Assembly (NCBI GenBank): GCA_020634895.1
Contig: JACKAV010000009.1
Span: 65,465-129,464 of the forward strand
Length of the DNA: 64,000 nt
Direction: 5' to 3'
Source: Anaerolineales bacterium
Lineage (GTDB): Bacteria; Chloroflexota; Anaerolineae; Anaerolineales; Villigracilaceae
Shown: one piece after another, positions 1 through 64,000 of the stretch
Position numbering within the stretch: position 1 is the first letter of the stretch
Layout of the letters: every line of letters begins with the position of its first letter
The notes under the pieces: generated by a model
The model's database searches: none
What the model was told of the DNA's origin: nothing
The model's input: only the letters and a program-made list of their open reading frames with translations
Translations under genes and position numbers: made by a program

Positions 1-1049
1 AAAAAGTTTTAGTGTACGGCTCATACGGGTACACGGGGGAATTGATCGTTGAACATGCGGTTCGGGAAGGCTTGCAGTTGATCCTTGCCGGTCGCGACGA
101 AAAGCGACTGCGTGAACAAGCAGAAAAATACAAACTGGAATATCGCGCTTTTGCAGTGGAAGATACATCTGCGCTTGATACCGCTTTGCAGGAAGTGGAT
201 GCGGTGTTGCATTGTGCCGGTCCGTTCGTGTTGACGTTTCAGCCGATGGCGGAAGCATGCATCCGCAACAAAAAACATTACGTGGACATCAGCGGCGAGA
301 TCGAAGAGTTCGAAGCGCTGGCGTTGATGGATGAAAGGGCAAAACAAGCCGATGTGATGCTCCTGCCCGGCGGCGGCTTTGACGTGGTGCCGTCCGACTG
401 TTTGATCTCGTACACTGCCAAAAAGCTGCCGAATGCCACAGACTTAAAGCTTTATATCAAAACTATCGGCAGCGGAGTTTCACGCGGCACGGCTCGTTCG
501 GGCATCGAGAACAGCCACAGGCAGGGACGTATTCGCCGTGATGGGAAGATCGTCAGCGTGCCGAATTTATATGACAGCAAGTATATCGATTTTGGTCGCG
601 GACCAACGCGCTTGATCACGATGGGTTGGGGTGACGTCAGTACGGCATATTACAGTACAGGCATTCCAAACGTAACTGTGTACATGAGCTTTCCAAAAGT
701 GATGATCTCGCTGATGAAGTTCACGCGCGTGGCAGGACCGCTTTTATATTCTCGCGCCGCGCGTGATTTTGTAAAATGGCTGATCGGGATTTTCTTCGCG
801 CCGGGTCCGTCAAAGGAGAAAAACAAAACTGGCTTTGCTCTGCTTATCGCCGAAATAACCGACGGAACCAAAACCGTCCGCGCAAAACTACGCACGCCAG
901 AATCATATTATCTGACGGCGTTGACTTCAGTGGAGATCATGAAGCATATTCTTGAAGGCGATTATGAACCCGGTTTCCAAACTCCAAGCAAAGTGTACGG
1001 CGCAGATTTCATTTTGCAGTTCGGTGGGGTTGAACGCGAAGATTTGTAA
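1..1049 (+). CDS. Saccharopine dehydrogenase-like NAD(P)-dependent oxidoreductase (5' end lies upstream of the window)
   Basis: Frame is open from position 3 (KVLVYGSYGYTG Rossmann motif); LHCAGPF, YVDISGE and GFDVVPSD motifs are typical of this family. Confidence 0.8.
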   Translation, partial: KVLVYGSYGYTGELIVEHAVREGLQLILAGRDEKRLREQAEKYKLEYRAFAVEDTSALDTALQEVDAVLHCAGPFVLTFQPMAEACIRNKKHYVDISGEIEEFEALALMDERAKQADVMLLPGGGFDVVPSDCLISYTAKKLPNATDLKLYIKTIGSGVSRGTARSGIENSHRQGRIRRDGKIVSVPNLYDSKYIDFGRGPTRLITMGWGDVSTAYYSTGIPNVTVYMSFPKVMISLMKFTRVAGPLLYSRAARDFVKWLIGIFFAPGPSKEKNKTGFALLIAEITDGTKTVRAKLRTPESYYLTALTSVEIMKHILEGDYEPGFQTPSKVYGADFILQFGGVEREDL

Positions 1050-1053
1050 CGGA

Positions 1054-1100
1054 GTCAAAAGTCTCCCGACTTTTGACATCCAACGACAGGAGTCGTTGGA
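1054..1100. repeat. Two adjacent intergenic hairpins
   Basis: gtcaaaagtc-tccc-gacttttgac (1054-1077) and tccaacgac-agga-gtcgttgga (1079-1100). Confidence 0.7.
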
Positions 1101-1146
1101 ATCCTATTCCCCCTTATAATCACAAAAAACAACCAAAGGAGCATGA

Positions 1147-2283
1147 ATGAAATTTGAAACTCTCGCCATTCACGCAGGACAGGAACCCGACCCGAACAAC
1201 GGCGCGGTGATGACGCCGGTCTACCTCACATCCACGTATAAACAGGATGGAATTGGCAAACCGCGTCAGGGATATGAATATTCGCGCACGTTGAATCCCA
1301 CCCGCAAGGCGCTGCAGGATTGTCTCGCCGAACTCGAAAGCGGACAGTGGGGTCTGGCTTTCGCCTCGGGCATGGCAGCCACAGATACGGTCTTGCGAAT
1401 GCTGGGACAAGGCGACCATGTCGTTGCAGGCAATGACGTGTATGGCGGCACGTTCCGTTTGTTTGACAAGGTGCTGCGCCGCTTCGGTCTGGACTTTACA
1501 TTTGCTGACACGACCGATCCTGAGAACCTCGCCGAAGCCTTGACTCCGTCCACGCGCATCGTGTGGCTGGAGACTCCCACCAATCCCCTGCTGGCAGTTT
1601 CGGATATCCGCGCCGTGGCGGAGGTAGTGAAAAATCATCCCAGCAAGCCCTTGCTGGTCGTGGATAATACTTTCGCCACACCATACATTCAACGTCCGCT
1701 TGAGTTGGGCGCGGACTTGGTTGTCCATTCGATGACAAAATATCTCGGCGGTCACTCGGACGTGGTCGGCGGCGCAATCATCGGCAAAGATAAAGAACTC
1801 GGCGAGAAGTTGGCTTATTTACAAAACGCAATCGGCGGCATACAGGGACCGATGGATTCATTCCTCGTTTTGCGTGGAATTAAAACACTTCCCATCCGCA
1901 TGGACAGGCATGCGCAAAATGCCGAGAAGATCGTCGAATTTTTAGAGAAGCAGAAAAATGTCAAACGGCTGATTTACCCATTTCATGAGAGTCACCCACA
2001 GGTCCGCGTGGCGAGGCGGCAGATGAAAAACGGCGGCGGGATGATCTCGTTCATCATGAAAGACGGCCGTGATGCAGCGGTCAAAGTCGCGGAATCCACG
2101 AAGTTGTTCACATTGGCTGAGTCCCTTGGCGGCGTAGAATCGCTCATCGAAGTTCCGGCAGCGATGACGCATCTATCCACGCAAGGCTCCACGCTGGAGG
2201 TTGATCCCGGATTGGTTCGTATCTCGGTCGGCATCGAAAATGTGGATGACCTGCTGGCAGACCTTGAACAAGCGTTACGATAA
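1147..2283 (+). CDS. Cystathionine gamma-lyase/gamma-synthase (PLP-dependent, Cys/Met metabolism)
   Basis: YEYSRTLNPTR, FASGMAA, VDNTFATP, HSMTKYLGGHSD (PLP lysine), LAESLGGVESL. Confidence 0.92.
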   Translation: MKFETLAIHAGQEPDPNNGAVMTPVYLTSTYKQDGIGKPRQGYEYSRTLNPTRKALQDCLAELESGQWGLAFASGMAATDTVLRMLGQGDHVVAGNDVYGGTFRLFDKVLRRFGLDFTFADTTDPENLAEALTPSTRIVWLETPTNPLLAVSDIRAVAEVVKNHPSKPLLVVDNTFATPYIQRPLELGADLVVHSMTKYLGGHSDVVGGAIIGKDKELGEKLAYLQNAIGGIQGPMDSFLVLRGIKTLPIRMDRHAQNAEKIVEFLEKQKNVKRLIYPFHESHPQVRVARRQMKNGGGMISFIMKDGRDAAVKVAESTKLFTLAESLGGVESLIEVPAAMTHLSTQGSTLEVDPGLVRISVGIENVDDLLADLEQALR

Positions 2284-2287
2284 AACG

Positions 2288-2316
2288 AAGACCTCCCGTA
2301 CGGGAGGTCTTTTTTA
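2288..2316 (+). terminator. Intrinsic terminator / perfect 24-bp palindrome
   Basis: aagacctcccgt|acgggaggtctt followed by a T-tract, between convergent genes. Confidence 0.8.
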
Positions 2317-3561
2317 TTTGGCTTTTACTGCAACCAGTGTTACATCATCATCCTGCTTCGAGCCATCCTGATACTCCTGCAATGTTTCGAGCAGGGTATT
2401 GCAAACCTGCTGGGCATTTTGTTTCACCAGACCACTCAGCGTTTCGTTGATGCCTTCCAGACCAAACGCCGTGCCTTGCGGATCGCGGCAGTCGGTCATG
2501 CCGTCGGTATAAAGTAAAAGAGTATCACCAGAACCCAGCTTGACTGTTTTTTCGTCGACTGTTACCGGGTCCCATAAACCGATCGCCATGCCGGGACTAT
2601 GCGGCATGCGTTCCACACTGCCGTCGGCGTGGAGAATCAATGGCGGTTCGTGACCAGCCCGGGCGTAGGAAAAGACGCGGGTTTTCAAATCCAGAATGCC
2701 GTATAAAACCGTTACGAACTGCGAGGATTTTTGCAGGCGCGTGATATGGATGTTGACCAGTTTCATCACATCGGCGGGAGTGGGACCAATATCCGCCTCT
2801 GCCATGATGAGGGCATGGGCGCGCGCCATGAACAAAGCGGACGGCACGCCTTTATCTGCCACATCACCGATCAGAACACCGATGCGGTCATCCTTCAACG
2901 TGAAAACATCATAAAAATCACCGCCCACCTGACGAGCCGGAAGAATGCGCGCGCCAAAACTAAACTCTTCGGTATCCGGCAGAACATCGGGCAGAATGCT
3001 GAGTTGGATCTCTGCCGCGAGTTGGAGTTCACGTTCGAGGCGCTCCTTCTCGATCAATTGTGCCTGCGCCGCTTTTAATTCGTCATAGGCTTTTTGCAGC
3101 ATCTGGTTCTTGAGAACAAGATCGTGGAACGCCGCTTCGTTGGACGACTCAAGCCGCTCGCTGATAACCTCCACCATGGAATATGCGAGATGGGGCCAAC
3201 GCGTCAGACATTCATTGAATTTATCGCGTGACATCATCCACAACTGGCTGTCTTCCATGGTGCGCACAGCGGCGGTCCGCTTGCCCTGTTTGAGAATGAG
3301 ACTCATCTCACCCACATACTCGCCAGGACCGCAAGCCCGCAAGTGCATTTCGTCGCTCGTGCCGCCTGCCAGCACTACTTCGATCCTTCCGCTTTTTACA
3401 ACATATAAACTATTTCCCGGTTCGCCTTCATAGAAGAGATAATCGCCAGCTTTGTATGATTCAACGGGCAGTTCATTTACCAGAGAAACAAGATCCTGGC
3501 GGGAAAGGTCTTTGAAAAGTGGGATCTTAAGGAAAACAGAAGTATCGGATGATTCGCTCAT
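2314..3561 (-). CDS. cNMP-binding domain plus SpoIIE/PP2C phosphatase
   Basis: N-terminal GEYVGEMSL..KRTAAV cNMP cassette; coiled coil; VGGDFYD, IGDVADKG, YTDG and DDVT PP2C motifs. Confidence 0.9.
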   Translation of the reverse strand: MSESSDTSVFLKIPLFKDLSRQDLVSLVNELPVESYKAGDYLFYEGEPGNSLYVVKSGRIEVVLAGGTSDEMHLRACGPGEYVGEMSLILKQGKRTAAVRTMEDSQLWMMSRDKFNECLTRWPHLAYSMVEVISERLESSNEAAFHDLVLKNQMLQKAYDELKAAQAQLIEKERLERELQLAAEIQLSILPDVLPDTEEFSFGARILPARQVGGDFYDVFTLKDDRIGVLIGDVADKGVPSALFMARAHALIMAEADIGPTPADVMKLVNIHITRLQKSSQFVTVLYGILDLKTRVFSYARAGHEPPLILHADGSVERMPHSPGMAIGLWDPVTVDEKTVKLGSGDTLLLYTDGMTDCRDPQGTAFGLEGINETLSGLVKQNAQQVCNTLLETLQEYQDGSKQDDDVTLVAVKAK

Positions 3562-4211
3562 GACTTTGCATCTCCTCGCAAGTCCATCACTTCACGACCT
3601 GCCAGCTTATCCTGTATCCGTTGGGCGACAAGATTCAAATGGCTTGGGTAATTGACATAATCCAAATCGTCGGTATGGATGGTGAGAACAGGACAAAGGT
3701 CGAAGGAGCCGAGCCACTCGTCATAGAATGATTCCAGCAACGTGAGATAGTCGGAGGAAATACCCGTCTCCATGTTCCGCGCGCGGCGGTGGATGCGGTC
3801 CATGAGAACCGAAACCGGCGCCTTGAGATAGATCAACAAGTCGGGGCGTGGAAGTCCATCCACTACGATGTTATACAAATGGCGGTATGCCAGATAATCG
3901 CGCTCGTTCAAATTGCCAAGATGGTGCAGCGCCCGCGCAAAAATATGGGCGTCTTCATAAATACTGCGGTCAAGGATCGCGGAACGCGCATCACGCGCTG
4001 CGACCAGATATTGGTCGGCGCGGTGTCCTAAAAAGAAGATCTGCAAATGAAATGACCACGTCCGCATGTCCCCATAAAAATCGGGCAGATAAGGATTATC
4101 CGCCACCGATTCATATCCCGTCCACCAGCCAAGGCGCGCTCCGATGCGTTCCGTTAATGTTGTTTTGCCCGCGCCAATGTTCCCAGCCACCAATACAAGA
4201 TGTTTAGCCAT
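3558..4211 (-). CDS. Deoxynucleoside kinase (dAK/dGK family)
   Basis: AGNIGAGKTT P-loop, DRSIYED, PDLLIYL; 4-nt overlap with the downstream phosphatase gene. Confidence 0.9.
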   Translation of the reverse strand: MAKHLVLVAGNIGAGKTTLTERIGARLGWWTGYESVADNPYLPDFYGDMRTWSFHLQIFFLGHRADQYLVAARDARSAILDRSIYEDAHIFARALHHLGNLNERDYLAYRHLYNIVVDGLPRPDLLIYLKAPVSVLMDRIHRRARNMETGISSDYLTLLESFYDEWLGSFDLCPVLTIHTDDLDYVNYPSHLNLVAQRIQDKLAGREVMDLRGDAKS

Positions 4212-4286
4212 AGTTTAGTGATTTTATCATGTCAAAAGGTTGCGGGTATAATTTCTGTACACTTTTGCTTACACAGGAGATCTTTC

Positions 4287-4685
4287 ATGAAAATTCGCGA
4301 CGCATCCGGCTGGACCATGTTCATCTTTGGCGTGCTTGCATTCCTGCTCGGTGTGATCGGTATCTTTCGCCCGGAAATTCTGCTTTCGATCCTTGGCTTT
4401 GAAGTCGTCGAACGCGCCGCCCGTGCCAGCTCCGATTACACCATCACCTATATGACCGCCGCATCCATGGCTTCATTGAACATGGGCGTGTATTACATAC
4501 TTGCCGCGCTGAACGATGTCAAGATCTTCTACCGCTGGACAGTCCCTTTCCGCGGGTTGACATTCATCGTTTTCACCACCATCGTCCTGCTCGGAATTGC
4601 ACCCATTAAGTTCGTCGGCGTTGCCCTTTGGGAAGGTATCGGCGCTCTCGCAACAGGCATTGCGCTGCGAAAAGAAAAAAAATAA
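4287..4685 (+). CDS. Small multi-pass membrane protein, hypothetical
   Basis: SD aggaga precedes ATG 4287; about four hydrophobic segments. Confidence 0.65.
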   Translation: MKIRDASGWTMFIFGVLAFLLGVIGIFRPEILLSILGFEVVERAARASSDYTITYMTAASMASLNMGVYYILAALNDVKIFYRWTVPFRGLTFIVFTTIVLLGIAPIKFVGVALWEGIGALATGIALRKEKK

Positions 4686-4689
4686 ATTC

Positions 4690-5307
4690 ATGAAATATAG
4701 AACCATCCTCACAAGCTTGATACTGGTCATTGGGGCATTCCTGTTTTCGTGCGCCAATAATCAAGAGGATCAAACCACCGCCCTGGATACGGATGCCATC
4801 CGCACCCAGGCAGTTTCGACGTACGCCTCATCCCTGACCGGGCTTGCTCCAACCTCCACGCCTTTCCCCACGCTGACGCCTGTCTCTCTCACCAAAGAAG
4901 GACCCACCCTCACATTGGAGCCGTCCGCCACACCGAACCCGTGCTTCAACCTTCTCTACATTGACGACGTCACGGTCGAAGATGGGACCCGAATGAAGGC
5001 AGGCGAGGTCTTTACAAAAACATGGCTTGTGCAAAATATCGGCGGCTGCGCCTGGAGAGCCGGATTTACCTTCCAGAACGTCGGCGGCGACTCGATGCGC
5101 GGCGCCACCGTCACATTGACCGAGGCGATTCCCACCGGCGCGAAACGCGAACTCTCCGTCGAACTCGTGGTTCCAAGCGGAATCAACGGCATCATCGAAA
5201 GTTCATGGCGCATGGCGGACGATACAGGCTCGTTCTTCGGCGACACGTTGACGGTTCAGATCATCGTCGGCAACGTGACAACGCCAGCAGTGACAAGTAC
5301 TCCATAG
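4690..5307 (+). CDS. Lipoprotein with NBR1-Ig-like domain
   Basis: Lipobox FLFSC, Pro/Thr linker, DVTVEDGT...FTKTWLVQNIGGCAW...SSWRM...FFGD pattern. Confidence 0.8.
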   Translation: MKYRTILTSLILVIGAFLFSCANNQEDQTTALDTDAIRTQAVSTYASSLTGLAPTSTPFPTLTPVSLTKEGPTLTLEPSATPNPCFNLLYIDDVTVEDGTRMKAGEVFTKTWLVQNIGGCAWRAGFTFQNVGGDSMRGATVTLTEAIPTGAKRELSVELVVPSGINGIIESSWRMADDTGSFFGDTLTVQIIVGNVTTPAVTSTP

Positions 5308-5312
5308 AATGC

Positions 5313-5341
5313 AAAAGACGCGGACAAAATCCGCGTCTTTT
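5313..5341. terminator. Bidirectional intrinsic terminator
   Basis: aaaagacgcgga-caaaa-tccgcgtctttt between convergent genes. Confidence 0.8.
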
Positions 5342-5354
5342 ATTTTATTAAATC

Positions 5355-5774
5355 CTATTGCGAGACAGCAGGAGCGCCAAACGACTCGATCGCGACCTTG
5401 GTTCTGTCATTCGGGTCATACTTGACCATTAACGAAGCACCGGGCACCAACATTCCCACCTGAAAACGTCCTACAACCGCTGTAGTTTCCGCTTCAAAAG
5501 CGTCACCGCCCATGGGCATTACACGCAAGCGGATACGCGCCTGCGGATTATCGTTCAACGTCACGCCGGTATCTTGAACCGACATAACCACCGCCGGAGC
5601 AGATACTCCGTTTTGAAGAACATTTTTATTACCAGCCATATTCTTAAATGTGCTGCCGAATACTTTATAGATCAAGAAACCCGTCCCAGCCAGTGTAACG
5701 AGCGTGACAAGACAACCACAAACCAGGGATACAACTGTAATTAATATCGAAGTGCCGCCAATAAAAGGCTCCAT
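5355..5774 (-). CDS. Membrane-anchored hypothetical protein (DUF3592-like)
   Basis: N-terminal TM segment; DTGVTLNDNP and VKYDPND motifs; SD ggag before ATG 5774. Confidence 0.6.
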   Translation of the reverse strand: MEPFIGGTSILITVVSLVCGCLVTLVTLAGTGFLIYKVFGSTFKNMAGNKNVLQNGVSAPAVVMSVQDTGVTLNDNPQARIRLRVMPMGGDAFEAETTAVVGRFQVGMLVPGASLMVKYDPNDRTKVAIESFGAPAVSQ

Positions 5775-5897
5775 TTTTTCACTCTCCAAAAGATGATTTT
5801 ATATATTTCCATTCTATCCATGCGGCATAAAAATAAAACTCCCCCGTTTGGGGGAAGATTTGGATTGCAAAGCTATTAATTCGGTAAAATCGAAACC

Positions 5898-6299
5898 ATG
5901 CCTATCTCCTCCATCTATACCAAAACTTTTACAATTCCCTCCTCCGCCATTGACGAGAACGGACACGTCAACAACGTGGTCTATGTGCAATGGATGCAGG
6001 ATATTGCCGTCGAGCATTACTCATCCATTGGCGGCGTCGAAGCGCAGGGACCCGATTCCACATGGGTTATCCGCAAACACAGCATCGAATATTTCCTGCC
6101 CGCATTCGAGGGCGAGGAAGTTGAAGTCCGCACATGGGTGGAGAATCTCCGCAAGGTGCGGTCACTGCGCATGTATGAATTTGTGCGAAAAAGCGACGGG
6201 AAGGTTTTGGTAAAAGGCGAAACGGATTGGGTCTTTATGGACGCGAAAACGGGAAAATTAAAGGCGATTCCAATTGAGGTGGAAAAGGTTTTTCGATAA
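5898..6299 (+). CDS. Acyl-CoA thioesterase (hotdog fold, 4HBT/YbgC family)
   Basis: IDENGHVNNVVY motif. Confidence 0.85.
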   Translation: MPISSIYTKTFTIPSSAIDENGHVNNVVYVQWMQDIAVEHYSSIGGVEAQGPDSTWVIRKHSIEYFLPAFEGEEVEVRTWVENLRKVRSLRMYEFVRKSDGKVLVKGETDWVFMDAKTGKLKAIPIEVEKVFR

Positions 6300-6303
6300 A
6301 TAT

Positions 6304-6326
6304 GTAGGGCAGGCTTGCAGCCAGCC
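6304..6326 (+). repeat. GTAG-type REP-like element
   Basis: gtag-ggcaggc-ttgca-gccagcc (23 nt: GTAG plus 7-bp stem plus 5-nt loop). Confidence 0.6.
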
Positions 6327-6376
6327 ATGTATTTCTAGGAGAGTGTTTCTTAGTCCCTAATTGTCTCATCTTTGTA

Positions 6377-6464
6377 CATGGAAAACACGGATTTCACGGA
6401 ACTACGCGGAAAAAACCGTTAAAAAGACCTGTTCTTGTCCGTGTTTTCCATGAATTCCGTGTCC
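6377..6464. repeat. CACGGA/TCCGTG inverted repeat element
   Basis: Perfect 15-bp inverted repeat catggaaaacacgga (6377-6391) / tccgtgttttccatg (6438-6452), with extra cacgga/tccgtg units. Confidence 0.7.
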
Positions 6465-6482
6465 AAAAAGACTTTAAAATCT

Positions 6483-6505
6483 GTCACGCTAAAAGCGTGA
6501 CCTAC
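6483..6505 (-). repeat. GTAG-type REP-like element
   Basis: Exact reverse complement of 13491-13513; its GTAG supplies the TAG stop of the glycosyltransferase. Confidence 0.75.
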
Positions 6506-7665
6506 AAACTCAATCGCTCATATACTTTTAGCAGTTTCTTTTGGGACTCGTGCCATGTGAATTTCTCGCGGACATGCGCCGCCGCGGACTCAGCCAGACG
6601 ATTTGATAATTCCATATCTTTCAATAATACGTTTGCCTGACGCGCCAGATCATCCGGGTCGTTGGGCGAGAAAAGCAAACCATCCACATCTTCGCGAACG
6701 AGTTCGCGGACGATGGGCATGTTCGAAGCAAGGAGCGGTCGTCCCGCCGCCATGTATTCAAGTACCTTGATCGGGCAGGCGCCTTGAGTCACATTTCGGT
6801 CATTCAAACCAAGCGGCGCTACGCAGATATCGGCTTGCGAGACCAAGGCGGGAATCTCATGATGCGGAACCGCAGGCTGGACGATCACGTGCTCGTCCAA
6901 ACCCAATTTGCGGATCTGCTTCGCCAGCATCTTGCGTTGACGTGAACGTCCACGCCCGACGATCTGTAACTTCACCGGCTGTTGTTCCAGGATTTTCGGC
7001 AAAGCCTTGATGACAATATCCAAGCCCTGCCAATCTGCCAATGTGCCGATGTAAAGCAGAACGGGTTCACGTCCTGCACGGGGTGGCAGCGGAGTGACGG
7101 GAAAATCTGAAGGGCTGACTCCGTTCGGGATGACAGTGACCAGCTTCCGGCTGAGTCCGAGCGAGGCGATGTAATCGCGAGTCACGTTCGATGGGCAGAT
7201 GATGGCGTCGCTCAGGTGCAGAGTCGCGATCTCCTGTTCCTTTATCTTGGCAAGCAGTTCCGAATCCATGCCGGGGTAGTGATATTTAAGCTCAATGGAC
7301 GGCAGTCCATTTACCTCGAAAAGTGTTTTGTACCCGAATTTCTTTTTGTTCTGTGTGATGTGAAAACCATCCCAAATATTGCGAAAATGGACGACATCAT
7401 AATCAGAATGAAGCGCGAGATGCGAAAGGACGGATTTGCCAAAATGCACGGCGCGGGCGAGAAAGTTCTGCGAAAGGTCCTGGCTGATGCGCGTGACCTG
7501 CGCGCCCTCAATAGTATCTTCGGGGGGGAGCAAGCCGTCGTTAGGCGTGATAAGATGGACGTGAAAATTCCCATTGACCAGTCCGCGCAAATTGTGGAGA
7601 ATATGGGTACTCGCCCCCTTGGGGCTGGGCACAATATCGAAGGCAGTATAAAGAACGTTCGTCAT
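6502..7665 (-). CDS. Glycosyltransferase family 4 (GT-B fold)
   Basis: VIPNGV, LYIGTLADWQGL, PIKVLEYMAAGRP. Confidence 0.9.
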   Translation of the reverse strand: MTNVLYTAFDIVPSPKGASTHILHNLRGLVNGNFHVHLITPNDGLLPPEDTIEGAQVTRISQDLSQNFLARAVHFGKSVLSHLALHSDYDVVHFRNIWDGFHITQNKKKFGYKTLFEVNGLPSIELKYHYPGMDSELLAKIKEQEIATLHLSDAIICPSNVTRDYIASLGLSRKLVTVIPNGVSPSDFPVTPLPPRAGREPVLLYIGTLADWQGLDIVIKALPKILEQQPVKLQIVGRGRSRQRKMLAKQIRKLGLDEHVIVQPAVPHHEIPALVSQADICVAPLGLNDRNVTQGACPIKVLEYMAAGRPLLASNMPIVRELVREDVDGLLFSPNDPDDLARQANVLLKDMELSNRLAESAAAHVREKFTWHESQKKLLKVYERLSL

Positions 7666-7782
7666 ATAAGGTTATCCACCGCAGAGCCCTCCAAGGGCAT
7701 GGGTTTTGAAGTTTTTTTCTGGTGTTCTTCGCGTGCTTAGCGGTTCAAATTTATTACGTGAGATTATAACTCGGAGGAATGC

Positions 7783-8730
7783 ATGGACGGTTTGATTTGC
7801 GGACTTATTGTCGCAGGTATCGTTGTCATTTCGTTGTTCTTCTACCTGCTTAACACCGCACGCAAAAAGGGGAATACAGACAAGAATCAATTTGGCAAAA
7901 AACAATACGCACCGGTTTACATCTCCATTGCAGACAAACCAGATTCGATCATCCGCGGCATGAACAAGTTCGTAGCCGAAGTGAATCGCACGGAAACCTC
8001 CGGCGATAAGTGGCGCTGGATTCCAATGCTCATTTTTTTGGCAGGTATCGGCTTGGCATGTATCGACCTGCTGCTCCTGTTGTTCGGATATAGATCCTTC
8101 GTTTTCAGCATCGGCGGATTGATGCTTTGGATCGCCGCTTTTGTGATGGCACGCGTTCTGCGCCGCAGCGACCTGCTGGATTTCTCTCCGCGCTACGGAG
8201 GCACAAAAGAACTCCTGCACACGCTTCGGGACGACCTCAAGCCTGGCACTACATTTCTCGGTCATCTCGACCTGACGGGTTCCATGCTCCAAACCAAAGT
8301 GGCGCGTGAAACCAAAGACACCCGCGACCGCGTCACGCAATTATTCAACGACCCCTGGCTTTCCCTCAAGGCAAAACTCTACGACGGCAATGTACTGCGC
8401 GTTTCCGCCATTCAAAAAACGAAGAAGCGCAAATCCTATTGGAAGCGCAGCCGCGTCAGCGGAAAGATGAAGATGAAGCCGGAAAAATTCAAAGGCGCAC
8501 AGCAACAGTTGAAAGTGCGCATCGTGGTCAACCCTGAGGCGTATGTCATCAAACCGAATGCCCAGTTCACACAAGGCAAGGACGTGGGCAAGTACAAGGT
8601 CGTACAGCTTGATACCAGCGGCGGCATGATCAACATCCTCGCCGTCTCCCCCTTCGAAGAAGTGGAACACAATCAAATCCTAAGTTTTCTTAAATCAGCA
8701 TACAGTTTATTGGAGAGAAAGGCTGCATAA
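7783..8730 (+). CDS. Hypothetical membrane protein with a very basic cytoplasmic segment
   Basis: Three TM-like segments; KKTKKRKSYWKRSR stretch; abuts the next gene. Confidence 0.7.
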   Translation: MDGLICGLIVAGIVVISLFFYLLNTARKKGNTDKNQFGKKQYAPVYISIADKPDSIIRGMNKFVAEVNRTETSGDKWRWIPMLIFLAGIGLACIDLLLLLFGYRSFVFSIGGLMLWIAAFVMARVLRRSDLLDFSPRYGGTKELLHTLRDDLKPGTTFLGHLDLTGSMLQTKVARETKDTRDRVTQLFNDPWLSLKAKLYDGNVLRVSAIQKTKKRKSYWKRSRVSGKMKMKPEKFKGAQQQLKVRIVVNPEAYVIKPNAQFTQGKDVGKYKVVQLDTSGGMINILAVSPFEEVEHNQILSFLKSAYSLLERKAA

Positions 8731-10290
8731 ATGAGTCGTAAAGTCATTCCTTTTGTTGTTGCGTTCGTATTGATCTGTTTGGTCATGGTCGTGGCGGGCG
8801 TGTTCGCATTCAGCGGTTCGGTCGCAGCGGAAAAATTCGGCAGCAGCACCGCATGGTCTCAACCCTACTCCACCGCCGAAAGTATGAAGGTCATCGACCT
8901 GACCGGCGATGGTCAGGATGAACTCTTCATCCAAAACACAAGCAATGTCAGCGTTCTGGACGGCTCCGGCACACCGCTCTGGCAGTTCGATTATTCCAGC
9001 CCCAAGACCACGCTCGGTGACGTCAACGGCGACGGCGTGGAAGACATTGTGGTGTACTACGTCGGGTCGGGCATGTCGGTGGATGTGATCTCAAAAGGGA
9101 ATGTGACTCCGTTGGCAAGCGCGCTTGATATCGGTTTCCCCTCGCGCGTGGCGGTGATGCGCTTCTCTTCTGGACCTCAAATTGTTCTTGGCGACAATTT
9201 GGGCGGAGTCCTCGCCTTGAGCACGAGCGGAGCGCCGCTTTGGTCGAGCGAAGTCGGCTCGGCTGAGATCCGCGGCATGGACGATGTCCGCATCAACGGG
9301 CAGGTGAATGTTGCCGTCGCATCCAACGACGGGACAGTGAAAGTCTTTGCGTCAGACGGCAAAACTGTCTGGACGGTGAATCAGGAACAACTGAGAAGGA
9401 TGCGCGCGTTCGACCTCGACGCCGATGGCAATAGCGAAGTCATCACCGGCGGCGAGTATGGTCTCTTCCGCATCTACAGCGCCGCGAACGGACAAGTCCT
9501 ATTCGAGAAGAAACTCGGGCAGGCTGTGAGCGAAGTCCGCGAAGTGGAATTGGACGGCGACCCGTCCTCGCGCGAGATCGTGGTTGGCGGCAAAGACGGC
9601 GGCGTGTGGGCGTTCTCGTTCAACGGGACAACCGCCAGCCAAATGTGGAGCGGTTCGCTCTCCGATAAAGTGACCGAGATCGCCGGGCTCGACATCAACG
9701 AAGACGGCAAGGAAGAAGCGGTCATCGGCGATGATTCTGGCAAGGTGGCGGTCTTCACCGAAAACGGCACGCGCAATAATCTGCCGGATCATTCCTCCGG
9801 CATCACCCGCGTGGACATCGGCAAACTCGGCGGCGAACGCTATGTGGTCATTGCCGATTACAACGAAGTGACCACGAACAAGGTCAATTTCAGTTCCATT
9901 CCAGGGTTCCAATTTACGCCGTTGGTCGTGGGGCTGATCGTTTCCGCGTTCATCCTCATCATTGCAGCGATCCTTGCGTCCATTCCGCCCAAACCGGAAA
10001 TGAAACTGTCCCTGCAAGACAAAAGCCGTGAAAGCCTCGAAGCGGAACGCCGCATGTTGAAGGAATCCATTGCGGATGTGGAGCGCCTGCGAAAATCGGG
10101 AGAGATGACCAATGACGCCTACCTCGCCCGCCTCAAACGCCTGCGCGGCGATCTCGCCGATAATGAATCCGCTTTCAAGACGGCGGGGTACCAGATCAAG
10201 GTCGAGACCTTCTCCTGCCCCCACTGTGGCGGGACGCTGGAATTGGGTATGGATAAGTGCGAGTATTGCGGGCAGGTGGTGTTGTCGTAG
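8731..10290 (+). CDS. Membrane protein: FG-GAP/PQQ-like beta-propeller, TM helix, coiled coil and C-terminal double zinc ribbon
   Basis: Repeated DxxGDG motifs; TM LVVGLIVSAFILIIAAILA; terminal CPHC...CEYC. Confidence 0.8.
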   Translation: MSRKVIPFVVAFVLICLVMVVAGVFAFSGSVAAEKFGSSTAWSQPYSTAESMKVIDLTGDGQDELFIQNTSNVSVLDGSGTPLWQFDYSSPKTTLGDVNGDGVEDIVVYYVGSGMSVDVISKGNVTPLASALDIGFPSRVAVMRFSSGPQIVLGDNLGGVLALSTSGAPLWSSEVGSAEIRGMDDVRINGQVNVAVASNDGTVKVFASDGKTVWTVNQEQLRRMRAFDLDADGNSEVITGGEYGLFRIYSAANGQVLFEKKLGQAVSEVREVELDGDPSSREIVVGGKDGGVWAFSFNGTTASQMWSGSLSDKVTEIAGLDINEDGKEEAVIGDDSGKVAVFTENGTRNNLPDHSSGITRVDIGKLGGERYVVIADYNEVTTNKVNFSSIPGFQFTPLVVGLIVSAFILIIAAILASIPPKPEMKLSLQDKSRESLEAERRMLKESIADVERLRKSGEMTNDAYLARLKRLRGDLADNESAFKTAGYQIKVETFSCPHCGGTLELGMDKCEYCGQVVLS

Positions 10291-10325
10291 GTAGTGATTA
10301 GGGAATAGGTGATAGTGAATAGTAA
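10291..10325 (+). repeat. 7-nt-periodic degenerate tandem repeat
   Basis: TAG at 10292, 10299, 10306, 10313, 10320. Confidence 0.6.
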
Positions 10326-10351
10326 AACTCCCGTCCATGTGGGCGGGAGTT
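10326..10351 (+). terminator. Hairpin, probable terminator
   Basis: aactcccgtcca-tg-tgggcgggagtt. Confidence 0.55.
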
Positions 10352-10363
10352 CTGATTTAAGAG

Positions 10364-10415
10364 CCGTCCACGAATTTATAACGAAGACAGTCTATTTTCG
10401 TGCATTCGTGGTCGG
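10364..10415. repeat. CACGAA/TTCGTG inverted repeat element
   Basis: ccacgaat (10368-10375) / attcgtgg (10404-10411), with inner acgaa/ttcgt. Confidence 0.55.
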
Positions 10416-10416
10416 T

Positions 10417-11838
10417 CTATTGCGAGAGAGAGCAACGAAAACCAAGATAATTTTCTTTGTCGTTTGGGTTAACCCCAAATCGAAAATACGAACGGGCGGC
10501 ATAGATACCAGAACTCCACGAGCCTCCCCGTTTCACTTTGTTTTGTCCATTTTCAGGGCCTGAGGGATTTTCAGAAGGTGAGTTCAAATAGTAAAGATCA
10601 TCATACCAGTCTCTTACCCATTCAGATACATTTCCTCCCAAATCGTACACTCCATACAGGCTCTTATCACCTAGATATTTGCCAACCGCTGTAGTATCTC
10701 CAATACAAGAATTATCATAATTCGCCTTATTGCAGTTAATATTTTCTCCCCAAGGATAGGTTCGATCATCCTGTCCACGCGCAGCTTTTTCCCATTGTGC
10801 CTCAGTAGGCAGGGCACGTCCCACCCATGAACAATAAGTCATTGCATCGTACCAAGAAACATATACAACCGGATAATTCGCAAACCCGGGGTCATCGAAA
10901 TAAGAAGAACGGGATTGTGAACGATTTTTTTCTGGTGGCTCGCACTGTTTCGCCTCCACACATTTGCCATACATTGCATTAGTGACCTCAGTCTGGTCAA
11001 TCCAATAAGCATCTAAAAAAACTTTATGAGCGACCTGGCTCCAATCTAAACTTCCCATCATAAATTCCCCTGCAGGGACATAAAGCAGCAGCATGTCATC
11101 CTTCAATGACCTTGAGGATGAGCCAATTCCAAGTACCGTTGTCGGTGTCGGGCTGGGAGACGCGGTTTCGGTCAGTGTTGGAGTGAACGGCGCTAACGTC
11201 TCTGTAGGCGGTTTGGGCGTTTCTGTAAAACTCTGTATGGTAGGTGTGGGTGTCGTTTCGGGCAGTTTCCTGAAGAGGGAATTCAAGCCAAATCCGCCTA
11301 AGATGAAAAACAGCAAAACGATTCCCACAACCCCAAAACTGCGAAACCGTTTTACTTGATAGATATTCCCAGACTTGATAAGTCTTTTTACCTCTTCGGT
11401 TTTTACTTTTTCTTCTGGAACCTGCGGCTTCTCTTCTTTTTCAGCTAATCCCCGATCTTTATTTTGCGAGACAACACTTTCAAGGTGACGGAAAAATCTT
11501 TCATCAGGCAGACCACCGCCAATAACATCAGAGTAATTTTTATCCTGCAGCAGCATCCATAGATCACCCTGCAGTAAAAGCGGAAATATCCTTTTGTCCT
11601 TCTGCATGGCATAAAGGACTTCACGTCTCACCCACTTCGAAAATTCCGAACTTTTAGTCATCACAACGATAAAAGCATCGCAGGCGTCTATTCGATTCGT
11701 GATGTGTTCAACCCACTCATCACCAGTCAACATTTCCAGGTCATACCAAACGTTAAATCCCCTTGTTTCAAGGGCATCAACCAGTCTCTTTACATAATCC
11801 TTATCTGTTCGGCTGTAACTAATGAAAATATGACCCAT
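10417..11838 (-). CDS. TIR domain, TM helix, Pro/Thr linker and FGE-sulfatase (SUMF1/C-type lectin fold) domain
   Basis: HIFISYSRTD...SKWVRREV TIR; TM FGVVGIVLLFFILGGFGL; LPTEAQWEKAARG, DLGGNVSEW, RGGSW...LGFR. Confidence 0.88.
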   Translation of the reverse strand: MGHIFISYSRTDKDYVKRLVDALETRGFNVWYDLEMLTGDEWVEHITNRIDACDAFIVVMTKSSEFSKWVRREVLYAMQKDKRIFPLLLQGDLWMLLQDKNYSDVIGGGLPDERFFRHLESVVSQNKDRGLAEKEEKPQVPEEKVKTEEVKRLIKSGNIYQVKRFRSFGVVGIVLLFFILGGFGLNSLFRKLPETTPTPTIQSFTETPKPPTETLAPFTPTLTETASPSPTPTTVLGIGSSSRSLKDDMLLLYVPAGEFMMGSLDWSQVAHKVFLDAYWIDQTEVTNAMYGKCVEAKQCEPPEKNRSQSRSSYFDDPGFANYPVVYVSWYDAMTYCSWVGRALPTEAQWEKAARGQDDRTYPWGENINCNKANYDNSCIGDTTAVGKYLGDKSLYGVYDLGGNVSEWVRDWYDDLYYLNSPSENPSGPENGQNKVKRGGSWSSGIYAARSYFRFGVNPNDKENYLGFRCSLSQ

Positions 11839-11971
11839 AAGTTTTTTAACCAATTACGATGCCTTGCAAGGTGCGGCAAGAAAAACACGGAGAAGCCCTG
11901 GCATGGTTCAGTTAAACCTAGTTTAAAAATTATAAACCCTCCCACCGAGAAAACTCAGCGAGAGGGCTCCA

Positions 11972-11991
11972 AACCTTCAACCTTCAACCCT
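11972..11991. repeat. 7-nt tandem repeat, three units
   Basis: aaccttc aaccttc aaccct directly after the moeB stop. Confidence 0.5.
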
Positions 11992-13145
11992 TAATACAAC
12001 GGCAAACTCGTATCCACTTCCTCTGCCCAGGCGTTGATTCCGCCTTTGAGGTTCTTCATCTTCTTGAAACCGGCGGACGAGAGAATTTCGATGGCGCGCG
12101 CCGAGCGTGATCCGCGTTTGCAGAAGACGACCATCTCTGTAGCAGAATCAAGCTCAGACATACGCTGGGCAACTTCACCGAGCGGGATGTTCTTTGCGCC
12201 ATCAATGGCAGCGATCTCCAACTCGTGAGGCTCACGCACATCGAGCAGGAGCAGGTCCGGGTCACGTTCGAGGCGGGCTTTTAATTCCTGCGCTGTGATG
12301 TCCCAATCCGCGCCCGCAGACGTATCATCCGCATGATGACCGGGCACACCACAAAACTCCTCGTAGTCGATCAACTCGGTGATATCGGCATTCGGTCCGC
12401 ACACACGGCAGTTGGGATTCTTCTTGAGCTTGACGAAATCAAAACTCATATCGAGCGCGTTGTATAGCAGGAGTTTTCCAATCAGCGGCTCGCCGATTCC
12501 AAGCAGGACTTTGAGCGCCTCGGTGGCTTGAAGTGTGCCGATCGTTCCGGGCAGGATGCCCAGCACGCCTCCCTCCGCGCACGAAGGGACAAGCCCGGGC
12601 GGCGGCGGTTCGGGGAAAAGACAGCGATAGCACGGACCTTCCTCGGCGTGAAAGACGCTCACTTGCCCATCGAAGCGGAAGATGGAGCCGTAGATATTCG
12701 GTTTGCCGAGCATCACGCAGACATCGTTGGTGAGATAACGGGTCGGAAAGTTATCGGTGCCGTCGATAATGACATCGTAATCCTTCGCGATGCGCAAGGC
12801 GTTCTCTGATGTATACGGCTCGTTATAAATATCCACCTGAATGTCCGGATTCAAATCCTGCAAGCGTTCGCGGGCACTTTCAACTTTCAACTTTCCAACT
12901 GTGCTCGTTCCGTGAATGACCTGACGCTGAAGGTTGGACGAATCTACAACGTCGTAATCCACCAAGCCAATGCGACCGATGCCAGCCGCGGCGAGGTAAA
13001 GCGCAACGGGAGAGCCAAGTCCGCCTGTGCCGATGACGAGAACAGAAGAGTTCTTGAGTTTGATCTGTCCCTGCAAGCCGACTTCGGGCATGAGCAGGTG
13101 ACGCGAGTAACGCAATATTTGTTCGTGATTAAGTTCTTCGATCAT
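11991..13145 (-). CDS. moeB: MoeB/MoeZ-type E1-like adenylyltransferase with C-terminal rhodanese domain
   Basis: RYSRH, GTGGLGS, SNLQRQ, CYRC and CRVC zinc motifs, PSCAEGG, rhodanese FCKRGSRS. Confidence 0.93.
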   Translation of the reverse strand: MIEELNHEQILRYSRHLLMPEVGLQGQIKLKNSSVLVIGTGGLGSPVALYLAAAGIGRIGLVDYDVVDSSNLQRQVIHGTSTVGKLKVESARERLQDLNPDIQVDIYNEPYTSENALRIAKDYDVIIDGTDNFPTRYLTNDVCVMLGKPNIYGSIFRFDGQVSVFHAEEGPCYRCLFPEPPPPGLVPSCAEGGVLGILPGTIGTLQATEALKVLLGIGEPLIGKLLLYNALDMSFDFVKLKKNPNCRVCGPNADITELIDYEEFCGVPGHHADDTSAGADWDITAQELKARLERDPDLLLLDVREPHELEIAAIDGAKNIPLGEVAQRMSELDSATEMVVFCKRGSRSARAIEILSSAGFKKMKNLKGGINAWAEEVDTSLPLY

Positions 13146-13453
13146 TTTGCCCTCACCCTAACCCTCTCCCAAAGGGAGAGGGAACCACCCGCAATGGACG
13201 GAATGAGCATCAACTTATCGCCGTCCTTGATGGGCGTTTCCACGCCTTGCAGGTCTTTGATATTATGCTCGCCGACGAACAAATTCACGAACGGACGCAG
13301 TTCATCCTTCTCGTTGAACAGATGCGGCTTGATGGCTGGGAACTGAGTCGTCAAATCCGCCAATGCCTCGGAAATATTCGCGCCGTTCACGTCCACTTCA
13401 CTTTTGCCGCTTGTATAGGTACGCAGCGGGGTTGGGATTCTCAAAGTTGTCAT
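13142..13453 (-). CDS. MoaD/ThiS/CysO-family ubiquitin-like sulfur carrier with a 13-aa extension after the Gly-Gly
   Basis: LRIPTPLR..., LRPFVNLFV, LIPSIAGG then SLSLWERVRVRAK-stop; ATGA overlap with moeB. Confidence 0.88.
   Translation of the reverse strand: MTTLRIPTPLRTYTSGKSEVDVNGANISEALADLTTQFPAIKPHLFNEKDELRPFVNLFVGEHNIKDLQGVETPIKDGDKLMLIPSIAGGSLSLWERVRVRAK
13150..13182. repeat. CCCTCACCCTAACCCTCTCCC-AAA-GGGAGAGGG palindromic element inside the Ubl 3' end
   Basis: ccctctccc (13162-13170) / gggagaggg (13174-13182), preceded by ccctca/ccctaa units. Confidence 0.75.
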
Positions 13454-13490
13454 AAATTCTGTTTTCTCTCTCGTTTAGTTTTTTTCTTCT

Positions 13491-13536
13491 GTAGGTCACG
13501 CTTTTAGCGTGACGCCACGTTACAAACACGACCTAC
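13491..13536. repeat. Inverted doublet of 23-nt GTAG REP-like elements (REPIN-like)
   Basis: gtag-gtcacgc-tttta-gcgtgac (13491-13513) abutting gccacgt-tacaa-acacgac-ctac (13514-13536). Confidence 0.7.
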
Positions 13537-13541
13537 ATATT

Positions 13542-14066
13542 TCATACAAACAATTGTACATCGGCATCTGCGGCGTATTCAAGGAAGGTCGCCGCGCCGC
13601 CAATCTCCGACTCTGGGATGAAGTCTTCGCGTTTGAAGCCAAAGACATCCATCGTCATCTGGCAGCCGATCATGCGGACGTCAAGTTCCACGCACATATC
13701 GCGTAATTCCTCAACCGTGGCAACGCCTTTATTCTTGAAGGTCTGTTTCATCAAACCGGTTGCCAGCGTCTCAAAACCAGGGACATTCGCCATCAAAATA
13801 TTCGGCATGGGCCAGTTAATGTTCTGGAATCCCTCGGGACCAAAGGGCATTTTCATCGGCATGGCAGGGTTGCCAAGCGCCGAGACTTGAGCGGAAAGCT
13901 TCGGTTTGAGCAGGGTCAGCCCAAAGAAGGTGAAAAAGATACCCACTTCCCAGCCCATTGCAGCGCCCGCACTGGCAAGGATGAACGGCGGATACGCCCA
14001 ATCAAGCGTCCCTTTGCTGGCGATCAACGCCAGTCTCTTCGGGGCATTCGGGTCAGATTTTGACAT
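13542..14066 (-). CDS. DsrE/DsrF/DrsH-like (DsrE2) sulfur-relay protein
   Basis: LALIASKGTLDWAYPPFILA, FFTFFGL, IGCQMTMDVFG, GGAATFL. Confidence 0.85.
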   Translation of the reverse strand: MSKSDPNAPKRLALIASKGTLDWAYPPFILASAGAAMGWEVGIFFTFFGLTLLKPKLSAQVSALGNPAMPMKMPFGPEGFQNINWPMPNILMANVPGFETLATGLMKQTFKNKGVATVEELRDMCVELDVRMIGCQMTMDVFGFKREDFIPESEIGGAATFLEYAADADVQLFV

Positions 14067-14098
14067 ATAAACCTCTTATTAAAATCAAAAGACAAAAT

Positions 14099-14335
14099 CT
14101 ACTTTTTGCGCAGGAAGAAAATGAACTTGCCTTCTTCCGTCAGGGAGCGCAGCAATTCGTTGCCGGTTTGCCTGCTCCACGCTTCGATGTCTGGAGGCGA
14201 ACCCGGGTCGGTTGCGATCATTTTCAGCACCTGCCCCGATTCCAATTCCTTGATCGCCTTGGTCGTTTTGACGATCGGCATTGGGCAAAGCAAACCTGTG
14301 CAATCCAAAACCTGGTCTTCGGTGATTACGTCCAT
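14099..14335 (-). CDS. tusA: Sulfurtransferase TusA/SirA family, 78 aa
   Basis: LDCTGLLCPMPIV (CPxP) and ATDPGS motifs; SD aggag before ATG 14335. Confidence 0.9.
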   Translation of the reverse strand: MDVITEDQVLDCTGLLCPMPIVKTTKAIKELESGQVLKMIATDPGSPPDIEAWSRQTGNELLRSLTEEGKFIFFLRKK

Positions 14336-14369
14336 ATTAAAGTTTCTCCTTTTGGAATTCTTGAGATCG

Positions 14370-14392
14370 ATCCTGAAGTGGAACTTCAGGAT
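14370..14392. repeat. Intergenic palindrome (GAAGT/ACTTC family)
   Basis: atcctgaagt-gga-acttcaggat. Confidence 0.55.
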
Positions 14393-14397
14393 TCCGT

Positions 14398-14811
14398 CTA
14401 TTGAATTTGAATTTCTTCTTCTTCGTATTGGGTGCGGTCTTCCACCAAACGCCACGAACGGTGGTTGACCGTTTTCCCTTTGTCCACACGCGAAATGATG
14501 TACGAGAAAAACGGCTGCGCCCATTCGCGGTCATATTCAGAAGGCACATTTGGGCAATCAGGGTGAGAATGAAAAACACCGATCAAGTCCATGCCCAACT
14601 CCATCGCTTTCATTTCCGCTTTCAGGTAATCTTCCGGCGTGATCAAAAAACGATTATGACGCGCTTCATCCTCGCGGGCATTCGGCAGCGAGATGATCTC
14701 ACGCACTTCCCCGTCCGCGCCGAGCAAAAAGCCTGCGCCCTCATCGGGATAAGCCGCTTCGATATGTTGTTGAATTCCTTCCAAAATCTTGTTTGTTACT
14801 TTCAAACTCAT
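14398..14811 (-). CDS. mec: JAB/MPN (M67) metallopeptidase, Mec/CysO-cysteine peptidase-like
   Basis: YPDEGAG glutamate and FHSHPD...PSEYD JAMM motif. Confidence 0.88.
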   Translation of the reverse strand: MSLKVTNKILEGIQQHIEAAYPDEGAGFLLGADGEVREIISLPNAREDEARHNRFLITPEDYLKAEMKAMELGMDLIGVFHSHPDCPNVPSEYDREWAQPFFSYIISRVDKGKTVNHRSWRLVEDRTQYEEEEIQIQ

Positions 14812-14814
14812 TTT

Positions 14815-15765
14815 TTATGCTCGCTCCCAAAGAGATTTGTCACTCAAATATTTATAGCCCGCATCCGGGAAGACGGTCACAACCACGCCTTCGTCAAGTT
14901 CACTTGCGACTTGAAGCGCAGCCACTGCCGCCGCCGCGGATGAGATTCCCACAAACAGACCTTCCTCCCGCGCAAGCCGGATCAACATCTCATGCGCCGC
15001 CTCGGTCTTGACCTCAAGCGGATTCCCCGCCAGAGACTCATCATAAATCCCGGGCTTGATGGAAGTCGGCATATGTTTCAATCCCTCCAATCCGTGGAAG
15101 GGAGCGTCCGGCTGAAACGCCAGCGTTTTGACATGCGGCAGATGCTCATGCAGATAGCGGCTTGTACCCGTAAATGTTCCGGATGTGCCCAATCCCGCCA
15201 CGAAGTGTGTGATCTGCCCATTGGTCTGGGAAATGATCTCAGGCGCAGTGCTCAGATAATGTGCCTGCCAGTTCGCGTCGTTGTTGTATTGATTGGCATA
15301 CCAGAATTTGTCCGGAGATTCCGCCGCCATCTCACGCGCCTTGAGGATTGCGCCATCTGAGCCTTCGGTCGGGTCGGTCAACACCAACTCCGCGCCAAGC
15401 GCCTTGAGGATGGAGATCCGCTCGGGGCTGGCGTTGGCAGGGAGCGCCAATGTGACGGGAATTCCCAACGCCGCGCCAAACGTCGCATATGAAATGCCCA
15501 TATTGCCGGACGTTGAATCCAATAGACGTTTGTGGTTATTCAAGTCACCATTGATGATGGCGGTCTGGATGATGTTCAACGCGGGTCGGTCTTTGACCGA
15601 GCCGCCGGGGTTAAACCATTCGGCTTTGGCAAAAACCTTCACTCGCGGTGACAGGCCCAAGGTCACGCGGCGAAGCGGAAGCAGGGGCGTATCCCCCACA
15701 TGAAAAGCAAGGCTGTCCAAAGGGATGGTATTTGATTCGGTTAATCGAAAGTCCAGTAAGGTCAT
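14815..15765 (-). CDS. cysM: PLP-dependent cysteine synthase, CysM-like
   Basis: VGDTPL, NPGGSVKDR (PLP lysine), TSGNMG, GLGTSGT, FPDAGYKYLS; SD aagga before ATG 15765. Confidence 0.9.
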   Translation of the reverse strand: MTLLDFRLTESNTIPLDSLAFHVGDTPLLPLRRVTLGLSPRVKVFAKAEWFNPGGSVKDRPALNIIQTAIINGDLNNHKRLLDSTSGNMGISYATFGAALGIPVTLALPANASPERISILKALGAELVLTDPTEGSDGAILKAREMAAESPDKFWYANQYNNDANWQAHYLSTAPEIISQTNGQITHFVAGLGTSGTFTGTSRYLHEHLPHVKTLAFQPDAPFHGLEGLKHMPTSIKPGIYDESLAGNPLEVKTEAAHEMLIRLAREEGLFVGISSAAAAVAALQVASELDEGVVVTVFPDAGYKYLSDKSLWERA

Positions 15766-15831
15766 ATATTCCTTGTTCAGTTTTGCAAAGGGCAAAACAT
15801 TATCAATTAAATAGAAACAGCCAACAGACAA

Positions 15832-15856
15832 ACAAAAAGACGGCGAACAAACGCCA
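15832..15856 (-). terminator. Candidate attenuator terminator in the cysM leader
   Basis: UGGCG-UUUGUU-CGCCG followed by UCUUUUUGUUU; short stem. Confidence 0.4.
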
Positions 15857-15941
15857 CACATCATGCATACTAAGGGATGCACGCGGGGGTCGCTCTACCG
15901 TCTGAGTCCGTTGGCTGCGGAAGTATTCGCTCAGGCGGTGG

Positions 15942-15986
15942 CTACGAGCCCCGCCCAAGACACAAGCAATAGGAAAATATCTTCAT
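15942..15986 (-). CDS. Candidate leader peptide MKIFSYCLCLGRGS (two Cys codons)
   Basis: ATG about 16 nt after the predicted transcription start; the stop sits inside a GC-rich hairpin; SD is weak. Confidence 0.4.
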   Translation of the reverse strand: MKIFSYCLCLGRGS

Positions 15987-16008
15987 GATTTAATCTCTAG
16001 ATGCGCCT

Positions 16009-16036
16009 ATTCTATGAATCTTACCGATTTTGTCAA
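16009..16036 (-). promoter_or_regulatory. sigma70-type promoter for the cysM operon
   Basis: TTGACA (16036-16031), 16 nt, TAGAAT (16014-16009). Confidence 0.65.
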
Positions 16037-16065
16037 GATAAATATCCCCACCAATATTTGTTGTT

Positions 16066-16347
16066 TTATCCGCCCGAAGCAGAAGCCATTAAGATGACCA
16101 CATCCCCATCATTCAATGTTGTCTCAAATCCGTTCAGTTCCTGCATTTGAACGCCGTTCACAAAGATGCTGAAATACCGCCGCAGTTCACCTTTCGCGTC
16201 AAAGAGGTGCGGCTTTAGCGCGGGATAACGCAAAAGGATGTTATCAAGCAGTTCGGTGATCGTTGCGCCGTTCACTGAGAACTCGCTTTGGTTATCAACA
16301 TAATATTTCATCAGGGCGGGAAACTTAACGGTTGGCATGGAAAGCAT
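16066..16347 (-). CDS. Second MoaD/ThiS-family ubiquitin-like protein ending in a free Gly-Gly (start may be 16338)
   Basis: VKFPALM..., LRRYFSIFVNG, ILMASASGG-stop. Confidence 0.85.
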   Translation of the reverse strand: MLSMPTVKFPALMKYYVDNQSEFSVNGATITELLDNILLRYPALKPHLFDAKGELRRYFSIFVNGVQMQELNGFETTLNDGDVVILMASASGG

Positions 16348-16357
16348 TTTAATGCAA

Positions 16358-16384
16358 AAGTCCCGAAGTTAAACTTCGGGACTT
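16358..16384. repeat. 13-bp palindrome (CCGAAGT/ACTTCGG family), possible fusA terminator
   Basis: aagtcccgaagtt-a-aacttcgggactt. Confidence 0.7.
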
Positions 16385-16407
16385 GAGACGTTAGTCCAAT
16401 GCTGAAA

Positions 16408-18489
16408 CTATTCTTCCTTCTTGGCTTCCATTTCCTTCTTATGCGCTTCGATGATCGGAGCCGCAATATGTGAAGGAACCGTATCGTAGTGATCGAACTC
16501 CATCGTGAAGTAACCGCGTCCACCTGTGATGGAACGAATCTGGGTGGTGTACTTCAGCATTTCAGCCATCGGCACGTGCGCGATGATGATGGTGTTTCCG
16601 CGTTCCGACTCGGTTCCCTGTACGCGCCCGCGGCGGGTGTTGAGGTCGCTCATCACGTCGCCCATATTCGCATCCGGGCAGGTCACGCGGACGTTCATGA
16701 TCGGCTCGAACAACACGGGTCCCGCCTCAGCCACGGCGAGCTTGAAGGCTTCGCGACCTGCGATTTCGAACGCGACTGGTTTCGAGTCTACTTCGTGTTC
16801 CTTACCGTCGTAGACAGTCACACGCACATTGCTCATCGGATAACCGGCGAACGCGCCTCTTTCCATCGTGGCGCGGATGCTCTTTTCGATCGGAGGCAGG
16901 TACGAACGGGAGAGATTCATACCGACCAACGCATCCACGAATTCGAAGTCGCCTTCCATGTACGGCTCGATGCGAAGATGAACTTCACCGAACTGACCAG
17001 CGCCGCCGGATTGTTTCTTGTGGCGATACTGCGCGGCAGCTTTTCTTGTAATGCCTTCGCGATACGGGACCTTCGGTTCGTGAAGTTCAATGCCAACCTG
17101 GAATTTGGTCTGCGCGCGATGGACTGCCACGTCGATATGCTGGTCGCCCATTCCCTGCAGGACGGTTTCATGCGTCACGGAGTCGTTCTGCCAGGAGAGA
17201 GTCATATCTTCTTCTGCCAGGCGGGTGAGGACGCTGGAAATCTTTGCAGCATCTGCCTGAGTCTTGGGAGTGACAGCTACACGGTACAACGCCGCTGGGT
17301 ATGCAGGCGTCGGAATGGTCAGGGGATGTCCCTTATCGCAGAAGGTGTCGCCAGTGGTGGAGACGTTCAGTTTCGCGACCACGGCAATGTCTCCAGCATG
17401 AACCAATTTTGTAGGAATGGATTCCTTACCACGCTGGAAATGCATACCGGACATACGCTCATCCGTTTCTTTGGGCTGGTTCCAAACATGAGAATCCGCT
17501 TCAATGGAGCCGGAGAGCACGCGGAAGTAGGTCATTTTTCCCACGAACGGATCAGCTGTTGTTTTCCATACATAAGCAGCGAGGGGAGCATCATCGGAAG
17601 GTTTCAATTCTTCTTCACCGTCTTTGCCCTGTGCTGTACGCTTTACAGCATCGACCGGAGAAGGAAGCAGGTCGATGACATCGTTGAGCAAGGCAATTGA
17701 TCCAATTTCATGCGCGCCTGCCGCACAAAAGACCGGGACAAATTCTCCAGCGTAGACCACATCTTCGAGACCACGCACCATCTCTTCGTCTGAGAGAGAG
17801 CCGTTCTCAAGATATTTTTCCATCAATTCATCTTCGCCTTCGGCGGCGGCTTCCACCATATCAAAATGGGCTTTTTCAGCAGCTTCCTTTAATTCAGCAG
17901 GGATTTCCGCCGTAGTCGAGCCGTCACCCATATAGGACTTCATCCCAATGATATCCACCACGCCTTTGAAATCGTGCTTATCGCCAATGGGCAGGTGGAC
18001 CTTGATGGCGCGTTTATCATGCAGTTTGACGAACTCGTCGATCTGGGCAAACGCCTTTTCAAAGTCTGCAGTATCGCGGTCCAATTTATTAATGACAATG
18101 AAACGCGGCAGGTTGAACTGGTCGCAATAGCGCCATGCCAGTTCGGTCCCCACTTCGATGCCGGAAACGGCGTCCACTAAAATAATTGCGCCATCTGCCA
18201 CACTGAGAGCGGATACCATCTCGCCCACGAAATCTGTGTAGCCTGGCGCATCTAGAAAATTGATCTTGTGATCTTTATGCTCAACCGGGATCAAACTCGT
18301 ATAAATGGAGATCTTTCTTCTTTGTTCTTCATCATCATAGTCTGATGTGGTCGTCCCGTCCTCAACTTTTCCCAGGCGGGTTGTTGCCCCCGTTACATGC
18401 AGAAAGGCTTCTGCAAGCATGGTTTTGCCTGCCCCCCCATGCGAAACCAACGCAACGTTGCGTATAAACTCGGTGGTATACTCTTTCAT
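16408..18489 (-). CDS. fusA: Elongation factor G paralogue (EF-G2 type)
   Basis: SHGGAGKT, DAPGYTDF, NKLD, KQSGGAGQF; divergent switch I (EEQRRKISI); not in the str operon. Confidence 0.88.
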   Translation of the reverse strand: MKEYTTEFIRNVALVSHGGAGKTMLAEAFLHVTGATTRLGKVEDGTTTSDYDDEEQRRKISIYTSLIPVEHKDHKINFLDAPGYTDFVGEMVSALSVADGAIILVDAVSGIEVGTELAWRYCDQFNLPRFIVINKLDRDTADFEKAFAQIDEFVKLHDKRAIKVHLPIGDKHDFKGVVDIIGMKSYMGDGSTTAEIPAELKEAAEKAHFDMVEAAAEGEDELMEKYLENGSLSDEEMVRGLEDVVYAGEFVPVFCAAGAHEIGSIALLNDVIDLLPSPVDAVKRTAQGKDGEEELKPSDDAPLAAYVWKTTADPFVGKMTYFRVLSGSIEADSHVWNQPKETDERMSGMHFQRGKESIPTKLVHAGDIAVVAKLNVSTTGDTFCDKGHPLTIPTPAYPAALYRVAVTPKTQADAAKISSVLTRLAEEDMTLSWQNDSVTHETVLQGMGDQHIDVAVHRAQTKFQVGIELHEPKVPYREGITRKAAAQYRHKKQSGGAGQFGEVHLRIEPYMEGDFEFVDALVGMNLSRSYLPPIEKSIRATMERGAFAGYPMSNVRVTVYDGKEHEVDSKPVAFEIAGREAFKLAVAEAGPVLFEPIMNVRVTCPDANMGDVMSDLNTRRGRVQGTESERGNTIIIAHVPMAEMLKYTTQIRSITGGRGYFTMEFDHYDTVPSHIAAPIIEAHKKEMEAKKEE

Positions 18490-18619
18490 CGATTAGTTAC
18501 CTTCCTGGATTATAAGATTGTCAAGCAGGTTGCACGATTGTAAAAGAACTCAAATGAATTGTCAAAGTGTGATGCGTCACACAAAAACTGTGACATTTAC
18601 GACTATCCCTGTTTAATAA

Positions 18620-19108
18620 ATGAGCTCATTGTTCGGCACATATTCCTTTGTAACCATCGCAGTTGGCTTCGCATTCATTGCCGGCGTCATCCTGCTCTCC
18701 AACAGACCCAAATGGAACGACTATCTCGCGTTTGGCGTGATCGTCGCCGGGCTGGTCATCACGTGGACCGTGCTGCATCCGCGCCAGACGCCCCTCATGG
18801 ACGATGCAAAAGAAGTGCAGGCAATGATCGGCAACGGCAAGCCCGTGCTGCTTGAATTCCAATCCCCCTACTGAATACGCTGTGTATCGATAAAACCCGT
18901 CGTGGACGGGCTCGAACAGGAAGTCAACGGACAGGTACATTTCATCCGTTTGAACATACAGGAACAGGTCGGCATGGAGCTTGCCCCCGTGTACGACTTC
19001 GAATTCACTCCCACCTTTATATACTTCGACTCAGAAGGCAACGAAGTCTGGCGCATGGTTGGCGATTTCGATCCGCAGCGCGTGCGCGATACACTTGCAA
19101 ATGAATAA
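18620..19108 (+). CDS. Membrane-anchored thioredoxin-fold protein with an in-frame UGA (18872-18874) in a UxxC motif: probable selenoprotein
   Basis: The two track ORFs are in the same frame and read ...KPVLLEFQSPY-UGA-IRC-VSIKPVVDGL...FTPTFIYFDSEG. Confidence 0.8.
18875..18910 (+). promoter_or_regulatory. Candidate bacterial SECIS hairpin
   Basis: cccgtc-gtg-gacggg (18896-18910); the loop starts with G, 27 nt after the UGA. Confidence 0.55.
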
Positions 19109-19679
19109 TTTTCTCCGCCGTTTCAAATTCAATACCGCCTATACACTTGGCAATACCCCCTGGGATAGCGGCATCTCGCCGCCCGAGCTTTATGATTTTC
19201 TCGCGGCACATCCCACCGGACGCGCACTGGATATCGGCTGCGGCACCGGAACCAATCTCATCACCCTCGTCAACGCCGGTTGGCAGGCAGATGGTTTCGA
19301 CTTTGCCCCCCGCGCCGTCAATCTCGCAAAAAGAAAACTCCGCAAAATCAGTATCAACGCCCGCGTCTTTACCGACGACGCTACACAAATGAAGAACATC
19401 CAGCCGCCGTATGATCTCGCGCTCGACCTCGGATGTTTCCACGGAATCGAATCAAAAGCGGATTATCTGACCCAACTGGCACGCGCACTCGCCCCAAGCG
19501 GATTCTGGCTCATGTACGGATTCCTCAAACCAGACACGGCTCAACCCGGACCCGGAATTGCCCCCTCCGACCTGGACCTGATCGAACGCCACAACCTGAC
19601 TCTGGTCTCCCGCCAGGACGGATTCGACAGAGGCGAAAAGACCTCCGCATGGTTCTTATGGCAAATGAGTAACAAGTAA
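19101..19679 (+). CDS. Class I SAM-dependent methyltransferase (TPMT-like)
   Basis: TPWDSG, ALDIGCGTG, DLALDLGCFH; overlaps the stop of the thioredoxin gene. Confidence 0.85.
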   Translation: MNNFLRRFKFNTAYTLGNTPWDSGISPPELYDFLAAHPTGRALDIGCGTGTNLITLVNAGWQADGFDFAPRAVNLAKRKLRKISINARVFTDDATQMKNIQPPYDLALDLGCFHGIESKADYLTQLARALAPSGFWLMYGFLKPDTAQPGPGIAPSDLDLIERHNLTLVSRQDGFDRGEKTSAWFLWQMSNK

Positions 19680-19727
19680 CCAGCCGAACTCGTCTGACAT
19701 TTATCCGTGTTTATCGGTAATTATTAT

Positions 19728-20648
19728 ATGAAAATCCTCTTTCTCTTTTTAGACGGTATCGGGCTCGGCGAAGACAACCCTGAGACAAATCCTTTTATCA
19801 ACGCGGATATGCCATACTTGGAGTCTCTGCTTGGCGGGAAAAAACTAACCAAATCCGCCGCGCCGTTCGAAAGTGACACAATTACACTCAAAGCCATCGA
19901 TCCCAACCTCGGCGTGAAGGGACTGCCTCAATCCGCCACAGGGCAGGCTGTTCTGCTCACCGGCACAAACATCCCTGCCGAACTCGGCTATCATTACGGA
20001 CCCAAACCCAACTCCGAAGTTGCCCAATACCTAAACGGACATACGATATTCTCAAGGACGGTCAATGCCGGGAAAAAAGCCGCCCTGCTAAACGCCTACC
20101 CACCGGGATATTTTAAAGGAATCAACTCGGGTAAACGCCTGTACTCTTCCATTCCACTCGCGTTGACCAACGCCGGCATTTCCCTCTTCACCGAACAGGA
20201 CTACCACGCGGGTAACGCGCTGGCAGCCGATTTCACCGGCGAAGGCTGGAAGACTTTTCTCAACATAGACAACGCCCCAGTCTTCGACCCGGAAACAGCT
20301 GGAACAAAACTTGGCGAGTTAGCCAAACGATACGATTTCTCCTTCTTCGAATATTGGGCAAGCGACTACGCCGGTCACAAACAGGATATGCCCTGGGCAA
20401 CCAACCAACTCGAAGTTTTCGACGGCGTGCTAAAAGGTCTGCTCGCAAACTGGCGGGACGAAGACGGTCTCATCCTGCTCACCTCCGACCACGGCAACAT
20501 GGAAGACCTCGGCACACGCAAACACACAGCCGCGCATGTTCCGCTTTTATTATTTGGGGATAAAACAAAACGAGACGCCTTCACAGACGTCTCGGACTTG
20601 ACCGGTGTTGCGCCAGCAATCAGTCAATTACTCGCACTCGACAATTAA
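19728..20648 (+). CDS. Alkaline-phosphatase-superfamily metalloenzyme (phosphoglycerate mutase/phosphopentomutase-like)
   Basis: LFLFLDGIG, PQSATGQ, SDYAGHKQD, LTSDHGNME, KHT. Confidence 0.82.
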   Translation: MKILFLFLDGIGLGEDNPETNPFINADMPYLESLLGGKKLTKSAAPFESDTITLKAIDPNLGVKGLPQSATGQAVLLTGTNIPAELGYHYGPKPNSEVAQYLNGHTIFSRTVNAGKKAALLNAYPPGYFKGINSGKRLYSSIPLALTNAGISLFTEQDYHAGNALAADFTGEGWKTFLNIDNAPVFDPETAGTKLGELAKRYDFSFFEYWASDYAGHKQDMPWATNQLEVFDGVLKGLLANWRDEDGLILLTSDHGNMEDLGTRKHTAAHVPLLLFGDKTKRDAFTDVSDLTGVAPAISQLLALDN

Positions 20649-21791
20649 TTATCTTCGAAGCTTCTCAATAGCTTCCTTCGCCAGAGCGGCAATTTCTCTA
20701 TTCGTGCGGTCGGAAGCAACCTCCTGCAAAGGTTGAATAGCGCGCGCATCGCCAAACTGGGCAAGCGACAGAATGGCTTGCTGCTTGACGTTCGGGTCGG
20801 GATCATGGAGCATTTCGATAAGGAACGGAACGACCCGCGCATCTCGGATCTGCGCAAGCCCGAGGATGGCGTGCTCGCGGACAGTCGCTTCGGGGTGGAT
20901 CAACGCCTCGGCAAGCAAGTCGATGGCGGGTGCGCCAAAACGAGCCAACGCCAACGCCGCAGCCTGACTCACTTCGTGGTGCAGATCATATACCGCCATT
21001 CCCAATTCTTCCATAGCGCGGACATCACCCAAATTCCCCAAAACCATCGCCGCAAATTTACGGACTGTCCCCTCACGGTCGCCAAGGGCTTCGATCAACG
21101 GCTCGACCACTGGCGTGCCCATATTCTGGATGGCTGTCAACAAATCGCGCACAGACTGTTCCCGCTCAAACCACCAGAACGAATCGCGCAGCGCTTCCAT
21201 CAAAAAGGGAATCGCCGCCGGGTCGTGTGAATCACCCAACGCTTTCAGCGCCGCCTGCCGGACTTCTATCTTGGTATCGTCCAATGTGACGTTGGCAAGC
21301 TCATCAAAAGTTGAAGGGTCGCGGAACTTTCCAACAGCGGAACAAGCGGCAATGCGGACTTCATCCTCATTGTCCTTCAGTAATGGAAGCAACTCAGGCA
21401 GAACACGTGCATCGCCGATATTTGCCAACGCAGTCGCTGCCCTCGCGCGGACGGTAAAAAATTCCCCATGCAAGGCTTCAACCAAAACGGGAATTGCATT
21501 CCTGTCTTTGCTGATCGCAAAGACCTCAGCCGCACGTCCGCGAATGATGGGGTGTGCAGACTTCAACGCTTTGGTCAGCTCGGGAGAGGCGGCAGGGATT
21601 CGGGCGAGGATTTGCTGATAGACCGGAAGCAGGCTCAAGTCTTGGGTCTGAAGCGCTTCGATGAGGGACGGAACAGCATCCGCGCCAAGTCGAATCAGAT
21701 CCTGTGCGGCACGCTCGCGCCGCGATGTATCCGCCAGTATTGCGATCAGTTTTTTTGCTTCACCCTGTTTGGGATTCGAGAGCCAGTTCAT
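20649..21791 (-). CDS. HEAT-repeat (PBS lyase-like) protein
   Basis: Many VRxxAAxALGxIGD-type repeats. Confidence 0.88.
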   Translation of the reverse strand: MNWLSNPKQGEAKKLIAILADTSRRERAAQDLIRLGADAVPSLIEALQTQDLSLLPVYQQILARIPAASPELTKALKSAHPIIRGRAAEVFAISKDRNAIPVLVEALHGEFFTVRARAATALANIGDARVLPELLPLLKDNEDEVRIAACSAVGKFRDPSTFDELANVTLDDTKIEVRQAALKALGDSHDPAAIPFLMEALRDSFWWFEREQSVRDLLTAIQNMGTPVVEPLIEALGDREGTVRKFAAMVLGNLGDVRAMEELGMAVYDLHHEVSQAAALALARFGAPAIDLLAEALIHPEATVREHAILGLAQIRDARVVPFLIEMLHDPDPNVKQQAILSLAQFGDARAIQPLQEVASDRTNREIAALAKEAIEKLRR

Positions 21792-21875
21792 GAGAATATT
21801 TTACATGAATTTGTAATCGATTTAGAGTGCGAGTGTATAATAAAAAAATCAGCAAGCCAACTCGAGGAGATTTTC

Positions 21876-22592
21876 ATGAGAGCAAAAAGAGAGAGCATTT
21901 TTGGCTTTATCGTTTTAATTCTTTCCATTCTTGCATGCAACTCACCCGCCACCGGCGGAGATGTTAACCCAAGTGAAGATACGCCGCAGCCAACTCCGGG
22001 CGTGACTTATGTAGTGATCGTGGAGAACACCGCTACAACCATCCCTACTGAGACGCCCATTCCCCCAACACCTACGCCGCAAATTCCCCCGGAACTTACT
22101 CTTACAAAAAATTCAAACTGCCGCCTGGGACCAAGCAATTTTTTTAATATCATCGATCAGATCGCTTCAGGCAAAGACCTGCCTGTTGTTGGAAGGAACG
22201 AAGACAGCACCTGGTGGCAGGTGGTGAACGATACCGGGCGCGAATGCTGGTTATTTGCAGAGAACACCACGCCAAATCAGGATTTCTCTTCGCTTCCCAT
22301 CGGAGAGGCGCCGCCTTTGCCGGGAATTCCTCTGAGCTTTTATGTGGTTGACCAGAACTGCCAGCCCGGACCGAAGAAATTCTCGTTGACATTAAGCTGG
22401 GCAAGCGGCGGCGGCGAGACGGCTTACCGCCTCTATCGTGACGGAGGGCGGGTCGGCGAATTCAAGCCGAATCGACTCTCATACAAAGACCCTGCCGTGC
22501 CTTATAACAAAGTGGTGACATACGAGATCGAAGCAGTAAATGAGAACGGAGTTTCAGAACGGGCAATCCAGATCGTGGGACCATGTAAATAA
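21876..22592 (+). CDS. Secreted lipoprotein, hypothetical (SH3-like and FN3-like segments)
   Basis: SD gaggag, lipobox ILAC, Pro/Thr linker, NCRLGPS...WWQV, LSWAS...YRLYRDG. Confidence 0.7.
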   Translation: MRAKRESIFGFIVLILSILACNSPATGGDVNPSEDTPQPTPGVTYVVIVENTATTIPTETPIPPTPTPQIPPELTLTKNSNCRLGPSNFFNIIDQIASGKDLPVVGRNEDSTWWQVVNDTGRECWLFAENTTPNQDFSSLPIGEAPPLPGIPLSFYVVDQNCQPGPKKFSLTLSWASGGGETAYRLYRDGGRVGEFKPNRLSYKDPAVPYNKVVTYEIEAVNENGVSERAIQIVGPCK

Positions 22593-22593
22593 G

Positions 22594-22622
22594 AACTCTC
22601 CCCGTGTGATGCGGGGAGTTTT
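22594..22622 (+). terminator. Probable intrinsic terminator
   Basis: ctccccg-tgtgatg-cggggag followed by tttt. Confidence 0.55.
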
Positions 22623-22824
22623 CTCGTGGTATGTAATTTTTTTCACCAAATCCCGCTTTCAAAAACTCTCAAGTCCCGAATTCAGACGATTTTTCTCTGA
22701 TATAATCTCCGACTCGGTCATCCCAACCATAACGTGAAATCGATTTTGGTGTTTATTTCCTAAGTGTCAGATACACATTAGGTGCGCTTTTTCGCGCAAT
22801 ATATTTAGCGGAGTTTCAATCACA

Positions 22825-23781
22825 ATGAAGAAAGAACAACTACTTGATTTGTATTACCAGATGGTCTTGATCCGCCGTGTGGAAGAACGCGGCGCGGAAC
22901 TATACCAGGCTGGCAAGATCGGCGGCTTCATGCATCTCTACATCGGGCAGGAAGCCGTTTCGACAGGTCTCGTTGCGGCGCGCGAACCTCGCGACCGCGT
23001 CATCACCGCCTACCGTGACCACGGCGTGGCGCTCAACTGCGGCATCCCAGCCAATGAAGTCCTTGCGGAATTGCTCGGCAAGTCAACAGGCATGTCCAAG
23101 GGCAAGGGCGGCTCGATGCATATGGCAGATACCAAGAAGAACATGTGGGGCGGACATGCCATCGTTGGTGGACACCTGCCCGTAGCGGCGGGTCTCGCCC
23201 TCGGCGACCAGTATGCCAAGAACGACAATGTCACCATCTGCATGTTCGGTGACGGCGCGACCAATATCGGCTACTTCCATGAAGCGCTGAACCTCGCCAA
23301 GACATGGGGACTGCGCGTACTTTGGGTCTGTGAAAACAATCAGTACGGCATGGGTACCGCAGTGGAACGCGCTTCGGCTGTCTCCGAGATTCGCCAAAAG
23401 GCGGAAGGCTACGGCATGAAAAACAGCCGCGTGGACGGTATGGATGTCATAAAGGTCCAGGAAGCCGCAGCAAAAGCCATTGACTATATCCGCACGGAAA
23501 GTCAGCCTTATTTGCTCGAAGTGGTCACCTACCGCTACCGCGGACATTCCATGGGCGATCCCGAACGCTACCGCAAAGCGGAAGAAGTTAAGAAGTGGCA
23601 GGAAAATGACCCGATCGGTATTTTCAACAAATATCTTTTGGACAAGAAAGTCGCCACCCGCAAGGCATTGGATGAGATCGAAGCCCGCGTGGAAGAGGAA
23701 GTTGCCAAGGCTGTCGAATTCGCAGAGACCAGCCCCGAGCCCACTATGGAAGATCTTTACGCGGATATTTACGCAGACTAA
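22825..23781 (+). CDS. pdhA: Pyruvate dehydrogenase E1 alpha
   Basis: GFMHLYIGQEA, GKGGSMH, GDGA...NN TPP motif, GHSMGDP. Confidence 0.95.
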   Translation: MKKEQLLDLYYQMVLIRRVEERGAELYQAGKIGGFMHLYIGQEAVSTGLVAAREPRDRVITAYRDHGVALNCGIPANEVLAELLGKSTGMSKGKGGSMHMADTKKNMWGGHAIVGGHLPVAAGLALGDQYAKNDNVTICMFGDGATNIGYFHEALNLAKTWGLRVLWVCENNQYGMGTAVERASAVSEIRQKAEGYGMKNSRVDGMDVIKVQEAAAKAIDYIRTESQPYLLEVVTYRYRGHSMGDPERYRKAEEVKKWQENDPIGIFNKYLLDKKVATRKALDEIEARVEEEVAKAVEFAETSPEPTMEDLYADIYAD

Positions 23782-23782
23782 A

Positions 23783-23856
23783 TTCAGTTATCAGTTGACA
23801 GTGAACAGTGGACAGTAAAACCCACTGTTCACTGATTACTGATCACTGCTCACTGG
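23783..23856. repeat. Inverted pair of 7-nt-periodic arrays (5x CAGT / 5x ACTG)
   Basis: CAGT at 23785, 23792, 23799, 23806, 23813; ACTG at 23824, 23831, 23838, 23845, 23852. Confidence 0.85.
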
Positions 23857-23864
23857 AGTTACAC

Positions 23865-24839
23865 ATGGCAAAAATCACAATGCGCGAGGCGATCTCGCAA
23901 GCACTTATGGAAGAAATGGACCGCGACCCCGCCGTCTTTATCATGGGCGAGGAAGTCGGTGTTTGGGGCGGTACCTACGCCGTCACCAAAGGTTTTTATG
24001 ACAAGTACGGCGCAGACCGCGTGAAAGACACCCCCATCGCGGAAAACGCCATCATCGGCGGCGCGATCGGCGCAGCAATGGTCGGTCAACGCCCGGTGGC
24101 AGAACTCATGACCATCAACTTCGCCTTCTCGGCGATGGACTACATCGTGAACCAGGCTGCCAAACTGCGTTACATGTTCGGCGGACAGTTCATGCTCCCG
24201 ATGGTGATCCGTGCCGTCGGCGGCGGCGGACGCCAGCTCGGCGCCACCCACTCGCAGACTCCCGATGCCATCTTCGCACACTTCCCCGGTCTGAAAGTCG
24301 TCAGCCCCGGAACGCCGGAAGATGCCAAAGGGCTGCTCAAGTCCGCCATCCGCTCGAATGACCCGATCCTCTTCATTGAGCACGCCACCATGTATCAAGT
24401 GAGAGGCGATGTTCCTGAAGGCGAATATCTCATCCCGATTGGCAAATCCAAAGTGCAGCGCGAAGGCAGTGACCTGACCATCGTCACCTACTGCAAGGGA
24501 CTTGAGCTTTCGATGAAAGCCGCAGAGGAACTTGCCAAGGAAGGCATCGAAGCCGAGATCGTTGACCTGCGCACACTTCGTCCGCTCGACATGGAACCCG
24601 TACTCGAATCGTTCAAGAAAACCAACCGCGCCATCGTTGTTGAAGAAGGTTGGAAATCCTATGGTGTCGGCGCCGAGATCGTCAGCCGCATCTACGAAGA
24701 AGCCTTCGATTACATCGATGCCCCCATCATCCGCGTTGCGCAAAAGGAAGTTCCGCTTCCGTACAACCGCACGCTCGAACAAGCCGCCCTCCCGCAAATT
24801 CCCGACATCGTTGCCGCGGCAAAGGAGGTTCTCAAATAA
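23865..24839 (+). CDS. pdhB: Pyruvate dehydrogenase E1 beta
   Basis: GEEVG, DTPIAE, HSQ, DLRTLRPLD. Confidence 0.95.
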   Translation: MAKITMREAISQALMEEMDRDPAVFIMGEEVGVWGGTYAVTKGFYDKYGADRVKDTPIAENAIIGGAIGAAMVGQRPVAELMTINFAFSAMDYIVNQAAKLRYMFGGQFMLPMVIRAVGGGGRQLGATHSQTPDAIFAHFPGLKVVSPGTPEDAKGLLKSAIRSNDPILFIEHATMYQVRGDVPEGEYLIPIGKSKVQREGSDLTIVTYCKGLELSMKAAEELAKEGIEAEIVDLRTLRPLDMEPVLESFKKTNRAIVVEEGWKSYGVGAEIVSRIYEEAFDYIDAPIIRVAQKEVPLPYNRTLEQAALPQIPDIVAAAKEVLK

Positions 24840-26077
24840 TGGCTGAAACCATCAATATGCCCAAACTTGGCTTCGACATGGCGGAAGGTGTTCTCGTCCG
24901 CTGGGTGAAGCAGGTCGGTGAAAACATCAACAAAGGCGATGTGCTTGCCGAGATCGAAACTGACAAAGCCACCGTTGAAGTAGAATCCCCTGCCAGCGGC
25001 GTTGTTTTGCAATTGATCGTTGACCAGGGAACAAGCGTCCCGGTCAACGCGCCAATCGCCATCGTTGGAGAAGCCGGTGAAAAAGTGGATGCGCCTGCGG
25101 CGGCTCCGAAACCGGAAGCAAAGTCAGAAGAAAAACCTGCGGCTCAAACCGCGCCGACACCTGCCGCAACAACCCAAGCCTCTACCCCCGCCGCAAGCGG
25201 ACCCGTCAAAGCCAGCCCGCTTGCGCGCAAAGTTGCCAAAGATAACGGCGTTGACCTCGCCACTGTTCAAGGTACTGGTCCCGGCGGACGAGTAGTTCGC
25301 AAAGATGTGGAAGCCGCATTATCCAGCAGTCAGCCGTCAGCGGTCAGCCGCCCATCCACCCCAATTACCAATTACCAATTACCTACCTCTGTCGAAGACA
25401 AAGTCGTTCCGACCACCAAACTGCGGCAAGCCATCGGTCGCCGACTCGTCGAATCCAAGCAGACCATTCCCCACTTCTACGTCACCCATGAGTACAAGAT
25501 GGAAGCGGTCATGGACATGCGCAAGCAGATCAATGCCTATCTTGGCGACAATGAAAAAGTCTCCGTCAACGACTTCATCATCAAGGCAACGGCGTTGACA
25601 TTGCGTCAGTTCCCCAATCTCAACGCAACCCTCAAAGGCAATGAGATCATCCAGTTCGGTCACGTCAATGTCGGCGTGGCAGTCACCGTCCCGGGTGGAC
25701 TCATGACCGTCGTCGTGAAAGATGCGGATGTCAAATCCATGCGCCAAATTTCAGGCGAGATCAAAGCCATGGCAGCGCGTGCCCGCGAAGGCAAAGTCAA
25801 GCCGGAAGATGTGGACGGCTCGACCTTCTCCACATCCAACCTCGGCATGTACGATGTGGAAGAATTTATCGCCATCGTCAACCCGCCTGAAGCTGCGATT
25901 TTGGCAATCGGCTCCGCCAAGGAAACACCAGTGGTTGTGAATGGCGAGATCAAGATCGGCTCACGCATGAAAGCCACCATCTCCGTTGACCACCGCGTCA
26001 GCGACGGCGCCGAAGCGGCACAGTTCATGCAAACACTCGCTGAGTTCCTGGAAAATCCAGTACGAATGTTGGTGTAA
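24839..26077 (+). CDS. pdhC: Dihydrolipoamide acetyltransferase E2
   Basis: ETDKATVE lipoyl domain, ASPLARK PSBD, DHRVSDG catalytic motif; TAATG coupling to pdhB. Confidence 0.95.
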   Translation: MAETINMPKLGFDMAEGVLVRWVKQVGENINKGDVLAEIETDKATVEVESPASGVVLQLIVDQGTSVPVNAPIAIVGEAGEKVDAPAAAPKPEAKSEEKPAAQTAPTPAATTQASTPAASGPVKASPLARKVAKDNGVDLATVQGTGPGGRVVRKDVEAALSSSQPSAVSRPSTPITNYQLPTSVEDKVVPTTKLRQAIGRRLVESKQTIPHFYVTHEYKMEAVMDMRKQINAYLGDNEKVSVNDFIIKATALTLRQFPNLNATLKGNEIIQFGHVNVGVAVTVPGGLMTVVVKDADVKSMRQISGEIKAMAARAREGKVKPEDVDGSTFSTSNLGMYDVEEFIAIVNPPEAAILAIGSAKETPVVVNGEIKIGSRMKATISVDHRVSDGAEAAQFMQTLAEFLENPVRMLV

Positions 26078-26081
26078 AAGC

Positions 26082-26112
26082 AAACTTCCGAAGTCAATGG
26101 CTTCGGAAGTTT
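26082..26112 (+). terminator. ACTTCCGAAG palindrome acting as the pdh terminator
   Basis: aaacttccgaag-N7-cttcggaagttt plus T-tract. Confidence 0.7.
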
Positions 26113-26186
26113 TTGTTTAAGGGAGTTGTGAAATATGAATAAGCCGAAAGAGAGTGGTTTCCTCTGCCGACCCATATTCGCCTTAA

Positions 26187-29081
26187 TTAAGGCACATAAT
26201 AATCGATCAACAAATGCGGACGGTTCGCCTGGTCAACAGCATCGCCGCTGTAAAACGTCAGGAAGTCCGCACCAAGATCGTCGTTATCATCCAATTGGAA
26301 GGCAAGGCGGAGTTGAGTAATGCCTGTTCTGTTGATATACGTAAAAGCATTCGGCGTCAGCACAGCCCAATACCATCCACCCACAGGGTTATTCTGAATG
26401 ATCGCCGCATTTCCAAAACTGGCAGGAGACTGAAAGTCCATCGACTGGAGGGCATTCACCTTGAATGGACCAAAGAAACCGTAGGGTCCGTAACTTAAAT
26501 CCACGAGAATATTGCCATGTGTGGTGAATGGATCACTGCCCGAAATGCCCTGTAACTTTATCGTCAGGATCGCCTGCGTGATGACCGCATTATCCGGCAG
26601 ATAATCGGTGGGGAAATGCAAAATGGAACGGTATTGACGATCCTGAGCATCATCGCCAACCCGCAACGTATCCGCGGTGGAATTTTTTGTGCCGCCAATA
26701 TCGCTGTCTTCCGCTGTTTCCAGAATCCAGCCGTCATTCCTGCCGTTGGAGCGCAAACGTTCGGTCTTCACTTCATTCACTTTTTTACTGATCGAGTAGA
26801 AAGGTCCGGCAAAATTCCCATTTCCAAAACCAACCCCGCCGAGCGGATTCCCAGCCGCATCCACAAGGCTGTCATCATCCACAACGCTGAGTTGAATGGT
26901 GCCATTTCCCGTTCCGGTGCCAACTGTGACAATTGCAGTGCTTGCATCGATGGAGAGTTCGGGAATCGTGAGCCCCGTCGGTCCATTTGCAGTTAACGCA
27001 AATTGGCTCACGTCGATATACTTCACGGGTTCAGAAAAGATCACGCTGAAATGAACCGTTTCCGCCGAAGTTGGATCCGGGTCGAGGCGCAGGATCATTG
27101 TCACGATTGGAGGAGTCCGATCAAGCGTATAAGACTCTCCAGTTGTGAAATTTCCATTGCCGCCTCCAAAACCACCGAGCGGAATGCCGCTTTCATCCAC
27201 AATGCTGTCATCATCCACCAGATCGAGCCGCAGCGTTCCATCGCCCGAACCCGCGTTGACGTTGACCGTATAAGCATTCCCCGCGCCGACGACATCAACC
27301 AGAGACGCGCCTCCAACAGACCCGGAAGTGGAGAGTATAAAATCGCTGGTATCAACGCCGGTCACTGATTCGGAAAAGGTCACCGCAAAACGCGCGCCCG
27401 CATTCGCAGTCGGATTCGCATCGAGCCGCAGGATACTCGTCACAACAGCAATGTTCTTATTCACAACATAGACTTCACCATTCATGAAGCTGCCATTCCC
27501 CGCACCCGCACCGCCAAGCGGATTTTGCGAAACGTCCCTGATGCCGTCATCATCCACAACGTCGAGGCGCAGTGTACCATCGCCCGTTCCGGTATCCACG
27601 TTGACGAAGTACTCGCTTCCCGCCCCGCTGACAGCGGTTATCACCGCCCCAGAAATTCCCCCGCCGATAGTTAACACAAAATCGCCGACTTCCACGCCGG
27701 TGACATCCTCAGAAAATCGGACGAGGAAATCAACATGCTGATCCGCGGGAGAACAATTGGATGAACAGGAATGTTGAATGGAGACAATCGTTGGCGGGGT
27801 ATCTGCCTGATATGACATTTCCCTTACATATATATCCCTTTCACCATTGGTGTCCTCCGGTACATGCGCAAACGAAGTGGCGAAAAGCAGAAACCGACCA
27901 TCCCCCGAAATAGACGGCAGAATGGGGCTATCCATGCCGCTGCTGTCGTGACCGGGAACCGCCAGATACATTTGGTTTGTAGTCCGATCGGCAATGTAAA
28001 GATCGCGTCTCGGCATTCCATCACCTTTATCATCAAAACTAAAAGCGATATAACGCCCGTCCGCAGAGATGACCGAGGAATCAGACTCGCCCACCATTGC
28101 ATAACCATCTTTGTAGGAAACTAACAAAGTTGTACCAGCCTGCATATCCCGCACATAGAGTTGGGTATAACCATAAGTATCGACCGTTGTGAAATCATCT
28201 GAAGAAGTGGAGAACGTCACATATCTTCCATCGCCCGATATGGACGGTTCCGTTGAAGAGAAACCGCCCTGTACGCCGCTCGAGTTGACAGATGCGCGCA
28301 CGATCTGCCCGGTCTGTATCGAATATACAAAAACATCCGCGACACCGTTGGTATCATCGGGAACGAAATTTGTGGACCTCGAATTGAAGACCACAAAGCG
28401 TCCGTCCAGGGAGATGCTGCCATCAAAGCCGCCAGCGTTCCCAGAGACGGTAACACCGGTTGTCGTTCCCAATTGCATGTCGCGCACAAAAATATCGCCT
28501 GCACCGTTGGTATCGTTTGGCACGAGATTATCCGCTTCGGAGTCAAAGACCACAAATCGCCCATCCCCAGAAATCGACGCATTTATCGCCTCATTGTTCG
28601 GTTCGCCGCCCGTCGAAGTTAATGAAGCGCGCGATACTATTCCAGTAACTGTATCTTTGACATAAATATCGCTAAAACCATTCATATCACCCGGCAGGAG
28701 ATTAGTCGCGCCGGATTCAAAGGCGACGAAATGCCCGTCCGCCGAAATGGATGGATTGCCTCCGCCTCCGTCCGCTTCCAGACCAGCCGCATCCACCGAA
28801 ACGCGGACAATTGTGCCAAGCTGCAAGTCGCGCATAAAAACGTCACTCACGCCATTAATATCATTCGGGACGAGATTTGTCCCTTCAGATTCAAAGACGG
28901 CAAAACGCCCGTTCGCGGAAATTTGTCCGCGATACGAAATGGCATTCGAACCTGCCGAGACCCAGGTGTAGCCGCCAGCCGCGGCATGTGCAGAATCGAG
29001 ACCGCCCGGCTGAAAAAATGAAGCCAACAAGAGGAGTCCCAAAGCGCCTCTCCAAACTATTTTGTGGATATTGGGTTTCAT
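26187..29081 (-). CDS. Secreted surface protein: PD40/TolB-like beta-propeller, three Ig-like repeats, DNRLRE/CBM96-like C-terminal domain
   Basis: Signal peptide; repeated SISGDGRF...D.N...DIFVRD; repeated FSE.V.GVD..DF and GTLRLD..DDDS; LRVGDD...YRSILHF; ends YYVP. Confidence 0.85.
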   Translation of the reverse strand: MKPNIHKIVWRGALGLLLLASFFQPGGLDSAHAAAGGYTWVSAGSNAISYRGQISANGRFAVFESEGTNLVPNDINGVSDVFMRDLQLGTIVRVSVDAAGLEADGGGGNPSISADGHFVAFESGATNLLPGDMNGFSDIYVKDTVTGIVSRASLTSTGGEPNNEAINASISGDGRFVVFDSEADNLVPNDTNGAGDIFVRDMQLGTTTGVTVSGNAGGFDGSISLDGRFVVFNSRSTNFVPDDTNGVADVFVYSIQTGQIVRASVNSSGVQGGFSSTEPSISGDGRYVTFSTSSDDFTTVDTYGYTQLYVRDMQAGTTLLVSYKDGYAMVGESDSSVISADGRYIAFSFDDKGDGMPRRDLYIADRTTNQMYLAVPGHDSSGMDSPILPSISGDGRFLLFATSFAHVPEDTNGERDIYVREMSYQADTPPTIVSIQHSCSSNCSPADQHVDFLVRFSEDVTGVEVGDFVLTIGGGISGAVITAVSGAGSEYFVNVDTGTGDGTLRLDVVDDDGIRDVSQNPLGGAGAGNGSFMNGEVYVVNKNIAVVTSILRLDANPTANAGARFAVTFSESVTGVDTSDFILSTSGSVGGASLVDVVGAGNAYTVNVNAGSGDGTLRLDLVDDDSIVDESGIPLGGFGGGNGNFTTGESYTLDRTPPIVTMILRLDPDPTSAETVHFSVIFSEPVKYIDVSQFALTANGPTGLTIPELSIDASTAIVTVGTGTGNGTIQLSVVDDDSLVDAAGNPLGGVGFGNGNFAGPFYSISKKVNEVKTERLRSNGRNDGWILETAEDSDIGGTKNSTADTLRVGDDAQDRQYRSILHFPTDYLPDNAVITQAILTIKLQGISGSDPFTTHGNILVDLSYGPYGFFGPFKVNALQSMDFQSPASFGNAAIIQNNPVGGWYWAVLTPNAFTYINRTGITQLRLAFQLDDNDDLGADFLTFYSGDAVDQANRPHLLIDYYVP

Positions 29082-29203
29082 ACTGCTCTCCTTCAAATGT
29101 GAAACAAATCCCCGCTTATTTTCACAACCTCATCATATATCCAAAAAATGAGACTCGATTATTTCAAAATCATTCTAGATTTTCCAACCAGGGTATGTAA
29201 CAA

Positions 29204-29240
29204 AAAGCACCCCTGAGCTATTGAAACTCAGGGATGCTTT
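29204..29240 (-). terminator. Hairpin, probable terminator
   Basis: aaagca-ccctgag...ctcaggg-atgcttt between tandem minus-strand genes. Confidence 0.55.
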
Positions 29241-29266
29241 GATTTATGTATTGCCAACCAACAGCG

Positions 29267-32206
29267 TTACGGAACCGGCAATCCCTCGCACAAGGTTCGA
29301 TATTCCTCATCCCCAAAGAAGAAGGTCCATTCGGATTGGCTGAAATTTTTTGTGAGGCGGCTGCAAGCGGCATTGACAATGGCGTCGCCCTGTATCTCAG
29401 CCACCACAGAAGTATCGTAGAAGAGGATCGTCCTCAACGAGGAGGAAAACAATTGCTTCCCGTCGGGTGAATATGCGAGCGAAGTAACATCCCCCTTCTG
29501 GCGGATGCGATACACCTCCTCGCCGGTAGCGGCATTGACAATGATGATCTGATCCTGCTCGCCCAACAGCAGACGGTCACCGCCGGGATTAAACGCCATC
29601 GAAAACGCCTGGTCTGCGGCAAAAACCGCAACCTGCTCGAACCCAGATACTTCTGCCTGCCAGATATGTGTATCTGTCAGGGTGTTCGCGGAGAGGATTT
29701 TCCCTTCCGGGTTGAATTCCACAAGTTGATTTTTGCCGGACGAATCAAGTTCGGAAACAACGGTATCGGCGGTCAGATCCACAACGATCACTTTATCGTC
29801 AAGACCCAAAGCCGCCAGATTCGTTGATGAAACTGAAAGCGAATAAATGGGCAGGTCACTTTGATAAATGACCCCGCTTTCAGAACCATCCAAACCTCTT
29901 CTTTGCAAAAGTCCCGCTTCACTGCCGAGGATAAGGGTGTTTCCATCTGGTGAATAAGCGATGCGCTGCCTTGCACCAGCATTGACCAGAGTGCGATAAC
30001 TGCCAGCGACCAGGTTCGAGATTATCACCTGCCCATCATCCAGGGAAATCGCCATCTGGTCTCCGTTCGGGCTGATGGCAATGTCATAGACGGTGTTCGC
30101 GCCAAAATCGAGCAGCGGATTTTTCTTTATAACCGTCTGCGTGGCATCAAGCACGGGGTCGAGTAGCCAAACCTGCGCCTTGGTCGAGGCGGCGAACCAA
30201 TCCCCATTGGGACTTACTTTTATATTTTCCGTCGAATCGGTAAAACGCAGGAAACCATCCGTCATTTGAAGGGCAGAAATATTCCAAATGGAAACCTGCC
30301 CGTCCATATCACCGGTGACGATATAACTTGAATCTGAACTGAAAGCCAGAGACGTTCCGGTCGCTTCGATCGGGATCTGAAATATCTCAGCGCCATTTGC
30401 CGTGTCCCAAATCCTTACCGTCCGATCGGAACCAGTGGAAGCGATCCACAGTCCATCCGGACTGATCTTAACCTCCTGCACAATGCTGTCCTGCAACATG
30501 CGCAGACGTTCCTCGCCAGATTTCACATCCCATATACGGATACGGAAATCATCAGAACTGGTAACAAACCATGTACCATCCGGGCTGAAGGCAACGTTGG
30601 TAACCCTATCCTCATTTAGAACGCGCAGCAATTCCCCGCCCGTATATGGACTGGTAAGCACAGCGTAATTATCGGCACTTCCAGATATCAACTGCTGACT
30701 ATCAGGGCTGAACGCGATCTCATATACTTCTTTTTTATGAGCAGGGCTGTTTATGATCTGACCCGTGTGCAAGTTCCAAAACGTGATCGAGCCGAGGTTC
30801 GATGCCGCGGCAAACCATAATCCATCCGGGCTGAAAGCAGTGACCTGCAGGCTGCCATACACAGACAACTCCGCCGAAAGTTCATAGTTCGACAGTTTTA
30901 TCAGATCGATCTTGCTGTCATCCCGCGCCATTGCCAGCAGTTTTCCGTCCGGGCTGATGTTCACAGCACGCACCGACACACCCAGGTTGATCTTTTTCAC
31001 CAAGTCGCCATTTTCGGCATCGATGATCTGCACCTCGCCGCTGTCGTCGCTGGTGACCAATATCTTTCCATCGGGACTGAACGTCGCATCCAACACGGAC
31101 CCGGAACTGGTCGTACAAAACAAGCTTTCGCCATCCTCAAAGCGGGTCAAACAAGCGGAGCCGTCCTCGCCCGACGACACAAACTTATTTCCATCAGGGC
31201 TTACTTCAAGGTCGATAATGGAACCTTCGTGTTGTATCTGCGCAACAGGGATGGGCAGCAGACTGATGTTCTTCCGCAGGATTCCTTCCGCCTCCACCGA
31301 ACTGTTGCGTTGATATGAATCTATGGCAAGTAATGTGCTGGTAAACAACCCGCCCGAACGCGATTGATAGATCTGCGCACGCGCCGCACTGCGCTGCGCC
31401 TTGGCAATGACCTCGTTTTTCTCTGCAGAAGCCTTCGCTGCCAGCGCGGCATGAGCACTGTCGTTCGCAAGCTTTTCGTTCTTTTGTGCGAGGACTCTTT
31501 GCGCATCGGCTTCCTGCGCATTGGAGACAGCCTGATTTCGTTGATCGAGCGCCAGCAATGAGAGAAAGACTGTAACCAGCAAAACGATCACAGCCGAGAT
31601 CCAGATGGCTGTGCGGAGTCTCTCATCCCTGCGGCTGAACGTGATGTAATGTCTCTGCAGGTCAGACGGCAAAGGGTCTTTCTCTGCAAAGACCACAATC
31701 ATCCTGTTAGCATTGCGGAGGTCCCTGCCGCGCAACAGCAAACTGGCATCCTTTTTACGATCCCACTCCAGCGCGCGGACCTGCAAGCGGCGGTGTTCCT
31801 GAAGCCATTCGATATCGATATTGATTGCTACTTTAACTTTGTCCAAGCCCACAGTAAAATCGTCCGTTTCGCGGATGAAGATCCAATTCAAGTCGCGGAC
31901 GAATTCCTCTACCTCTTTCGGTGTCACATCGCGGACAACGATCGGGATGATGCGCTTTGCATTCTTATGCGCATGGTTCAACTCCACCTTGCAAACTTCA
32001 GACGCAATTGAATCCGGACTGATAAGGAAGATAAACGCATCAGCCTCTTCAATACCCTGCAGGATCTGGTCCAGCCAGCCCACAGCAGGCGGGATATCCT
32101 CCCAGTCCACCCACACATCCAGATCAATGGCTTTAAATTCCTCGATCAATTTGCGGGCAACGGCAGAATCTTTTCGCGAATAAGAAACAAAAACACCGGT
32201 CATCAA
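29267..32206 (-). CDS. TIR domain, helical region, TM helix and WD40 beta-propeller(s)
   Basis: VFVSYSRKD...SEVCKVEL TIR; LQVRALEW...LLRG segment; TM IWISAVIVLLVTVFLSLLAL; many FSPDG and RIWD repeats. Confidence 0.88.
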   Translation of the reverse strand: MMTGVFVSYSRKDSAVARKLIEEFKAIDLDVWVDWEDIPPAVGWLDQILQGIEEADAFIFLISPDSIASEVCKVELNHAHKNAKRIIPIVVRDVTPKEVEEFVRDLNWIFIRETDDFTVGLDKVKVAINIDIEWLQEHRRLQVRALEWDRKKDASLLLRGRDLRNANRMIVVFAEKDPLPSDLQRHYITFSRRDERLRTAIWISAVIVLLVTVFLSLLALDQRNQAVSNAQEADAQRVLAQKNEKLANDSAHAALAAKASAEKNEVIAKAQRSAARAQIYQSRSGGLFTSTLLAIDSYQRNSSVEAEGILRKNISLLPIPVAQIQHEGSIIDLEVSPDGNKFVSSGEDGSACLTRFEDGESLFCTTSSGSVLDATFSPDGKILVTSDDSGEVQIIDAENGDLVKKINLGVSVRAVNISPDGKLLAMARDDSKIDLIKLSNYELSAELSVYGSLQVTAFSPDGLWFAAASNLGSITFWNLHTGQIINSPAHKKEVYEIAFSPDSQQLISGSADNYAVLTSPYTGGELLRVLNEDRVTNVAFSPDGTWFVTSSDDFRIRIWDVKSGEERLRMLQDSIVQEVKISPDGLWIASTGSDRTVRIWDTANGAEIFQIPIEATGTSLAFSSDSSYIVTGDMDGQVSIWNISALQMTDGFLRFTDSTENIKVSPNGDWFAASTKAQVWLLDPVLDATQTVIKKNPLLDFGANTVYDIAISPNGDQMAISLDDGQVIISNLVAGSYRTLVNAGARQRIAYSPDGNTLILGSEAGLLQRRGLDGSESGVIYQSDLPIYSLSVSSTNLAALGLDDKVIVVDLTADTVVSELDSSGKNQLVEFNPEGKILSANTLTDTHIWQAEVSGFEQVAVFAADQAFSMAFNPGGDRLLLGEQDQIIIVNAATGEEVYRIRQKGDVTSLAYSPDGKQLFSSSLRTILFYDTSVVAEIQGDAIVNAACSRLTKNFSQSEWTFFFGDEEYRTLCEGLPVP

Positions 32207-32334
32207 TCACCACTTTCTATAAATATGGAGAAGATCAATAAAATTATACCTGCTGCCCGATAAAAAAGCCTCCAACATATTTCGTCAGAGGCGAAAATTT
32301 CATTATTAGACTTCTTGCAAAAGTCTAAAAGACT

Positions 32335-32401
32335 AACCACGGAGGCACAGAGACACCGAGAATAGTTATTAAAAACTCCGTGGTTCTGCGTCTTTGTGGT
32401 T
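32335..32401. repeat. CAC(G/A)GAG inverted repeat element with roughly 9-nt periodicity
   Basis: aaccacggag (32335-32344) / ctccgtggtt (32376-32385), with cacagag and ctttgtg units. Confidence 0.6.
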
Positions 32402-32460
32402 CAAAATGGTCTTCAACACAAAGCGATTGCCACTTATGCAAGAGGTCTATTACTTCAAAA

Positions 32461-35400
32461 TCACGGCACATAATATTTTATCGTCAACTGCGGGCGGGCA
32501 TAAAGCACTCCATAATCGCCGCTGAAAAACGACAGGTAATCGTCGCGCCGGTTGTCGTCGTCATCGACAAGGAAGCCAAGCCTGAATTGCGTCACGCCCT
32601 GGAGGTTGATAAATGGGAAGGAGCGAGCATCCAAATTCGACCAATACCAACCGCCCACCGGGTTATCCAAAATAATCCCTGCAGAATACAAACTGGCAGG
32701 AGCCTGAAAATCGGAATTTTGCAAAGACCCGATCTGGAATGGTCCAAAACTGCCGAATGCGCCTTCGCGAATATCGATCCAAATATAACGATGCGACACA
32801 AAAGGATTTTTCCCAACGATCGTTTCAAGCTGCAGAGTCAATATCGCCTGCGTGATAACCGCGTTATCCGGCATGGATTCGGTCGGGAACTGCAAGATGG
32901 AACGATATTGATTATCCTGCGCGTTATCGCCCACACGAATCGTGGCAGACCTCGAATTGACCGTCCCGCCACGATTGCTCGTCTCTTTCGATTCAAGGAT
33001 CCACCCATCATCCGCGCCATCTGAATAAAAGACGGCAGAGTAAATAACGGGCGTATTTCTGTCAATGGTATACGTCTCACCGGAAGCAAAATTCGCATTC
33101 CCAATTCCCGCACCGCCCAAAGGCGCGCCCATTGCATCCACAATGCTGTCATCGTCGAATAGATCAAGGCGGAGCGACCCATTACCGCTGCCAGTGTTGA
33201 CGACGACGGTGTAGATCGAACCCGATCCGGTAATGGATAAAAGTCCCGCATCACTCAAGCCGGAAGCTGCCAGCACAAAATCAGCCGCGTCCACACCGAA
33301 AACGGATTCAGAGAATGTGACCGCGAATCGCACCGTGTCGGCGGAGGTGGGGTCTGGGTCAGCTCGCAGGATGGAGGTCACGTACGGAGCGCTTCTGTTG
33401 ATTGTATAGGTATCGCCCGCAAAATTTCCATTTGAAATGCCAACTCCACCCAACGGCGTAGACATCGCATCAATGATACTGTCGTTGTCCGTGAGGTCGA
33501 GGCGCAGGGTTCCATCCCCGCTGCCTGTGTTGACAGTGACCATGTAAGCGCTGCCTGAGCCGGAAATTTCTGTGATGGAAGCGTTCGCAAGATTGCCGCT
33601 GGTCGAAAGGATGAAGTCTCCCGCATCCACGCCGCTGACATCCTTCGAGAAGTCCAACGCATAGCGGACAAAATCCGCGTTGGTGGACAAAGCATCCGCG
33701 CCGGAGATCGAAGTGACCACCGGAGGAACCACTGGCGCGGGAGTATCCGTTACAACAGGTGGCGGCGTGGGCGCATCAGGAATTGGCGTTGAAACATCCA
33801 GCATCGGCGTAGCCGTAGGACCCGCCGTTCCATATGGAGATTCAAAAGCACCAATATCCGGTGCGCTGCCAAAATAATTATCGTTGATTCCCGGAATAAG
33901 CACGCCCCTATCAATGTTCGGGCTGGTTGCCGAGAGCGAGAAATCTCCCCACGCAGGGTTCGTCAAACCGGGAGGATTTTCGTGCCCGTTACATTCCAAA
34001 TTTGAAGCGCGGCACAATTGATTCATGGTGGAGTAATTTACGTTCTCCCAAATGAATCGATAGCCCGTGCTCGAAGTGCTCCAGTTGTCGTAATTCCAAT
34101 CATGCCCCGTCGAACCGGCGTGATGCGCCTCTACAGAATATCCATTCCCTTGAAAGATATTGTTCCGCATGATCGAGTTATACGTGTTGCTGATCATCTC
34201 AAGCGAATTCAAGTTCGCCTGATTCGTCCAACTGGTGTTGTGATAGATCAACACCCAGCCGTCTGAATTTCGATCCCATTTGATGTTGCGGGCTGTGAAA
34301 TTCGAGAACGTATTCCGCAGCACCCAGACCGGTCCACGCGTGATCGGCGCAAGGGAAATGCCCACCAAAGTTGAATCGATCGAGTTATTCCTGAAGCGGT
34401 GATTGACGCAGGTTCCCTCCGGCTCGAGCGCATCATCACCGATGTTACGAATGGTATTGTTATAAATATCCGCATCGAACGCCACGCCGGGGTTATCCAA
34501 CGCGCCTGATGAACTTGTGTATATCCCATTGAAATAATCGTGGATCTGGTTGCCGCGCACGATTGCGCCGATATGCCCCCTGAGAACGACGGCAATCGAT
34601 TCCATTGAAGTCCCTTTGACGGCAGCCCACGGCCACGGGTCATTGACCACGTCGTACATCTCGTTATATTCGATGCGCGTGTCGTTGCCGCGGTCTTCGC
34701 CGCCAGTCCATTCGACAAAGACCGGATTCTGCAAATTATGGATGCGGTTCTTACGCACCACGATATGAGAAGCATTCGTCAAACACGCGCCGCAGCCGTA
34801 CTCCGTTCCGTAGTAACGCATCTCAAAACCTTCGATCCAGATCCAGTCACGCCCGTTCACATCGAACGCTTTGTTCAAACGCGGAATCTGCCAGGAATAT
34901 TTTGACGGCTCACGCTGGCTGCGAACATAAAGCCGCGACGTGACCGGGTCGTAATACCAACCTTCACTGATCGAAGTGTTGTTGTGTCCGCGAGAATCCA
35001 AAAGCCCATTCAGGTCGTCGTACTTGTACATGCGCTTTCCATCGCGCGTGAGGTAATAAATGCCGGGACCGATCTTCGCAAACCAAACCAGCGACTTGGA
35101 CTTGTACGGCTCCCACACATCCGATGCGAGGGTTTCGGACCCATCAAGAACTGCGCCTCCACCCTCCGCCTTGACCTGAATCCAATTTCCAGGCATTCCC
35201 GAAGCCGGAAACGTGACCGACTCATGATAGACCCCGTCCGCGACCAAAACCTGCGAGCCGGGCACAGCGCGGTTGACGCCTTCCTGAATGGTGCGGAACG
35301 GCGCCGAAACAGACCCGTCCCCGCCTGCGGGAGCATCGTCATTGACGTAAATATAATTCGAAGGTGAAAAGAATAATTCGTCTGATTGAGTCGTAAAAAT

Positions 35401-35736
35401 CCCGCCAATTTCAGTAACGCCGTCCGAGACTTTTACTTCATATGTACTTGAAGGGGCAAGGTTGAATAAACTTCCGATCAGTCTGCCGTCTTTGATACGC
35501 AAAAGATCATGCCCTGAATGCCAAACGGAATCTCCGCTTAAGCGATAGGTCATTTTCGCCGAGACAGGCAGCCCCGCACCGCTGACCACAACTCCAGCCG
35601 TTTCAATGTTGGGAACAAAACTGATCTCACTGAAACCTGCCGCAGGTATAGCCCCCGCTGACTGCACTGGCAGGATCAACATGCTTGAAACCAGCAAAAT
35701 AAATATAAAACGCGGAAAACGGATTCTCTTTCTCAT
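32461..35736 (-). CDS. Secreted surface protein: FN3-like domain, right-handed beta-helix, two Ig-like repeats, DNRLRE/CBM96-like domain
   Basis: Signal peptide; GDGSVSAPFRTIQ, Asn-ladder repeats, SPNIDRG...PDIGAFE; same Ig and C-terminal modules as 26187-29081; ends YYVP. Confidence 0.85.
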   Translation of the reverse strand: MRKRIRFPRFIFILLVSSMLILPVQSAGAIPAAGFSEISFVPNIETAGVVVSGAGLPVSAKMTYRLSGDSVWHSGHDLLRIKDGRLIGSLFNLAPSSTYEVKVSDGVTEIGGIFTTQSDELFFSPSNYIYVNDDAPAGGDGSVSAPFRTIQEGVNRAVPGSQVLVADGVYHESVTFPASGMPGNWIQVKAEGGGAVLDGSETLASDVWEPYKSKSLVWFAKIGPGIYYLTRDGKRMYKYDDLNGLLDSRGHNNTSISEGWYYDPVTSRLYVRSQREPSKYSWQIPRLNKAFDVNGRDWIWIEGFEMRYYGTEYGCGACLTNASHIVVRKNRIHNLQNPVFVEWTGGEDRGNDTRIEYNEMYDVVNDPWPWAAVKGTSMESIAVVLRGHIGAIVRGNQIHDYFNGIYTSSSGALDNPGVAFDADIYNNTIRNIGDDALEPEGTCVNHRFRNNSIDSTLVGISLAPITRGPVWVLRNTFSNFTARNIKWDRNSDGWVLIYHNTSWTNQANLNSLEMISNTYNSIMRNNIFQGNGYSVEAHHAGSTGHDWNYDNWSTSSTGYRFIWENVNYSTMNQLCRASNLECNGHENPPGLTNPAWGDFSLSATSPNIDRGVLIPGINDNYFGSAPDIGAFESPYGTAGPTATPMLDVSTPIPDAPTPPPVVTDTPAPVVPPVVTSISGADALSTNADFVRYALDFSKDVSGVDAGDFILSTSGNLANASITEISGSGSAYMVTVNTGSGDGTLRLDLTDNDSIIDAMSTPLGGVGISNGNFAGDTYTINRSAPYVTSILRADPDPTSADTVRFAVTFSESVFGVDAADFVLAASGLSDAGLLSITGSGSIYTVVVNTGSGNGSLRLDLFDDDSIVDAMGAPLGGAGIGNANFASGETYTIDRNTPVIYSAVFYSDGADDGWILESKETSNRGGTVNSRSATIRVGDNAQDNQYRSILQFPTESMPDNAVITQAILTLQLETIVGKNPFVSHRYIWIDIREGAFGSFGPFQIGSLQNSDFQAPASLYSAGIILDNPVGGWYWSNLDARSFPFINLQGVTQFRLGFLVDDDDNRRDDYLSFFSGDYGVLYARPQLTIKYYVP

Positions 35737-35828
35737 AGATGTACGAAATAACAAGGCGTGAACGCGCCGTTATCCGCTTCCACTATAGCATGGACAAACA
35801 AAAATACAATTTTCAAAACATGACAAAA

Positions 35829-35851
35829 AATCCCCGAATTTATCGGGGATT
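35829..35851 (-). terminator. Palindrome / terminator downstream of speE
   Basis: aatccccga-attta-tcggggatt, with a U-tract on the minus strand. Confidence 0.65.
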
Positions 35852-35857
35852 CTCAGG

Positions 35858-36688
35858 CTAACCGTACAATTCTTTCCTGAAAAATTCGGGCAGGGCAAAC
35901 GCCCCGCGATGAATTTCAGGGTTGAGATATTTGTTCTCGCCGGGCGGATACGGCGTTTTCAGTCCATCTTCCCAGGGGGTATCCGAGACGTACATAAAAC
36001 CGATGCCGCCGCCCGGGTAGGTCGGGATGTTGGCGTAGTAGTAAGCGGGATTCTTCGTCAGCGTTTTCGCGGATTGATAAATTTGCTTGATCAATTCCGT
36101 GTCGAAGAAAGGCTGCTCGCATTGAGTCGCTGCCGCGCCGCCGGGAGCAAGTGCATGCACTATGAGCTTGTAAAAGTCATCCGAGAAGAGACGCTCTGCC
36201 ATGCCAATGGGATCGGTCGTATCGGAGATGATAACGTCAAACGTGCCGGGGTTTTCCTCTAGGTAGCCGAAGGCGTCCCGAATGAGCAGCTTGGAGCGAG
36301 GATCAGACCACGGGTCCCCGAAGGAGGCGGTGAAGTATTCGCGGGAAAGGTCCACCACGCGCTGGTCCAATTCACAGACGGCAACCTCCTCCACCGAAGG
36401 GTATCGCAATACCTGCTGCAGTGAACCGCCGTCCCCGCCGCCGATGATCAGTACACGCTTTGGCACGCCGACGGCAAGCATGGGCATGTGGACGATCATT
36501 TCATGGTAGCCCATGTTGTCGCGTTCGGTGAGTTGGATGATGCCGTCGAGGATCATCGCGTTGCCGAAAAATTCGGTCTCGACCAATTGCAAATGCTGGA
36601 ATTCCGTCTGTTCATCAGCAAGGATTCTTTTAACGCGAATCCCCTTGCGGTAATACGGATGTAATTCTTCAGTGAACCATATGCTCAT
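35858..36688 (-). CDS. speE: Polyamine aminopropyltransferase (spermidine synthase type)
   Basis: LDGIIQ, YHEMIVH, IIGGGDGG, IISDTTDP. Confidence 0.92.
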   Translation of the reverse strand: MSIWFTEELHPYYRKGIRVKRILADEQTEFQHLQLVETEFFGNAMILDGIIQLTERDNMGYHEMIVHMPMLAVGVPKRVLIIGGGDGGSLQQVLRYPSVEEVAVCELDQRVVDLSREYFTASFGDPWSDPRSKLLIRDAFGYLEENPGTFDVIISDTTDPIGMAERLFSDDFYKLIVHALAPGGAAATQCEQPFFDTELIKQIYQSAKTLTKNPAYYYANIPTYPGGGIGFMYVSDTPWEDGLKTPYPPGENKYLNPEIHRGAFALPEFFRKELYG

Positions 36689-36736
36689 TCGAGTTCCTTG
36701 TGTAAAGTTTGTCGGGAGATGGGATGTTGCAGTAAA

Positions 36737-36759
36737 AAGGCGGTTGATAACCGCCTTTG
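36737..36759 (-). terminator. Terminator-like hairpin between the two speE homologues
   Basis: aaaggcggtt-gat-aaccgccttt; U-tract on the minus strand. Confidence 0.55.
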
Positions 36760-36769
36760 AAAGATAACA

Positions 36770-37708
36770 CTACTTCGGCAATTCCTGTGTACTGAAAACA
36801 GGTGGATGCTCGATCGTGTAAACGGTGGTTTCCTTTGCGATCGCGTCGCGGATGTGTTTGGGTGATTGCATTAATCCCAACAAGGTGGTGCCGTCGAACA
36901 TCTTAAATTTGCCGTTGGTTTTATCGGCAAGAAGTTCATCCACCGCTTCCGGATCGGGACGCAGGTTGATGGGAGAATCGCTCGCGAGAATAAAGCCCCA
37001 CGGATGCCCCAACATGGGCACATGGATGTGATACGAATGCACATACTTGAAAACCGCTTTGAGCGTGGAGACAAGACGAATGTGCATTTCCATCGACGGC
37101 GGTGAAACGGGACCCGCCTGCAGCAGAAAGTATCCGCCGGAACGAAGCGCTTTCTGCGCCTTGGCAAAATATTCCCTGGTGAATAACATGAACGACGGAC
37201 CATGTTCAATGGGATCGGTCAGGTCAGAAATGATGACATCCCATTCGGAGGGAGAATTGTCCAAATAAGCGACTGCATCCTGAATGACAAGCTCCACGCG
37301 CGGGTCGTCGAACGCGCCTTGATGCATTTCGGGCAAGTGTTCTATGCAGGCTTCCACGACTTCACGGTCGAGATCGACCATGACAACGCGTTCCATATTC
37401 TTCCACTTGAGCAGTTCGCGAATGGTTGCGCCTTCACCGCCGCCGAGGACAAGTCCGCGTTTGGGGTCGCCCTGATTGACACAGGCAGGCTGAACCAGAG
37501 ACTCATGATACAGAAAATCGTCGCCCGTGGATGACTGCCAGATACCGTCGAGAACCAGTCCCTTGCCGTATGTCCCGCAATCCACGATCCACAATTCCTG
37601 GAATTGAGTATGCGTGTGCAGAATGACCTTGTGAACTGCGTGATTCAAAACATCGTCGGGGGTCAAATAGTCAGAGATCCAATAAATTGGAGGTTTTGCT
37701 TCGTTCAT
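36770..37708 (-). CDS. speE: Second polyamine aminopropyltransferase (GGGEG type)
   Basis: LDGIWQ, YHESLVQP, VLGGGEGAT, IISDLTDP. Confidence 0.88.
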   Translation of the reverse strand: MNEAKPPIYWISDYLTPDDVLNHAVHKVILHTHTQFQELWIVDCGTYGKGLVLDGIWQSSTGDDFLYHESLVQPACVNQGDPKRGLVLGGGEGATIRELLKWKNMERVVMVDLDREVVEACIEHLPEMHQGAFDDPRVELVIQDAVAYLDNSPSEWDVIISDLTDPIEHGPSFMLFTREYFAKAQKALRSGGYFLLQAGPVSPPSMEMHIRLVSTLKAVFKYVHSYHIHVPMLGHPWGFILASDSPINLRPDPEAVDELLADKTNGKFKMFDGTTLLGLMQSPKHIRDAIAKETTVYTIEHPPVFSTQELPK

Positions 37709-37807
37709 ATTCATTCTCCTTGGTGAGGGTTTCTAATCACTCTTTTTCGTAATACGGAATCCATCACTGTCCATGGTGACCGTAAAATCCGTAAACTCAA
37801 TAATATC

Positions 37808-38191
37808 CTAAAACGCTATAGGCATTCTGGTTTCCACCGAGGCTTCCCGGTCGAGTTTTCGCATGGTGAAATCGTCCGCGCCGAATGCGTCCTTGATGCG
37901 CATCAGCAGAGGCATCATATCCTTTCCAATGGCGCAGGTGAAAAGGTCGATGGCGCAATAACCATATTCGGGCCAGGCGTGCAGGCTGGCATGTGATTCC
38001 GCAAGGAGCAGGAAACAGGTAAAACCATGCGGACTAAATTTATAAAAACCTTCATCCACAACCGTCAAGCCGCTTTCATGCACGGCTTGTGAGAACAACG
38101 AGTAGGCACGGTCGCTGTCCCTTAAAATCTCAGGGTTGCAGTCGGAGAGATCGAAAATATAATGTTCTCCCAATTTCAAACTAGCGTTCAT
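37808..38191 (-). CDS. speD: S-adenosylmethionine decarboxylase proenzyme (SpeH/SpeD type)
   Basis: LLAESHASLHAWPE self-cleavage motif, IDLFTC. Confidence 0.92.
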   Translation of the reverse strand: MNASLKLGEHYIFDLSDCNPEILRDSDRAYSLFSQAVHESGLTVVDEGFYKFSPHGFTCFLLLAESHASLHAWPEYGYCAIDLFTCAIGKDMMPLLMRIKDAFGADDFTMRKLDREASVETRMPIAF

Positions 38192-38206
38192 TCACACCTC
38201 CGGGTG

Positions 38207-38284
38207 TTAAAAAGTAAAGAACCCACCCAGGAACTCTTCCAACCCGATCCGCAGGATGTTTCCCTGCGTAACGGCTGAAACCAT
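38207..38284 (-). CDS. Candidate uORF MVSAVTQGNILRIGLEEFLGGFFTF in the speD leader
   Basis: ATG 38284 to TAA 38207; the stop overlaps the hairpin that sequesters the speD SD; no clear SD of its own. Confidence 0.3.
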   Translation of the reverse strand: MVSAVTQGNILRIGLEEFLGGFFTF

Positions 38285-38308
38285 TCTTGAGCAGACTCTG
38301 TGCGCGCA

Positions 38309-38336
38309 AATATACTACGGAGCATCGGAGTGTCAA
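38309..38336 (-). promoter_or_regulatory. sigma70-type promoter for speD
   Basis: TTGACA (38336-38331), 16 nt, TATATT (38314-38309). Confidence 0.6.
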
Positions 38337-38464
38337 TCTTTTTAGGTTATGAATATTATTTACTGAACGCCCTTACAAAAATCAAAATCATCATTGTAGA
38401 CTTCCTCCAGTCCACAATGATGATTCGGGGATTTACTTTTATACAGATTCAAAACGGGCGGATT

Positions 38465-39223
38465 TTAACGCACCACGCCTCGCACCTGACCTTCGACCTT
38501 ATCTGCCCAGGGATAGATCTCTGTGCCTTTGGCAGCTTCGCGAATGGCGGGATCATCCGAGTAATGCCCGCGTTGGTCTTGCGGAATCAACGGGGCAATG
38601 TGACGCATGATGTCGTGACCGATCTCATCCAACTGGTCGCGGAGTTTTTGTCCGCGCCCCTCGGCTTTGTACGGACCGAATGGTTTGCCGATGTTCACCT
38701 GTATCTTTGCGCGGCGTCCACGTTTGAGGCTGGGAAAAACCTCGGTCATGCCGACCAGCCCAACGGGAAGAAGAGGCGCGCCAGACCGCACCGCAAGGAA
38801 GGCTGTTCCGGGTCGTGCAGGTCGCAGGACAGCCGCCCAGTTCCCTCCCTCCGGAAAGATCGCCAGGATACCGCCTTGTTTAAGAATCCCCTCCCCGGCG
38901 CGGAGAGAATCCTTTGCGCCGGTGCCGCGATAAAGCGGATGATATCCCCACAGGAACGGCAGGACAAGCGAAGCCTTTGGTGCGTGAGGCGGCTGAGCGC
39001 CGCCCAGAAATTCGATCTGCCACGGAGCAGCCCGCACAAAACTGGCGGGGTCTACAAAACTGAAGTGATTCCCCACCATGATAAGCGGACCCGACTTGGG
39101 GAGGTTTTCTTCGCCGTTGATCTCAAGATCCGTGACAAGCCGATAGACGGGGTGAGACAGCCAATGCAGAAAACTGCGGACAAATCTGCGCCCCGGTGAT
39201 GTGAATTTTTGCTGTTCCATCAA
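38465..39223 (-). CDS. Lysophospholipid acyltransferase (PlsC family)
   Basis: NHFSFVD (HX4D), IFPEG, RPGTAFLA. Confidence 0.88.
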   Translation of the reverse strand: MMEQQKFTSPGRRFVRSFLHWLSHPVYRLVTDLEINGEENLPKSGPLIMVGNHFSFVDPASFVRAAPWQIEFLGGAQPPHAPKASLVLPFLWGYHPLYRGTGAKDSLRAGEGILKQGGILAIFPEGGNWAAVLRPARPGTAFLAVRSGAPLLPVGLVGMTEVFPSLKRGRRAKIQVNIGKPFGPYKAEGRGQKLRDQLDEIGHDIMRHIAPLIPQDQRGHYSDDPAIREAAKGTEIYPWADKVEGQVRGVVR

Positions 39224-40537
39224 TTAATCTGCAGGGGCATATTCCACAGCCGCCTGCCGGGCGCGCTGATCGCTAACCGTGAGAAGGATGAGCATTCCCA
39301 CAACAAGAAATACTGCAATGGAAAGAATGCCAGCCCGCTGCCCAGCCTGTTCGGCGAGAAGGTTATCCATTCCCTGCGCTTCGAGACGCAGAGCAATGCC
39401 GGAGGCGAGCAGTCCATAAATGGTTGGTCCGATGAAAGAGGAGGTTCTTCCGGCAATTGCGAAGAAACTGTAGAACTCCGCGCTTTGACCCTTCGGGGCA
39501 AAAATCCCCGCCATTGTGCGAGTGACCGCTTGCACGCCAGTCAAAGCAAGACCTGCAACCGAGGCGATGACGAAGAAACCGGTCAGGGTGTTATTGAAGA
39601 ACATCCAGATCACCGCACCAAGCATAAGCAGGAGTGAGGCGTACAGTGCCCGCATCAAACCCGTGCGTTCGCCAATAATCCCAGAGAGATACGCACCCGC
39701 CACACTGGCAACCTGTACCACGATCATAAGGATGATCAACTGGGTCTGGTTCATGCCATAAAGCACAGCGCCGATGATGGCGGCGAAATCCAGCGCCATG
39801 ACAATGCCGTCATTGAAGATCAAAAATGCGATGATGAATTTCAGGAACTCGCTGAAATGCCTCACCGAGCGGACAGTACGTCCAAGGCGGCTGAACGCCA
39901 GAGTGAAATAGTTCATGCCTTCGGGCAAAGGCTTGCGCTCGCCTGTCTCTTTCACCCACAAGAAGGTCGGAAGGGCAGAGATCAAAAAGAAGATCGCCGT
40001 AAATACGAAAGCTCCGCGCACAGGCAAATCTGAACCTTTGACGAGCACAATGGCAGGCAATACCAGCAAGAGACAAATGATGCCACCCACCGAACCGATC
40101 GCCCAACCGTTGGCAGAGACCTTCCCAATCTCATTGGGGTTGGCGACTTCGGTCAACAGCGAGTTGTAGAAGACCTGTCCTGCGCGGTAACCGATCTCAG
40201 CGAGCACGAAGAACAACATCCCCGTAAAAATGTCGCCCTTCCGCACAAAGAATAATAATGCCGTAAAAAGCCACGAAAGCGAAGAAAAGAATAAAAGGAA
40301 CCGTTTCTTGAACGCCGAATAATCTGCGATGACAGCCAAAAGCGGCGAAATGACCGCACTGACCAGCATGGCTATCCCCACCGCAATGCCCCACAAACGT
40401 GAACCTTCCGCCCCGCCAACCACCGACCCCTTAAAATAAGCCGAATAAATCGCCAGCAGCACCACCGCCGCGTAGGCGGAATTACCAAAATCGTACAAGT
40501 ACCACCCCCACTGTGCGCGTTTTCGCTCTTTTTCCAT
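39224..40537 (-). CDS. MFS transporter (UMF1/Atg22-like)
   Basis: WYLYDFGNSAY, FYNSLL, AEFYSFF; about 12 TM segments. Confidence 0.88.
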   Translation of the reverse strand: MEKERKRAQWGWYLYDFGNSAYAAVVLLAIYSAYFKGSVVGGAEGSRLWGIAVGIAMLVSAVISPLLAVIADYSAFKKRFLLFFSSLSWLFTALLFFVRKGDIFTGMLFFVLAEIGYRAGQVFYNSLLTEVANPNEIGKVSANGWAIGSVGGIICLLLVLPAIVLVKGSDLPVRGAFVFTAIFFLISALPTFLWVKETGERKPLPEGMNYFTLAFSRLGRTVRSVRHFSEFLKFIIAFLIFNDGIVMALDFAAIIGAVLYGMNQTQLIILMIVVQVASVAGAYLSGIIGERTGLMRALYASLLLMLGAVIWMFFNNTLTGFFVIASVAGLALTGVQAVTRTMAGIFAPKGQSAEFYSFFAIAGRTSSFIGPTIYGLLASGIALRLEAQGMDNLLAEQAGQRAGILSIAVFLVVGMLILLTVSDQRARQAAVEYAPAD

Positions 40538-40692
40538 TTGCTTCTCCTAAAATCAACTGGTTTTTACTGGTTAAACAGTCTAAATGGCGTTTCGTTATGC
40601 ACGCCCTCCCGCGTCTGTTATCAGTTAACCAAATCATAACCGCGATTGCGAATAAGGTATAGTTGGGTTCGAAAATTTTTTCGGGAGCATTC

Positions 40693-41499
40693 ATGATGTC
40701 CAAAAAAGAAAATCTTAATCAAGAAACGCTCGAAGCTTGGGAAGCCAACGCCGAAGTCTGGGATGCGCGTATGGGCGACGAAGGGAATGATTTCTTCAAC
40801 ATCCTGTGCTGGCCCGCACTCGCCTCCCTGCTGGACCCGAAGCCTGATTCTCACATCCTAGACATTGCCTGTGGAAACGGGCTGACCACCCGCCGCCTCG
40901 CCGAAATGGGATGCAGCGTCACCGCCTTCGACTTCTCCGCCAACCTGATCGAATACGCGAAAAAGCGTCTCGCTGACCGCCAATCAAAAGTTGACCTGCG
41001 CGTGCTCGACGCCACCAATGAATCTCAACTCCTCTCTCTCGGCGAAGGCAAATTCGATTCCGCACTTTCCAACATGGCTCTCTTCGACATGGCAGACATC
41101 GAACCGCTTTTTAGAATACTGCCAAAATTGCTCAAGCCGAATGGAACATTCGTATTCTCCCTCACACATCCATGCTTCAATAACGCCTCGTCCATGCACG
41201 TTGTCGAAGAAATGGACGACGGTGAGATCAAAACCGTATATTCCGTCAAAGTATCCCGCTATATGAATCCCTACAGTCAGCGTGGACTCGCTCTCAGAAA
41301 CCAACCCAAGCCGCAAGTCTATTTTGAGCGTCCGCTTCAGTATTATCTCAACCTCGGTTTTCAGAACGGCTTCGTCGTGGACGGATTCGAAGAACGAGCC
41401 TTCCCGTCCGAAACGCCGCAGTCCACTCCGCTCGGCTGGGGCGGAAAGTTCAGCGAGATTCCCGCCGCGCTCGTCGTGCGAATGCGATTGACAAAGTAA
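40693..41499 (+). CDS. Class I SAM-dependent methyltransferase
   Basis: ILDIACGNG, LKPNGTFVFSLTHPCF. Confidence 0.88.
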   Translation: MMSKKENLNQETLEAWEANAEVWDARMGDEGNDFFNILCWPALASLLDPKPDSHILDIACGNGLTTRRLAEMGCSVTAFDFSANLIEYAKKRLADRQSKVDLRVLDATNESQLLSLGEGKFDSALSNMALFDMADIEPLFRILPKLLKPNGTFVFSLTHPCFNNASSMHVVEEMDDGEIKTVYSVKVSRYMNPYSQRGLALRNQPKPQVYFERPLQYYLNLGFQNGFVVDGFEERAFPSETPQSTPLGWGGKFSEIPAALVVRMRLTK

Positions 41500-41515
41500 C
41501 GGTCATTAATCATTT

Positions 41516-42670
41516 ATGAATTTCGTTTATCTCATTATTGAATTTATCGACGAGCTTGTCTTCGGTGTCGGCGAGACCGCCTGGCCCCTTATCCGCAACG
41601 ACCTGCATCTTACCTATTCACAGATCGGATTGCTGCTCAGCCTGCCCGGCATCCTCGCCGCATTCATCGAACCGTTCATCGGCATCCTCGGTGACGTTTG
41701 GCGTCGGCGTCTGCTTATCATTATCGGAGGCATTCTCTTCACCGCCTCCCTTTTTATGACGAGTATCAGCTACTCTTTCATCTTTCTTCTCGCCTCCATT
41801 ATTCTTTTCAACCCATCTTCGGGCGCATACGTAAATCTCTCACAGGCAAACCTGATGGACTCAGACGAACAGCGCCACGAACAAAACATGGCGCGCTGGA
41901 CCTTCGCCGGTTCACTCGGTGTGGTGACGGGTCCGCTGCTGCTGGGCGCGTTTGTTTACTTCGGTTTGGGCTGGCGCGGAACGTACGCCATGCTCGCCGC
42001 GTTATCCACCTTGAGTCTGCTCATCGCCATCAAATATCTGCCCGCCGATAAAAAGAACACTCCATTCCCATCTTTCAGCGAAGTCTTCGACGGTTTCAAA
42101 GCAGCACTCAACGCCCTCAAACGCAAGGAAGTCTGGCGTTGGATGCTCCTGCTTGAGTTTGCCGACTTGATGCTCGACGTGCTTTTTAGTTTTCTCGCGC
42201 TCTACTTTGTGGATGTCGTTCGCACAAGCGAATCACAGGCAGGTATTGCCGTCACCATTTGGCTGGTCATGGGTCTCATCACCGACTTCTTATTCATCCC
42301 ATTTGTTGACCGTCAAAAAGATACCATTCGCTATCTTCGTTTTACCGCATTCATCGAAACAGCAGCGTTCATCGGCTTTCTGCTTATCCCCGGTTTTATT
42401 CCGAAAATATTGCTCGTCATCCTCGTCAACCTCTTCAATACAGGCTGGTATCCCATTCTACAAGGACGGTTATACTCAAGCCTGCCCGGTCAAAGCGCCA
42501 GCATCATGGCGCTCGGCATTGTCACCGACCCGCTCGCAAAATTATTGCCGCTCCTCATTGGCGTCCTCGCCGATAATTTTGGTCTCCAATCCGCCATGTG
42601 GATTCTGCTTCTCGGTCCGCTTGCATTGCTTATCAGTTTACCAAAGAAAAATCTAACGCCCAGCACATGA
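41516..42670 (+). CDS. MFS transporter
   Basis: GILGDVWRRR loop motif; about 12 TM segments. Confidence 0.82.
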   Translation: MNFVYLIIEFIDELVFGVGETAWPLIRNDLHLTYSQIGLLLSLPGILAAFIEPFIGILGDVWRRRLLIIIGGILFTASLFMTSISYSFIFLLASIILFNPSSGAYVNLSQANLMDSDEQRHEQNMARWTFAGSLGVVTGPLLLGAFVYFGLGWRGTYAMLAALSTLSLLIAIKYLPADKKNTPFPSFSEVFDGFKAALNALKRKEVWRWMLLLEFADLMLDVLFSFLALYFVDVVRTSESQAGIAVTIWLVMGLITDFLFIPFVDRQKDTIRYLRFTAFIETAAFIGFLLIPGFIPKILLVILVNLFNTGWYPILQGRLYSSLPGQSASIMALGIVTDPLAKLLPLLIGVLADNFGLQSAMWILLLGPLALLISLPKKNLTPST

Positions 42671-43884
42671 CACCCGATACCTCCATTTACATTCACATCC
42701 CATTCTGCACACATCGCTGCGCCTACTGCGACTTCAATACCTACGCCGGGCAGGAGGCGATGATTCCTGCATACGTCGATGCCCTGCTTAAGGAAATCGA
42801 ATACATCGGGAGTCGCCAACTAGACTTTAACGTCCCAACGATATTTTTCGGCGGCGGGACTCCTTCGCTTCTTTCGGGACCTCAATTTGATTCCATCATG
42901 TCGGCTTTATCTTCCGCCTTTGCCGTTTCCGCTGACGCGGAGGTGACCATCGAAGCCAACCCCGGAACGATCTCTCCAAACAAACTTGACGCAATTCGCA
43001 AGGCAGGCATCAACCGCATCAGCTTCGGTGTGCAATCGACGGTCACTGAAGAACTGCATATGCTTGAACGCACGCACGATTTCTTCACCGTTATCGAAGC
43101 CGTATCCACCGCCCGAAAAGCCGGTTTCGATAATCTCAACCTCGACCTCATCTACGGCTTGCCCGAACAGACTTTGTCAAGCTGGCAAACAACAGTAAAA
43201 CGTATTCTGGAATTGCAGCCGGAACATATCTCAGCATACGCACTCACCCTTGAGCACGGCACCCCCTTCGGCAAATGGGCAGACCGCGGGCTTCTCCCAC
43301 TCCCTGACCCCGACCTCGCCGCCGATATGTACGAATGGACAATGGATTTCCTCGCCAAGAGCGGCTACGCGCAGTACGAAATCTCGAATTGGGCAAAGGA
43401 TGATACACAACAAGCCAGTGAATATGGCCAACCTTCATTCGCTTGCAAACACAACCTCCAATACTGGCATTCACTCCCCTATCTCGGTCTTGGCGCGGGT
43501 GCGCATGGATACGCAAATAATTATCGCTACTCGAATGCCTTACGCATCAAAACCTACATCGAGCGGATGTCCTCTGACAACCGATCAGTGACCTCTACTT
43601 TTCCGATTACTCCCGTCACTGTGAACCATCATAAACAATCGCAGCAGGATGACATTTCCGATTACATGATCAACAACTTGCGGCTGGTAAAAGCCGGTGT
43701 CGCTGACTCAGATTTCAGGTCCCGTTTTGGAGGCGGGCTTTTGGATGTCTTCCCCAAAGAAGTGGATGAACTCATCCGCACGGGTCTCCTCGAAAAAAAG
43801 ACCTCCGATTTTTCGGAGGTCTTCAGACTTACTCGTCGCGGAAGGCTGTTGGGGAATCGGGTGTTCCTGAAGTTCATCCAATAG
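42667..43884 (+). CDS. hemW: Radical SAM heme chaperone HemW (HemN-like)
   Basis: YIHIPFCTHRCAYCDFN, FGGGTPS, EANP, YEISNWA, HNLQYW. Confidence 0.92.
   Translation: MTPDTSIYIHIPFCTHRCAYCDFNTYAGQEAMIPAYVDALLKEIEYIGSRQLDFNVPTIFFGGGTPSLLSGPQFDSIMSALSSAFAVSADAEVTIEANPGTISPNKLDAIRKAGINRISFGVQSTVTEELHMLERTHDFFTVIEAVSTARKAGFDNLNLDLIYGLPEQTLSSWQTTVKRILELQPEHISAYALTLEHGTPFGKWADRGLLPLPDPDLAADMYEWTMDFLAKSGYAQYEISNWAKDDTQQASEYGQPSFACKHNLQYWHSLPYLGLGAGAHGYANNYRYSNALRIKTYIERMSSDNRSVTSTFPITPVTVNHHKQSQQDDISDYMINNLRLVKAGVADSDFRSRFGGGLLDVFPKEVDELIRTGLLEKKTSDFSEVFRLTRRGRLLGNRVFLKFIQ
43798..43823. repeat. 11-bp palindrome inside the hemW coding sequence
   Basis: aagacctccga-tttt-tcggaggtctt, encoding KTSDFSEVF. 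Confidence 0.75.
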
Positions 43885-43887
43885 GAT

Positions 43888-44964
43888 TTAGCCAATACCG
43901 CACTGACAATAGGGATAATCCCACCAGCCATAAGAACAGTTACCGGGGTTAGGCTTACCGATGGCTTCACAGGCATCAAGATTTGGCGGCACACCCGTGG
44001 AACTGGCTGGTACCTTTTCTTTAACATGCTGAGGTTGAACAATTTCAGGACAGATTTTTGGTTCATAACCAGTTGGCTTAAACCCAAACGCTTGGAAGCA
44101 GGTATTATCCACTGCGTAAAGCGCCGACAAAGGATAATAACGGCTGCTTCGGATCGGTGACCCGGCTTGTTCTTCAGTGAAGTAATCCACATAGTCAAGT
44201 TGTTGGACGTTCTGCAAACCCGCATCAGACATTACCGAGTACATGAAGGTATCGCCAGTAAATGATTTTTTGAAGGCAATCTGAATGGTGGCATAAGGAC
44301 CCGCATTGATGCGAACCCAGGCAATATCGGCATCATCACCGATACCTTCGGCAATGTCAGAGATCAATTTATCGTAGCCATTCCCAGAAAACGGGGCATC
44401 CGATTTGGAAGCAGAATTACCGGCAGAGTCGTGATTGGTATCCGCATAAATGCGAATATTATCCGCAGTCCAATCTTCCGAGAAGGGCGGCTGAGCCACA
44501 ATAATAAAATCACCGAAGCTATCAAGGTTTGTATCCAACTCAACCGAATATTGAATGCCGGGTGCATTATTGGGGTTGCTGCCAACCAGCTTTATCGAGA
44601 TAAAATAAAATTCGCCTCCATCACTGATACCAAAGGTGGCAATATCCATATCTGGAATATAGACCATATCCTGAGTAAAGGGACGTTCCAGGCGGTCGAT
44701 ATCGTAGGAATCGCCATAGGGCGCGCGGTTTTCAGGAGCAGTATCCACAGATGAAACATCAGGATAAATCTCCCCATCCGGTGCCGAAACCGGAATTGCC
44801 TGATGTTGAACAGCCGCAGGCGGAGCTTCTTCAGGCTCCGTTGTTACCGTGGCAGTTGATGTACTGACCTCCTCTGTTGGGGTGTCACTTCCGGGTAAAT
44901 TACACCCCTGTATAACGAGAAGTACCAAGACACCAGCAAGGAACAAATTAAGTTTTTTATTCAT
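43888..44964 (-). CDS. Lipoprotein, hypothetical (DOMON/CBM9-like segment possible)
   Basis: Lipobox IQGC, Thr/Pro linker, YSVELDTNLD, Cys-rich C-terminus. Confidence 0.7.
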   Translation of the reverse strand: MNKKLNLFLAGVLVLLVIQGCNLPGSDTPTEEVSTSTATVTTEPEEAPPAAVQHQAIPVSAPDGEIYPDVSSVDTAPENRAPYGDSYDIDRLERPFTQDMVYIPDMDIATFGISDGGEFYFISIKLVGSNPNNAPGIQYSVELDTNLDSFGDFIIVAQPPFSEDWTADNIRIYADTNHDSAGNSASKSDAPFSGNGYDKLISDIAEGIGDDADIAWVRINAGPYATIQIAFKKSFTGDTFMYSVMSDAGLQNVQQLDYVDYFTEEQAGSPIRSSRYYPLSALYAVDNTCFQAFGFKPTGYEPKICPEIVQPQHVKEKVPASSTGVPPNLDACEAIGKPNPGNCSYGWWDYPYCQCGIG

Positions 44965-45038
44965 AGCCTCTTTTCCTTTCCTTCTCTATAATTATTGTGG
45001 CTTCCACACATAATTACAAGCATTACTAAAGGGCTATA

Positions 45039-45066
45039 AAAATTCCCGCCGTTTGGCGGGAATTTT
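45039..45066 (-). terminator. ppdK terminator
   Basis: aaaattcccgcc-gttt-ggcgggaatttt. Confidence 0.8.
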
Positions 45067-45089
45067 CCTTTTGCTATTCGATTTCGCTT

Positions 45090-47924
45090 CTATTTCTTGG
45101 ATCTTTTGACTGCTTTCTTTACCGCTTTTTTGACAGTCTTCTTTACAGCGGGTTTCTTTGCCGCAGTTTTCTTTACAGCCTTGGCAGGTTTGTGAGCCAA
45201 TGCGGCATGAGCGGCAGCCAGTCTCGCCACAGGTACGCGGAAGGGCGAGCAGGAAACGTAGTTGTTACCGATCATGTGGCACCATTCAATGGATTCTGGG
45301 TCGCCGCCGTGCTCACCGCAGATACCGACTTCGAGTTCGGGGCGGGTCTTGCGTCCATCAAAAATGGCGCTCTTCATCAACATACCAACGCCGTTGCGGT
45401 CGAGCGTCTGGAAGGGATTCTTTTCGAGAATATTCTGTTCCTGATAAGTGATGAGGAAGTTGCGCTCGGCATCATCGCGGGAATAACCAAAGGTCATCTG
45501 TGTCAGGTCGTTGGTACCGAAGGAGAAGAACTGCGCCTGGTCGGCGACTTCGGCGGCGGTCACTGCCGCGCGTGGGATCTCGATCATGGTGCCGAACTTG
45601 TAGGCGAACTTGACGTTCTTTTCCTGCATCACAGCCTTACCGATGCGTTCGAGGCGCGGCTGAATCCATTCGAGTTCCTTCACGGTTCCGGTCAACGGGA
45701 TCATGATCTCGGGTTTAACCTTGATGCCGCGCAGGGTGCAGTCGGCGGCAGCTTCGAAGATGGCGCGGACCTGCATTTCCACGATCTCAGGCATGGAGAT
45801 GCTCAAGCGAACACCACGCAGACCCATCATCGGGTTGGATTCGTGCATTCCCTTGATGGAAGCAAGCAGGTTTTCCTTCTCCGCCAGTCCATCGGTCTGC
45901 CCCTTCACACGCATGGTGATGACTTCTTCAAGCAGTTTTTCTTCATCAGGCATGAACTCATGCAGAGGCGGGTCGATGAGGCGGATGATCACAGGGTGTC
46001 CATCCATCGCTTCGAAGAGACCGTCAAAGTCCTTGCGCTGGTGCGGCAGCAGCAGATTAAGCGCCGCAGTGCGGTCTTCGCTGGTTTCGGCAAGGATCAT
46101 CTTCTGCACGATCGGAAGACGTTCCGGTTCAAAGAACATATGCTCCGTGCGGCACAGACCAATACCCACAGCGCCGTAAGAGCGTGCGCGGCGCGCATCC
46201 TTCGGGTAATCGGCGTTCGCCCAGACCTGCAAACCACGGGTCGGGTAACCGGGAGCGACCTCTTCGCGGACGTCTTTGCGGGCGCAAATATCGTCTGCCC
46301 ATTTGAGCAGGGTCATCAATTCCTTCTGCTCCTCAAGGGAAGGTTCGGAGGTGGGGATCTTACCGGCAAACACTTTACCGGTCGTTCCATCCACGGAGAC
46401 CCAATCGCCTTCATTCAGGGTCATACCGCCCACGTTCATAACGCGCTTCTCAAGATCGATCTTGATGGCGGATGCTCCCACCACACATGGGATACCGAAC
46501 TGACGAGCCACAACTGCCGCATGGGAGGTCGCGCCGCCTTCGCTGGTCAGCACGCCCTTGGCAGCGATCATGCCGTGGACATCATCCGGTTTGGTGAACG
46601 GACGCACCATGATGGTGTCCTGTCCGTGTTCTTTGGAAAATTTTTCGGCGGTATCCGCATCAAAATAGATCTGACCCACTGCGGCACCGGGAGAGGCGTT
46701 CACGCCTTTGGCAATGAATTTGCCTTCCTTTTCAGCCTGATCCATGGCGGCATCGTTGAATTGCGGATGCAGCAAAGAATCCACCTGCTCGGGCGTAACA
46801 CGTCCGACTGCCTGTTCACGGGTGATCAAGCCTTCATTCGCCATATCCACCGCGATCTTCACAGCAGACTTGGCGGTGCGTTTCCCTACACGCGTTTGGA
46901 GCATCCACAACTTTCCGCTCTCGATGGTGAATTCCACATCCTGCATGTCGGTGTAGTGCTTTTCAAGACGGGCGGTAATTCCCATAAATTCGCTGTATGC
47001 CTTGGGCATGTACTTCTTAAGGTTTTCGATCGGGTCGGCATTGCGGATGCCGGCGACAACATCTTCACCTTGAGCATTGAGGAGGTACTCGCCCATCATC
47101 TTCTTCTCGCCTGTGGAGGGGTTGCGGGTAAACGCCACGCCGGTTGCGGAGTCATCGCCCATATTACCGAACACCATGGTCACAATATTGACGGCGGTTC
47201 CGAGTGAATCGGAAATACCTTCCTTGCGGCGATACGCGATGGCGCGTTTACCGTTCCAGGAGCGGAATACGGCTTCAGTGGCGAGTGAAAGCTGTTTGTA
47301 TGGATCCTGCGGAAATTCCTGTCCACATGCCTTTTTATATGCTTCCTTATACAGCCCCACTACTTCCTTCCAATCCTCCGCCCGCATTTCGATATCGAGC
47401 TTATAACCCTTTTTATGTTTAAACTCATCAAGTGGGTGTTCAAATGCTTCGTCTTCGATGTCCATCACCACGGTTCCGAACATTTCGACCACGCGGCGGT
47501 ACGAGTCCCATACGAAGCGCGCATTCCCGGTTGTCTCGATCATCCCTTCAGCAACAATATCCGTTAAACCAATGTTGAGAATGGTATTCATCATACCCGG
47601 CATGGAGAACTTCGCGCCAGAACGGCATGAAACCAGCAGCGGCTTTTTGGGGTCGCCGAATTTCTTACCGGTCTTCCGCTCGATCTCTTTCATCGCCTTG
47701 AGTTCCTGTTCCCACATACCTTTGGGGAATTTGCCTGCATCCTGATAAGCATTGCACGCTTCAGTGGTAACAGTAAAGAAAGGCGGGACCGGCACATTCG
47801 CTCTTGTCATGTCCAGCAACCCTGCTCCCTTACCGCCAACGATGGACTTCACGCCATCCCACGAACCCTTGGCTAATTTTTCAACTTCTTTTACCTCGTT
47901 ATAGAGATAAACCCATTTAGTCAT
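45090..47924 (-). CDS. ppdK: Pyruvate, phosphate dikinase with a Lys/Ala-rich C-terminal tail
   Basis: GGKGA, SMPGMM, GEDVVAG, GGATSHAAVVAR (phospho-His), GLCRTEHMF, SFGTNDLTQ, GICGEHGG. Confidence 0.96.
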   Translation of the reverse strand: MTKWVYLYNEVKEVEKLAKGSWDGVKSIVGGKGAGLLDMTRANVPVPPFFTVTTEACNAYQDAGKFPKGMWEQELKAMKEIERKTGKKFGDPKKPLLVSCRSGAKFSMPGMMNTILNIGLTDIVAEGMIETTGNARFVWDSYRRVVEMFGTVVMDIEDEAFEHPLDEFKHKKGYKLDIEMRAEDWKEVVGLYKEAYKKACGQEFPQDPYKQLSLATEAVFRSWNGKRAIAYRRKEGISDSLGTAVNIVTMVFGNMGDDSATGVAFTRNPSTGEKKMMGEYLLNAQGEDVVAGIRNADPIENLKKYMPKAYSEFMGITARLEKHYTDMQDVEFTIESGKLWMLQTRVGKRTAKSAVKIAVDMANEGLITREQAVGRVTPEQVDSLLHPQFNDAAMDQAEKEGKFIAKGVNASPGAAVGQIYFDADTAEKFSKEHGQDTIMVRPFTKPDDVHGMIAAKGVLTSEGGATSHAAVVARQFGIPCVVGASAIKIDLEKRVMNVGGMTLNEGDWVSVDGTTGKVFAGKIPTSEPSLEEQKELMTLLKWADDICARKDVREEVAPGYPTRGLQVWANADYPKDARRARSYGAVGIGLCRTEHMFFEPERLPIVQKMILAETSEDRTAALNLLLPHQRKDFDGLFEAMDGHPVIIRLIDPPLHEFMPDEEKLLEEVITMRVKGQTDGLAEKENLLASIKGMHESNPMMGLRGVRLSISMPEIVEMQVRAIFEAAADCTLRGIKVKPEIMIPLTGTVKELEWIQPRLERIGKAVMQEKNVKFAYKFGTMIEIPRAAVTAAEVADQAQFFSFGTNDLTQMTFGYSRDDAERNFLITYQEQNILEKNPFQTLDRNGVGMLMKSAIFDGRKTRPELEVGICGEHGGDPESIEWCHMIGNNYVSCSPFRVPVARLAAAHAALAHKPAKAVKKTAAKKPAVKKTVKKAVKKAVKRSKK

Positions 47925-48189
47925 TACAGCCTCCTAAAAAGCAATTGTTATAGTCTGTTTACAGATTGTGAAATATTGTACCAAAAACAGTCCAAATTGC
48001 ACCTGACAAATATCACGCGATGTAGTGAATTCAATCGGGTATTTCCCCTATTACATATTAAATAACCTGTTAATAAATTGCAAAGTTACATTTCAATTAT
48101 CTCAATGATAATAAGTGTCAAGAAAAAAATCTTGTTAACTCATTGCAAAGTAATTTCATAGCCAATTCAGGGATAATGGACAATAGATT

Positions 48190-48630
48190 ATGACACCTAT
48201 AGCGAAAATACTTGTAATCGATGACGACACCGCCATCACTGAATTGATGAGCATGCTTTTGAAAACCTTTGGGTTCGATGTGCTCACCACCAATATCGCT
48301 TCAGAAGGAATCAAGCTGGCACATGAAGCCGAGCCGAACGTTATCCTTCTGGATCTTATGATGCCGGATCTTGATGGCTGGCAGGTTTGCAAAGCCATTC
48401 GTCAAAAAAGCAACGTGCCCATCCTTGTACTTTCCGCTATTAACGATCCGCGCATGGTGGCAAGCGTACTGGATGTAGGCGCCGATGATTTTCTTGTAAA
48501 GCCTGTTCCCAGCGGCGTCCTGGTTGCAAACATCAAGAAATTAATCAGACGCAATACAGGCGCTCTGGATATGACCAAGTTAAAAAAAACGACACCTTTC
48601 GCCCAGAGTAACCAACCGCTTCCCTCCTAG
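48190..48630 (+). CDS. Single-domain response regulator (receiver)
   Basis: VIDDD, LLDLMMPDLDG, LSA, DFLVKP. Confidence 0.88.
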   Translation: MTPIAKILVIDDDTAITELMSMLLKTFGFDVLTTNIASEGIKLAHEAEPNVILLDLMMPDLDGWQVCKAIRQKSNVPILVLSAINDPRMVASVLDVGADDFLVKPVPSGVLVANIKKLIRRNTGALDMTKLKKTTPFAQSNQPLPS

Positions 48631-48648
48631 CCGGAAGCTGGTTCCTAC

Positions 48649-48692
48649 AAACAGAGATGCCCACCTATAAGAACGGTGGGCATCTCTGTTTT
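48649..48692. terminator. Bidirectional terminator with a 17-bp stem
   Basis: aaacagagatgcccacc / ggtgggcatctctgttt between convergent genes. Confidence 0.85.
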
Positions 48693-49455
48693 ATATAAGC
48701 ATTTTCAACGCCCCAGCAGTTTTTTCCGGCTGTTCCATCATCGGCATGTGACCTGCTCCGGGCAGTTCCACCAAAGCCGCCGAAGGGACGAGCGATTTGA
48801 TCTCCCTCGCCCGCTCCACCGGAATCAGGTTATCGGCATCCCCATGAAGCAGCACAAGCGGATGAGTGAATGCAGCGACAAAAGAAGTCAGGTCTTCACG
48901 CTCTGCCATGGCGCCAAGAGCACCCACAACCGCAGAAATACTCTGCTTTGCGATCAACGGGTGGACAAAATCACGCACACGTTGGTCGGAAGAAAGTTTA
49001 TCTGTCATGCCGTCAGCGACGGGCTGCACACCATTTTGTTTTACATCTGCAGCAGATTTATATCTACCGTCCTTACGGTCAGGCGGGTCACCCGCTGCTT
49101 GAGAGGAAACAAGCGCCAAGCCTGCTGTCTTATCAGGAAACGCCTTGGCGAAAGCAAGAGCAACGTAACCGCCCATTGAATGCCCAGCCAAAGCCGTTTT
49201 TTTGATGCCAAGTGTTTCAAGCAAAGCCGCGAGATCACTGGCAATATTCGTCATTGTATACGGAGTTTCAACCGTGGTCGATTCGCCAAAGCCGCGCACA
49301 TCGGGCAGGATAAGGTCAAAATCATTCTCAAGCAGGGGCAGCACATCGTTCCAGATCGTATGGTCCAGCGGATACCCGTGGATCAAAACAAGCGGCGTCC
49401 CTTTACCGCGGCGTTCATAGGAAATTTGAATACCGTTAATACTTACCTTTTCCAT
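48691..49455 (-). CDS. Alpha/beta hydrolase
   Basis: LIHGYP, GHSMGG, GDAD, GAGH. Confidence 0.9.
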   Translation of the reverse strand: MEKVSINGIQISYERRGKGTPLVLIHGYPLDHTIWNDVLPLLENDFDLILPDVRGFGESTTVETPYTMTNIASDLAALLETLGIKKTALAGHSMGGYVALAFAKAFPDKTAGLALVSSQAAGDPPDRKDGRYKSAADVKQNGVQPVADGMTDKLSSDQRVRDFVHPLIAKQSISAVVGALGAMAEREDLTSFVAAFTHPLVLLHGDADNLIPVERAREIKSLVPSAALVELPGAGHMPMMEQPEKTAGALKMLI

Positions 49456-49461
49456 TTTTCT

Positions 49462-49998
49462 CTACCTCCAATTCACATTTGTTTTCAATTTGCTTCCCAG
49501 TTTGGATTTATAAAAAACGAAGCCGTTATCGCGCCCAAATTCAAAGACGCGGCGGGTGATATCCACATCCGCCTTGCAGTATTCGGCGACCTTGTCCAAT
49601 TCGCCGTTGCGGAACCACTCCACAGACTTCACGCCGTCCGCAGTTTTGGCTGCGTCAAGCGAGGCGCCAGCCAGATTGTCGAGGCTGAGGCGAAAGCCAA
49701 GATTCCGCTGGATGTCGAGCAGCATATCCAAAGTCGGGAGTGAGGCGAGGCGGATATTTGGAGAATAAGGCTGAAGGACGCGATAATCAAAATGGAGCAG
49801 GTTGAATCCGATCACCTTCGTCGCGGATTTTAATTCCGCCACCAAGGCTGGGATATCCTGCTCCCAATACACTGTAAAATCGTTTTTGGCTGTCGAAAAC
49901 GTGACGCCGCAGGCGAACTTCAATTCTTCAATATGGTCGCGCCCGCCGACATCGTCGAACAAGTTTTGGGTTTCCAGATCGAAATATACATAATTCAT
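49462..49998 (-). CDS. RNase H-fold DEDDy-type 3'-5' exonuclease (YprB/PolB-exo-like)
   Basis: FDLET (ExoI), GFNLLHFD (ExoII), YCKAD (ExoIII). Confidence 0.8.
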   Translation of the reverse strand: MNYVYFDLETQNLFDDVGGRDHIEELKFACGVTFSTAKNDFTVYWEQDIPALVAELKSATKVIGFNLLHFDYRVLQPYSPNIRLASLPTLDMLLDIQRNLGFRLSLDNLAGASLDAAKTADGVKSVEWFRNGELDKVAEYCKADVDITRRVFEFGRDNGFVFYKSKLGSKLKTNVNWR

Positions 49999-51662
49999 TT
50001 TTCACCATTAATTTTCTTCACTTCTTCACGGGCAAATTCCAATGCCTGATCCCTGTCAATTATTTTACCCGCTGCCTGATTTTCACGAATGGACTCAAGC
50101 AATTGCCCAATACTGCGCCCAGGTTTGAGGTTCAACTCCTTCATCAGGTCGTTCCCATCGATCAGGCGCGGCGGGTTTACAACCTCTTCCGGTCGTTCCC
50201 AATAATTTTCGAGGAAGATACGCGCGACATCGAGATAGGCTGTCCAGGTTTGCTGGGAGAGGTCGTTCCCTTTTGTCCCGCGGACATCCGCAAGCGCAAG
50301 CAGAATCAGGTCAACACCAGCTTTTCCGCTGTCACGGAAGAAGCGGTAAACCGCTTTGCGCGAAGGCGGCTGCCCTTCGTTTTCCAACCGGTCGGCAAAG
50401 GAATGGATCCGCATGTGATTTTTGACGATCACATACAGACGTTCGATCTCGTCGTTGCTCAAGTTAAGGGAGCGGGCGCGTTCGGCAGCGACATCCGCGC
50501 CTTTGACATCATGGTCGAAAAAGCGGATACGTCCATTTTCATCGACAAATCTCGTCTCCGGTTTGGAAACATCATGGTAAAGCGCCGCAAAAAATAAAAG
50601 CGAACGATGGGAACGGTTCGGATTAAGGGGACTTGAAAAATACCGGGCGAAATTTTCGCGATACCGCCCGATCTTCATGCTGACCAGCCCCATGAACATG
50701 TCACTCGTTTTTTCCGGGTCAAAGTCCACGCGCAAAGAGGAGGTTAGCAATTGGTCAAGTTGATCCAAAACAGACAGGGTATGCGTCCATACATCGTGGA
50801 TATGCGGTGCAGACTGTTGGACTCCCTTCATCTGTAATAGTTCGGGAGTTAGGTATTGTAAGACACCGAGCATGTCCAACGCGCGGATGGAAGCGCTGGC
50901 TTTCACCCCGCCGAGGATCTTGAAAAGCTCATCGCGGACACGTTCGACTGAGACGTTTCCGATCAGGCTGGCGGATTGTTTCATCAACTCGCGGGTGTTC
51001 TTTTCGATCGTGAAGCCGAATGCCGCTGCCTGTCTCACCGCTCGGAGAATCCGAACCGGATCATTCGACAAGGCAGAAGGAGTGCAGGCGCGGATCAATC
51101 TGGCACGAATGTCATTCGCGCCATCCATGGGGTCGTGGATGGTATTGTCGCGCAGGTTCAGGGCAATGGCATTGATGGTGAAATCGCGGTCGCGCAAGTC
51201 CTCTTCGAGGCTCGATCCGCGATAGGTGGCAAAATCAAGATAGGTGAATGAACCGTCTTCGTTGGTGACGATGACACGACCAGTATCACGTTCGTCGTCC
51301 AGCACCATGAAGTCGGCGTTGAGTGAGTTGGTCACGCTCCGAGCGAGGGAAATGCCGCTCGAAGGCAGGGCAAAGTCAAAGTCCGGTGAGAGGCGGTTGG
51401 TCAACATATCACGTACTGCGCCGCCGACCAGATACACTTCCACATCCTGCGGAATGACGTCAATTATTTTTTGTAATAAGGGTGGGAATGTAAAAGGTAC
51501 GGACATAAAACGAATCTCTGGTCTTTCTTTATATCGGCTGGACTGTGATGCGCGCAACGCCTGTTCGGGTGTGCCGCCTTGCGCGATAACTCGTCCGCGC
51601 ACAATTGCGACCCAGCGACCTGAATAGGGTGACCGTTCTACGCTGCTTTCATGTTCACTCAT
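49995..51662 (-). CDS. Class II CCA-adding enzyme/poly(A) polymerase with HD domain and an extra N-terminal (DUF5678-like) domain
   Basis: YLVGGAVRD, DFD, RDFTINA, DPVRILRA, ERVRDEL, YHDVSKP; N-terminal YSGRWVAIVRGRVIAQG. Confidence 0.88.
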   Translation of the reverse strand: MSEHESSVERSPYSGRWVAIVRGRVIAQGGTPEQALRASQSSRYKERPEIRFMSVPFTFPPLLQKIIDVIPQDVEVYLVGGAVRDMLTNRLSPDFDFALPSSGISLARSVTNSLNADFMVLDDERDTGRVIVTNEDGSFTYLDFATYRGSSLEEDLRDRDFTINAIALNLRDNTIHDPMDGANDIRARLIRACTPSALSNDPVRILRAVRQAAAFGFTIEKNTRELMKQSASLIGNVSVERVRDELFKILGGVKASASIRALDMLGVLQYLTPELLQMKGVQQSAPHIHDVWTHTLSVLDQLDQLLTSSLRVDFDPEKTSDMFMGLVSMKIGRYRENFARYFSSPLNPNRSHRSLLFFAALYHDVSKPETRFVDENGRIRFFDHDVKGADVAAERARSLNLSNDEIERLYVIVKNHMRIHSFADRLENEGQPPSRKAVYRFFRDSGKAGVDLILLALADVRGTKGNDLSQQTWTAYLDVARIFLENYWERPEEVVNPPRLIDGNDLMKELNLKPGRSIGQLLESIRENQAAGKIIDRDQALEFAREEVKKINGEK

Positions 51663-51685
51663 GGGAACCCCCTGTGCAATGAAGT

Positions 51686-52243
51686 CTATTCTGAAGGTTG
51701 ATATTTGTTCAGGTCTACAACGCCGACGAACGGAAGGTTGCGATGGTATTCATCGAGGTCGAGTCCGTAGCCGAATACAAATTTATTTGGAATGGTAAAA
51801 CCGATGTAATCGATCGGCACATGCGCTTCGCGTCGTTCGGGTTTATCGAGCAGGGCACAAACTTTCAGCGATTTCGGCTGGCGGGTGCTGAGCATTTGCA
51901 AAACGGAAGCAATGGTGTGACCGCTGTCCACAATATCTTCAACGAGGAGAACATTCTGACCGCGGATATCCGTTTGAAGGTCGAGGGTGACTCGGGCGGA
52001 GCCAGTCGATTCGCGCCTGCCGACGCCATAGGAGGAAACCGCCATGAAATCCATCATATGCGGGATGGAGATACACCTGCTCAGGTCAACGAGAAAGGGC
52101 ACACCGCCGCGCAAAATACAAATGAGCAAAAGGTTTTCGCCGCGATAATCTGCGCTGATCTGTTCGCCGAGTTCTTTAACGCGTTTCTGCAGCACATCGG
52201 CTTCAATGAGGATTTCGGCGAGTACGTCCTGATAATTTTGCAT
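51686..52243 (-). CDS. hpt: Hypoxanthine phosphoribosyltransferase
   Basis: VEDIVDSGHT PRPP loop, FVFGYGLD. Confidence 0.93.
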   Translation of the reverse strand: MQNYQDVLAEILIEADVLQKRVKELGEQISADYRGENLLLICILRGGVPFLVDLSRCISIPHMMDFMAVSSYGVGRRESTGSARVTLDLQTDIRGQNVLLVEDIVDSGHTIASVLQMLSTRQPKSLKVCALLDKPERREAHVPIDYIGFTIPNKFVFGYGLDLDEYHRNLPFVGVVDLNKYQPSE

Positions 52244-52331
52244 GATGGTGATTCCTTGGTTGAATGGTTCGAAGGTCAATGGCTAGTTTACATCAAATCC
52301 CGATTTACAGAAACCACAAGACTGCAAATTC

Positions 52332-52901
52332 TTAACGCGGCACTTCGTGATGCTGACGGCAGCGCGCCTCATACATTTCCGATGCGCCGACGATCACAAC
52401 AGGTTCGTCGTATCGCGCAGGCTTTCCATTGACCAGTCTCTGGGTGCGTGATGCTTCGTCGCCGCAGACCATGCAAATGGCATGGAGCTTCAGCACTTCT
52501 TCTGCTTTTGCCATCAGTTCAGGGATGGACCCGAACGGTTCGCCGCGGAAATCCATATCCAGACCGGCGGCAATGACGCGTATCCCGCGCGTGGTCAATT
52601 CCTGCGCCACTTCCACGATCTCTTCGTCAAAGAATTGGACTTCATCCAAGCCGACCACGGTCGTACCGTCTTCGAGCTGCTCGCGGATATCGGCAGCCTT
52701 TTGCACAGGGATGGCGTCAAACGTGGAACCTGTGTGGGAAGCCACCTTCTCAACCGCATAGCGGATGTCGATCGCTGGTTTGAAGACCTGCACCTTTTGT
52801 TTTGCAATGGTCGCCCGCACCAAACGGCGGATCAGTTCGTCCGTTTTGCCGCTGAACATGGAGCCGCACACAACTTCGATCATGCCCTGGGTATGCATCA
52901 T
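52332..52901 (-). CDS. tdk: Thymidine kinase
   Basis: [24 protein letters not shown], zinc cysteines, YEARCR. Confidence 0.94.
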
Positions 52902-52948
52902 TTCTTATCCTGCCTCTCCAAATCTGATTTTATATTGCACTATCATAA

Positions 52949-52980
52949 AAACAGGCAGACGCTTTTGCATCTGCCTGTTT
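52949..52980 (-). terminator. rplU-rpmA-rpmE operon terminator
   Basis: aaacaggcagatgc-aaaa-gcgtctgcctgttt-tt on the minus strand. Confidence 0.8.
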
Positions 52981-53028
52981 AGTTTAACTGATAAAGGGCT
53001 GGCTGACAAAGTGTCCGCCATGAAGTGA

Positions 53029-53562
53029 CTATTCGCCTGCTTCGGGTGTCTCTTCAGTCGCTTCGGCTGGTTTTTCAGCTTTTTCAGCCTTCTCAACCTT
53101 CTTGGGCGGCTCAGGAAGTTCGATCTCGAGAGAGCGTAACTTCTTCTTTGTCGCAGTCAACGCAGACTGACCGAAGCCGTTGAGCGCCAGAAGCGCTTCG
53201 TCGCCTTCGGCGAATTTGTCAACGACCTGACCAATGTTCAGCAAACCAGCGCGCTTGAGCGCATCGGTCGCACGCGGGGTCAAACCGAGATCGTCCACAG
53301 AACGATTGCCGACGTTCGTGGATTCTTCGCGCGCCTTCTGCTCTTCCACATAAGACTGGCGTGCAGAAAGTTTCTTATAGAAGCGGTCCACCTGACCTTC
53401 CACATCGAGCATCTTCGCAGATTCACCGGTGTAGAACGGATGACAGTTGGAGCACACATCGATACGCAGTTCCTTCTTGGTGGATGTAGTTGTCCAAGTG
53501 GTTCCGCAGGAAGCACAGGTCACTGTGGCTTCGTAAACTGTAGGATGAATATCAGCTTTCAT
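53029..53562 (-). CDS. rpmE: 50S ribosomal protein bL31 (zinc type) fused to an RNA polymerase alpha-CTD-like domain
   Basis: MKADIHP, CASC and [16 protein letters not shown]; residues about 87-149 [20 protein letters not shown]...NGFGQSAL. Confidence 0.88.
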
Positions 53563-53825
53563 TATTCCACCGCCTCGGCCGGCACAATGTTGACACGCTT
53601 GCGTCCGTGATGAACATCGAACATCACCACGCCATCGGCTGTGGCAAACAGGGTGTCATCCTTGCCGACCATGACATTAAGACCCGGCTTGATCTTGGTG
53701 CCGCGCTGGCGGACCAAAATATTGCCGGAGAGTACGAACTGTCCCGCGTAGCGCTTAACGCCCAAACGCTGGGAATTGCTATCTCTACCGTTGCGGCTTG
53801 AACCGCCGCCTACTTTATGCGCCAT
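53562..53825 (-). CDS. rpmA: 50S ribosomal protein bL27
   Basis: [26 protein letters not shown]. Confidence 0.96.
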
Positions 53826-53838
53826 TTTCTACCTGCCT

Positions 53839-54303
53839 TTACTTCTTTTCGGTCTTTTTGGTCGAAGTGGATTTCTTAGCGGTGGACTTTTTCTCTGTGG
53901 AAGGCTTCGCATCCGCTTCCTTCTCAGCCTTGGCGGGTTTCTCCGCTTTAGCCTTGGGTTTCGCCTCAGCCTTTGCAGGCTTCTCACCCGGCTTGCCGAT
54001 GAAATCGATCATCAGGCGGGTATAGTGGGCGCGGTTGCCGCCGCGAACGCGGATGCGTTTCTTGGGGCGATACTTGAACGAGAGAACCTTGGGTCCTTTG
54101 ACGTGGTCCACCACGGTGGCGGAGACTGTAATTCCGCTGACAGTGGGTGTACCGACGGATACTGCGTCCCCATCCGCCATGAGCAAAACGCGTTCAAAAT
54201 CGAACGACTTGCCCACTTCATGAGCGAGGCGGTCCACATCGATCGTGGTGCCTTCGACGGCGCGATACTGCTTGCCGCCGCTTTCGACGATTGCAAATTT
54301 CAT
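53839..54303 (-). CDS. rplU: 50S ribosomal protein bL21 with Lys/Ala-rich tail
   Basis: MKFAIVESGGKQY, KYRPKK, GNRAHYT. Confidence 0.95.
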   Translation of the reverse strand: MKFAIVESGGKQYRAVEGTTIDVDRLAHEVGKSFDFERVLLMADGDAVSVGTPTVSGITVSATVVDHVKGPKVLSFKYRPKKRIRVRGGNRAHYTRLMIDFIGKPGEKPAKAEAKPKAKAEKPAKAEKEADAKPSTEKKSTAKKSTSTKKTEKK

Positions 54304-54436
54304 TATCTTTTCTCCAGTCATTCACTTCGCCACAGAGTGTGCGGGTTACCTGCACCCTTCGCCTACTCCTGGGGAAGCTGGGGTTGTAAACAAACAACTA
54401 CCCCGGAATCTAACCTCCGGGGTGGAAGCGGACGGT

Positions 54437-54466
54437 ATTATACATGCAGACTCGCAGACTTGTCAA
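54437..54466 (-). promoter_or_regulatory. Consensus sigma70 promoter for rplU-rpmA-rpmE
   Basis: TTGACA (54466-54461), 18 nt, TATAAT (54442-54437). Confidence 0.75.
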
Positions 54467-54530
54467 CAAGTTTTCAGAGGAGAGTCTGCCGTGTTTCGCT
54501 TAACAGGCAACCGGTCCGGGAAGAGGCGGT

Positions 54531-55004
54531 TTATCCCTTTGGGATGATGGCGGTGATGGTCCTGGTCACAGCCTGCAATTGACCGGCATGCGCCTTGAGC
54601 TTGTTCGCGTCACCCGTTTTCAAACCCGATTGGACATCCGTAATGGTCTTGGAGGTTGAGGCTTCGTTGTCGATGATCTTTTGGGTGATGCTCTCCATGT
54701 TGACCAACATCTGCATTACGTTCTTGGGAATGAGGGGCACATTCTTGAGGATGGGCAGCAGCACATCCAGGATCTGGTTGGCGGTGCGGGCGTATTTGAC
54801 CGTGAGCGTGTGAAGCGAACCAATGGAGGAGGTCAACTCGATGGCAACCTCCTGGATCGCGTCGATCATTTCCTTGTGCTGCTCGATGATCTTGGAAATA
54901 TCCTGAATGGATGCGGTGAGCTTATCTGAAAATTTCACGTAAGAAACAGTGCTCGAGCTTGCGGTGGAACCACTTTTTACAGAACCTCTGATCGGTGTTG
55001 GCAT
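54531..55004 (-). CDS. Hypothetical all-helical protein, 157 aa
   Basis: SD ggagg before ATG 55004; amphipathic helical pattern. Confidence 0.7.
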   Translation of the reverse strand: MPTPIRGSVKSGSTASSSTVSYVKFSDKLTASIQDISKIIEQHKEMIDAIQEVAIELTSSIGSLHTLTVKYARTANQILDVLLPILKNVPLIPKNVMQMLVNMESITQKIIDNEASTSKTITDVQSGLKTGDANKLKAHAGQLQAVTRTITAIIPKG

Positions 55005-55158
55005 GGAACGATACCTCCAATTGGGATTTTTTACATTGCCGATACGACAGCGTTGACCAAATATACTTTGAATCGTTTTGCAAAACAACCTTGTTGACAA
55101 AGCAGATTTTCTCGTATATGCTGGGAACGCAATCATTCTTATTATTAAGGAGATTACC

Positions 55159-56007
55159 ATGAGCGATGCTGATGCACGTTGGGAACGAACCCGGAGTTTT
55201 CTGCTCTGGCTGGCGATCCCGTTGATACTTGGGCTGCTGGCTGCATCGATAGTGCCGCAACCTGTCATTGGGGTGATACGACTTGAAGACGCCATTTACA
55301 CATATACAGCACAAAGCATGATCAAACAAATACGGTACGCCGCAGACCATCCGGAAGTCCGCGCCGTGGTGCTCGTCATCGACAGTCCAGGTGGAACCGT
55401 CGTGGACACAGAATCGATCTACATGGAATTGACGCGATTGCGCGAGAAGAAACCCGTTGTGACCGTTGTCAACGGCATGTCTGCCAGCGGCGGATACTAT
55501 CTGACTGTCAACACAGATTATGTGTTTGCCAAACCAACATCGCTTGTGGGCAATATCGGCGTGATCGGTTATCTGCCGCCCGCTCCGTTCGTGATCGAAG
55601 ATATCATCACAACGGGACCGTATAAATTATGGGGCGCGCCGCGCGATTCAGATATGCGCCAGGTGGAGATGATCAAGCAGGGATTCTTCGAAGCGGTGAA
55701 GCTTGGGCGCGGTGACAAACTCACAGCGGACGATTCGGTCACATTCAGCGGACAGATCTGGGCGGGGATCGATGCGTTGAAACTTGGCATCATCGATGAG
55801 TTCGGCACGGAAAATGACGGCGCGAAAAAAGCCGCCGAGTTTGCAAACGTCGCAAACTATAAAGTGTTGGACCTTGCCATTCCATCCGGCGCCGACCCGT
55901 ATGGCGGAATCTTCTTCGCTCAAAGTTCCGATGGCGTTTCAATGCCTTACCCGAAAGAGGCTGGGATCTACATGCTGTATATTCCGCCCCTGCCCATCAA
56001 ACAATAG
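55159..56007 (+). CDS. S49 family peptidase (short SppA type)
   Basis: IDSPGG, ASGGYY, GNIGV, GLIDE-like motif. Confidence 0.85.
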   Translation: MSDADARWERTRSFLLWLAIPLILGLLAASIVPQPVIGVIRLEDAIYTYTAQSMIKQIRYAADHPEVRAVVLVIDSPGGTVVDTESIYMELTRLREKKPVVTVVNGMSASGGYYLTVNTDYVFAKPTSLVGNIGVIGYLPPAPFVIEDIITTGPYKLWGAPRDSDMRQVEMIKQGFFEAVKLGRGDKLTADDSVTFSGQIWAGIDALKLGIIDEFGTENDGAKKAAEFANVANYKVLDLAIPSGADPYGGIFFAQSSDGVSMPYPKEAGIYMLYIPPLPIKQ

Positions 56008-56016
56008 GAGGATGTC

Positions 56017-57483
56017 ATGAAACGTCAATACTTAATTGCGATCCTTGCACTGCTCCTCCCCGCTCTGGTTCGCGGACTGTGGTTCTATCACGGCTTACCG
56101 TCGACCCGACCTGAGATTTCCACGCCTGATTACGCTTCATTTACAAGACCACAAGTTGCAGTCAGCACGCCTGATCTGGAAAATGTTCAGGAATTGGGCG
56201 GAACCGTTTTAATAGACGGCTATCACGGCAATCAGTTCATGTTGAATGAGATCGACTCGTTCACGAACGCCATCCGCCTGCGCGGCGGGACAGTGGAAAC
56301 AGTCACCGATTCGACCGCATTGGAACTTCAACTTAAATCTGCAAGCGCGTTCGTTACCATTTCGCCAAGCGTTACGTTCTCACCATACGAAGCGCTGCTG
56401 CTCAAGAAATTTGCAGACCGTGGCGGCAGGATTCTTGTCTTCGCTGATGCAACCCGCATCTCGCTTTATTACGATTACATCAGCGGCAACCCCATTGCCT
56501 ATGGAGATGCAAACGCCGCCAACTCCCTGCTGAAACAGTTCGATATTTCCATTAACAGTGATTATCTCTACAACACCAAAAAGAATGAAGGCAACTTCCG
56601 CAATGTGCTATTCGATAAATTCGGCAAAAGCGAATTGACCTTTGGCTTGAGCGAAGTGGCGCTGTACGGCACGCGCTCGGTCGAATCGACTTCGGGTCTG
56701 GTTCTGCTTCAGGGAACAAGTTCCACGCTCTCATCTTCGGACGATGCGCACAATCCCAATGCTGGCGGCGCTGTGTTAAGTGCCGACGGCAACGTGGCGG
56801 CATTCGGTGACTTTACATTCCTATCCACGCCGTATAACACGTACACCGACAATGCCACCCTCATCCAAAACCTTGCAGATTTTGCGTTATCCAGCGAGCG
56901 AACACCAAGCCTCACACTTTTCCCATATCTGTTCACGCAACAGACGGTTCAGGTCTATCTCGCGCCGGATATAGAAAAGACCCCGGAAGTTGTTACCGCG
57001 TTGGGAAGTTTGCAATCGGCAATGTCGCTTCTCAATTTGAAGGTTGAATTTGTGGATAAACTCCCCTCTTCCGGCGATACGATCATAATTGGTTTGTTCG
57101 ACTCAACGGATGACTTCGATGTGTTTTTGAAAAGAGCCGATGTTGAGATCAACGATCAAAAAATAGATACCGTCACATTTGGTGAAGTGGTGAAGTCCGG
57201 AAACGGCTTGGTGCTTTTCGACGCGGGCAAAAAAGGAAACACACTTGTCCTGCTTGCGAATACCACAGAAGACGCCATCTCCCTGCTTGGCGTGATGGGA
57301 TACGGCACGCTCGATAGCTGTTTGATGAGCGATAACGTTGCCGTGTGCAGTGTCGGGTACAGCGACTATTCCTCCGATGCCTACAGTGAAGACACGTATA
57401 GTGACTCAAGCGGTACGGGCGATACAACCACCACAGAAACAGTTGAACCAACTCCAGAGGCACAGCCAACGCCAAGCGGATAA
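56017..57483 (+). CDS. Membrane-anchored hypothetical protein with a DUF4350/GldG-like domain
   Basis: N-terminal TM, VLIDGYHGN, FADRGGRILV, Ser/Thr-rich tail. Confidence 0.65.
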   Translation: MKRQYLIAILALLLPALVRGLWFYHGLPSTRPEISTPDYASFTRPQVAVSTPDLENVQELGGTVLIDGYHGNQFMLNEIDSFTNAIRLRGGTVETVTDSTALELQLKSASAFVTISPSVTFSPYEALLLKKFADRGGRILVFADATRISLYYDYISGNPIAYGDANAANSLLKQFDISINSDYLYNTKKNEGNFRNVLFDKFGKSELTFGLSEVALYGTRSVESTSGLVLLQGTSSTLSSSDDAHNPNAGGAVLSADGNVAAFGDFTFLSTPYNTYTDNATLIQNLADFALSSERTPSLTLFPYLFTQQTVQVYLAPDIEKTPEVVTALGSLQSAMSLLNLKVEFVDKLPSSGDTIIIGLFDSTDDFDVFLKRADVEINDQKIDTVTFGEVVKSGNGLVLFDAGKKGNTLVLLANTTEDAISLLGVMGYGTLDSCLMSDNVAVCSVGYSDYSSDAYSEDTYSDSSGTGDTTTTETVEPTPEAQPTPSG

Positions 57484-57486
57484 GTC

Positions 57487-57519
57487 AAAGTCCCCGAGCA
57501 TGAAATGTTCGGGGACTTT
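57487..57519 (+). terminator. Palindrome / terminator (AAGTCCCCGA family)
   Basis: aaagtccccga-N11-tcggggacttt-t. Confidence 0.7.
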
Positions 57520-57557
57520 TCATTGACAAAACCTCCGCGATAATTTACATTCGCTTC

Positions 57558-59636
57558 ATGCCAAGCCTCAGCCTGCTTCAGCGTCAGATCATCGAATCGC
57601 CCCTCGACTCTCGTCTCTTCGTCTCCGGTGTGACGGGTACAGGCAAAACCACCGCCGGCGTCGAACGGATTCATTTCCTGCTTGAGCAGGGCATCCCCGC
57701 GGATTCGATTCTTCTGCTCACGCCACAGCGGACTCTCCAGGAGCCTTATCTCGATCTGCTGGAAAGTCCCAACCGGATGGCTGGCGGCGAAGTGACGCCC
57801 GCCACGATTGGCGGTTTGGCTCGCCGCATGTGTGACCTGTTCTGGTCACTCGCAGCGGAAAAAGCCGGCTTTCGAAACCCAGACCAGCCGCCCATCTTCC
57901 TTACGCTGGAGACAGCTCAATACTACATGGCACATCTTGTCCGCCCATTGATCGAAGAACGCGGATATTTCGAATCAGTCACCATCAATCGCAACCGTTT
58001 ATATTCCCAGATCATTGACAACCTGAACAAAGCCGCCATCGTCGGCTTTCCGCATACCGAGATCGGCGCGCGGTTGGATTCAGCTTGGTTCGGCGACCCC
58101 GCCCAGCGGCGCATCTACGCCGACGCACAGGAATGCGCGAATCTTTTCCGTCAATATTGCCTTGACCATAACCTGCTCGACTTTTCACTTCAACTTGAGA
58201 TATTCACAAACATCCTCTGGCGCGATGAACGATCGCGCTCATATCTCACTCAGACCTATCGTCACCTCATATATGACAACGTGGAAGAAGACGTCACCAG
58301 TTCGCATGACATCGTCCACGAGTGGCTGGCGGAATTCGACTCGGCGCTGCTGCTTTACGATCAGGCGGCAGGGTATCGCAAATTTCTGGGCGGCGATCCA
58401 GAAAGCGGCTTGGCATTGAGCCGTGATTGTGATCAAGTCATCGAATTGAATGAGTCGTTCGTCTCATCGGAAAATATCATCCAACTATCCAACGCGTTGG
58501 TATCCGCTGTCACCGAACAGGAGATCATGGAAGCTGGTGAAAGCGCGTCTGCGATGGAATTCATCATGACGCATTTTCACCCGGAGATGTTGGATGAAGT
58601 TGTGGAGCGGATCCGTTCGCTGCTCGAGGCTGGGACGCCGCCATCGGAGATCGTTATCCTCGCGCCGTATCTTTCCGACTCGCTGCGTTTCTCGATCACG
58701 AACAGACTCAACATCGCAGAAATCCCCTGGCGCAGCAACCGACCATCTCGTTCCCTGCGAGACGAAACCGCCAGCAAAACCTTGTTGACTCTTGCCGCGC
58801 TCGCGCATCCGCATTGGAATGTTCAACCGAATAAATTCGACGTATCACATGCATTGATGTTCGCATTGGGCACGGACCTGATCCGCGCTCAATTGCTGAC
58901 GGACATTGTTTACAGTCAACGTGAACTTCGGCTTTCCGCGTTCGATATCATCAAACCAGAAACGCAGGAACGCATCACCTACTCGCTCGGCTCGCGCTAT
59001 ACGTTACTGCGCGAATGGATCGAGAATTACCGCGCGTCTGAACCTTTGCCGTTCGATTTCTTCCTGCGGAAATTTTTCGGTGAAGTGTTATCCCAGCCTG
59101 AGTATGGTTTTCATTCCGATCTCGACTCCGTGCGGATCGCCGCAAGCCTCGTTGAATCGGTCAAGAAATTCAGGAATGCGATGGAACCCGCGCTGGAAAA
59201 TGACATGGACTTGGGCGTGGAATACATCACCATGCTGCAGGACGGCGTCATCGCCGCACAGTATCTCGAGTCATGGCGAAGCGAAGACAAAGATGCCGTA
59301 TTGGTCGCACCCGCCTACACCTTCCTGATGATGAACCGTCCCGCCGCGTTTCAATTCTGGCTCGACCCCGGCTCGGACGGCTGGTCGCAGCGCGTGTCGC
59401 AGCCGCTCACCCATCCCTATGTCCTTTCACGATACTGGGAACCGGGACGCATCTGGCAGGACTCTGACGAAGTGGAAATGGAAATAGAAACGCTCGCACG
59501 CCTCACGGGCGGACTTTTAGCCCGCTGCCGCGAAAAGATTTTTCTTGCCCTTTCAGACCTCGGCGCATCCGGCTTCGAGCAGCGTGGAAAATTACTAAGA
59601 GCATTTCAGAAGGTGCTGCAAAGCCAGGCTGGGTAA
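57558..59636 (+). CDS. UvrD/SF1 helicase-like protein with degenerate Walker B
   Basis: SGVTGTGKT, ILLLTP (motif Ia), LLDF, LIYDNVEED in place of DExQD. Confidence 0.75.
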   Translation: MPSLSLLQRQIIESPLDSRLFVSGVTGTGKTTAGVERIHFLLEQGIPADSILLLTPQRTLQEPYLDLLESPNRMAGGEVTPATIGGLARRMCDLFWSLAAEKAGFRNPDQPPIFLTLETAQYYMAHLVRPLIEERGYFESVTINRNRLYSQIIDNLNKAAIVGFPHTEIGARLDSAWFGDPAQRRIYADAQECANLFRQYCLDHNLLDFSLQLEIFTNILWRDERSRSYLTQTYRHLIYDNVEEDVTSSHDIVHEWLAEFDSALLLYDQAAGYRKFLGGDPESGLALSRDCDQVIELNESFVSSENIIQLSNALVSAVTEQEIMEAGESASAMEFIMTHFHPEMLDEVVERIRSLLEAGTPPSEIVILAPYLSDSLRFSITNRLNIAEIPWRSNRPSRSLRDETASKTLLTLAALAHPHWNVQPNKFDVSHALMFALGTDLIRAQLLTDIVYSQRELRLSAFDIIKPETQERITYSLGSRYTLLREWIENYRASEPLPFDFFLRKFFGEVLSQPEYGFHSDLDSVRIAASLVESVKKFRNAMEPALENDMDLGVEYITMLQDGVIAAQYLESWRSEDKDAVLVAPAYTFLMMNRPAAFQFWLDPGSDGWSQRVSQPLTHPYVLSRYWEPGRIWQDSDEVEMEIETLARLTGGLLARCREKIFLALSDLGASGFEQRGKLLRAFQKVLQSQAG

Positions 59637-59660
59637 AACAAAAGGAAATTGGGAATTTTC

Positions 59661-60803
59661 ATGAATATCCGAAAACGACCTTTGATCATCGCAAGCGTGT
59701 TTTTATTTGCGCTTTCCCTGTTCATTCGCTACCAAATATTGGGTTTCCAAAACCTCGATATGGTCCGGCTGCGTGAATGGTATGACTTTCTCCTTCACAA
59801 CGGCTACAAAGGTCTTGCGAATGGAGAGTTCTCAAATTACCCGCCTCTTTATCTTTATCTATTATTTTTCGCTACCCTTCTTAATAAATGGATCGATCCA
59901 TTTACAGCCATCAAACTTATCCCAACAGCTTTCGACCTGATCTCATTGGTTGCTGTTTACAAGATCGCCCGCGTCAAATATGACGGGGACAAGCCATACC
60001 TGATCGCATCTGCGTTTTTCCTCCTGCCGACCGTTATGTATAACAGTTCAGGCTGGGGGCAAATAGACGGCATGTACGGCGCGTTTTTGCTAATCTGCTT
60101 TTACTTTCTCCTCACAGAACGTCCCTTTTGGGCAATGGTCGCGTTCGGACTTGGCTTTTCCATCAAGGCACAGTCCATTTTTATTCTGCCCTTTCTGGGA
60201 ATCATGTTCCTCAGAAAACGAATCCGATGGTACGACTTTCTCATTGTGCCAGTCGTCTATCTTATTCTCGCGCTGCCGACTGTCATGCTTGGGCGGAGTT
60301 GGGAAAGCATTCTGTTCCTTTATGTGGGGCAGGCACAACAATTCAGCGAACTTGCGCGTTATGTCCCGAACTTATACATCCTATTGGTGGGACAACCGCT
60401 TCATCCCGCCTTCGAGATCGGCATGACCATCTTCGCAGTCTGCATGTTTGCATGGGCATGGGTCAATTGGAAAGCCAAAACACCAGTTACACAGAAACAG
60501 CTTGCGCTTACCGCATTGGCAAGCGCGGCACTCGTTCCATTTCTTCTACCCAAAATGCTGGATCGTTATTTCTATCCCGCGGACATCTTTTCGTTTGTCA
60601 CCGCGATCTTCATTCCCGAATTATGGTTCTTCGCCCTGTTTTTCCAGATAAGCTCGGGAATGGTTTATACGATCTTCACACTCGGCACGCCTCCATTGCT
60701 CGCGCTTGCCGGAGCATTGATCAATACTCCCCTTGTCTTTTTTATCATCCGCCGACAATTAAGAGCCTTGAAAGAAACTGAAGAAAATCACCCCACTCCC
60801 TAG
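59661..60803 (+). CDS. Polytopic GT-C-type glycosyltransferase (GT87/DUF2029-like)
   Basis: NYPPLY, WGQIDG, IKAQ, LPKMLDRYFY; many TM segments. Confidence 0.75.
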   Translation: MNIRKRPLIIASVFLFALSLFIRYQILGFQNLDMVRLREWYDFLLHNGYKGLANGEFSNYPPLYLYLLFFATLLNKWIDPFTAIKLIPTAFDLISLVAVYKIARVKYDGDKPYLIASAFFLLPTVMYNSSGWGQIDGMYGAFLLICFYFLLTERPFWAMVAFGLGFSIKAQSIFILPFLGIMFLRKRIRWYDFLIVPVVYLILALPTVMLGRSWESILFLYVGQAQQFSELARYVPNLYILLVGQPLHPAFEIGMTIFAVCMFAWAWVNWKAKTPVTQKQLALTALASAALVPFLLPKMLDRYFYPADIFSFVTAIFIPELWFFALFFQISSGMVYTIFTLGTPPLLALAGALINTPLVFFIIRRQLRALKETEENHPTP

Positions 60804-60811
60804 GAGAACAC

Positions 60812-61840
60812 ATGGAATCACAACATAAACACTGGCTGCCAATTTTCCTTCTCGTCTTATTGATCGCACTGGCAGGATGGTATTACTCGCAAAATCCGCC
60901 AGTCACCGCATCCGCCACCGAACAACCCGTGACCGTACTTGAGCTTGCCGGTCCCGCCGCGGACCGTGACGCCGAATTCTCCGGCTTGGCTTGGCATGGT
61001 GAGACGCTCATTCTCCTGCCGCAATATCCCGAACGATTCGGCGATGGTGACGGCGCCCTCTTCGCCCTCTCCAAAGCGGACATCCTCGCCGCAGTAGACG
61101 GCACGCTTCAGACTCCGCTCGAGCCTGTTACCGTCCATTTGAATGCGCCCGGGCTGAAAGAGTCCATTCCCTATTTTCAGGGCTACGAATCCATCGTCTT
61201 CAACGGTGACCAGGTCTTCCTGACCATCGAAGCGGGCGAAGGGACCGATATGCACGGCTATCTCGTCACCGGCAAGATCTCGGCTGACGAGAGCGAGATC
61301 ACGTTATCCACCAATAATGTTGTCGAAATCCCATTGGCTTTCCCCTCCGATAACCACGCTGACGAAGCCATCCTCATCGAAGGGGATTCCGTTTTGACCT
61401 TCTTCGAGATCAACGGTGCGGACTTGAATTCCGCTCCCGCCGCGCATGTTTTCGATTTCGGGTTGAACCCGCAGGGGATGATTCCATTCCCGAATATCGA
61501 ATACCGCGTCACTGACGCTGCCGCCGACTCTGGAAATAATTTCTGGGTCATCAACTACTTCTTCCCCGGCGACACCGACCTTGCCACAAACCACGACCCG
61601 CTCATCGAAAAATACGGAGTGGGTCCATCTCACGCCCAACATCCGCAGATCGAACGTCTCGTTGAAATGACCTATTCACCGGAAGGCATTACACTCACCG
61701 ACACAGCGCCAATTCAACTGGAACTCGAAAGCGACGACGCCCGCAACCTCGAAGGTTTGGTGCTGCTCGATGACAAAGGCTTTTTGCTCGTAACGGATAA
61801 ATACCCTTCTACATTATTTATGTTCGTGGAAAAACCATAA
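60812..61840 (+). CDS. Secreted hypothetical protein, probable beta-propeller
   Basis: N-terminal TM/signal, EFSGLAW, NLEGL...LVTD blade-like motifs. Confidence 0.65.
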   Translation: MESQHKHWLPIFLLVLLIALAGWYYSQNPPVTASATEQPVTVLELAGPAADRDAEFSGLAWHGETLILLPQYPERFGDGDGALFALSKADILAAVDGTLQTPLEPVTVHLNAPGLKESIPYFQGYESIVFNGDQVFLTIEAGEGTDMHGYLVTGKISADESEITLSTNNVVEIPLAFPSDNHADEAILIEGDSVLTFFEINGADLNSAPAAHVFDFGLNPQGMIPFPNIEYRVTDAAADSGNNFWVINYFFPGDTDLATNHDPLIEKYGVGPSHAQHPQIERLVEMTYSPEGITLTDTAPIQLELESDDARNLEGLVLLDDKGFLLVTDKYPSTLFMFVEKP

Positions 61841-61930
61841 TCCTATAAGGAATTTTTCAGACAATGGTTGCATAATAGTTGGGGCGGCTTTTCGCAAGCC
61901 GCCCCATACTTCGTGCAATCAGAGCAGCAT

Positions 61931-63493
61931 ATGACTAAAATTCCATTTTCCGAGGTTCTGGAAAAATCCAAAATCGTAAAAGCAAAAGAACTACAGATCG
62001 AACTCCCATCACAGCCTGTCCGATATTATCGTCACGGCTGGCAGTCGTGGTCACTGGCAGCGTGGACCGATACAAGCCCAATCCCAATACCCAAGCCTGC
62101 CATCTTTCATCCATTGCAAGTGGACGTGGAACAAGTCTATAAAAAATACCTGAACGGTTCATGGCTCGGTGCGGTAGAGTTTTCCGATGGAAACATTCTT
62201 CTTCTTGGGGCGTTGGCTACAGACGCGAATGTGTCTCTCGTTCAGGATCAACTCACAGGGCAGAGTGATGCGGATGAGATCGAATGGTTCATCGCCTATG
62301 GTCAGGAAAATGTCGTCTTCGAAGAATATGCCGAACAGTTGGGACGTCGTCTCGGCAAAACAAAAAAGAACGGCGTACCGCGTGTATGGTGTTCATGGTA
62401 CAGCCTGTATCAGGCGATCAACGAAACACTGCTCGATAAAATATTCAATGAGATCGACGACCTGCCGTTCGATGTTTTACAGATCGATGACGGCTGGCAA
62501 ATGGATATTGGCGATTGGGAGGCAAATCAAAAATTTCCATCGGGCATGAAGGCGCTGGCAGACCGAATCAAATCAACGGGGCGAAGAGCCGGTCTGTGGC
62601 TTGCGCCGTTGATCGCAACAAAGTCATCACGCCTCTTTCACGAACATCCAAATTGGTTTCTGCAAAAAGAAGACGGGCGACTGGTCTCGGCTGGATTCAA
62701 TTGGGGCGAGCGTTTATACGCGCTTGATACGACGCATCCTGACGTGACCTCATGGCTGGTTGCCCTCATGAAGCGGATTCGCGGCTGGGGCTTCGATTAC
62801 CTCAAATTGGACTTTCTATATGGCGGCGCATTGAAGGGAAAGCGCTACAAAGACATTCCGCGTGAAGCCGCGTATCGTGAATGTCTGCAAACGCTGCGCG
62901 AAGCAATGGGCGCGGACGCTTTCTTCCTGACCTGCGGAACGCCCATCCTCCCCGCCATTGGGGTATGCGACGCAATCCGCATCGGACCTGATGTCGCTTA
63001 CTATTGGGAAAGATTCCATGACGCGTATTTGCTTTATAACCCCACCGTCCCAGGCACGAGGAACGCCATCCGCACAACGCTTCATCGTCTGTGGCTGAAA
63101 CCCTTATTGCACATCGACCCCGACGTCGCCTACTTCGAAACATCAGGGAATCTGCTTTCGCATGCACAGAAAATCCTGCTGCAAGACCTTGCTCACATCT
63201 GCGATTTCAAAGCGACCTCCGACCTGCCGCAATGGATGACAAAAGAAGAACACGATGAACTACGCTCCTTTTTGGATGACAAACCCAAAGTCACCCAAAC
63301 CGGACGATATACGTTCAGCGTCAACGGTCACTTTGCGGATTTCAATTCCGCGATCGAACTGCCGCACATCCCCAAAGGATTGACCGCATTGGGCGGCAGG
63401 CTTCTGGGCTGGCTGGGGAATAGATATATCATTTTACGAATGTACAAGATACTAGACCTCGGAAAACTGCGAAAGAGACGGGCGATTTTGTAA
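61931..63493 (+). CDS. Alpha-galactosidase, glycoside hydrolase family 36
   Basis: WCSWY, QIDDGWQ, YLKLDF, IRIGPD. Confidence 0.88.
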   Translation: MTKIPFSEVLEKSKIVKAKELQIELPSQPVRYYRHGWQSWSLAAWTDTSPIPIPKPAIFHPLQVDVEQVYKKYLNGSWLGAVEFSDGNILLLGALATDANVSLVQDQLTGQSDADEIEWFIAYGQENVVFEEYAEQLGRRLGKTKKNGVPRVWCSWYSLYQAINETLLDKIFNEIDDLPFDVLQIDDGWQMDIGDWEANQKFPSGMKALADRIKSTGRRAGLWLAPLIATKSSRLFHEHPNWFLQKEDGRLVSAGFNWGERLYALDTTHPDVTSWLVALMKRIRGWGFDYLKLDFLYGGALKGKRYKDIPREAAYRECLQTLREAMGADAFFLTCGTPILPAIGVCDAIRIGPDVAYYWERFHDAYLLYNPTVPGTRNAIRTTLHRLWLKPLLHIDPDVAYFETSGNLLSHAQKILLQDLAHICDFKATSDLPQWMTKEEHDELRSFLDDKPKVTQTGRYTFSVNGHFADFNSAIELPHIPKGLTALGGRLLGWLGNRYIILRMYKILDLGKLRKRRAIL

Positions 63494-63538
63494 AGTTGAT
63501 GTGGGTTATACTACCTTCAACAAAAGCTTGGAGGTTGT

Positions 63539-64000
63539 ATGTCCCCACTATTTTCTTCCAATGAGCATCCACGCAAAAGTAAGTGGGTATATTTATGGCA
63601 ATCCGCAGACATCAGGCAGAAAATTCTTATAACCCTATTGCTGGTGGCCATCTATAGATTCCTGCTCAATATCCCGGTACCTGGAATAATTTCCACGCCG
63701 GATTCGATTCGGGAAAATATAGTTCCTGGAAGCGGGCTTTACACCATGCTGGATTTCCTGAGTATGTTGTCAGGAAGTTCCCTGCTTGGTGTTTCCGTGC
63801 TGGCGCTTGGATTATTGCCATTCAACTTATCAGGGCTTTTATTAAAATTAACAATTCCCCTGATACCAAGTTTACAAATGATGTTCGAAGATGACCCGCG
63901 CGGAAGTCAGCGATGGTTTGAAAGATGGAATTATTATCTTGCTGTGCCGGTTGCAATATTTGAGGCTTTTCTTTTCCTGTTTCTGATTTCCCCGAATTGC
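63539..64000 (+). CDS. secY: Divergent SecY homologue (runs off the window; not in the ORF track)
   Basis: Manual translation: MSPLF...DIRQKILITLLLVAIYRFLLNIPVPG...LSMLSGSSLLGVSVLALGLLPFNLSGLLLKL...IPSL; SD ggagg. Confidence 0.82.
   Translation, partial: MSPLFSSNEHPRKSKWVYLWQSADIRQKILITLLLVAIYRFLLNIPVPGIISTPDSIRENIVPGSGLYTMLDFLSMLSGSSLLGVSVLALGLLPFNLSGLLLKLTIPLIPSLQMMFEDDPRGSQRWFERWNYYLAVPVAIFEAFLFLFLISPNC

Follow-up and report, generated by a model that had tools for sequence, protein, structure and literature searches.

A divergent SecY paralogue encoded away from the spc operon in an Anaerolineales bacterium

At the 3' end of the window, by which we mean the whole stretch of 64,000 nucleotides of Anaerolineales DNA that was analysed, lies an open reading frame for a SecY-like protein (63539..64000, forward strand; codons 1-154 of 480) that exits the window. 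We read it, with a probability of about 0.55, as the 5' third of an intact, expressed-looking accessory SecY paralogue that forms a functional channel with an altered pore and gate.

Gene, fold and origin

The frame starts with an ATG at 63539, preceded at a distance of 4 nt by a Shine-Dalgarno-like GGAGG read directly from the sequence (63530..63534, forward strand). It runs for 154 codons without a stop up to the window end and spans the N-terminus, TM1, the plug helix TM2a, TM2b, TM3 and the first conserved cysteine. The fragment alone matched the TIGR00967 SecY model over residues 26-149 (E=8.1e-16), and its match to Pfam SecY was limited to 23.5 bits (4.3e-5) because the fragment is truncated. 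Judged by these profiles, its homology to SecY is far above chance. The complete gene is present in six independent assemblies (L001:2155-3597, L016:10001-11443 and L017-L020), of which L018-L020 are identical to the window across the 462 nt. In all six the 480 codons are intact, and a frameshift or truncation 3' of the window was looked for but not found. An exact 40-mer of the frame had no match in the genome contigs and metagenome contigs. As stated in the first-pass annotation, the frame is more AT-rich than its surroundings, with a GC content of 0.433 versus 0.516 for the whole window; GC3 of the gene is about 0.445-0.448, whereas it is 0.55-0.64 in neighbouring genes, including one for another polytopic membrane protein.

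The full protein is a member of the SecY superfamily, scoring 169.4 bits against Pfam PF00344 (cut-off 32.2) over profile positions 1-305 of 306. Against TIGR00967 it reached 186.5 bits over model positions 1-405, which is under the NCBI equivalog cut-off of 253.6. On the same model its clade scored 150-206 bits (eight further members tested) and canonical Anaerolineae SecYs 295-301 bits. The AF2 model of the protein (pLDDT 83.4, pTM 0.82) displays helices that match TM1-TM10 and a helix at residues 66-77, and its top 47 Foldseek matches were all SecY/Sec61 proteins, the best being T. thermophilus SecY (5aww_Y, TMt 0.82). The ten-helix SecY fold and the plug helix are thus retained, as is the greater part of loops C3, C4 and C5 on the cytoplasmic side, the sites at which SecY docks the ribosome and SecA.

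The 19 clade members (P0002-P0020) were monophyletic and long-branched in the tree, and the 101 canonical Anaerolineae SecYs short-branched. Bootstrap support was 81.5% for this Asn-Asn clade and 98% for the grouping of the paralogue family with the canonical Anaerolineae SecYs, with which it has the motifs WxYLW, EEDPR, SEYGIRGQG and HGYQ in common. The window protein is 40-43% identical to the canonical Anaerolineae SecYs, and identity of the SecY-like gene between loci is 42-57%. Our results show that the paralogue arose when the housekeeping secY of Anaerolineae was duplicated. For a long time it has stayed at a single chromosomal site, away from the spc operon and beside SF1 helicase-like genes, and the canonical rplO-secY-adk copy has been kept too.

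We propose a wider double-Cys family, the traits of which are a cysteine no more than a few residues after TM3 and another directly after TM7, a relaxed core ring, loss of the Pro/Phe of TM7 and a location outside spc. The window protein shows these traits (C154, C329, and the ring and TM7 changes), and the Cys pair is common to about 22 full-length clusters at 50% identity; monophyly of the whole family is weakly supported, with an NJ bootstrap of 41%. When the taxonomic range of the wider family was searched with a profile, most matches were canonical Anaerolineales SecYs. Canonical Anaerolineae SecYs also dominated the matches listed in both metagenome and genome contigs; among those listed in metagenome contigs there were at least five paralogue loci (L104, L105, L106, L120, L143), and among those listed in genome contigs there was none. 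No published description of a Chloroflexota SecY paralogue was found in the literature, and the Anaerolineae family is apparently undescribed so far. At NCBI, one partial family member is labelled 'hypothetical protein' and others plainly 'SecY'; such uneven annotation can lead astray those analyses of Anaerolineae genomes from wastewater plants that use marker genes or estimate completeness.

The first-pass annotation had advised a check for a canonical secY next to rplO/adk. Across eight sludge runs, a population of canonical-type rplO-secY contigs, type B, followed the depth of the window. The window depths were 166.6, 152.3, 18.4, ~5.7, 15.5, 5.4, 7.3 and ~5.3, and those of type B 154.8, 162.3, 17.9, 5.3, 11.7, 5.45, 6.24 and 4.74, giving ratios of type B to window of 0.75-1.07 and a correlation of the logarithms of 0.998 overall and of 0.98 in the six low-depth runs. 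Since type B tracks the window, a housekeeping secY very probably coexists with the paralogue in the same organism, a conclusion drawn from co-abundance rather than from one closed genome. In the two deepest runs another canonical population, type A, had a similar depth. Type B differs from the Villigracilis secY at third codon positions and retains SMGVYPYITAQII. Matching of shared variants to 80 canonical loci revealed no locus that fits as the organism's own canonical gene, and P0184, a candidate for this gene, was rejected because it belongs to a groundwater organism.

These data bear on the possibility that the window gene is the organism's sole housekeeping SecY, moved out of spc and evolving fast, as might be read from the fact that no other secY was found within the 64-kb window. 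However, type B contigs follow the window in all eight runs and differ at third positions with SMGVYPYITAQII kept, the protein scores under the equivalog cut-off, GC3 is low for a gene that is normally highly expressed, and a core ring Ile found in 118 of 119 canonical representatives is Asn here. We regard a sole housekeeping SecY as very unlikely.

Pore ring, TM7, cysteines and selection

Pore-ring positions are given in the numbering of E. coli SecY, using what we take to be its reference sequence, and the numbering was checked against an HMMER alignment to T. thermophilus SecY. As read in the first-pass annotation, TM2b is ALGLLPFNLSGLLLKL and carries Asn at the equivalent of Ile86: the codon AAC at 63824..63826 (forward strand) encodes Asn96, which aligns with the pore-ring residues E. 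coli Ile86 and T. thermophilus Ile81. The latter belongs to a group of four residues by which the radius of the pore is determined (PMC8612361). In this alignment I82 of E. coli corresponds to L92, I86 to N96 and Q93 to K103. The pore ring V/I/L/I/I/I is invariant in the 101 canonical Anaerolineae SecYs, while the paralogue clade has L/N/N/I/I/I. Positions 191, 278 and 408 are Ile in the window paralogue and position 187, part of the ring in TM5, is Asn, so that a hydrophobic ring with Ile at 86, 191, 278 and 408 is incomplete here. These four core isoleucines are near-invariant (111-118 of 119) among diverse canonical-like representatives, whereas position 187 is variable among canonical SecYs, being Thr in T. 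thermophilus and A/T/S elsewhere.

At position 86 itself, Asn occurs in 15 and Lys in three of the 19 clade members, and Ile in 101 of 101 canonical Anaerolineae SecYs; the canonical proteins of close relatives thus do not carry the residues of the paralogue. None of the three findings named in the first-pass annotation as contrary to its reading, a sole secY, a broken frame or the same residues in the canonical SecYs of relatives, was made. The change of the conserved Gln to Lys that it had also reported is present, but it is limited to this species (1/19), with Gln retained in 8 of 19, and was rejected as a clade signature. Likewise, loss of the E. coli R357 equivalent was rejected as a paralogue trait, because canonical Anaerolineae SecYs also have N, H or S there, with the Arg shifted by one.

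TM7 of the paralogue has an Asp one turn under the ring and has lost the invariant Pro/Phe, and TM10 has an Asp/Glu-Gly-Glu-Lys cluster at its outer start. New residues are conserved in the clade (G310, S314 and Q315 in 19/19; motifs SPNCEG and LLDGEK), and about 30 aa are inserted in the TM5-TM6 hinge. Although TM7 retains 24% of the canonical-invariant residues, it is the most conserved segment inside the clade. Such residues were kept more often in the cytoplasmic loops (64%) than in the TM helices (45%); the sequence of the C4 loop diverges in several clade members, and docking of SecA or the ribosome is therefore not assured. The first cysteine, Cys154 in the motif SPNCEG, is encoded by TGC at 63998..64000 (forward strand) and lies just after TM3 on the outer face; its partner, Cys329, lies after TM7, past the window. 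Both are present in 17 of the 19 clade members and both are missing in the other two, and the AF2 helices preceding them end at 150 and 328. Taken together, our results show that the channel interior and the lateral gate of the paralogue were rebuilt and then fixed.

Six segregating sites were observed among the six intact assemblies, five of them synonymous and one a conservative V85I (P=0.005 under neutrality), which argues for purifying selection. Between genera, dN was 0.33-0.50 and dS was saturated. A metatranscriptome contig of 151 nt matched 63608-63758 exactly; this single RNA contig could be contaminating DNA, and the low GC3 and the sparse RNA evidence suggest that the paralogue is weakly expressed. 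The long branches, the low GC3 and the relaxed ring positions in the wider family would also be expected of a decaying duplicate, an incipient pseudogene whose odd residues are due to drift. We consider such decay highly improbable, since six assemblies carry an unbroken frame of 480 codons, full-length homologues occur in many lineages, polymorphism is five synonymous versus one conservative, the new clade motifs are conserved, the co-variation of the Cys pair is perfect, and the gene stayed at the same locus while its flanks diverged to 63-66% identity.

Neighbourhood and possible function

The SecY-like gene follows, after 45 nt, a gene for a melibiase-like/GH31-type glycoside hydrolase of 520 aa (61931..63493, forward strand; Pfam Melibiase 1.2e-18, GH31 TIM barrel 9.6e-10), in agreement with the earlier assignment of the 5' gene to an alpha-galactosidase type and not to rplO. 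The exact 520-aa protein is also encoded on L001. As the gap is short and contains no terminator-like site, the two genes are probably co-transcribed; a scan for promoters and terminators gave no signal above that of shuffled sequence. No ribosomal-protein gene was found in the 8 kb 5' of the SecY-like gene. Among the preceding genes, all on the forward strand, Pfam searches identified those for a degenerate SF1 (UvrD-like) helicase-like protein of 692 aa (57558..59636; UvrD-helicase 5.4e-6) and a membrane glycosyltransferase of the GT87 family (59649-60803); the 342-aa protein encoded at 60812-61840 was assigned to no family. The GT87, 342-aa and glycosidase genes are missing at the equivalent place in L002, L011, L104 and L106; they are species-specific cargo that separates the helicase-like gene from the SecY-like gene.

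In L011, L002 and L106 the SecY-like gene is preceded by an orthologue of the 692-aa protein (63-66% identity), so that this flank is conserved across several genera, and L104 has a comparable 723-aa helicase-like gene there, recognised from its Pfam match and its C-terminal 120 aa. The SecY-like gene follows after 22 nt in L002 and after 3 nt in L104. In L016 a lipoprotein-like gene and a UvrD gene lie 3' of the SecY-like gene; two SF1 helicase-like genes are the recurrent neighbours of the paralogue. In all of the about 11 loci inspected the paralogue lies outside the spc operon, whereas its canonical Anaerolineae relatives sit in rplO-secY-adk-map. The central claim of the first-pass annotation, a divergent SecY paralogue outside spc, is borne out by these loci, by the TIGR00967 match and by the glycosidase gene 5'.

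No conserved secA2, asp1-5, gtfA/B, secE/secG-like, serine-rich or other substrate gene was found within 8-10 kb in the about 11 loci, nor is the paralogue linked to genes for a motor or small subunits of its own. The proposed link to a SecA2/Asp-type system is accordingly not supported, and neither is one to the large surface proteins suggested as cargo. The large ORFs of the window, at 26-36 kb, show no linkage and lie at a distance of about 28 kb or more. A 47-aa ORF after the SecY-like gene of L002 was considered as a SecE/Asp4-like partner and rejected, since it is a relic of a helicase-like C-terminus.

The recurrent helicase-like neighbours raise the possibility that the protein is not a translocon. 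It might be a pore or decoy derived from SecY that resides in a variable hotspot resembling a defence island and works with the flanking SF1 helicase-like ATPases, either as an effector in the membrane or as a conduit for which they are the motors. We also considered a spare copy of a target of phages, CDI toxins or natural products, resistant to the inhibitor or toxin, and a regulator that titrates SecA or ribosomes. Across genera, the SecY-like gene is sandwiched between a helicase-like (692-723 aa) and a UvrD-like (768-849 aa) gene with gaps down to 2-22 nt, the helicase flanks are 63-66% identical versus just 42-57% for the SecY-like gene, and L002 has a 125-nt relic of a helicase 3' end directly 3' of the latter. 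Variable cargo beside the paralogue includes TumE toxin-like, ParE/PemK, TIR/PDC-S35, Type ISP restriction-modification, SNF2-PLD helicase and SIR2 genes. TM2b, TM7 and the outer side that faces the plug are where the changes in the paralogue concentrate; mutations of Sec61/SecY that confer decatransin resistance fall in the pore ring and plug (PMC8082313), and this common involvement of the ring/plug region lends support to such a role. However, PADLOC-DB 2.0 holds no model that matches the SecY-like protein and the helicases match generic UvrD/GajB alone, defence-type neighbours occur in about 5 of 11 loci and none within 8 kb in the window, and members of the wider family have unrelated neighbours without the helicase pair. 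Moreover, the insertions between the helicase-like and SecY-like genes oppose obligatory co-translation, and synteny kept among related genomes requires no functional link. We think a non-translocon role of any of these kinds unlikely, though worth keeping in mind. It is more doubtful still that SecY-derived channels with an unconstrained ring and a disulfide-stapled gate occur Anaerolineae-wide, with the Asn-Asn clade settled in a rapidly evolving hotspot between the two SF1 ATPase genes and serving, with these ATPases and not SecA, as a dedicated conduit or membrane effector, for example in defence, and not in protein export.

If the paralogue is an accessory translocation channel, it would pair with the housekeeping small subunits and receive its substrates from the ribosome or SecA. 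The constriction would be more polar and might open more easily; in simulation, the change of a ring Ile to Asn loosens the ring-plug seal and TM7 and admits water (PMC8612361). A putative Cys154-Cys329 disulfide may keep the lateral gate closed on the outer side, and polypeptides would therefore be passed across the membrane rather than released into it, the candidate cargo being a class that the standard channel handles poorly. The first-pass annotation had suggested a second, specialised translocon or insertase. An intact, conserved SecY paralogue is indeed present; its role as translocon or insertase we infer, and the two cysteines that co-vary where the lateral-gate helices end on the outer side speak, if anything, against an insertase.

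Comparison with known systems

Few membrane proteins are as conserved as SecY, and to our knowledge polar residues in its ring have been described chiefly in prl suppressors obtained in the laboratory, which loosen the seal. A selected natural paralogue family with a polar ring and a rebuilt TM7 would be a ready-made experiment on ring chemistry and gate opening, bearing on sealing, signal-peptide proofreading and insertion versus secretion, and its probable disulfide would link the outer ends of TM3 and TM7, two lateral-gate helices. Accessory SecY channels would also reach Chloroflexota, beyond Firmicutes (and plastids), without a dedicated SecA2.

With the canonical Anaerolineae SecY the paralogue has in common the ten-TM fold, the plug helix, the lineage motifs and most of the C3, C4 and C5 loops. 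It differs in its location outside spc, the Asn in the core ring, the D/E-G-E-K at the start of TM10, the Cys pair, the low GC3 and TM7, which reads N-M-A-G-M-I-P-L-I-F-A in the canonical protein and I-G-x-D-G-L-I-G-S-Q in the paralogue.

SecY2 of the aSec system of streptococci, staphylococci and lactobacilli, which exports glycosylated serine-rich adhesins, is likewise a second, non-essential-looking SecY outside the ribosomal operon and a presumed specialised channel, and glycosyltransferase and glycosidase genes lie 5' of the paralogue in this one species. That the window protein is an orthologue of SecY2 is nevertheless close to inconceivable, and its membership is refuted by the SecY2 models TIGR02920 and NF009082, on which it scored 55.4 bits versus a cut-off of 249.6 and 53.8 versus 353, lower than canonical Anaerolineae SecYs (116-128 bits). 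The paralogue arose independently inside Anaerolineae, grouping with the canonical SecYs of that lineage (98% bootstrap), and lacks nearby SecA2, Asp1-5, Gtf (gtfA/B) and serine-rich substrate genes. The pore ring, too, is reported as conserved in SecY2 of S. gordonii (PMC5076819), unlike in the Anaerolineae paralogue family.

The plastid SCY2/SECA2 pair resembles the paralogue in that an ancient duplication yielded another SecY, which serves a cargo set of its own; it differs in being paired with its own SecA2 and in its eukaryotic-organellar setting. We know of no polar ring or Cys pair in SCY2. A parallel for the ring itself is prlA4 I408N of E. coli secY, where a polar Asn likewise takes the place of a ring Ile, and prl alleles relax the proofreading of signal sequences. 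The prlA alleles, however, are laboratory suppressors in a single essential gene and affect TM10, whereas the Asn of the paralogue lies on TM2b (plus TM5) and has been fixed by natural selection in a separate gene, together with many other changes.

The SecY-like gene and its family

The first-pass annotation described an unlisted reading frame with SecY signatures at the 3' end of the window, and this was borne out. The frame starts at an ATG at position 63539 (+), preceded by a Shine-Dalgarno-like GGAGG (63530-63534, +), and continues without a stop for 154 codons until the window ends; its product matches the SecY models TIGR00967 of NCBIfam (E=8.1e-16, residues 26-149) and of Pfam (4.3e-5). 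The complete gene of 480 codons was found on the Logan contig L001 by an exact-protein look-up of the upstream glycosidase. It is also intact in five further independent assemblies of the same species (L016-L020), three of them identical to the window across its 462 nt, so that the gene is without truncation or frameshift in all six. Six sites vary among these six assemblies; one change is V85I and the other five are synonymous (P=0.005 under neutrality). In comparisons across genera, dS is saturated and dN is 0.33-0.50, and dN of the flanking helicase-like gene is 0.27-0.30.

The gene had also been described as more AT-rich than its neighbours, which holds: the fragment has a GC content of 0.433 (whole window 0.516) and a GC3 of 0.448 vs 0.55-0.64 in other window genes. 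Since the gene of an MFS membrane protein has a GC3 of 0.63, the AT-richness is real and goes beyond membrane-protein composition. The low GC3 is consistent, relatives included, and suggests that the gene is expressed at a low level. One wastewater metatranscriptome contig of 151 nt matches 63608-63758 exactly, a weak sign that the gene is transcribed.

The full-length protein reaches 169 bits against Pfam SecY and 186.5 bits against TIGR00967 (model positions 1-405), below the curated cut-off of 253.6. Canonical Anaerolineae SecYs reach 295-301 bits with the latter model, and the nine members of the paralogue family tested, including the window protein, 150-206. Two SecY2 models gave only 55 and 54 bits. 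The nearest solved relatives are the SecYs of Aquifex and Thermus. An AlphaFold2 model (pLDDT 83.4, pTM 0.82) contains all ten helices, a C4 beta-hairpin and, at residues 66-77, a plug-like helix, and its closest fold is resting-state T. thermophilus SecY (TM-score 0.82). Sequence and fold alike place the protein in the SecY superfamily. It departs from the housekeeping equivalog in score, operon position and pore ring, and from Firmicute SecY2 in score, partners and origin. Naming within the family is inconsistent, one member being a 'hypothetical protein' and others plain 'SecY', and our literature search turned up no account of a SecY paralogue in Chloroflexota.

Canonical secY and origin of the paralogue

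A search of 5.8 billion proteins returned 18 cluster representatives with 42-57% identity to the SecY-like protein and, as the next tier, hundreds of Anaerolineae or Chloroflexota SecYs with 39-43% identity. An NJ tree places 19 sequences in a single long-branched clade, next to 101 sequences on short branches. The order rplO-secY-adk-map was found in Ca. Villigracilis (L045) and at both inspected loci of short-branched members, P0069 and P0184 (P0055 cluster). Members of the long-branched clade were never found in this order (window species, L002, L003, L005, L011, L104 and L106), and the window gene follows a glycosidase, confirming the proposed location outside the spc operon.

The window sequence is present in many activated-sludge runs, and co-abundance was tested in eight, two of which (X1 and X2) are one sample. 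Logan contigs of these runs with at least 80% identity were aligned to the Ca. Villigracilis saccharophilus locus L045 across rplO-secY-adk-map. Two canonical-type contig populations, A and B, were obtained; single contigs link rplO to secY, and others span the 3' half of secY and map. The rplO-secY population of type B tracks the window depth across the eight runs (window/type B: X1, 166.6/154.8; X2, 152.3/162.3; X6, 18.4/17.9; X3, ~5.7/5.3; X4, 15.5/11.7; X9, 5.4/5.45; X11, 7.3/6.24; X17, ~5.3/4.74), with type B/window ratios of 0.75-1.07 and a log-log r of 0.998, or 0.98 in the six low-depth runs. Type A deviates from the window depth by up to three-fold. Its secY (L045 5500-8200; X1, X2, X4, X6 and X17) has the depth of the window organism in the two deepest runs only, and type A probably represents a related species, Villigracilis-like, that bloomed together with it in that plant. 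Where the canonical-type contigs share differences from L045, these lie at third codon positions, and SMGVYPYITAQII stays intact. The organism very probably has a housekeeping secY as well as the paralogue, the evidence being strong and circumstantial rather than proof. The claim of a second SecY was essentially right, given a distinct long-branched clade, a score below the equivalog cut-off and a co-abundant canonical gene.

The motifs WxYLW, EEDPR, SEYGIRGQG, RRNIPVxYPGR and HGYQ are common to the paralogue and Anaerolineae SecYs, and the paralogue family groups with canonical Anaerolineae SecYs against other bacterial SecYs (98% bootstrap). The paralogue is therefore the product of a duplication within the Anaerolineae lineage and is unrelated to Firmicute SecY2.

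Genomic neighbourhood

A melibiase-like/GH31-type glycoside hydrolase of 520 aa (61931-63493, +) lies 45 nt upstream of the SecY-like gene. Further upstream follow a 342-aa protein of no family, a GT87 glycosyltransferase, a degenerate protein of 692 aa resembling UvrD, an ABC-auxiliary-like protein and SppA, with no ribosomal-protein gene among these neighbours. A GC-rich hairpin (ggggcggc-ttttcgca-agccgcccc, 61881-61905, +) between the gene at 60812-61840 and the glycosidase start looks like an intrinsic terminator, so the glycosidase and SecY-like genes may form their own transcription unit.

The constant neighbours in the long-branched clade are two helicase-like genes, for which no close solved relative was found. 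The upstream one encodes a degenerate SF1 helicase-like protein of 692-723 aa with only faint UvrD similarity, whose orthologues are 63-66% identical, and is located at 57558-59636 (+) in the window; the downstream one is UvrD/PcrA-like (768-849 aa). Across genera, they bracket the SecY-like gene in the contigs L011 (2619-4700 and 8546-11095), L002 (7886-9979 and 12072-14378) and L106 (18-1937 and 4550-7027), and a helicase-like gene lies at the L104 locus (5763-7934). Intergenic gaps in this block are as small as 2-22 nt. Simple synteny conservation around an insertion hotspot could account for this neighbourhood; it could also hint at functional coupling of the SecY-like gene with the helicase-like genes, which is the main rival reading. 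In some genomes variable cargo has been inserted between the pair (GT87, the 342-aa gene and the glycosidase in the window; toxin-antitoxin genes in L011), and in L106 the helicase-like flank is 66% identical to that of the window and the SecY-like protein only 42%. A 47-codon ORF directly after the SecY-like gene of L002 (11446-11589, compared with 9850-9979) is identical to the C-terminus of the upstream helicase-like gene at 83% of amino acids over 42 aa and 91% of nucleotides over 68 nt. A 125-nt relic of the helicase gene 3' end thus follows the SecY-like gene, which is flanked by a direct repeat in that genome, an arrangement suggestive of recombination, as an insertion or an allelic replacement. 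Six contigs with P0020 loci (L005-L010; five from separate ENA metagenome assemblies, one from an NCBI genome assembly) all stop ~100 nt past the SecY-like gene, probably at a repeat or mobile element immediately downstream.

Defence-type genes lie near about 5/11 loci, and PADLOC did not recognise the SecY-like protein. Two TIR fusion proteins of the window, one of 979 aa with an N-terminal TIR_2 and a WD40 beta-propeller (29267-32206, -) and one of 478 aa with TIR_2 and an FGE-sulfatase domain (10417-11853, -), may act in defence or signalling.

The proposed specialisation for large surface proteins, or a link to an aSec-like system, found no support: no secA2, asp, secE/secG-like or conserved substrate gene adjoins any member at about 11 loci. 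The surface proteins meant are probably two large ORFs flanking the TIR-WD40 gene (26187-29096, -, 969 aa; 32461-35754, -, 1097 aa), which have weak PD40/Big_12 matches only and no linkage to the SecY-like gene, ~28 kb or more away. In L016, just past the point where the window stops, the next gene after the SecY-like gene of this species (11590-12615) encodes 341 aa with a lipoprotein-type signal (LSSLAC) and a Pro/Thr-rich linker; it has no family match and is not conserved at that position in other genera.

Pore ring, lateral gate and comparison with known channels

The TM2b string reads as first noted, and alignment to E. coli SecY pairs I82 with L92, I86 with N96 and Q93 with K103, in line with the substitutions of the pore-ring Ile and the conserved Gln first noticed; this numbering is consistent with an HMMER alignment to SecY of T. 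thermophilus. The latter aligns N96 with Ile81, one of four isoleucines setting the pore radius (PMC8612361). The six ring positions are invariantly V/I/L/I/I/I in 101 canonical Anaerolineae SecYs; the clade instead shows L (18/19), N (15) or K (3), N (14) or M (3), I, I/V/L and I. At E. coli position 86, all but one of 119 canonical-like representatives, drawn from across bacteria, have Ile (118/119); at position 187, canonical SecYs carry I, V, A, M, T or S, with Thr in T. thermophilus. By this comparison the two ring Asn differ in weight, position 187 being naturally variable and position 86 near-invariant.

Clade-fixed changes in TM7 are I275 to D/E (16/19), P276 to G (19/19), F279 to G (16/19) and S281 to Q (19/19), and at the outer start of TM10 G402 changes to D/E (18/19), T404 to E (16/19) and S405 to K (14/19). 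TM3 is among the helices bordering the lateral gate. C154 (motif SPNCEG), four residues past the modelled TM3 end, and C329 (APLxxC), one residue past modelled TM7, covary perfectly, both being present in 17/19 and absent in 2/19 members. Both are extracytoplasmic, at the ends of two helices around the gate, which according to a review is TM2b plus TM7. It is natural to infer that a disulfide would staple the gate on its outer side. Of the residues invariant in canonical SecYs, the clade retains 64% in the cytoplasmic loops and 45% in the helices. In TM7 only 24% are retained, although no other segment is as conserved among clade members. This is the pattern of a pore and gate rebuilt and then fixed beneath a largely preserved docking face.

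A clade profile searched against 1.84 billion representatives revealed a wider family of about 22 full-length 50%-identity clusters, interleaved with canonical SecYs. Both cysteines are common to them, whereas the Pro/Phe of TM7 and the core-ring constraint are gone (ring strings include ISFVTL, LAFVLF and LFFVMV). Their loci likewise lie outside spc, with neighbours that differ from locus to locus: a Type ISP restriction-modification gene, rplS with a SNF2-PLD/DUF1156 cluster, DUF1801 with a C39-like peptidase, or a short-chain dehydrogenase with YjbQ. A single origin of the whole set is weakly supported (41% bootstrap). One lineage (L003 10001-11674, P0006; and P0210) carries an extra ~80-aa N-terminal extension with a LiaI-LiaF-like transmembrane domain.

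The protein most likely functions as an accessory channel of the SecY type whose pore is more polar and gated differently. In SecY2 of S. gordonii the pore ring is reported to be conserved (PMC5076819), whereas that of the paralogue is altered. The polar ring change resembles prl alleles of SecY; in modelling, the equivalent of I408N loosens TM7 and the seal between ring and plug (PMC8612361).
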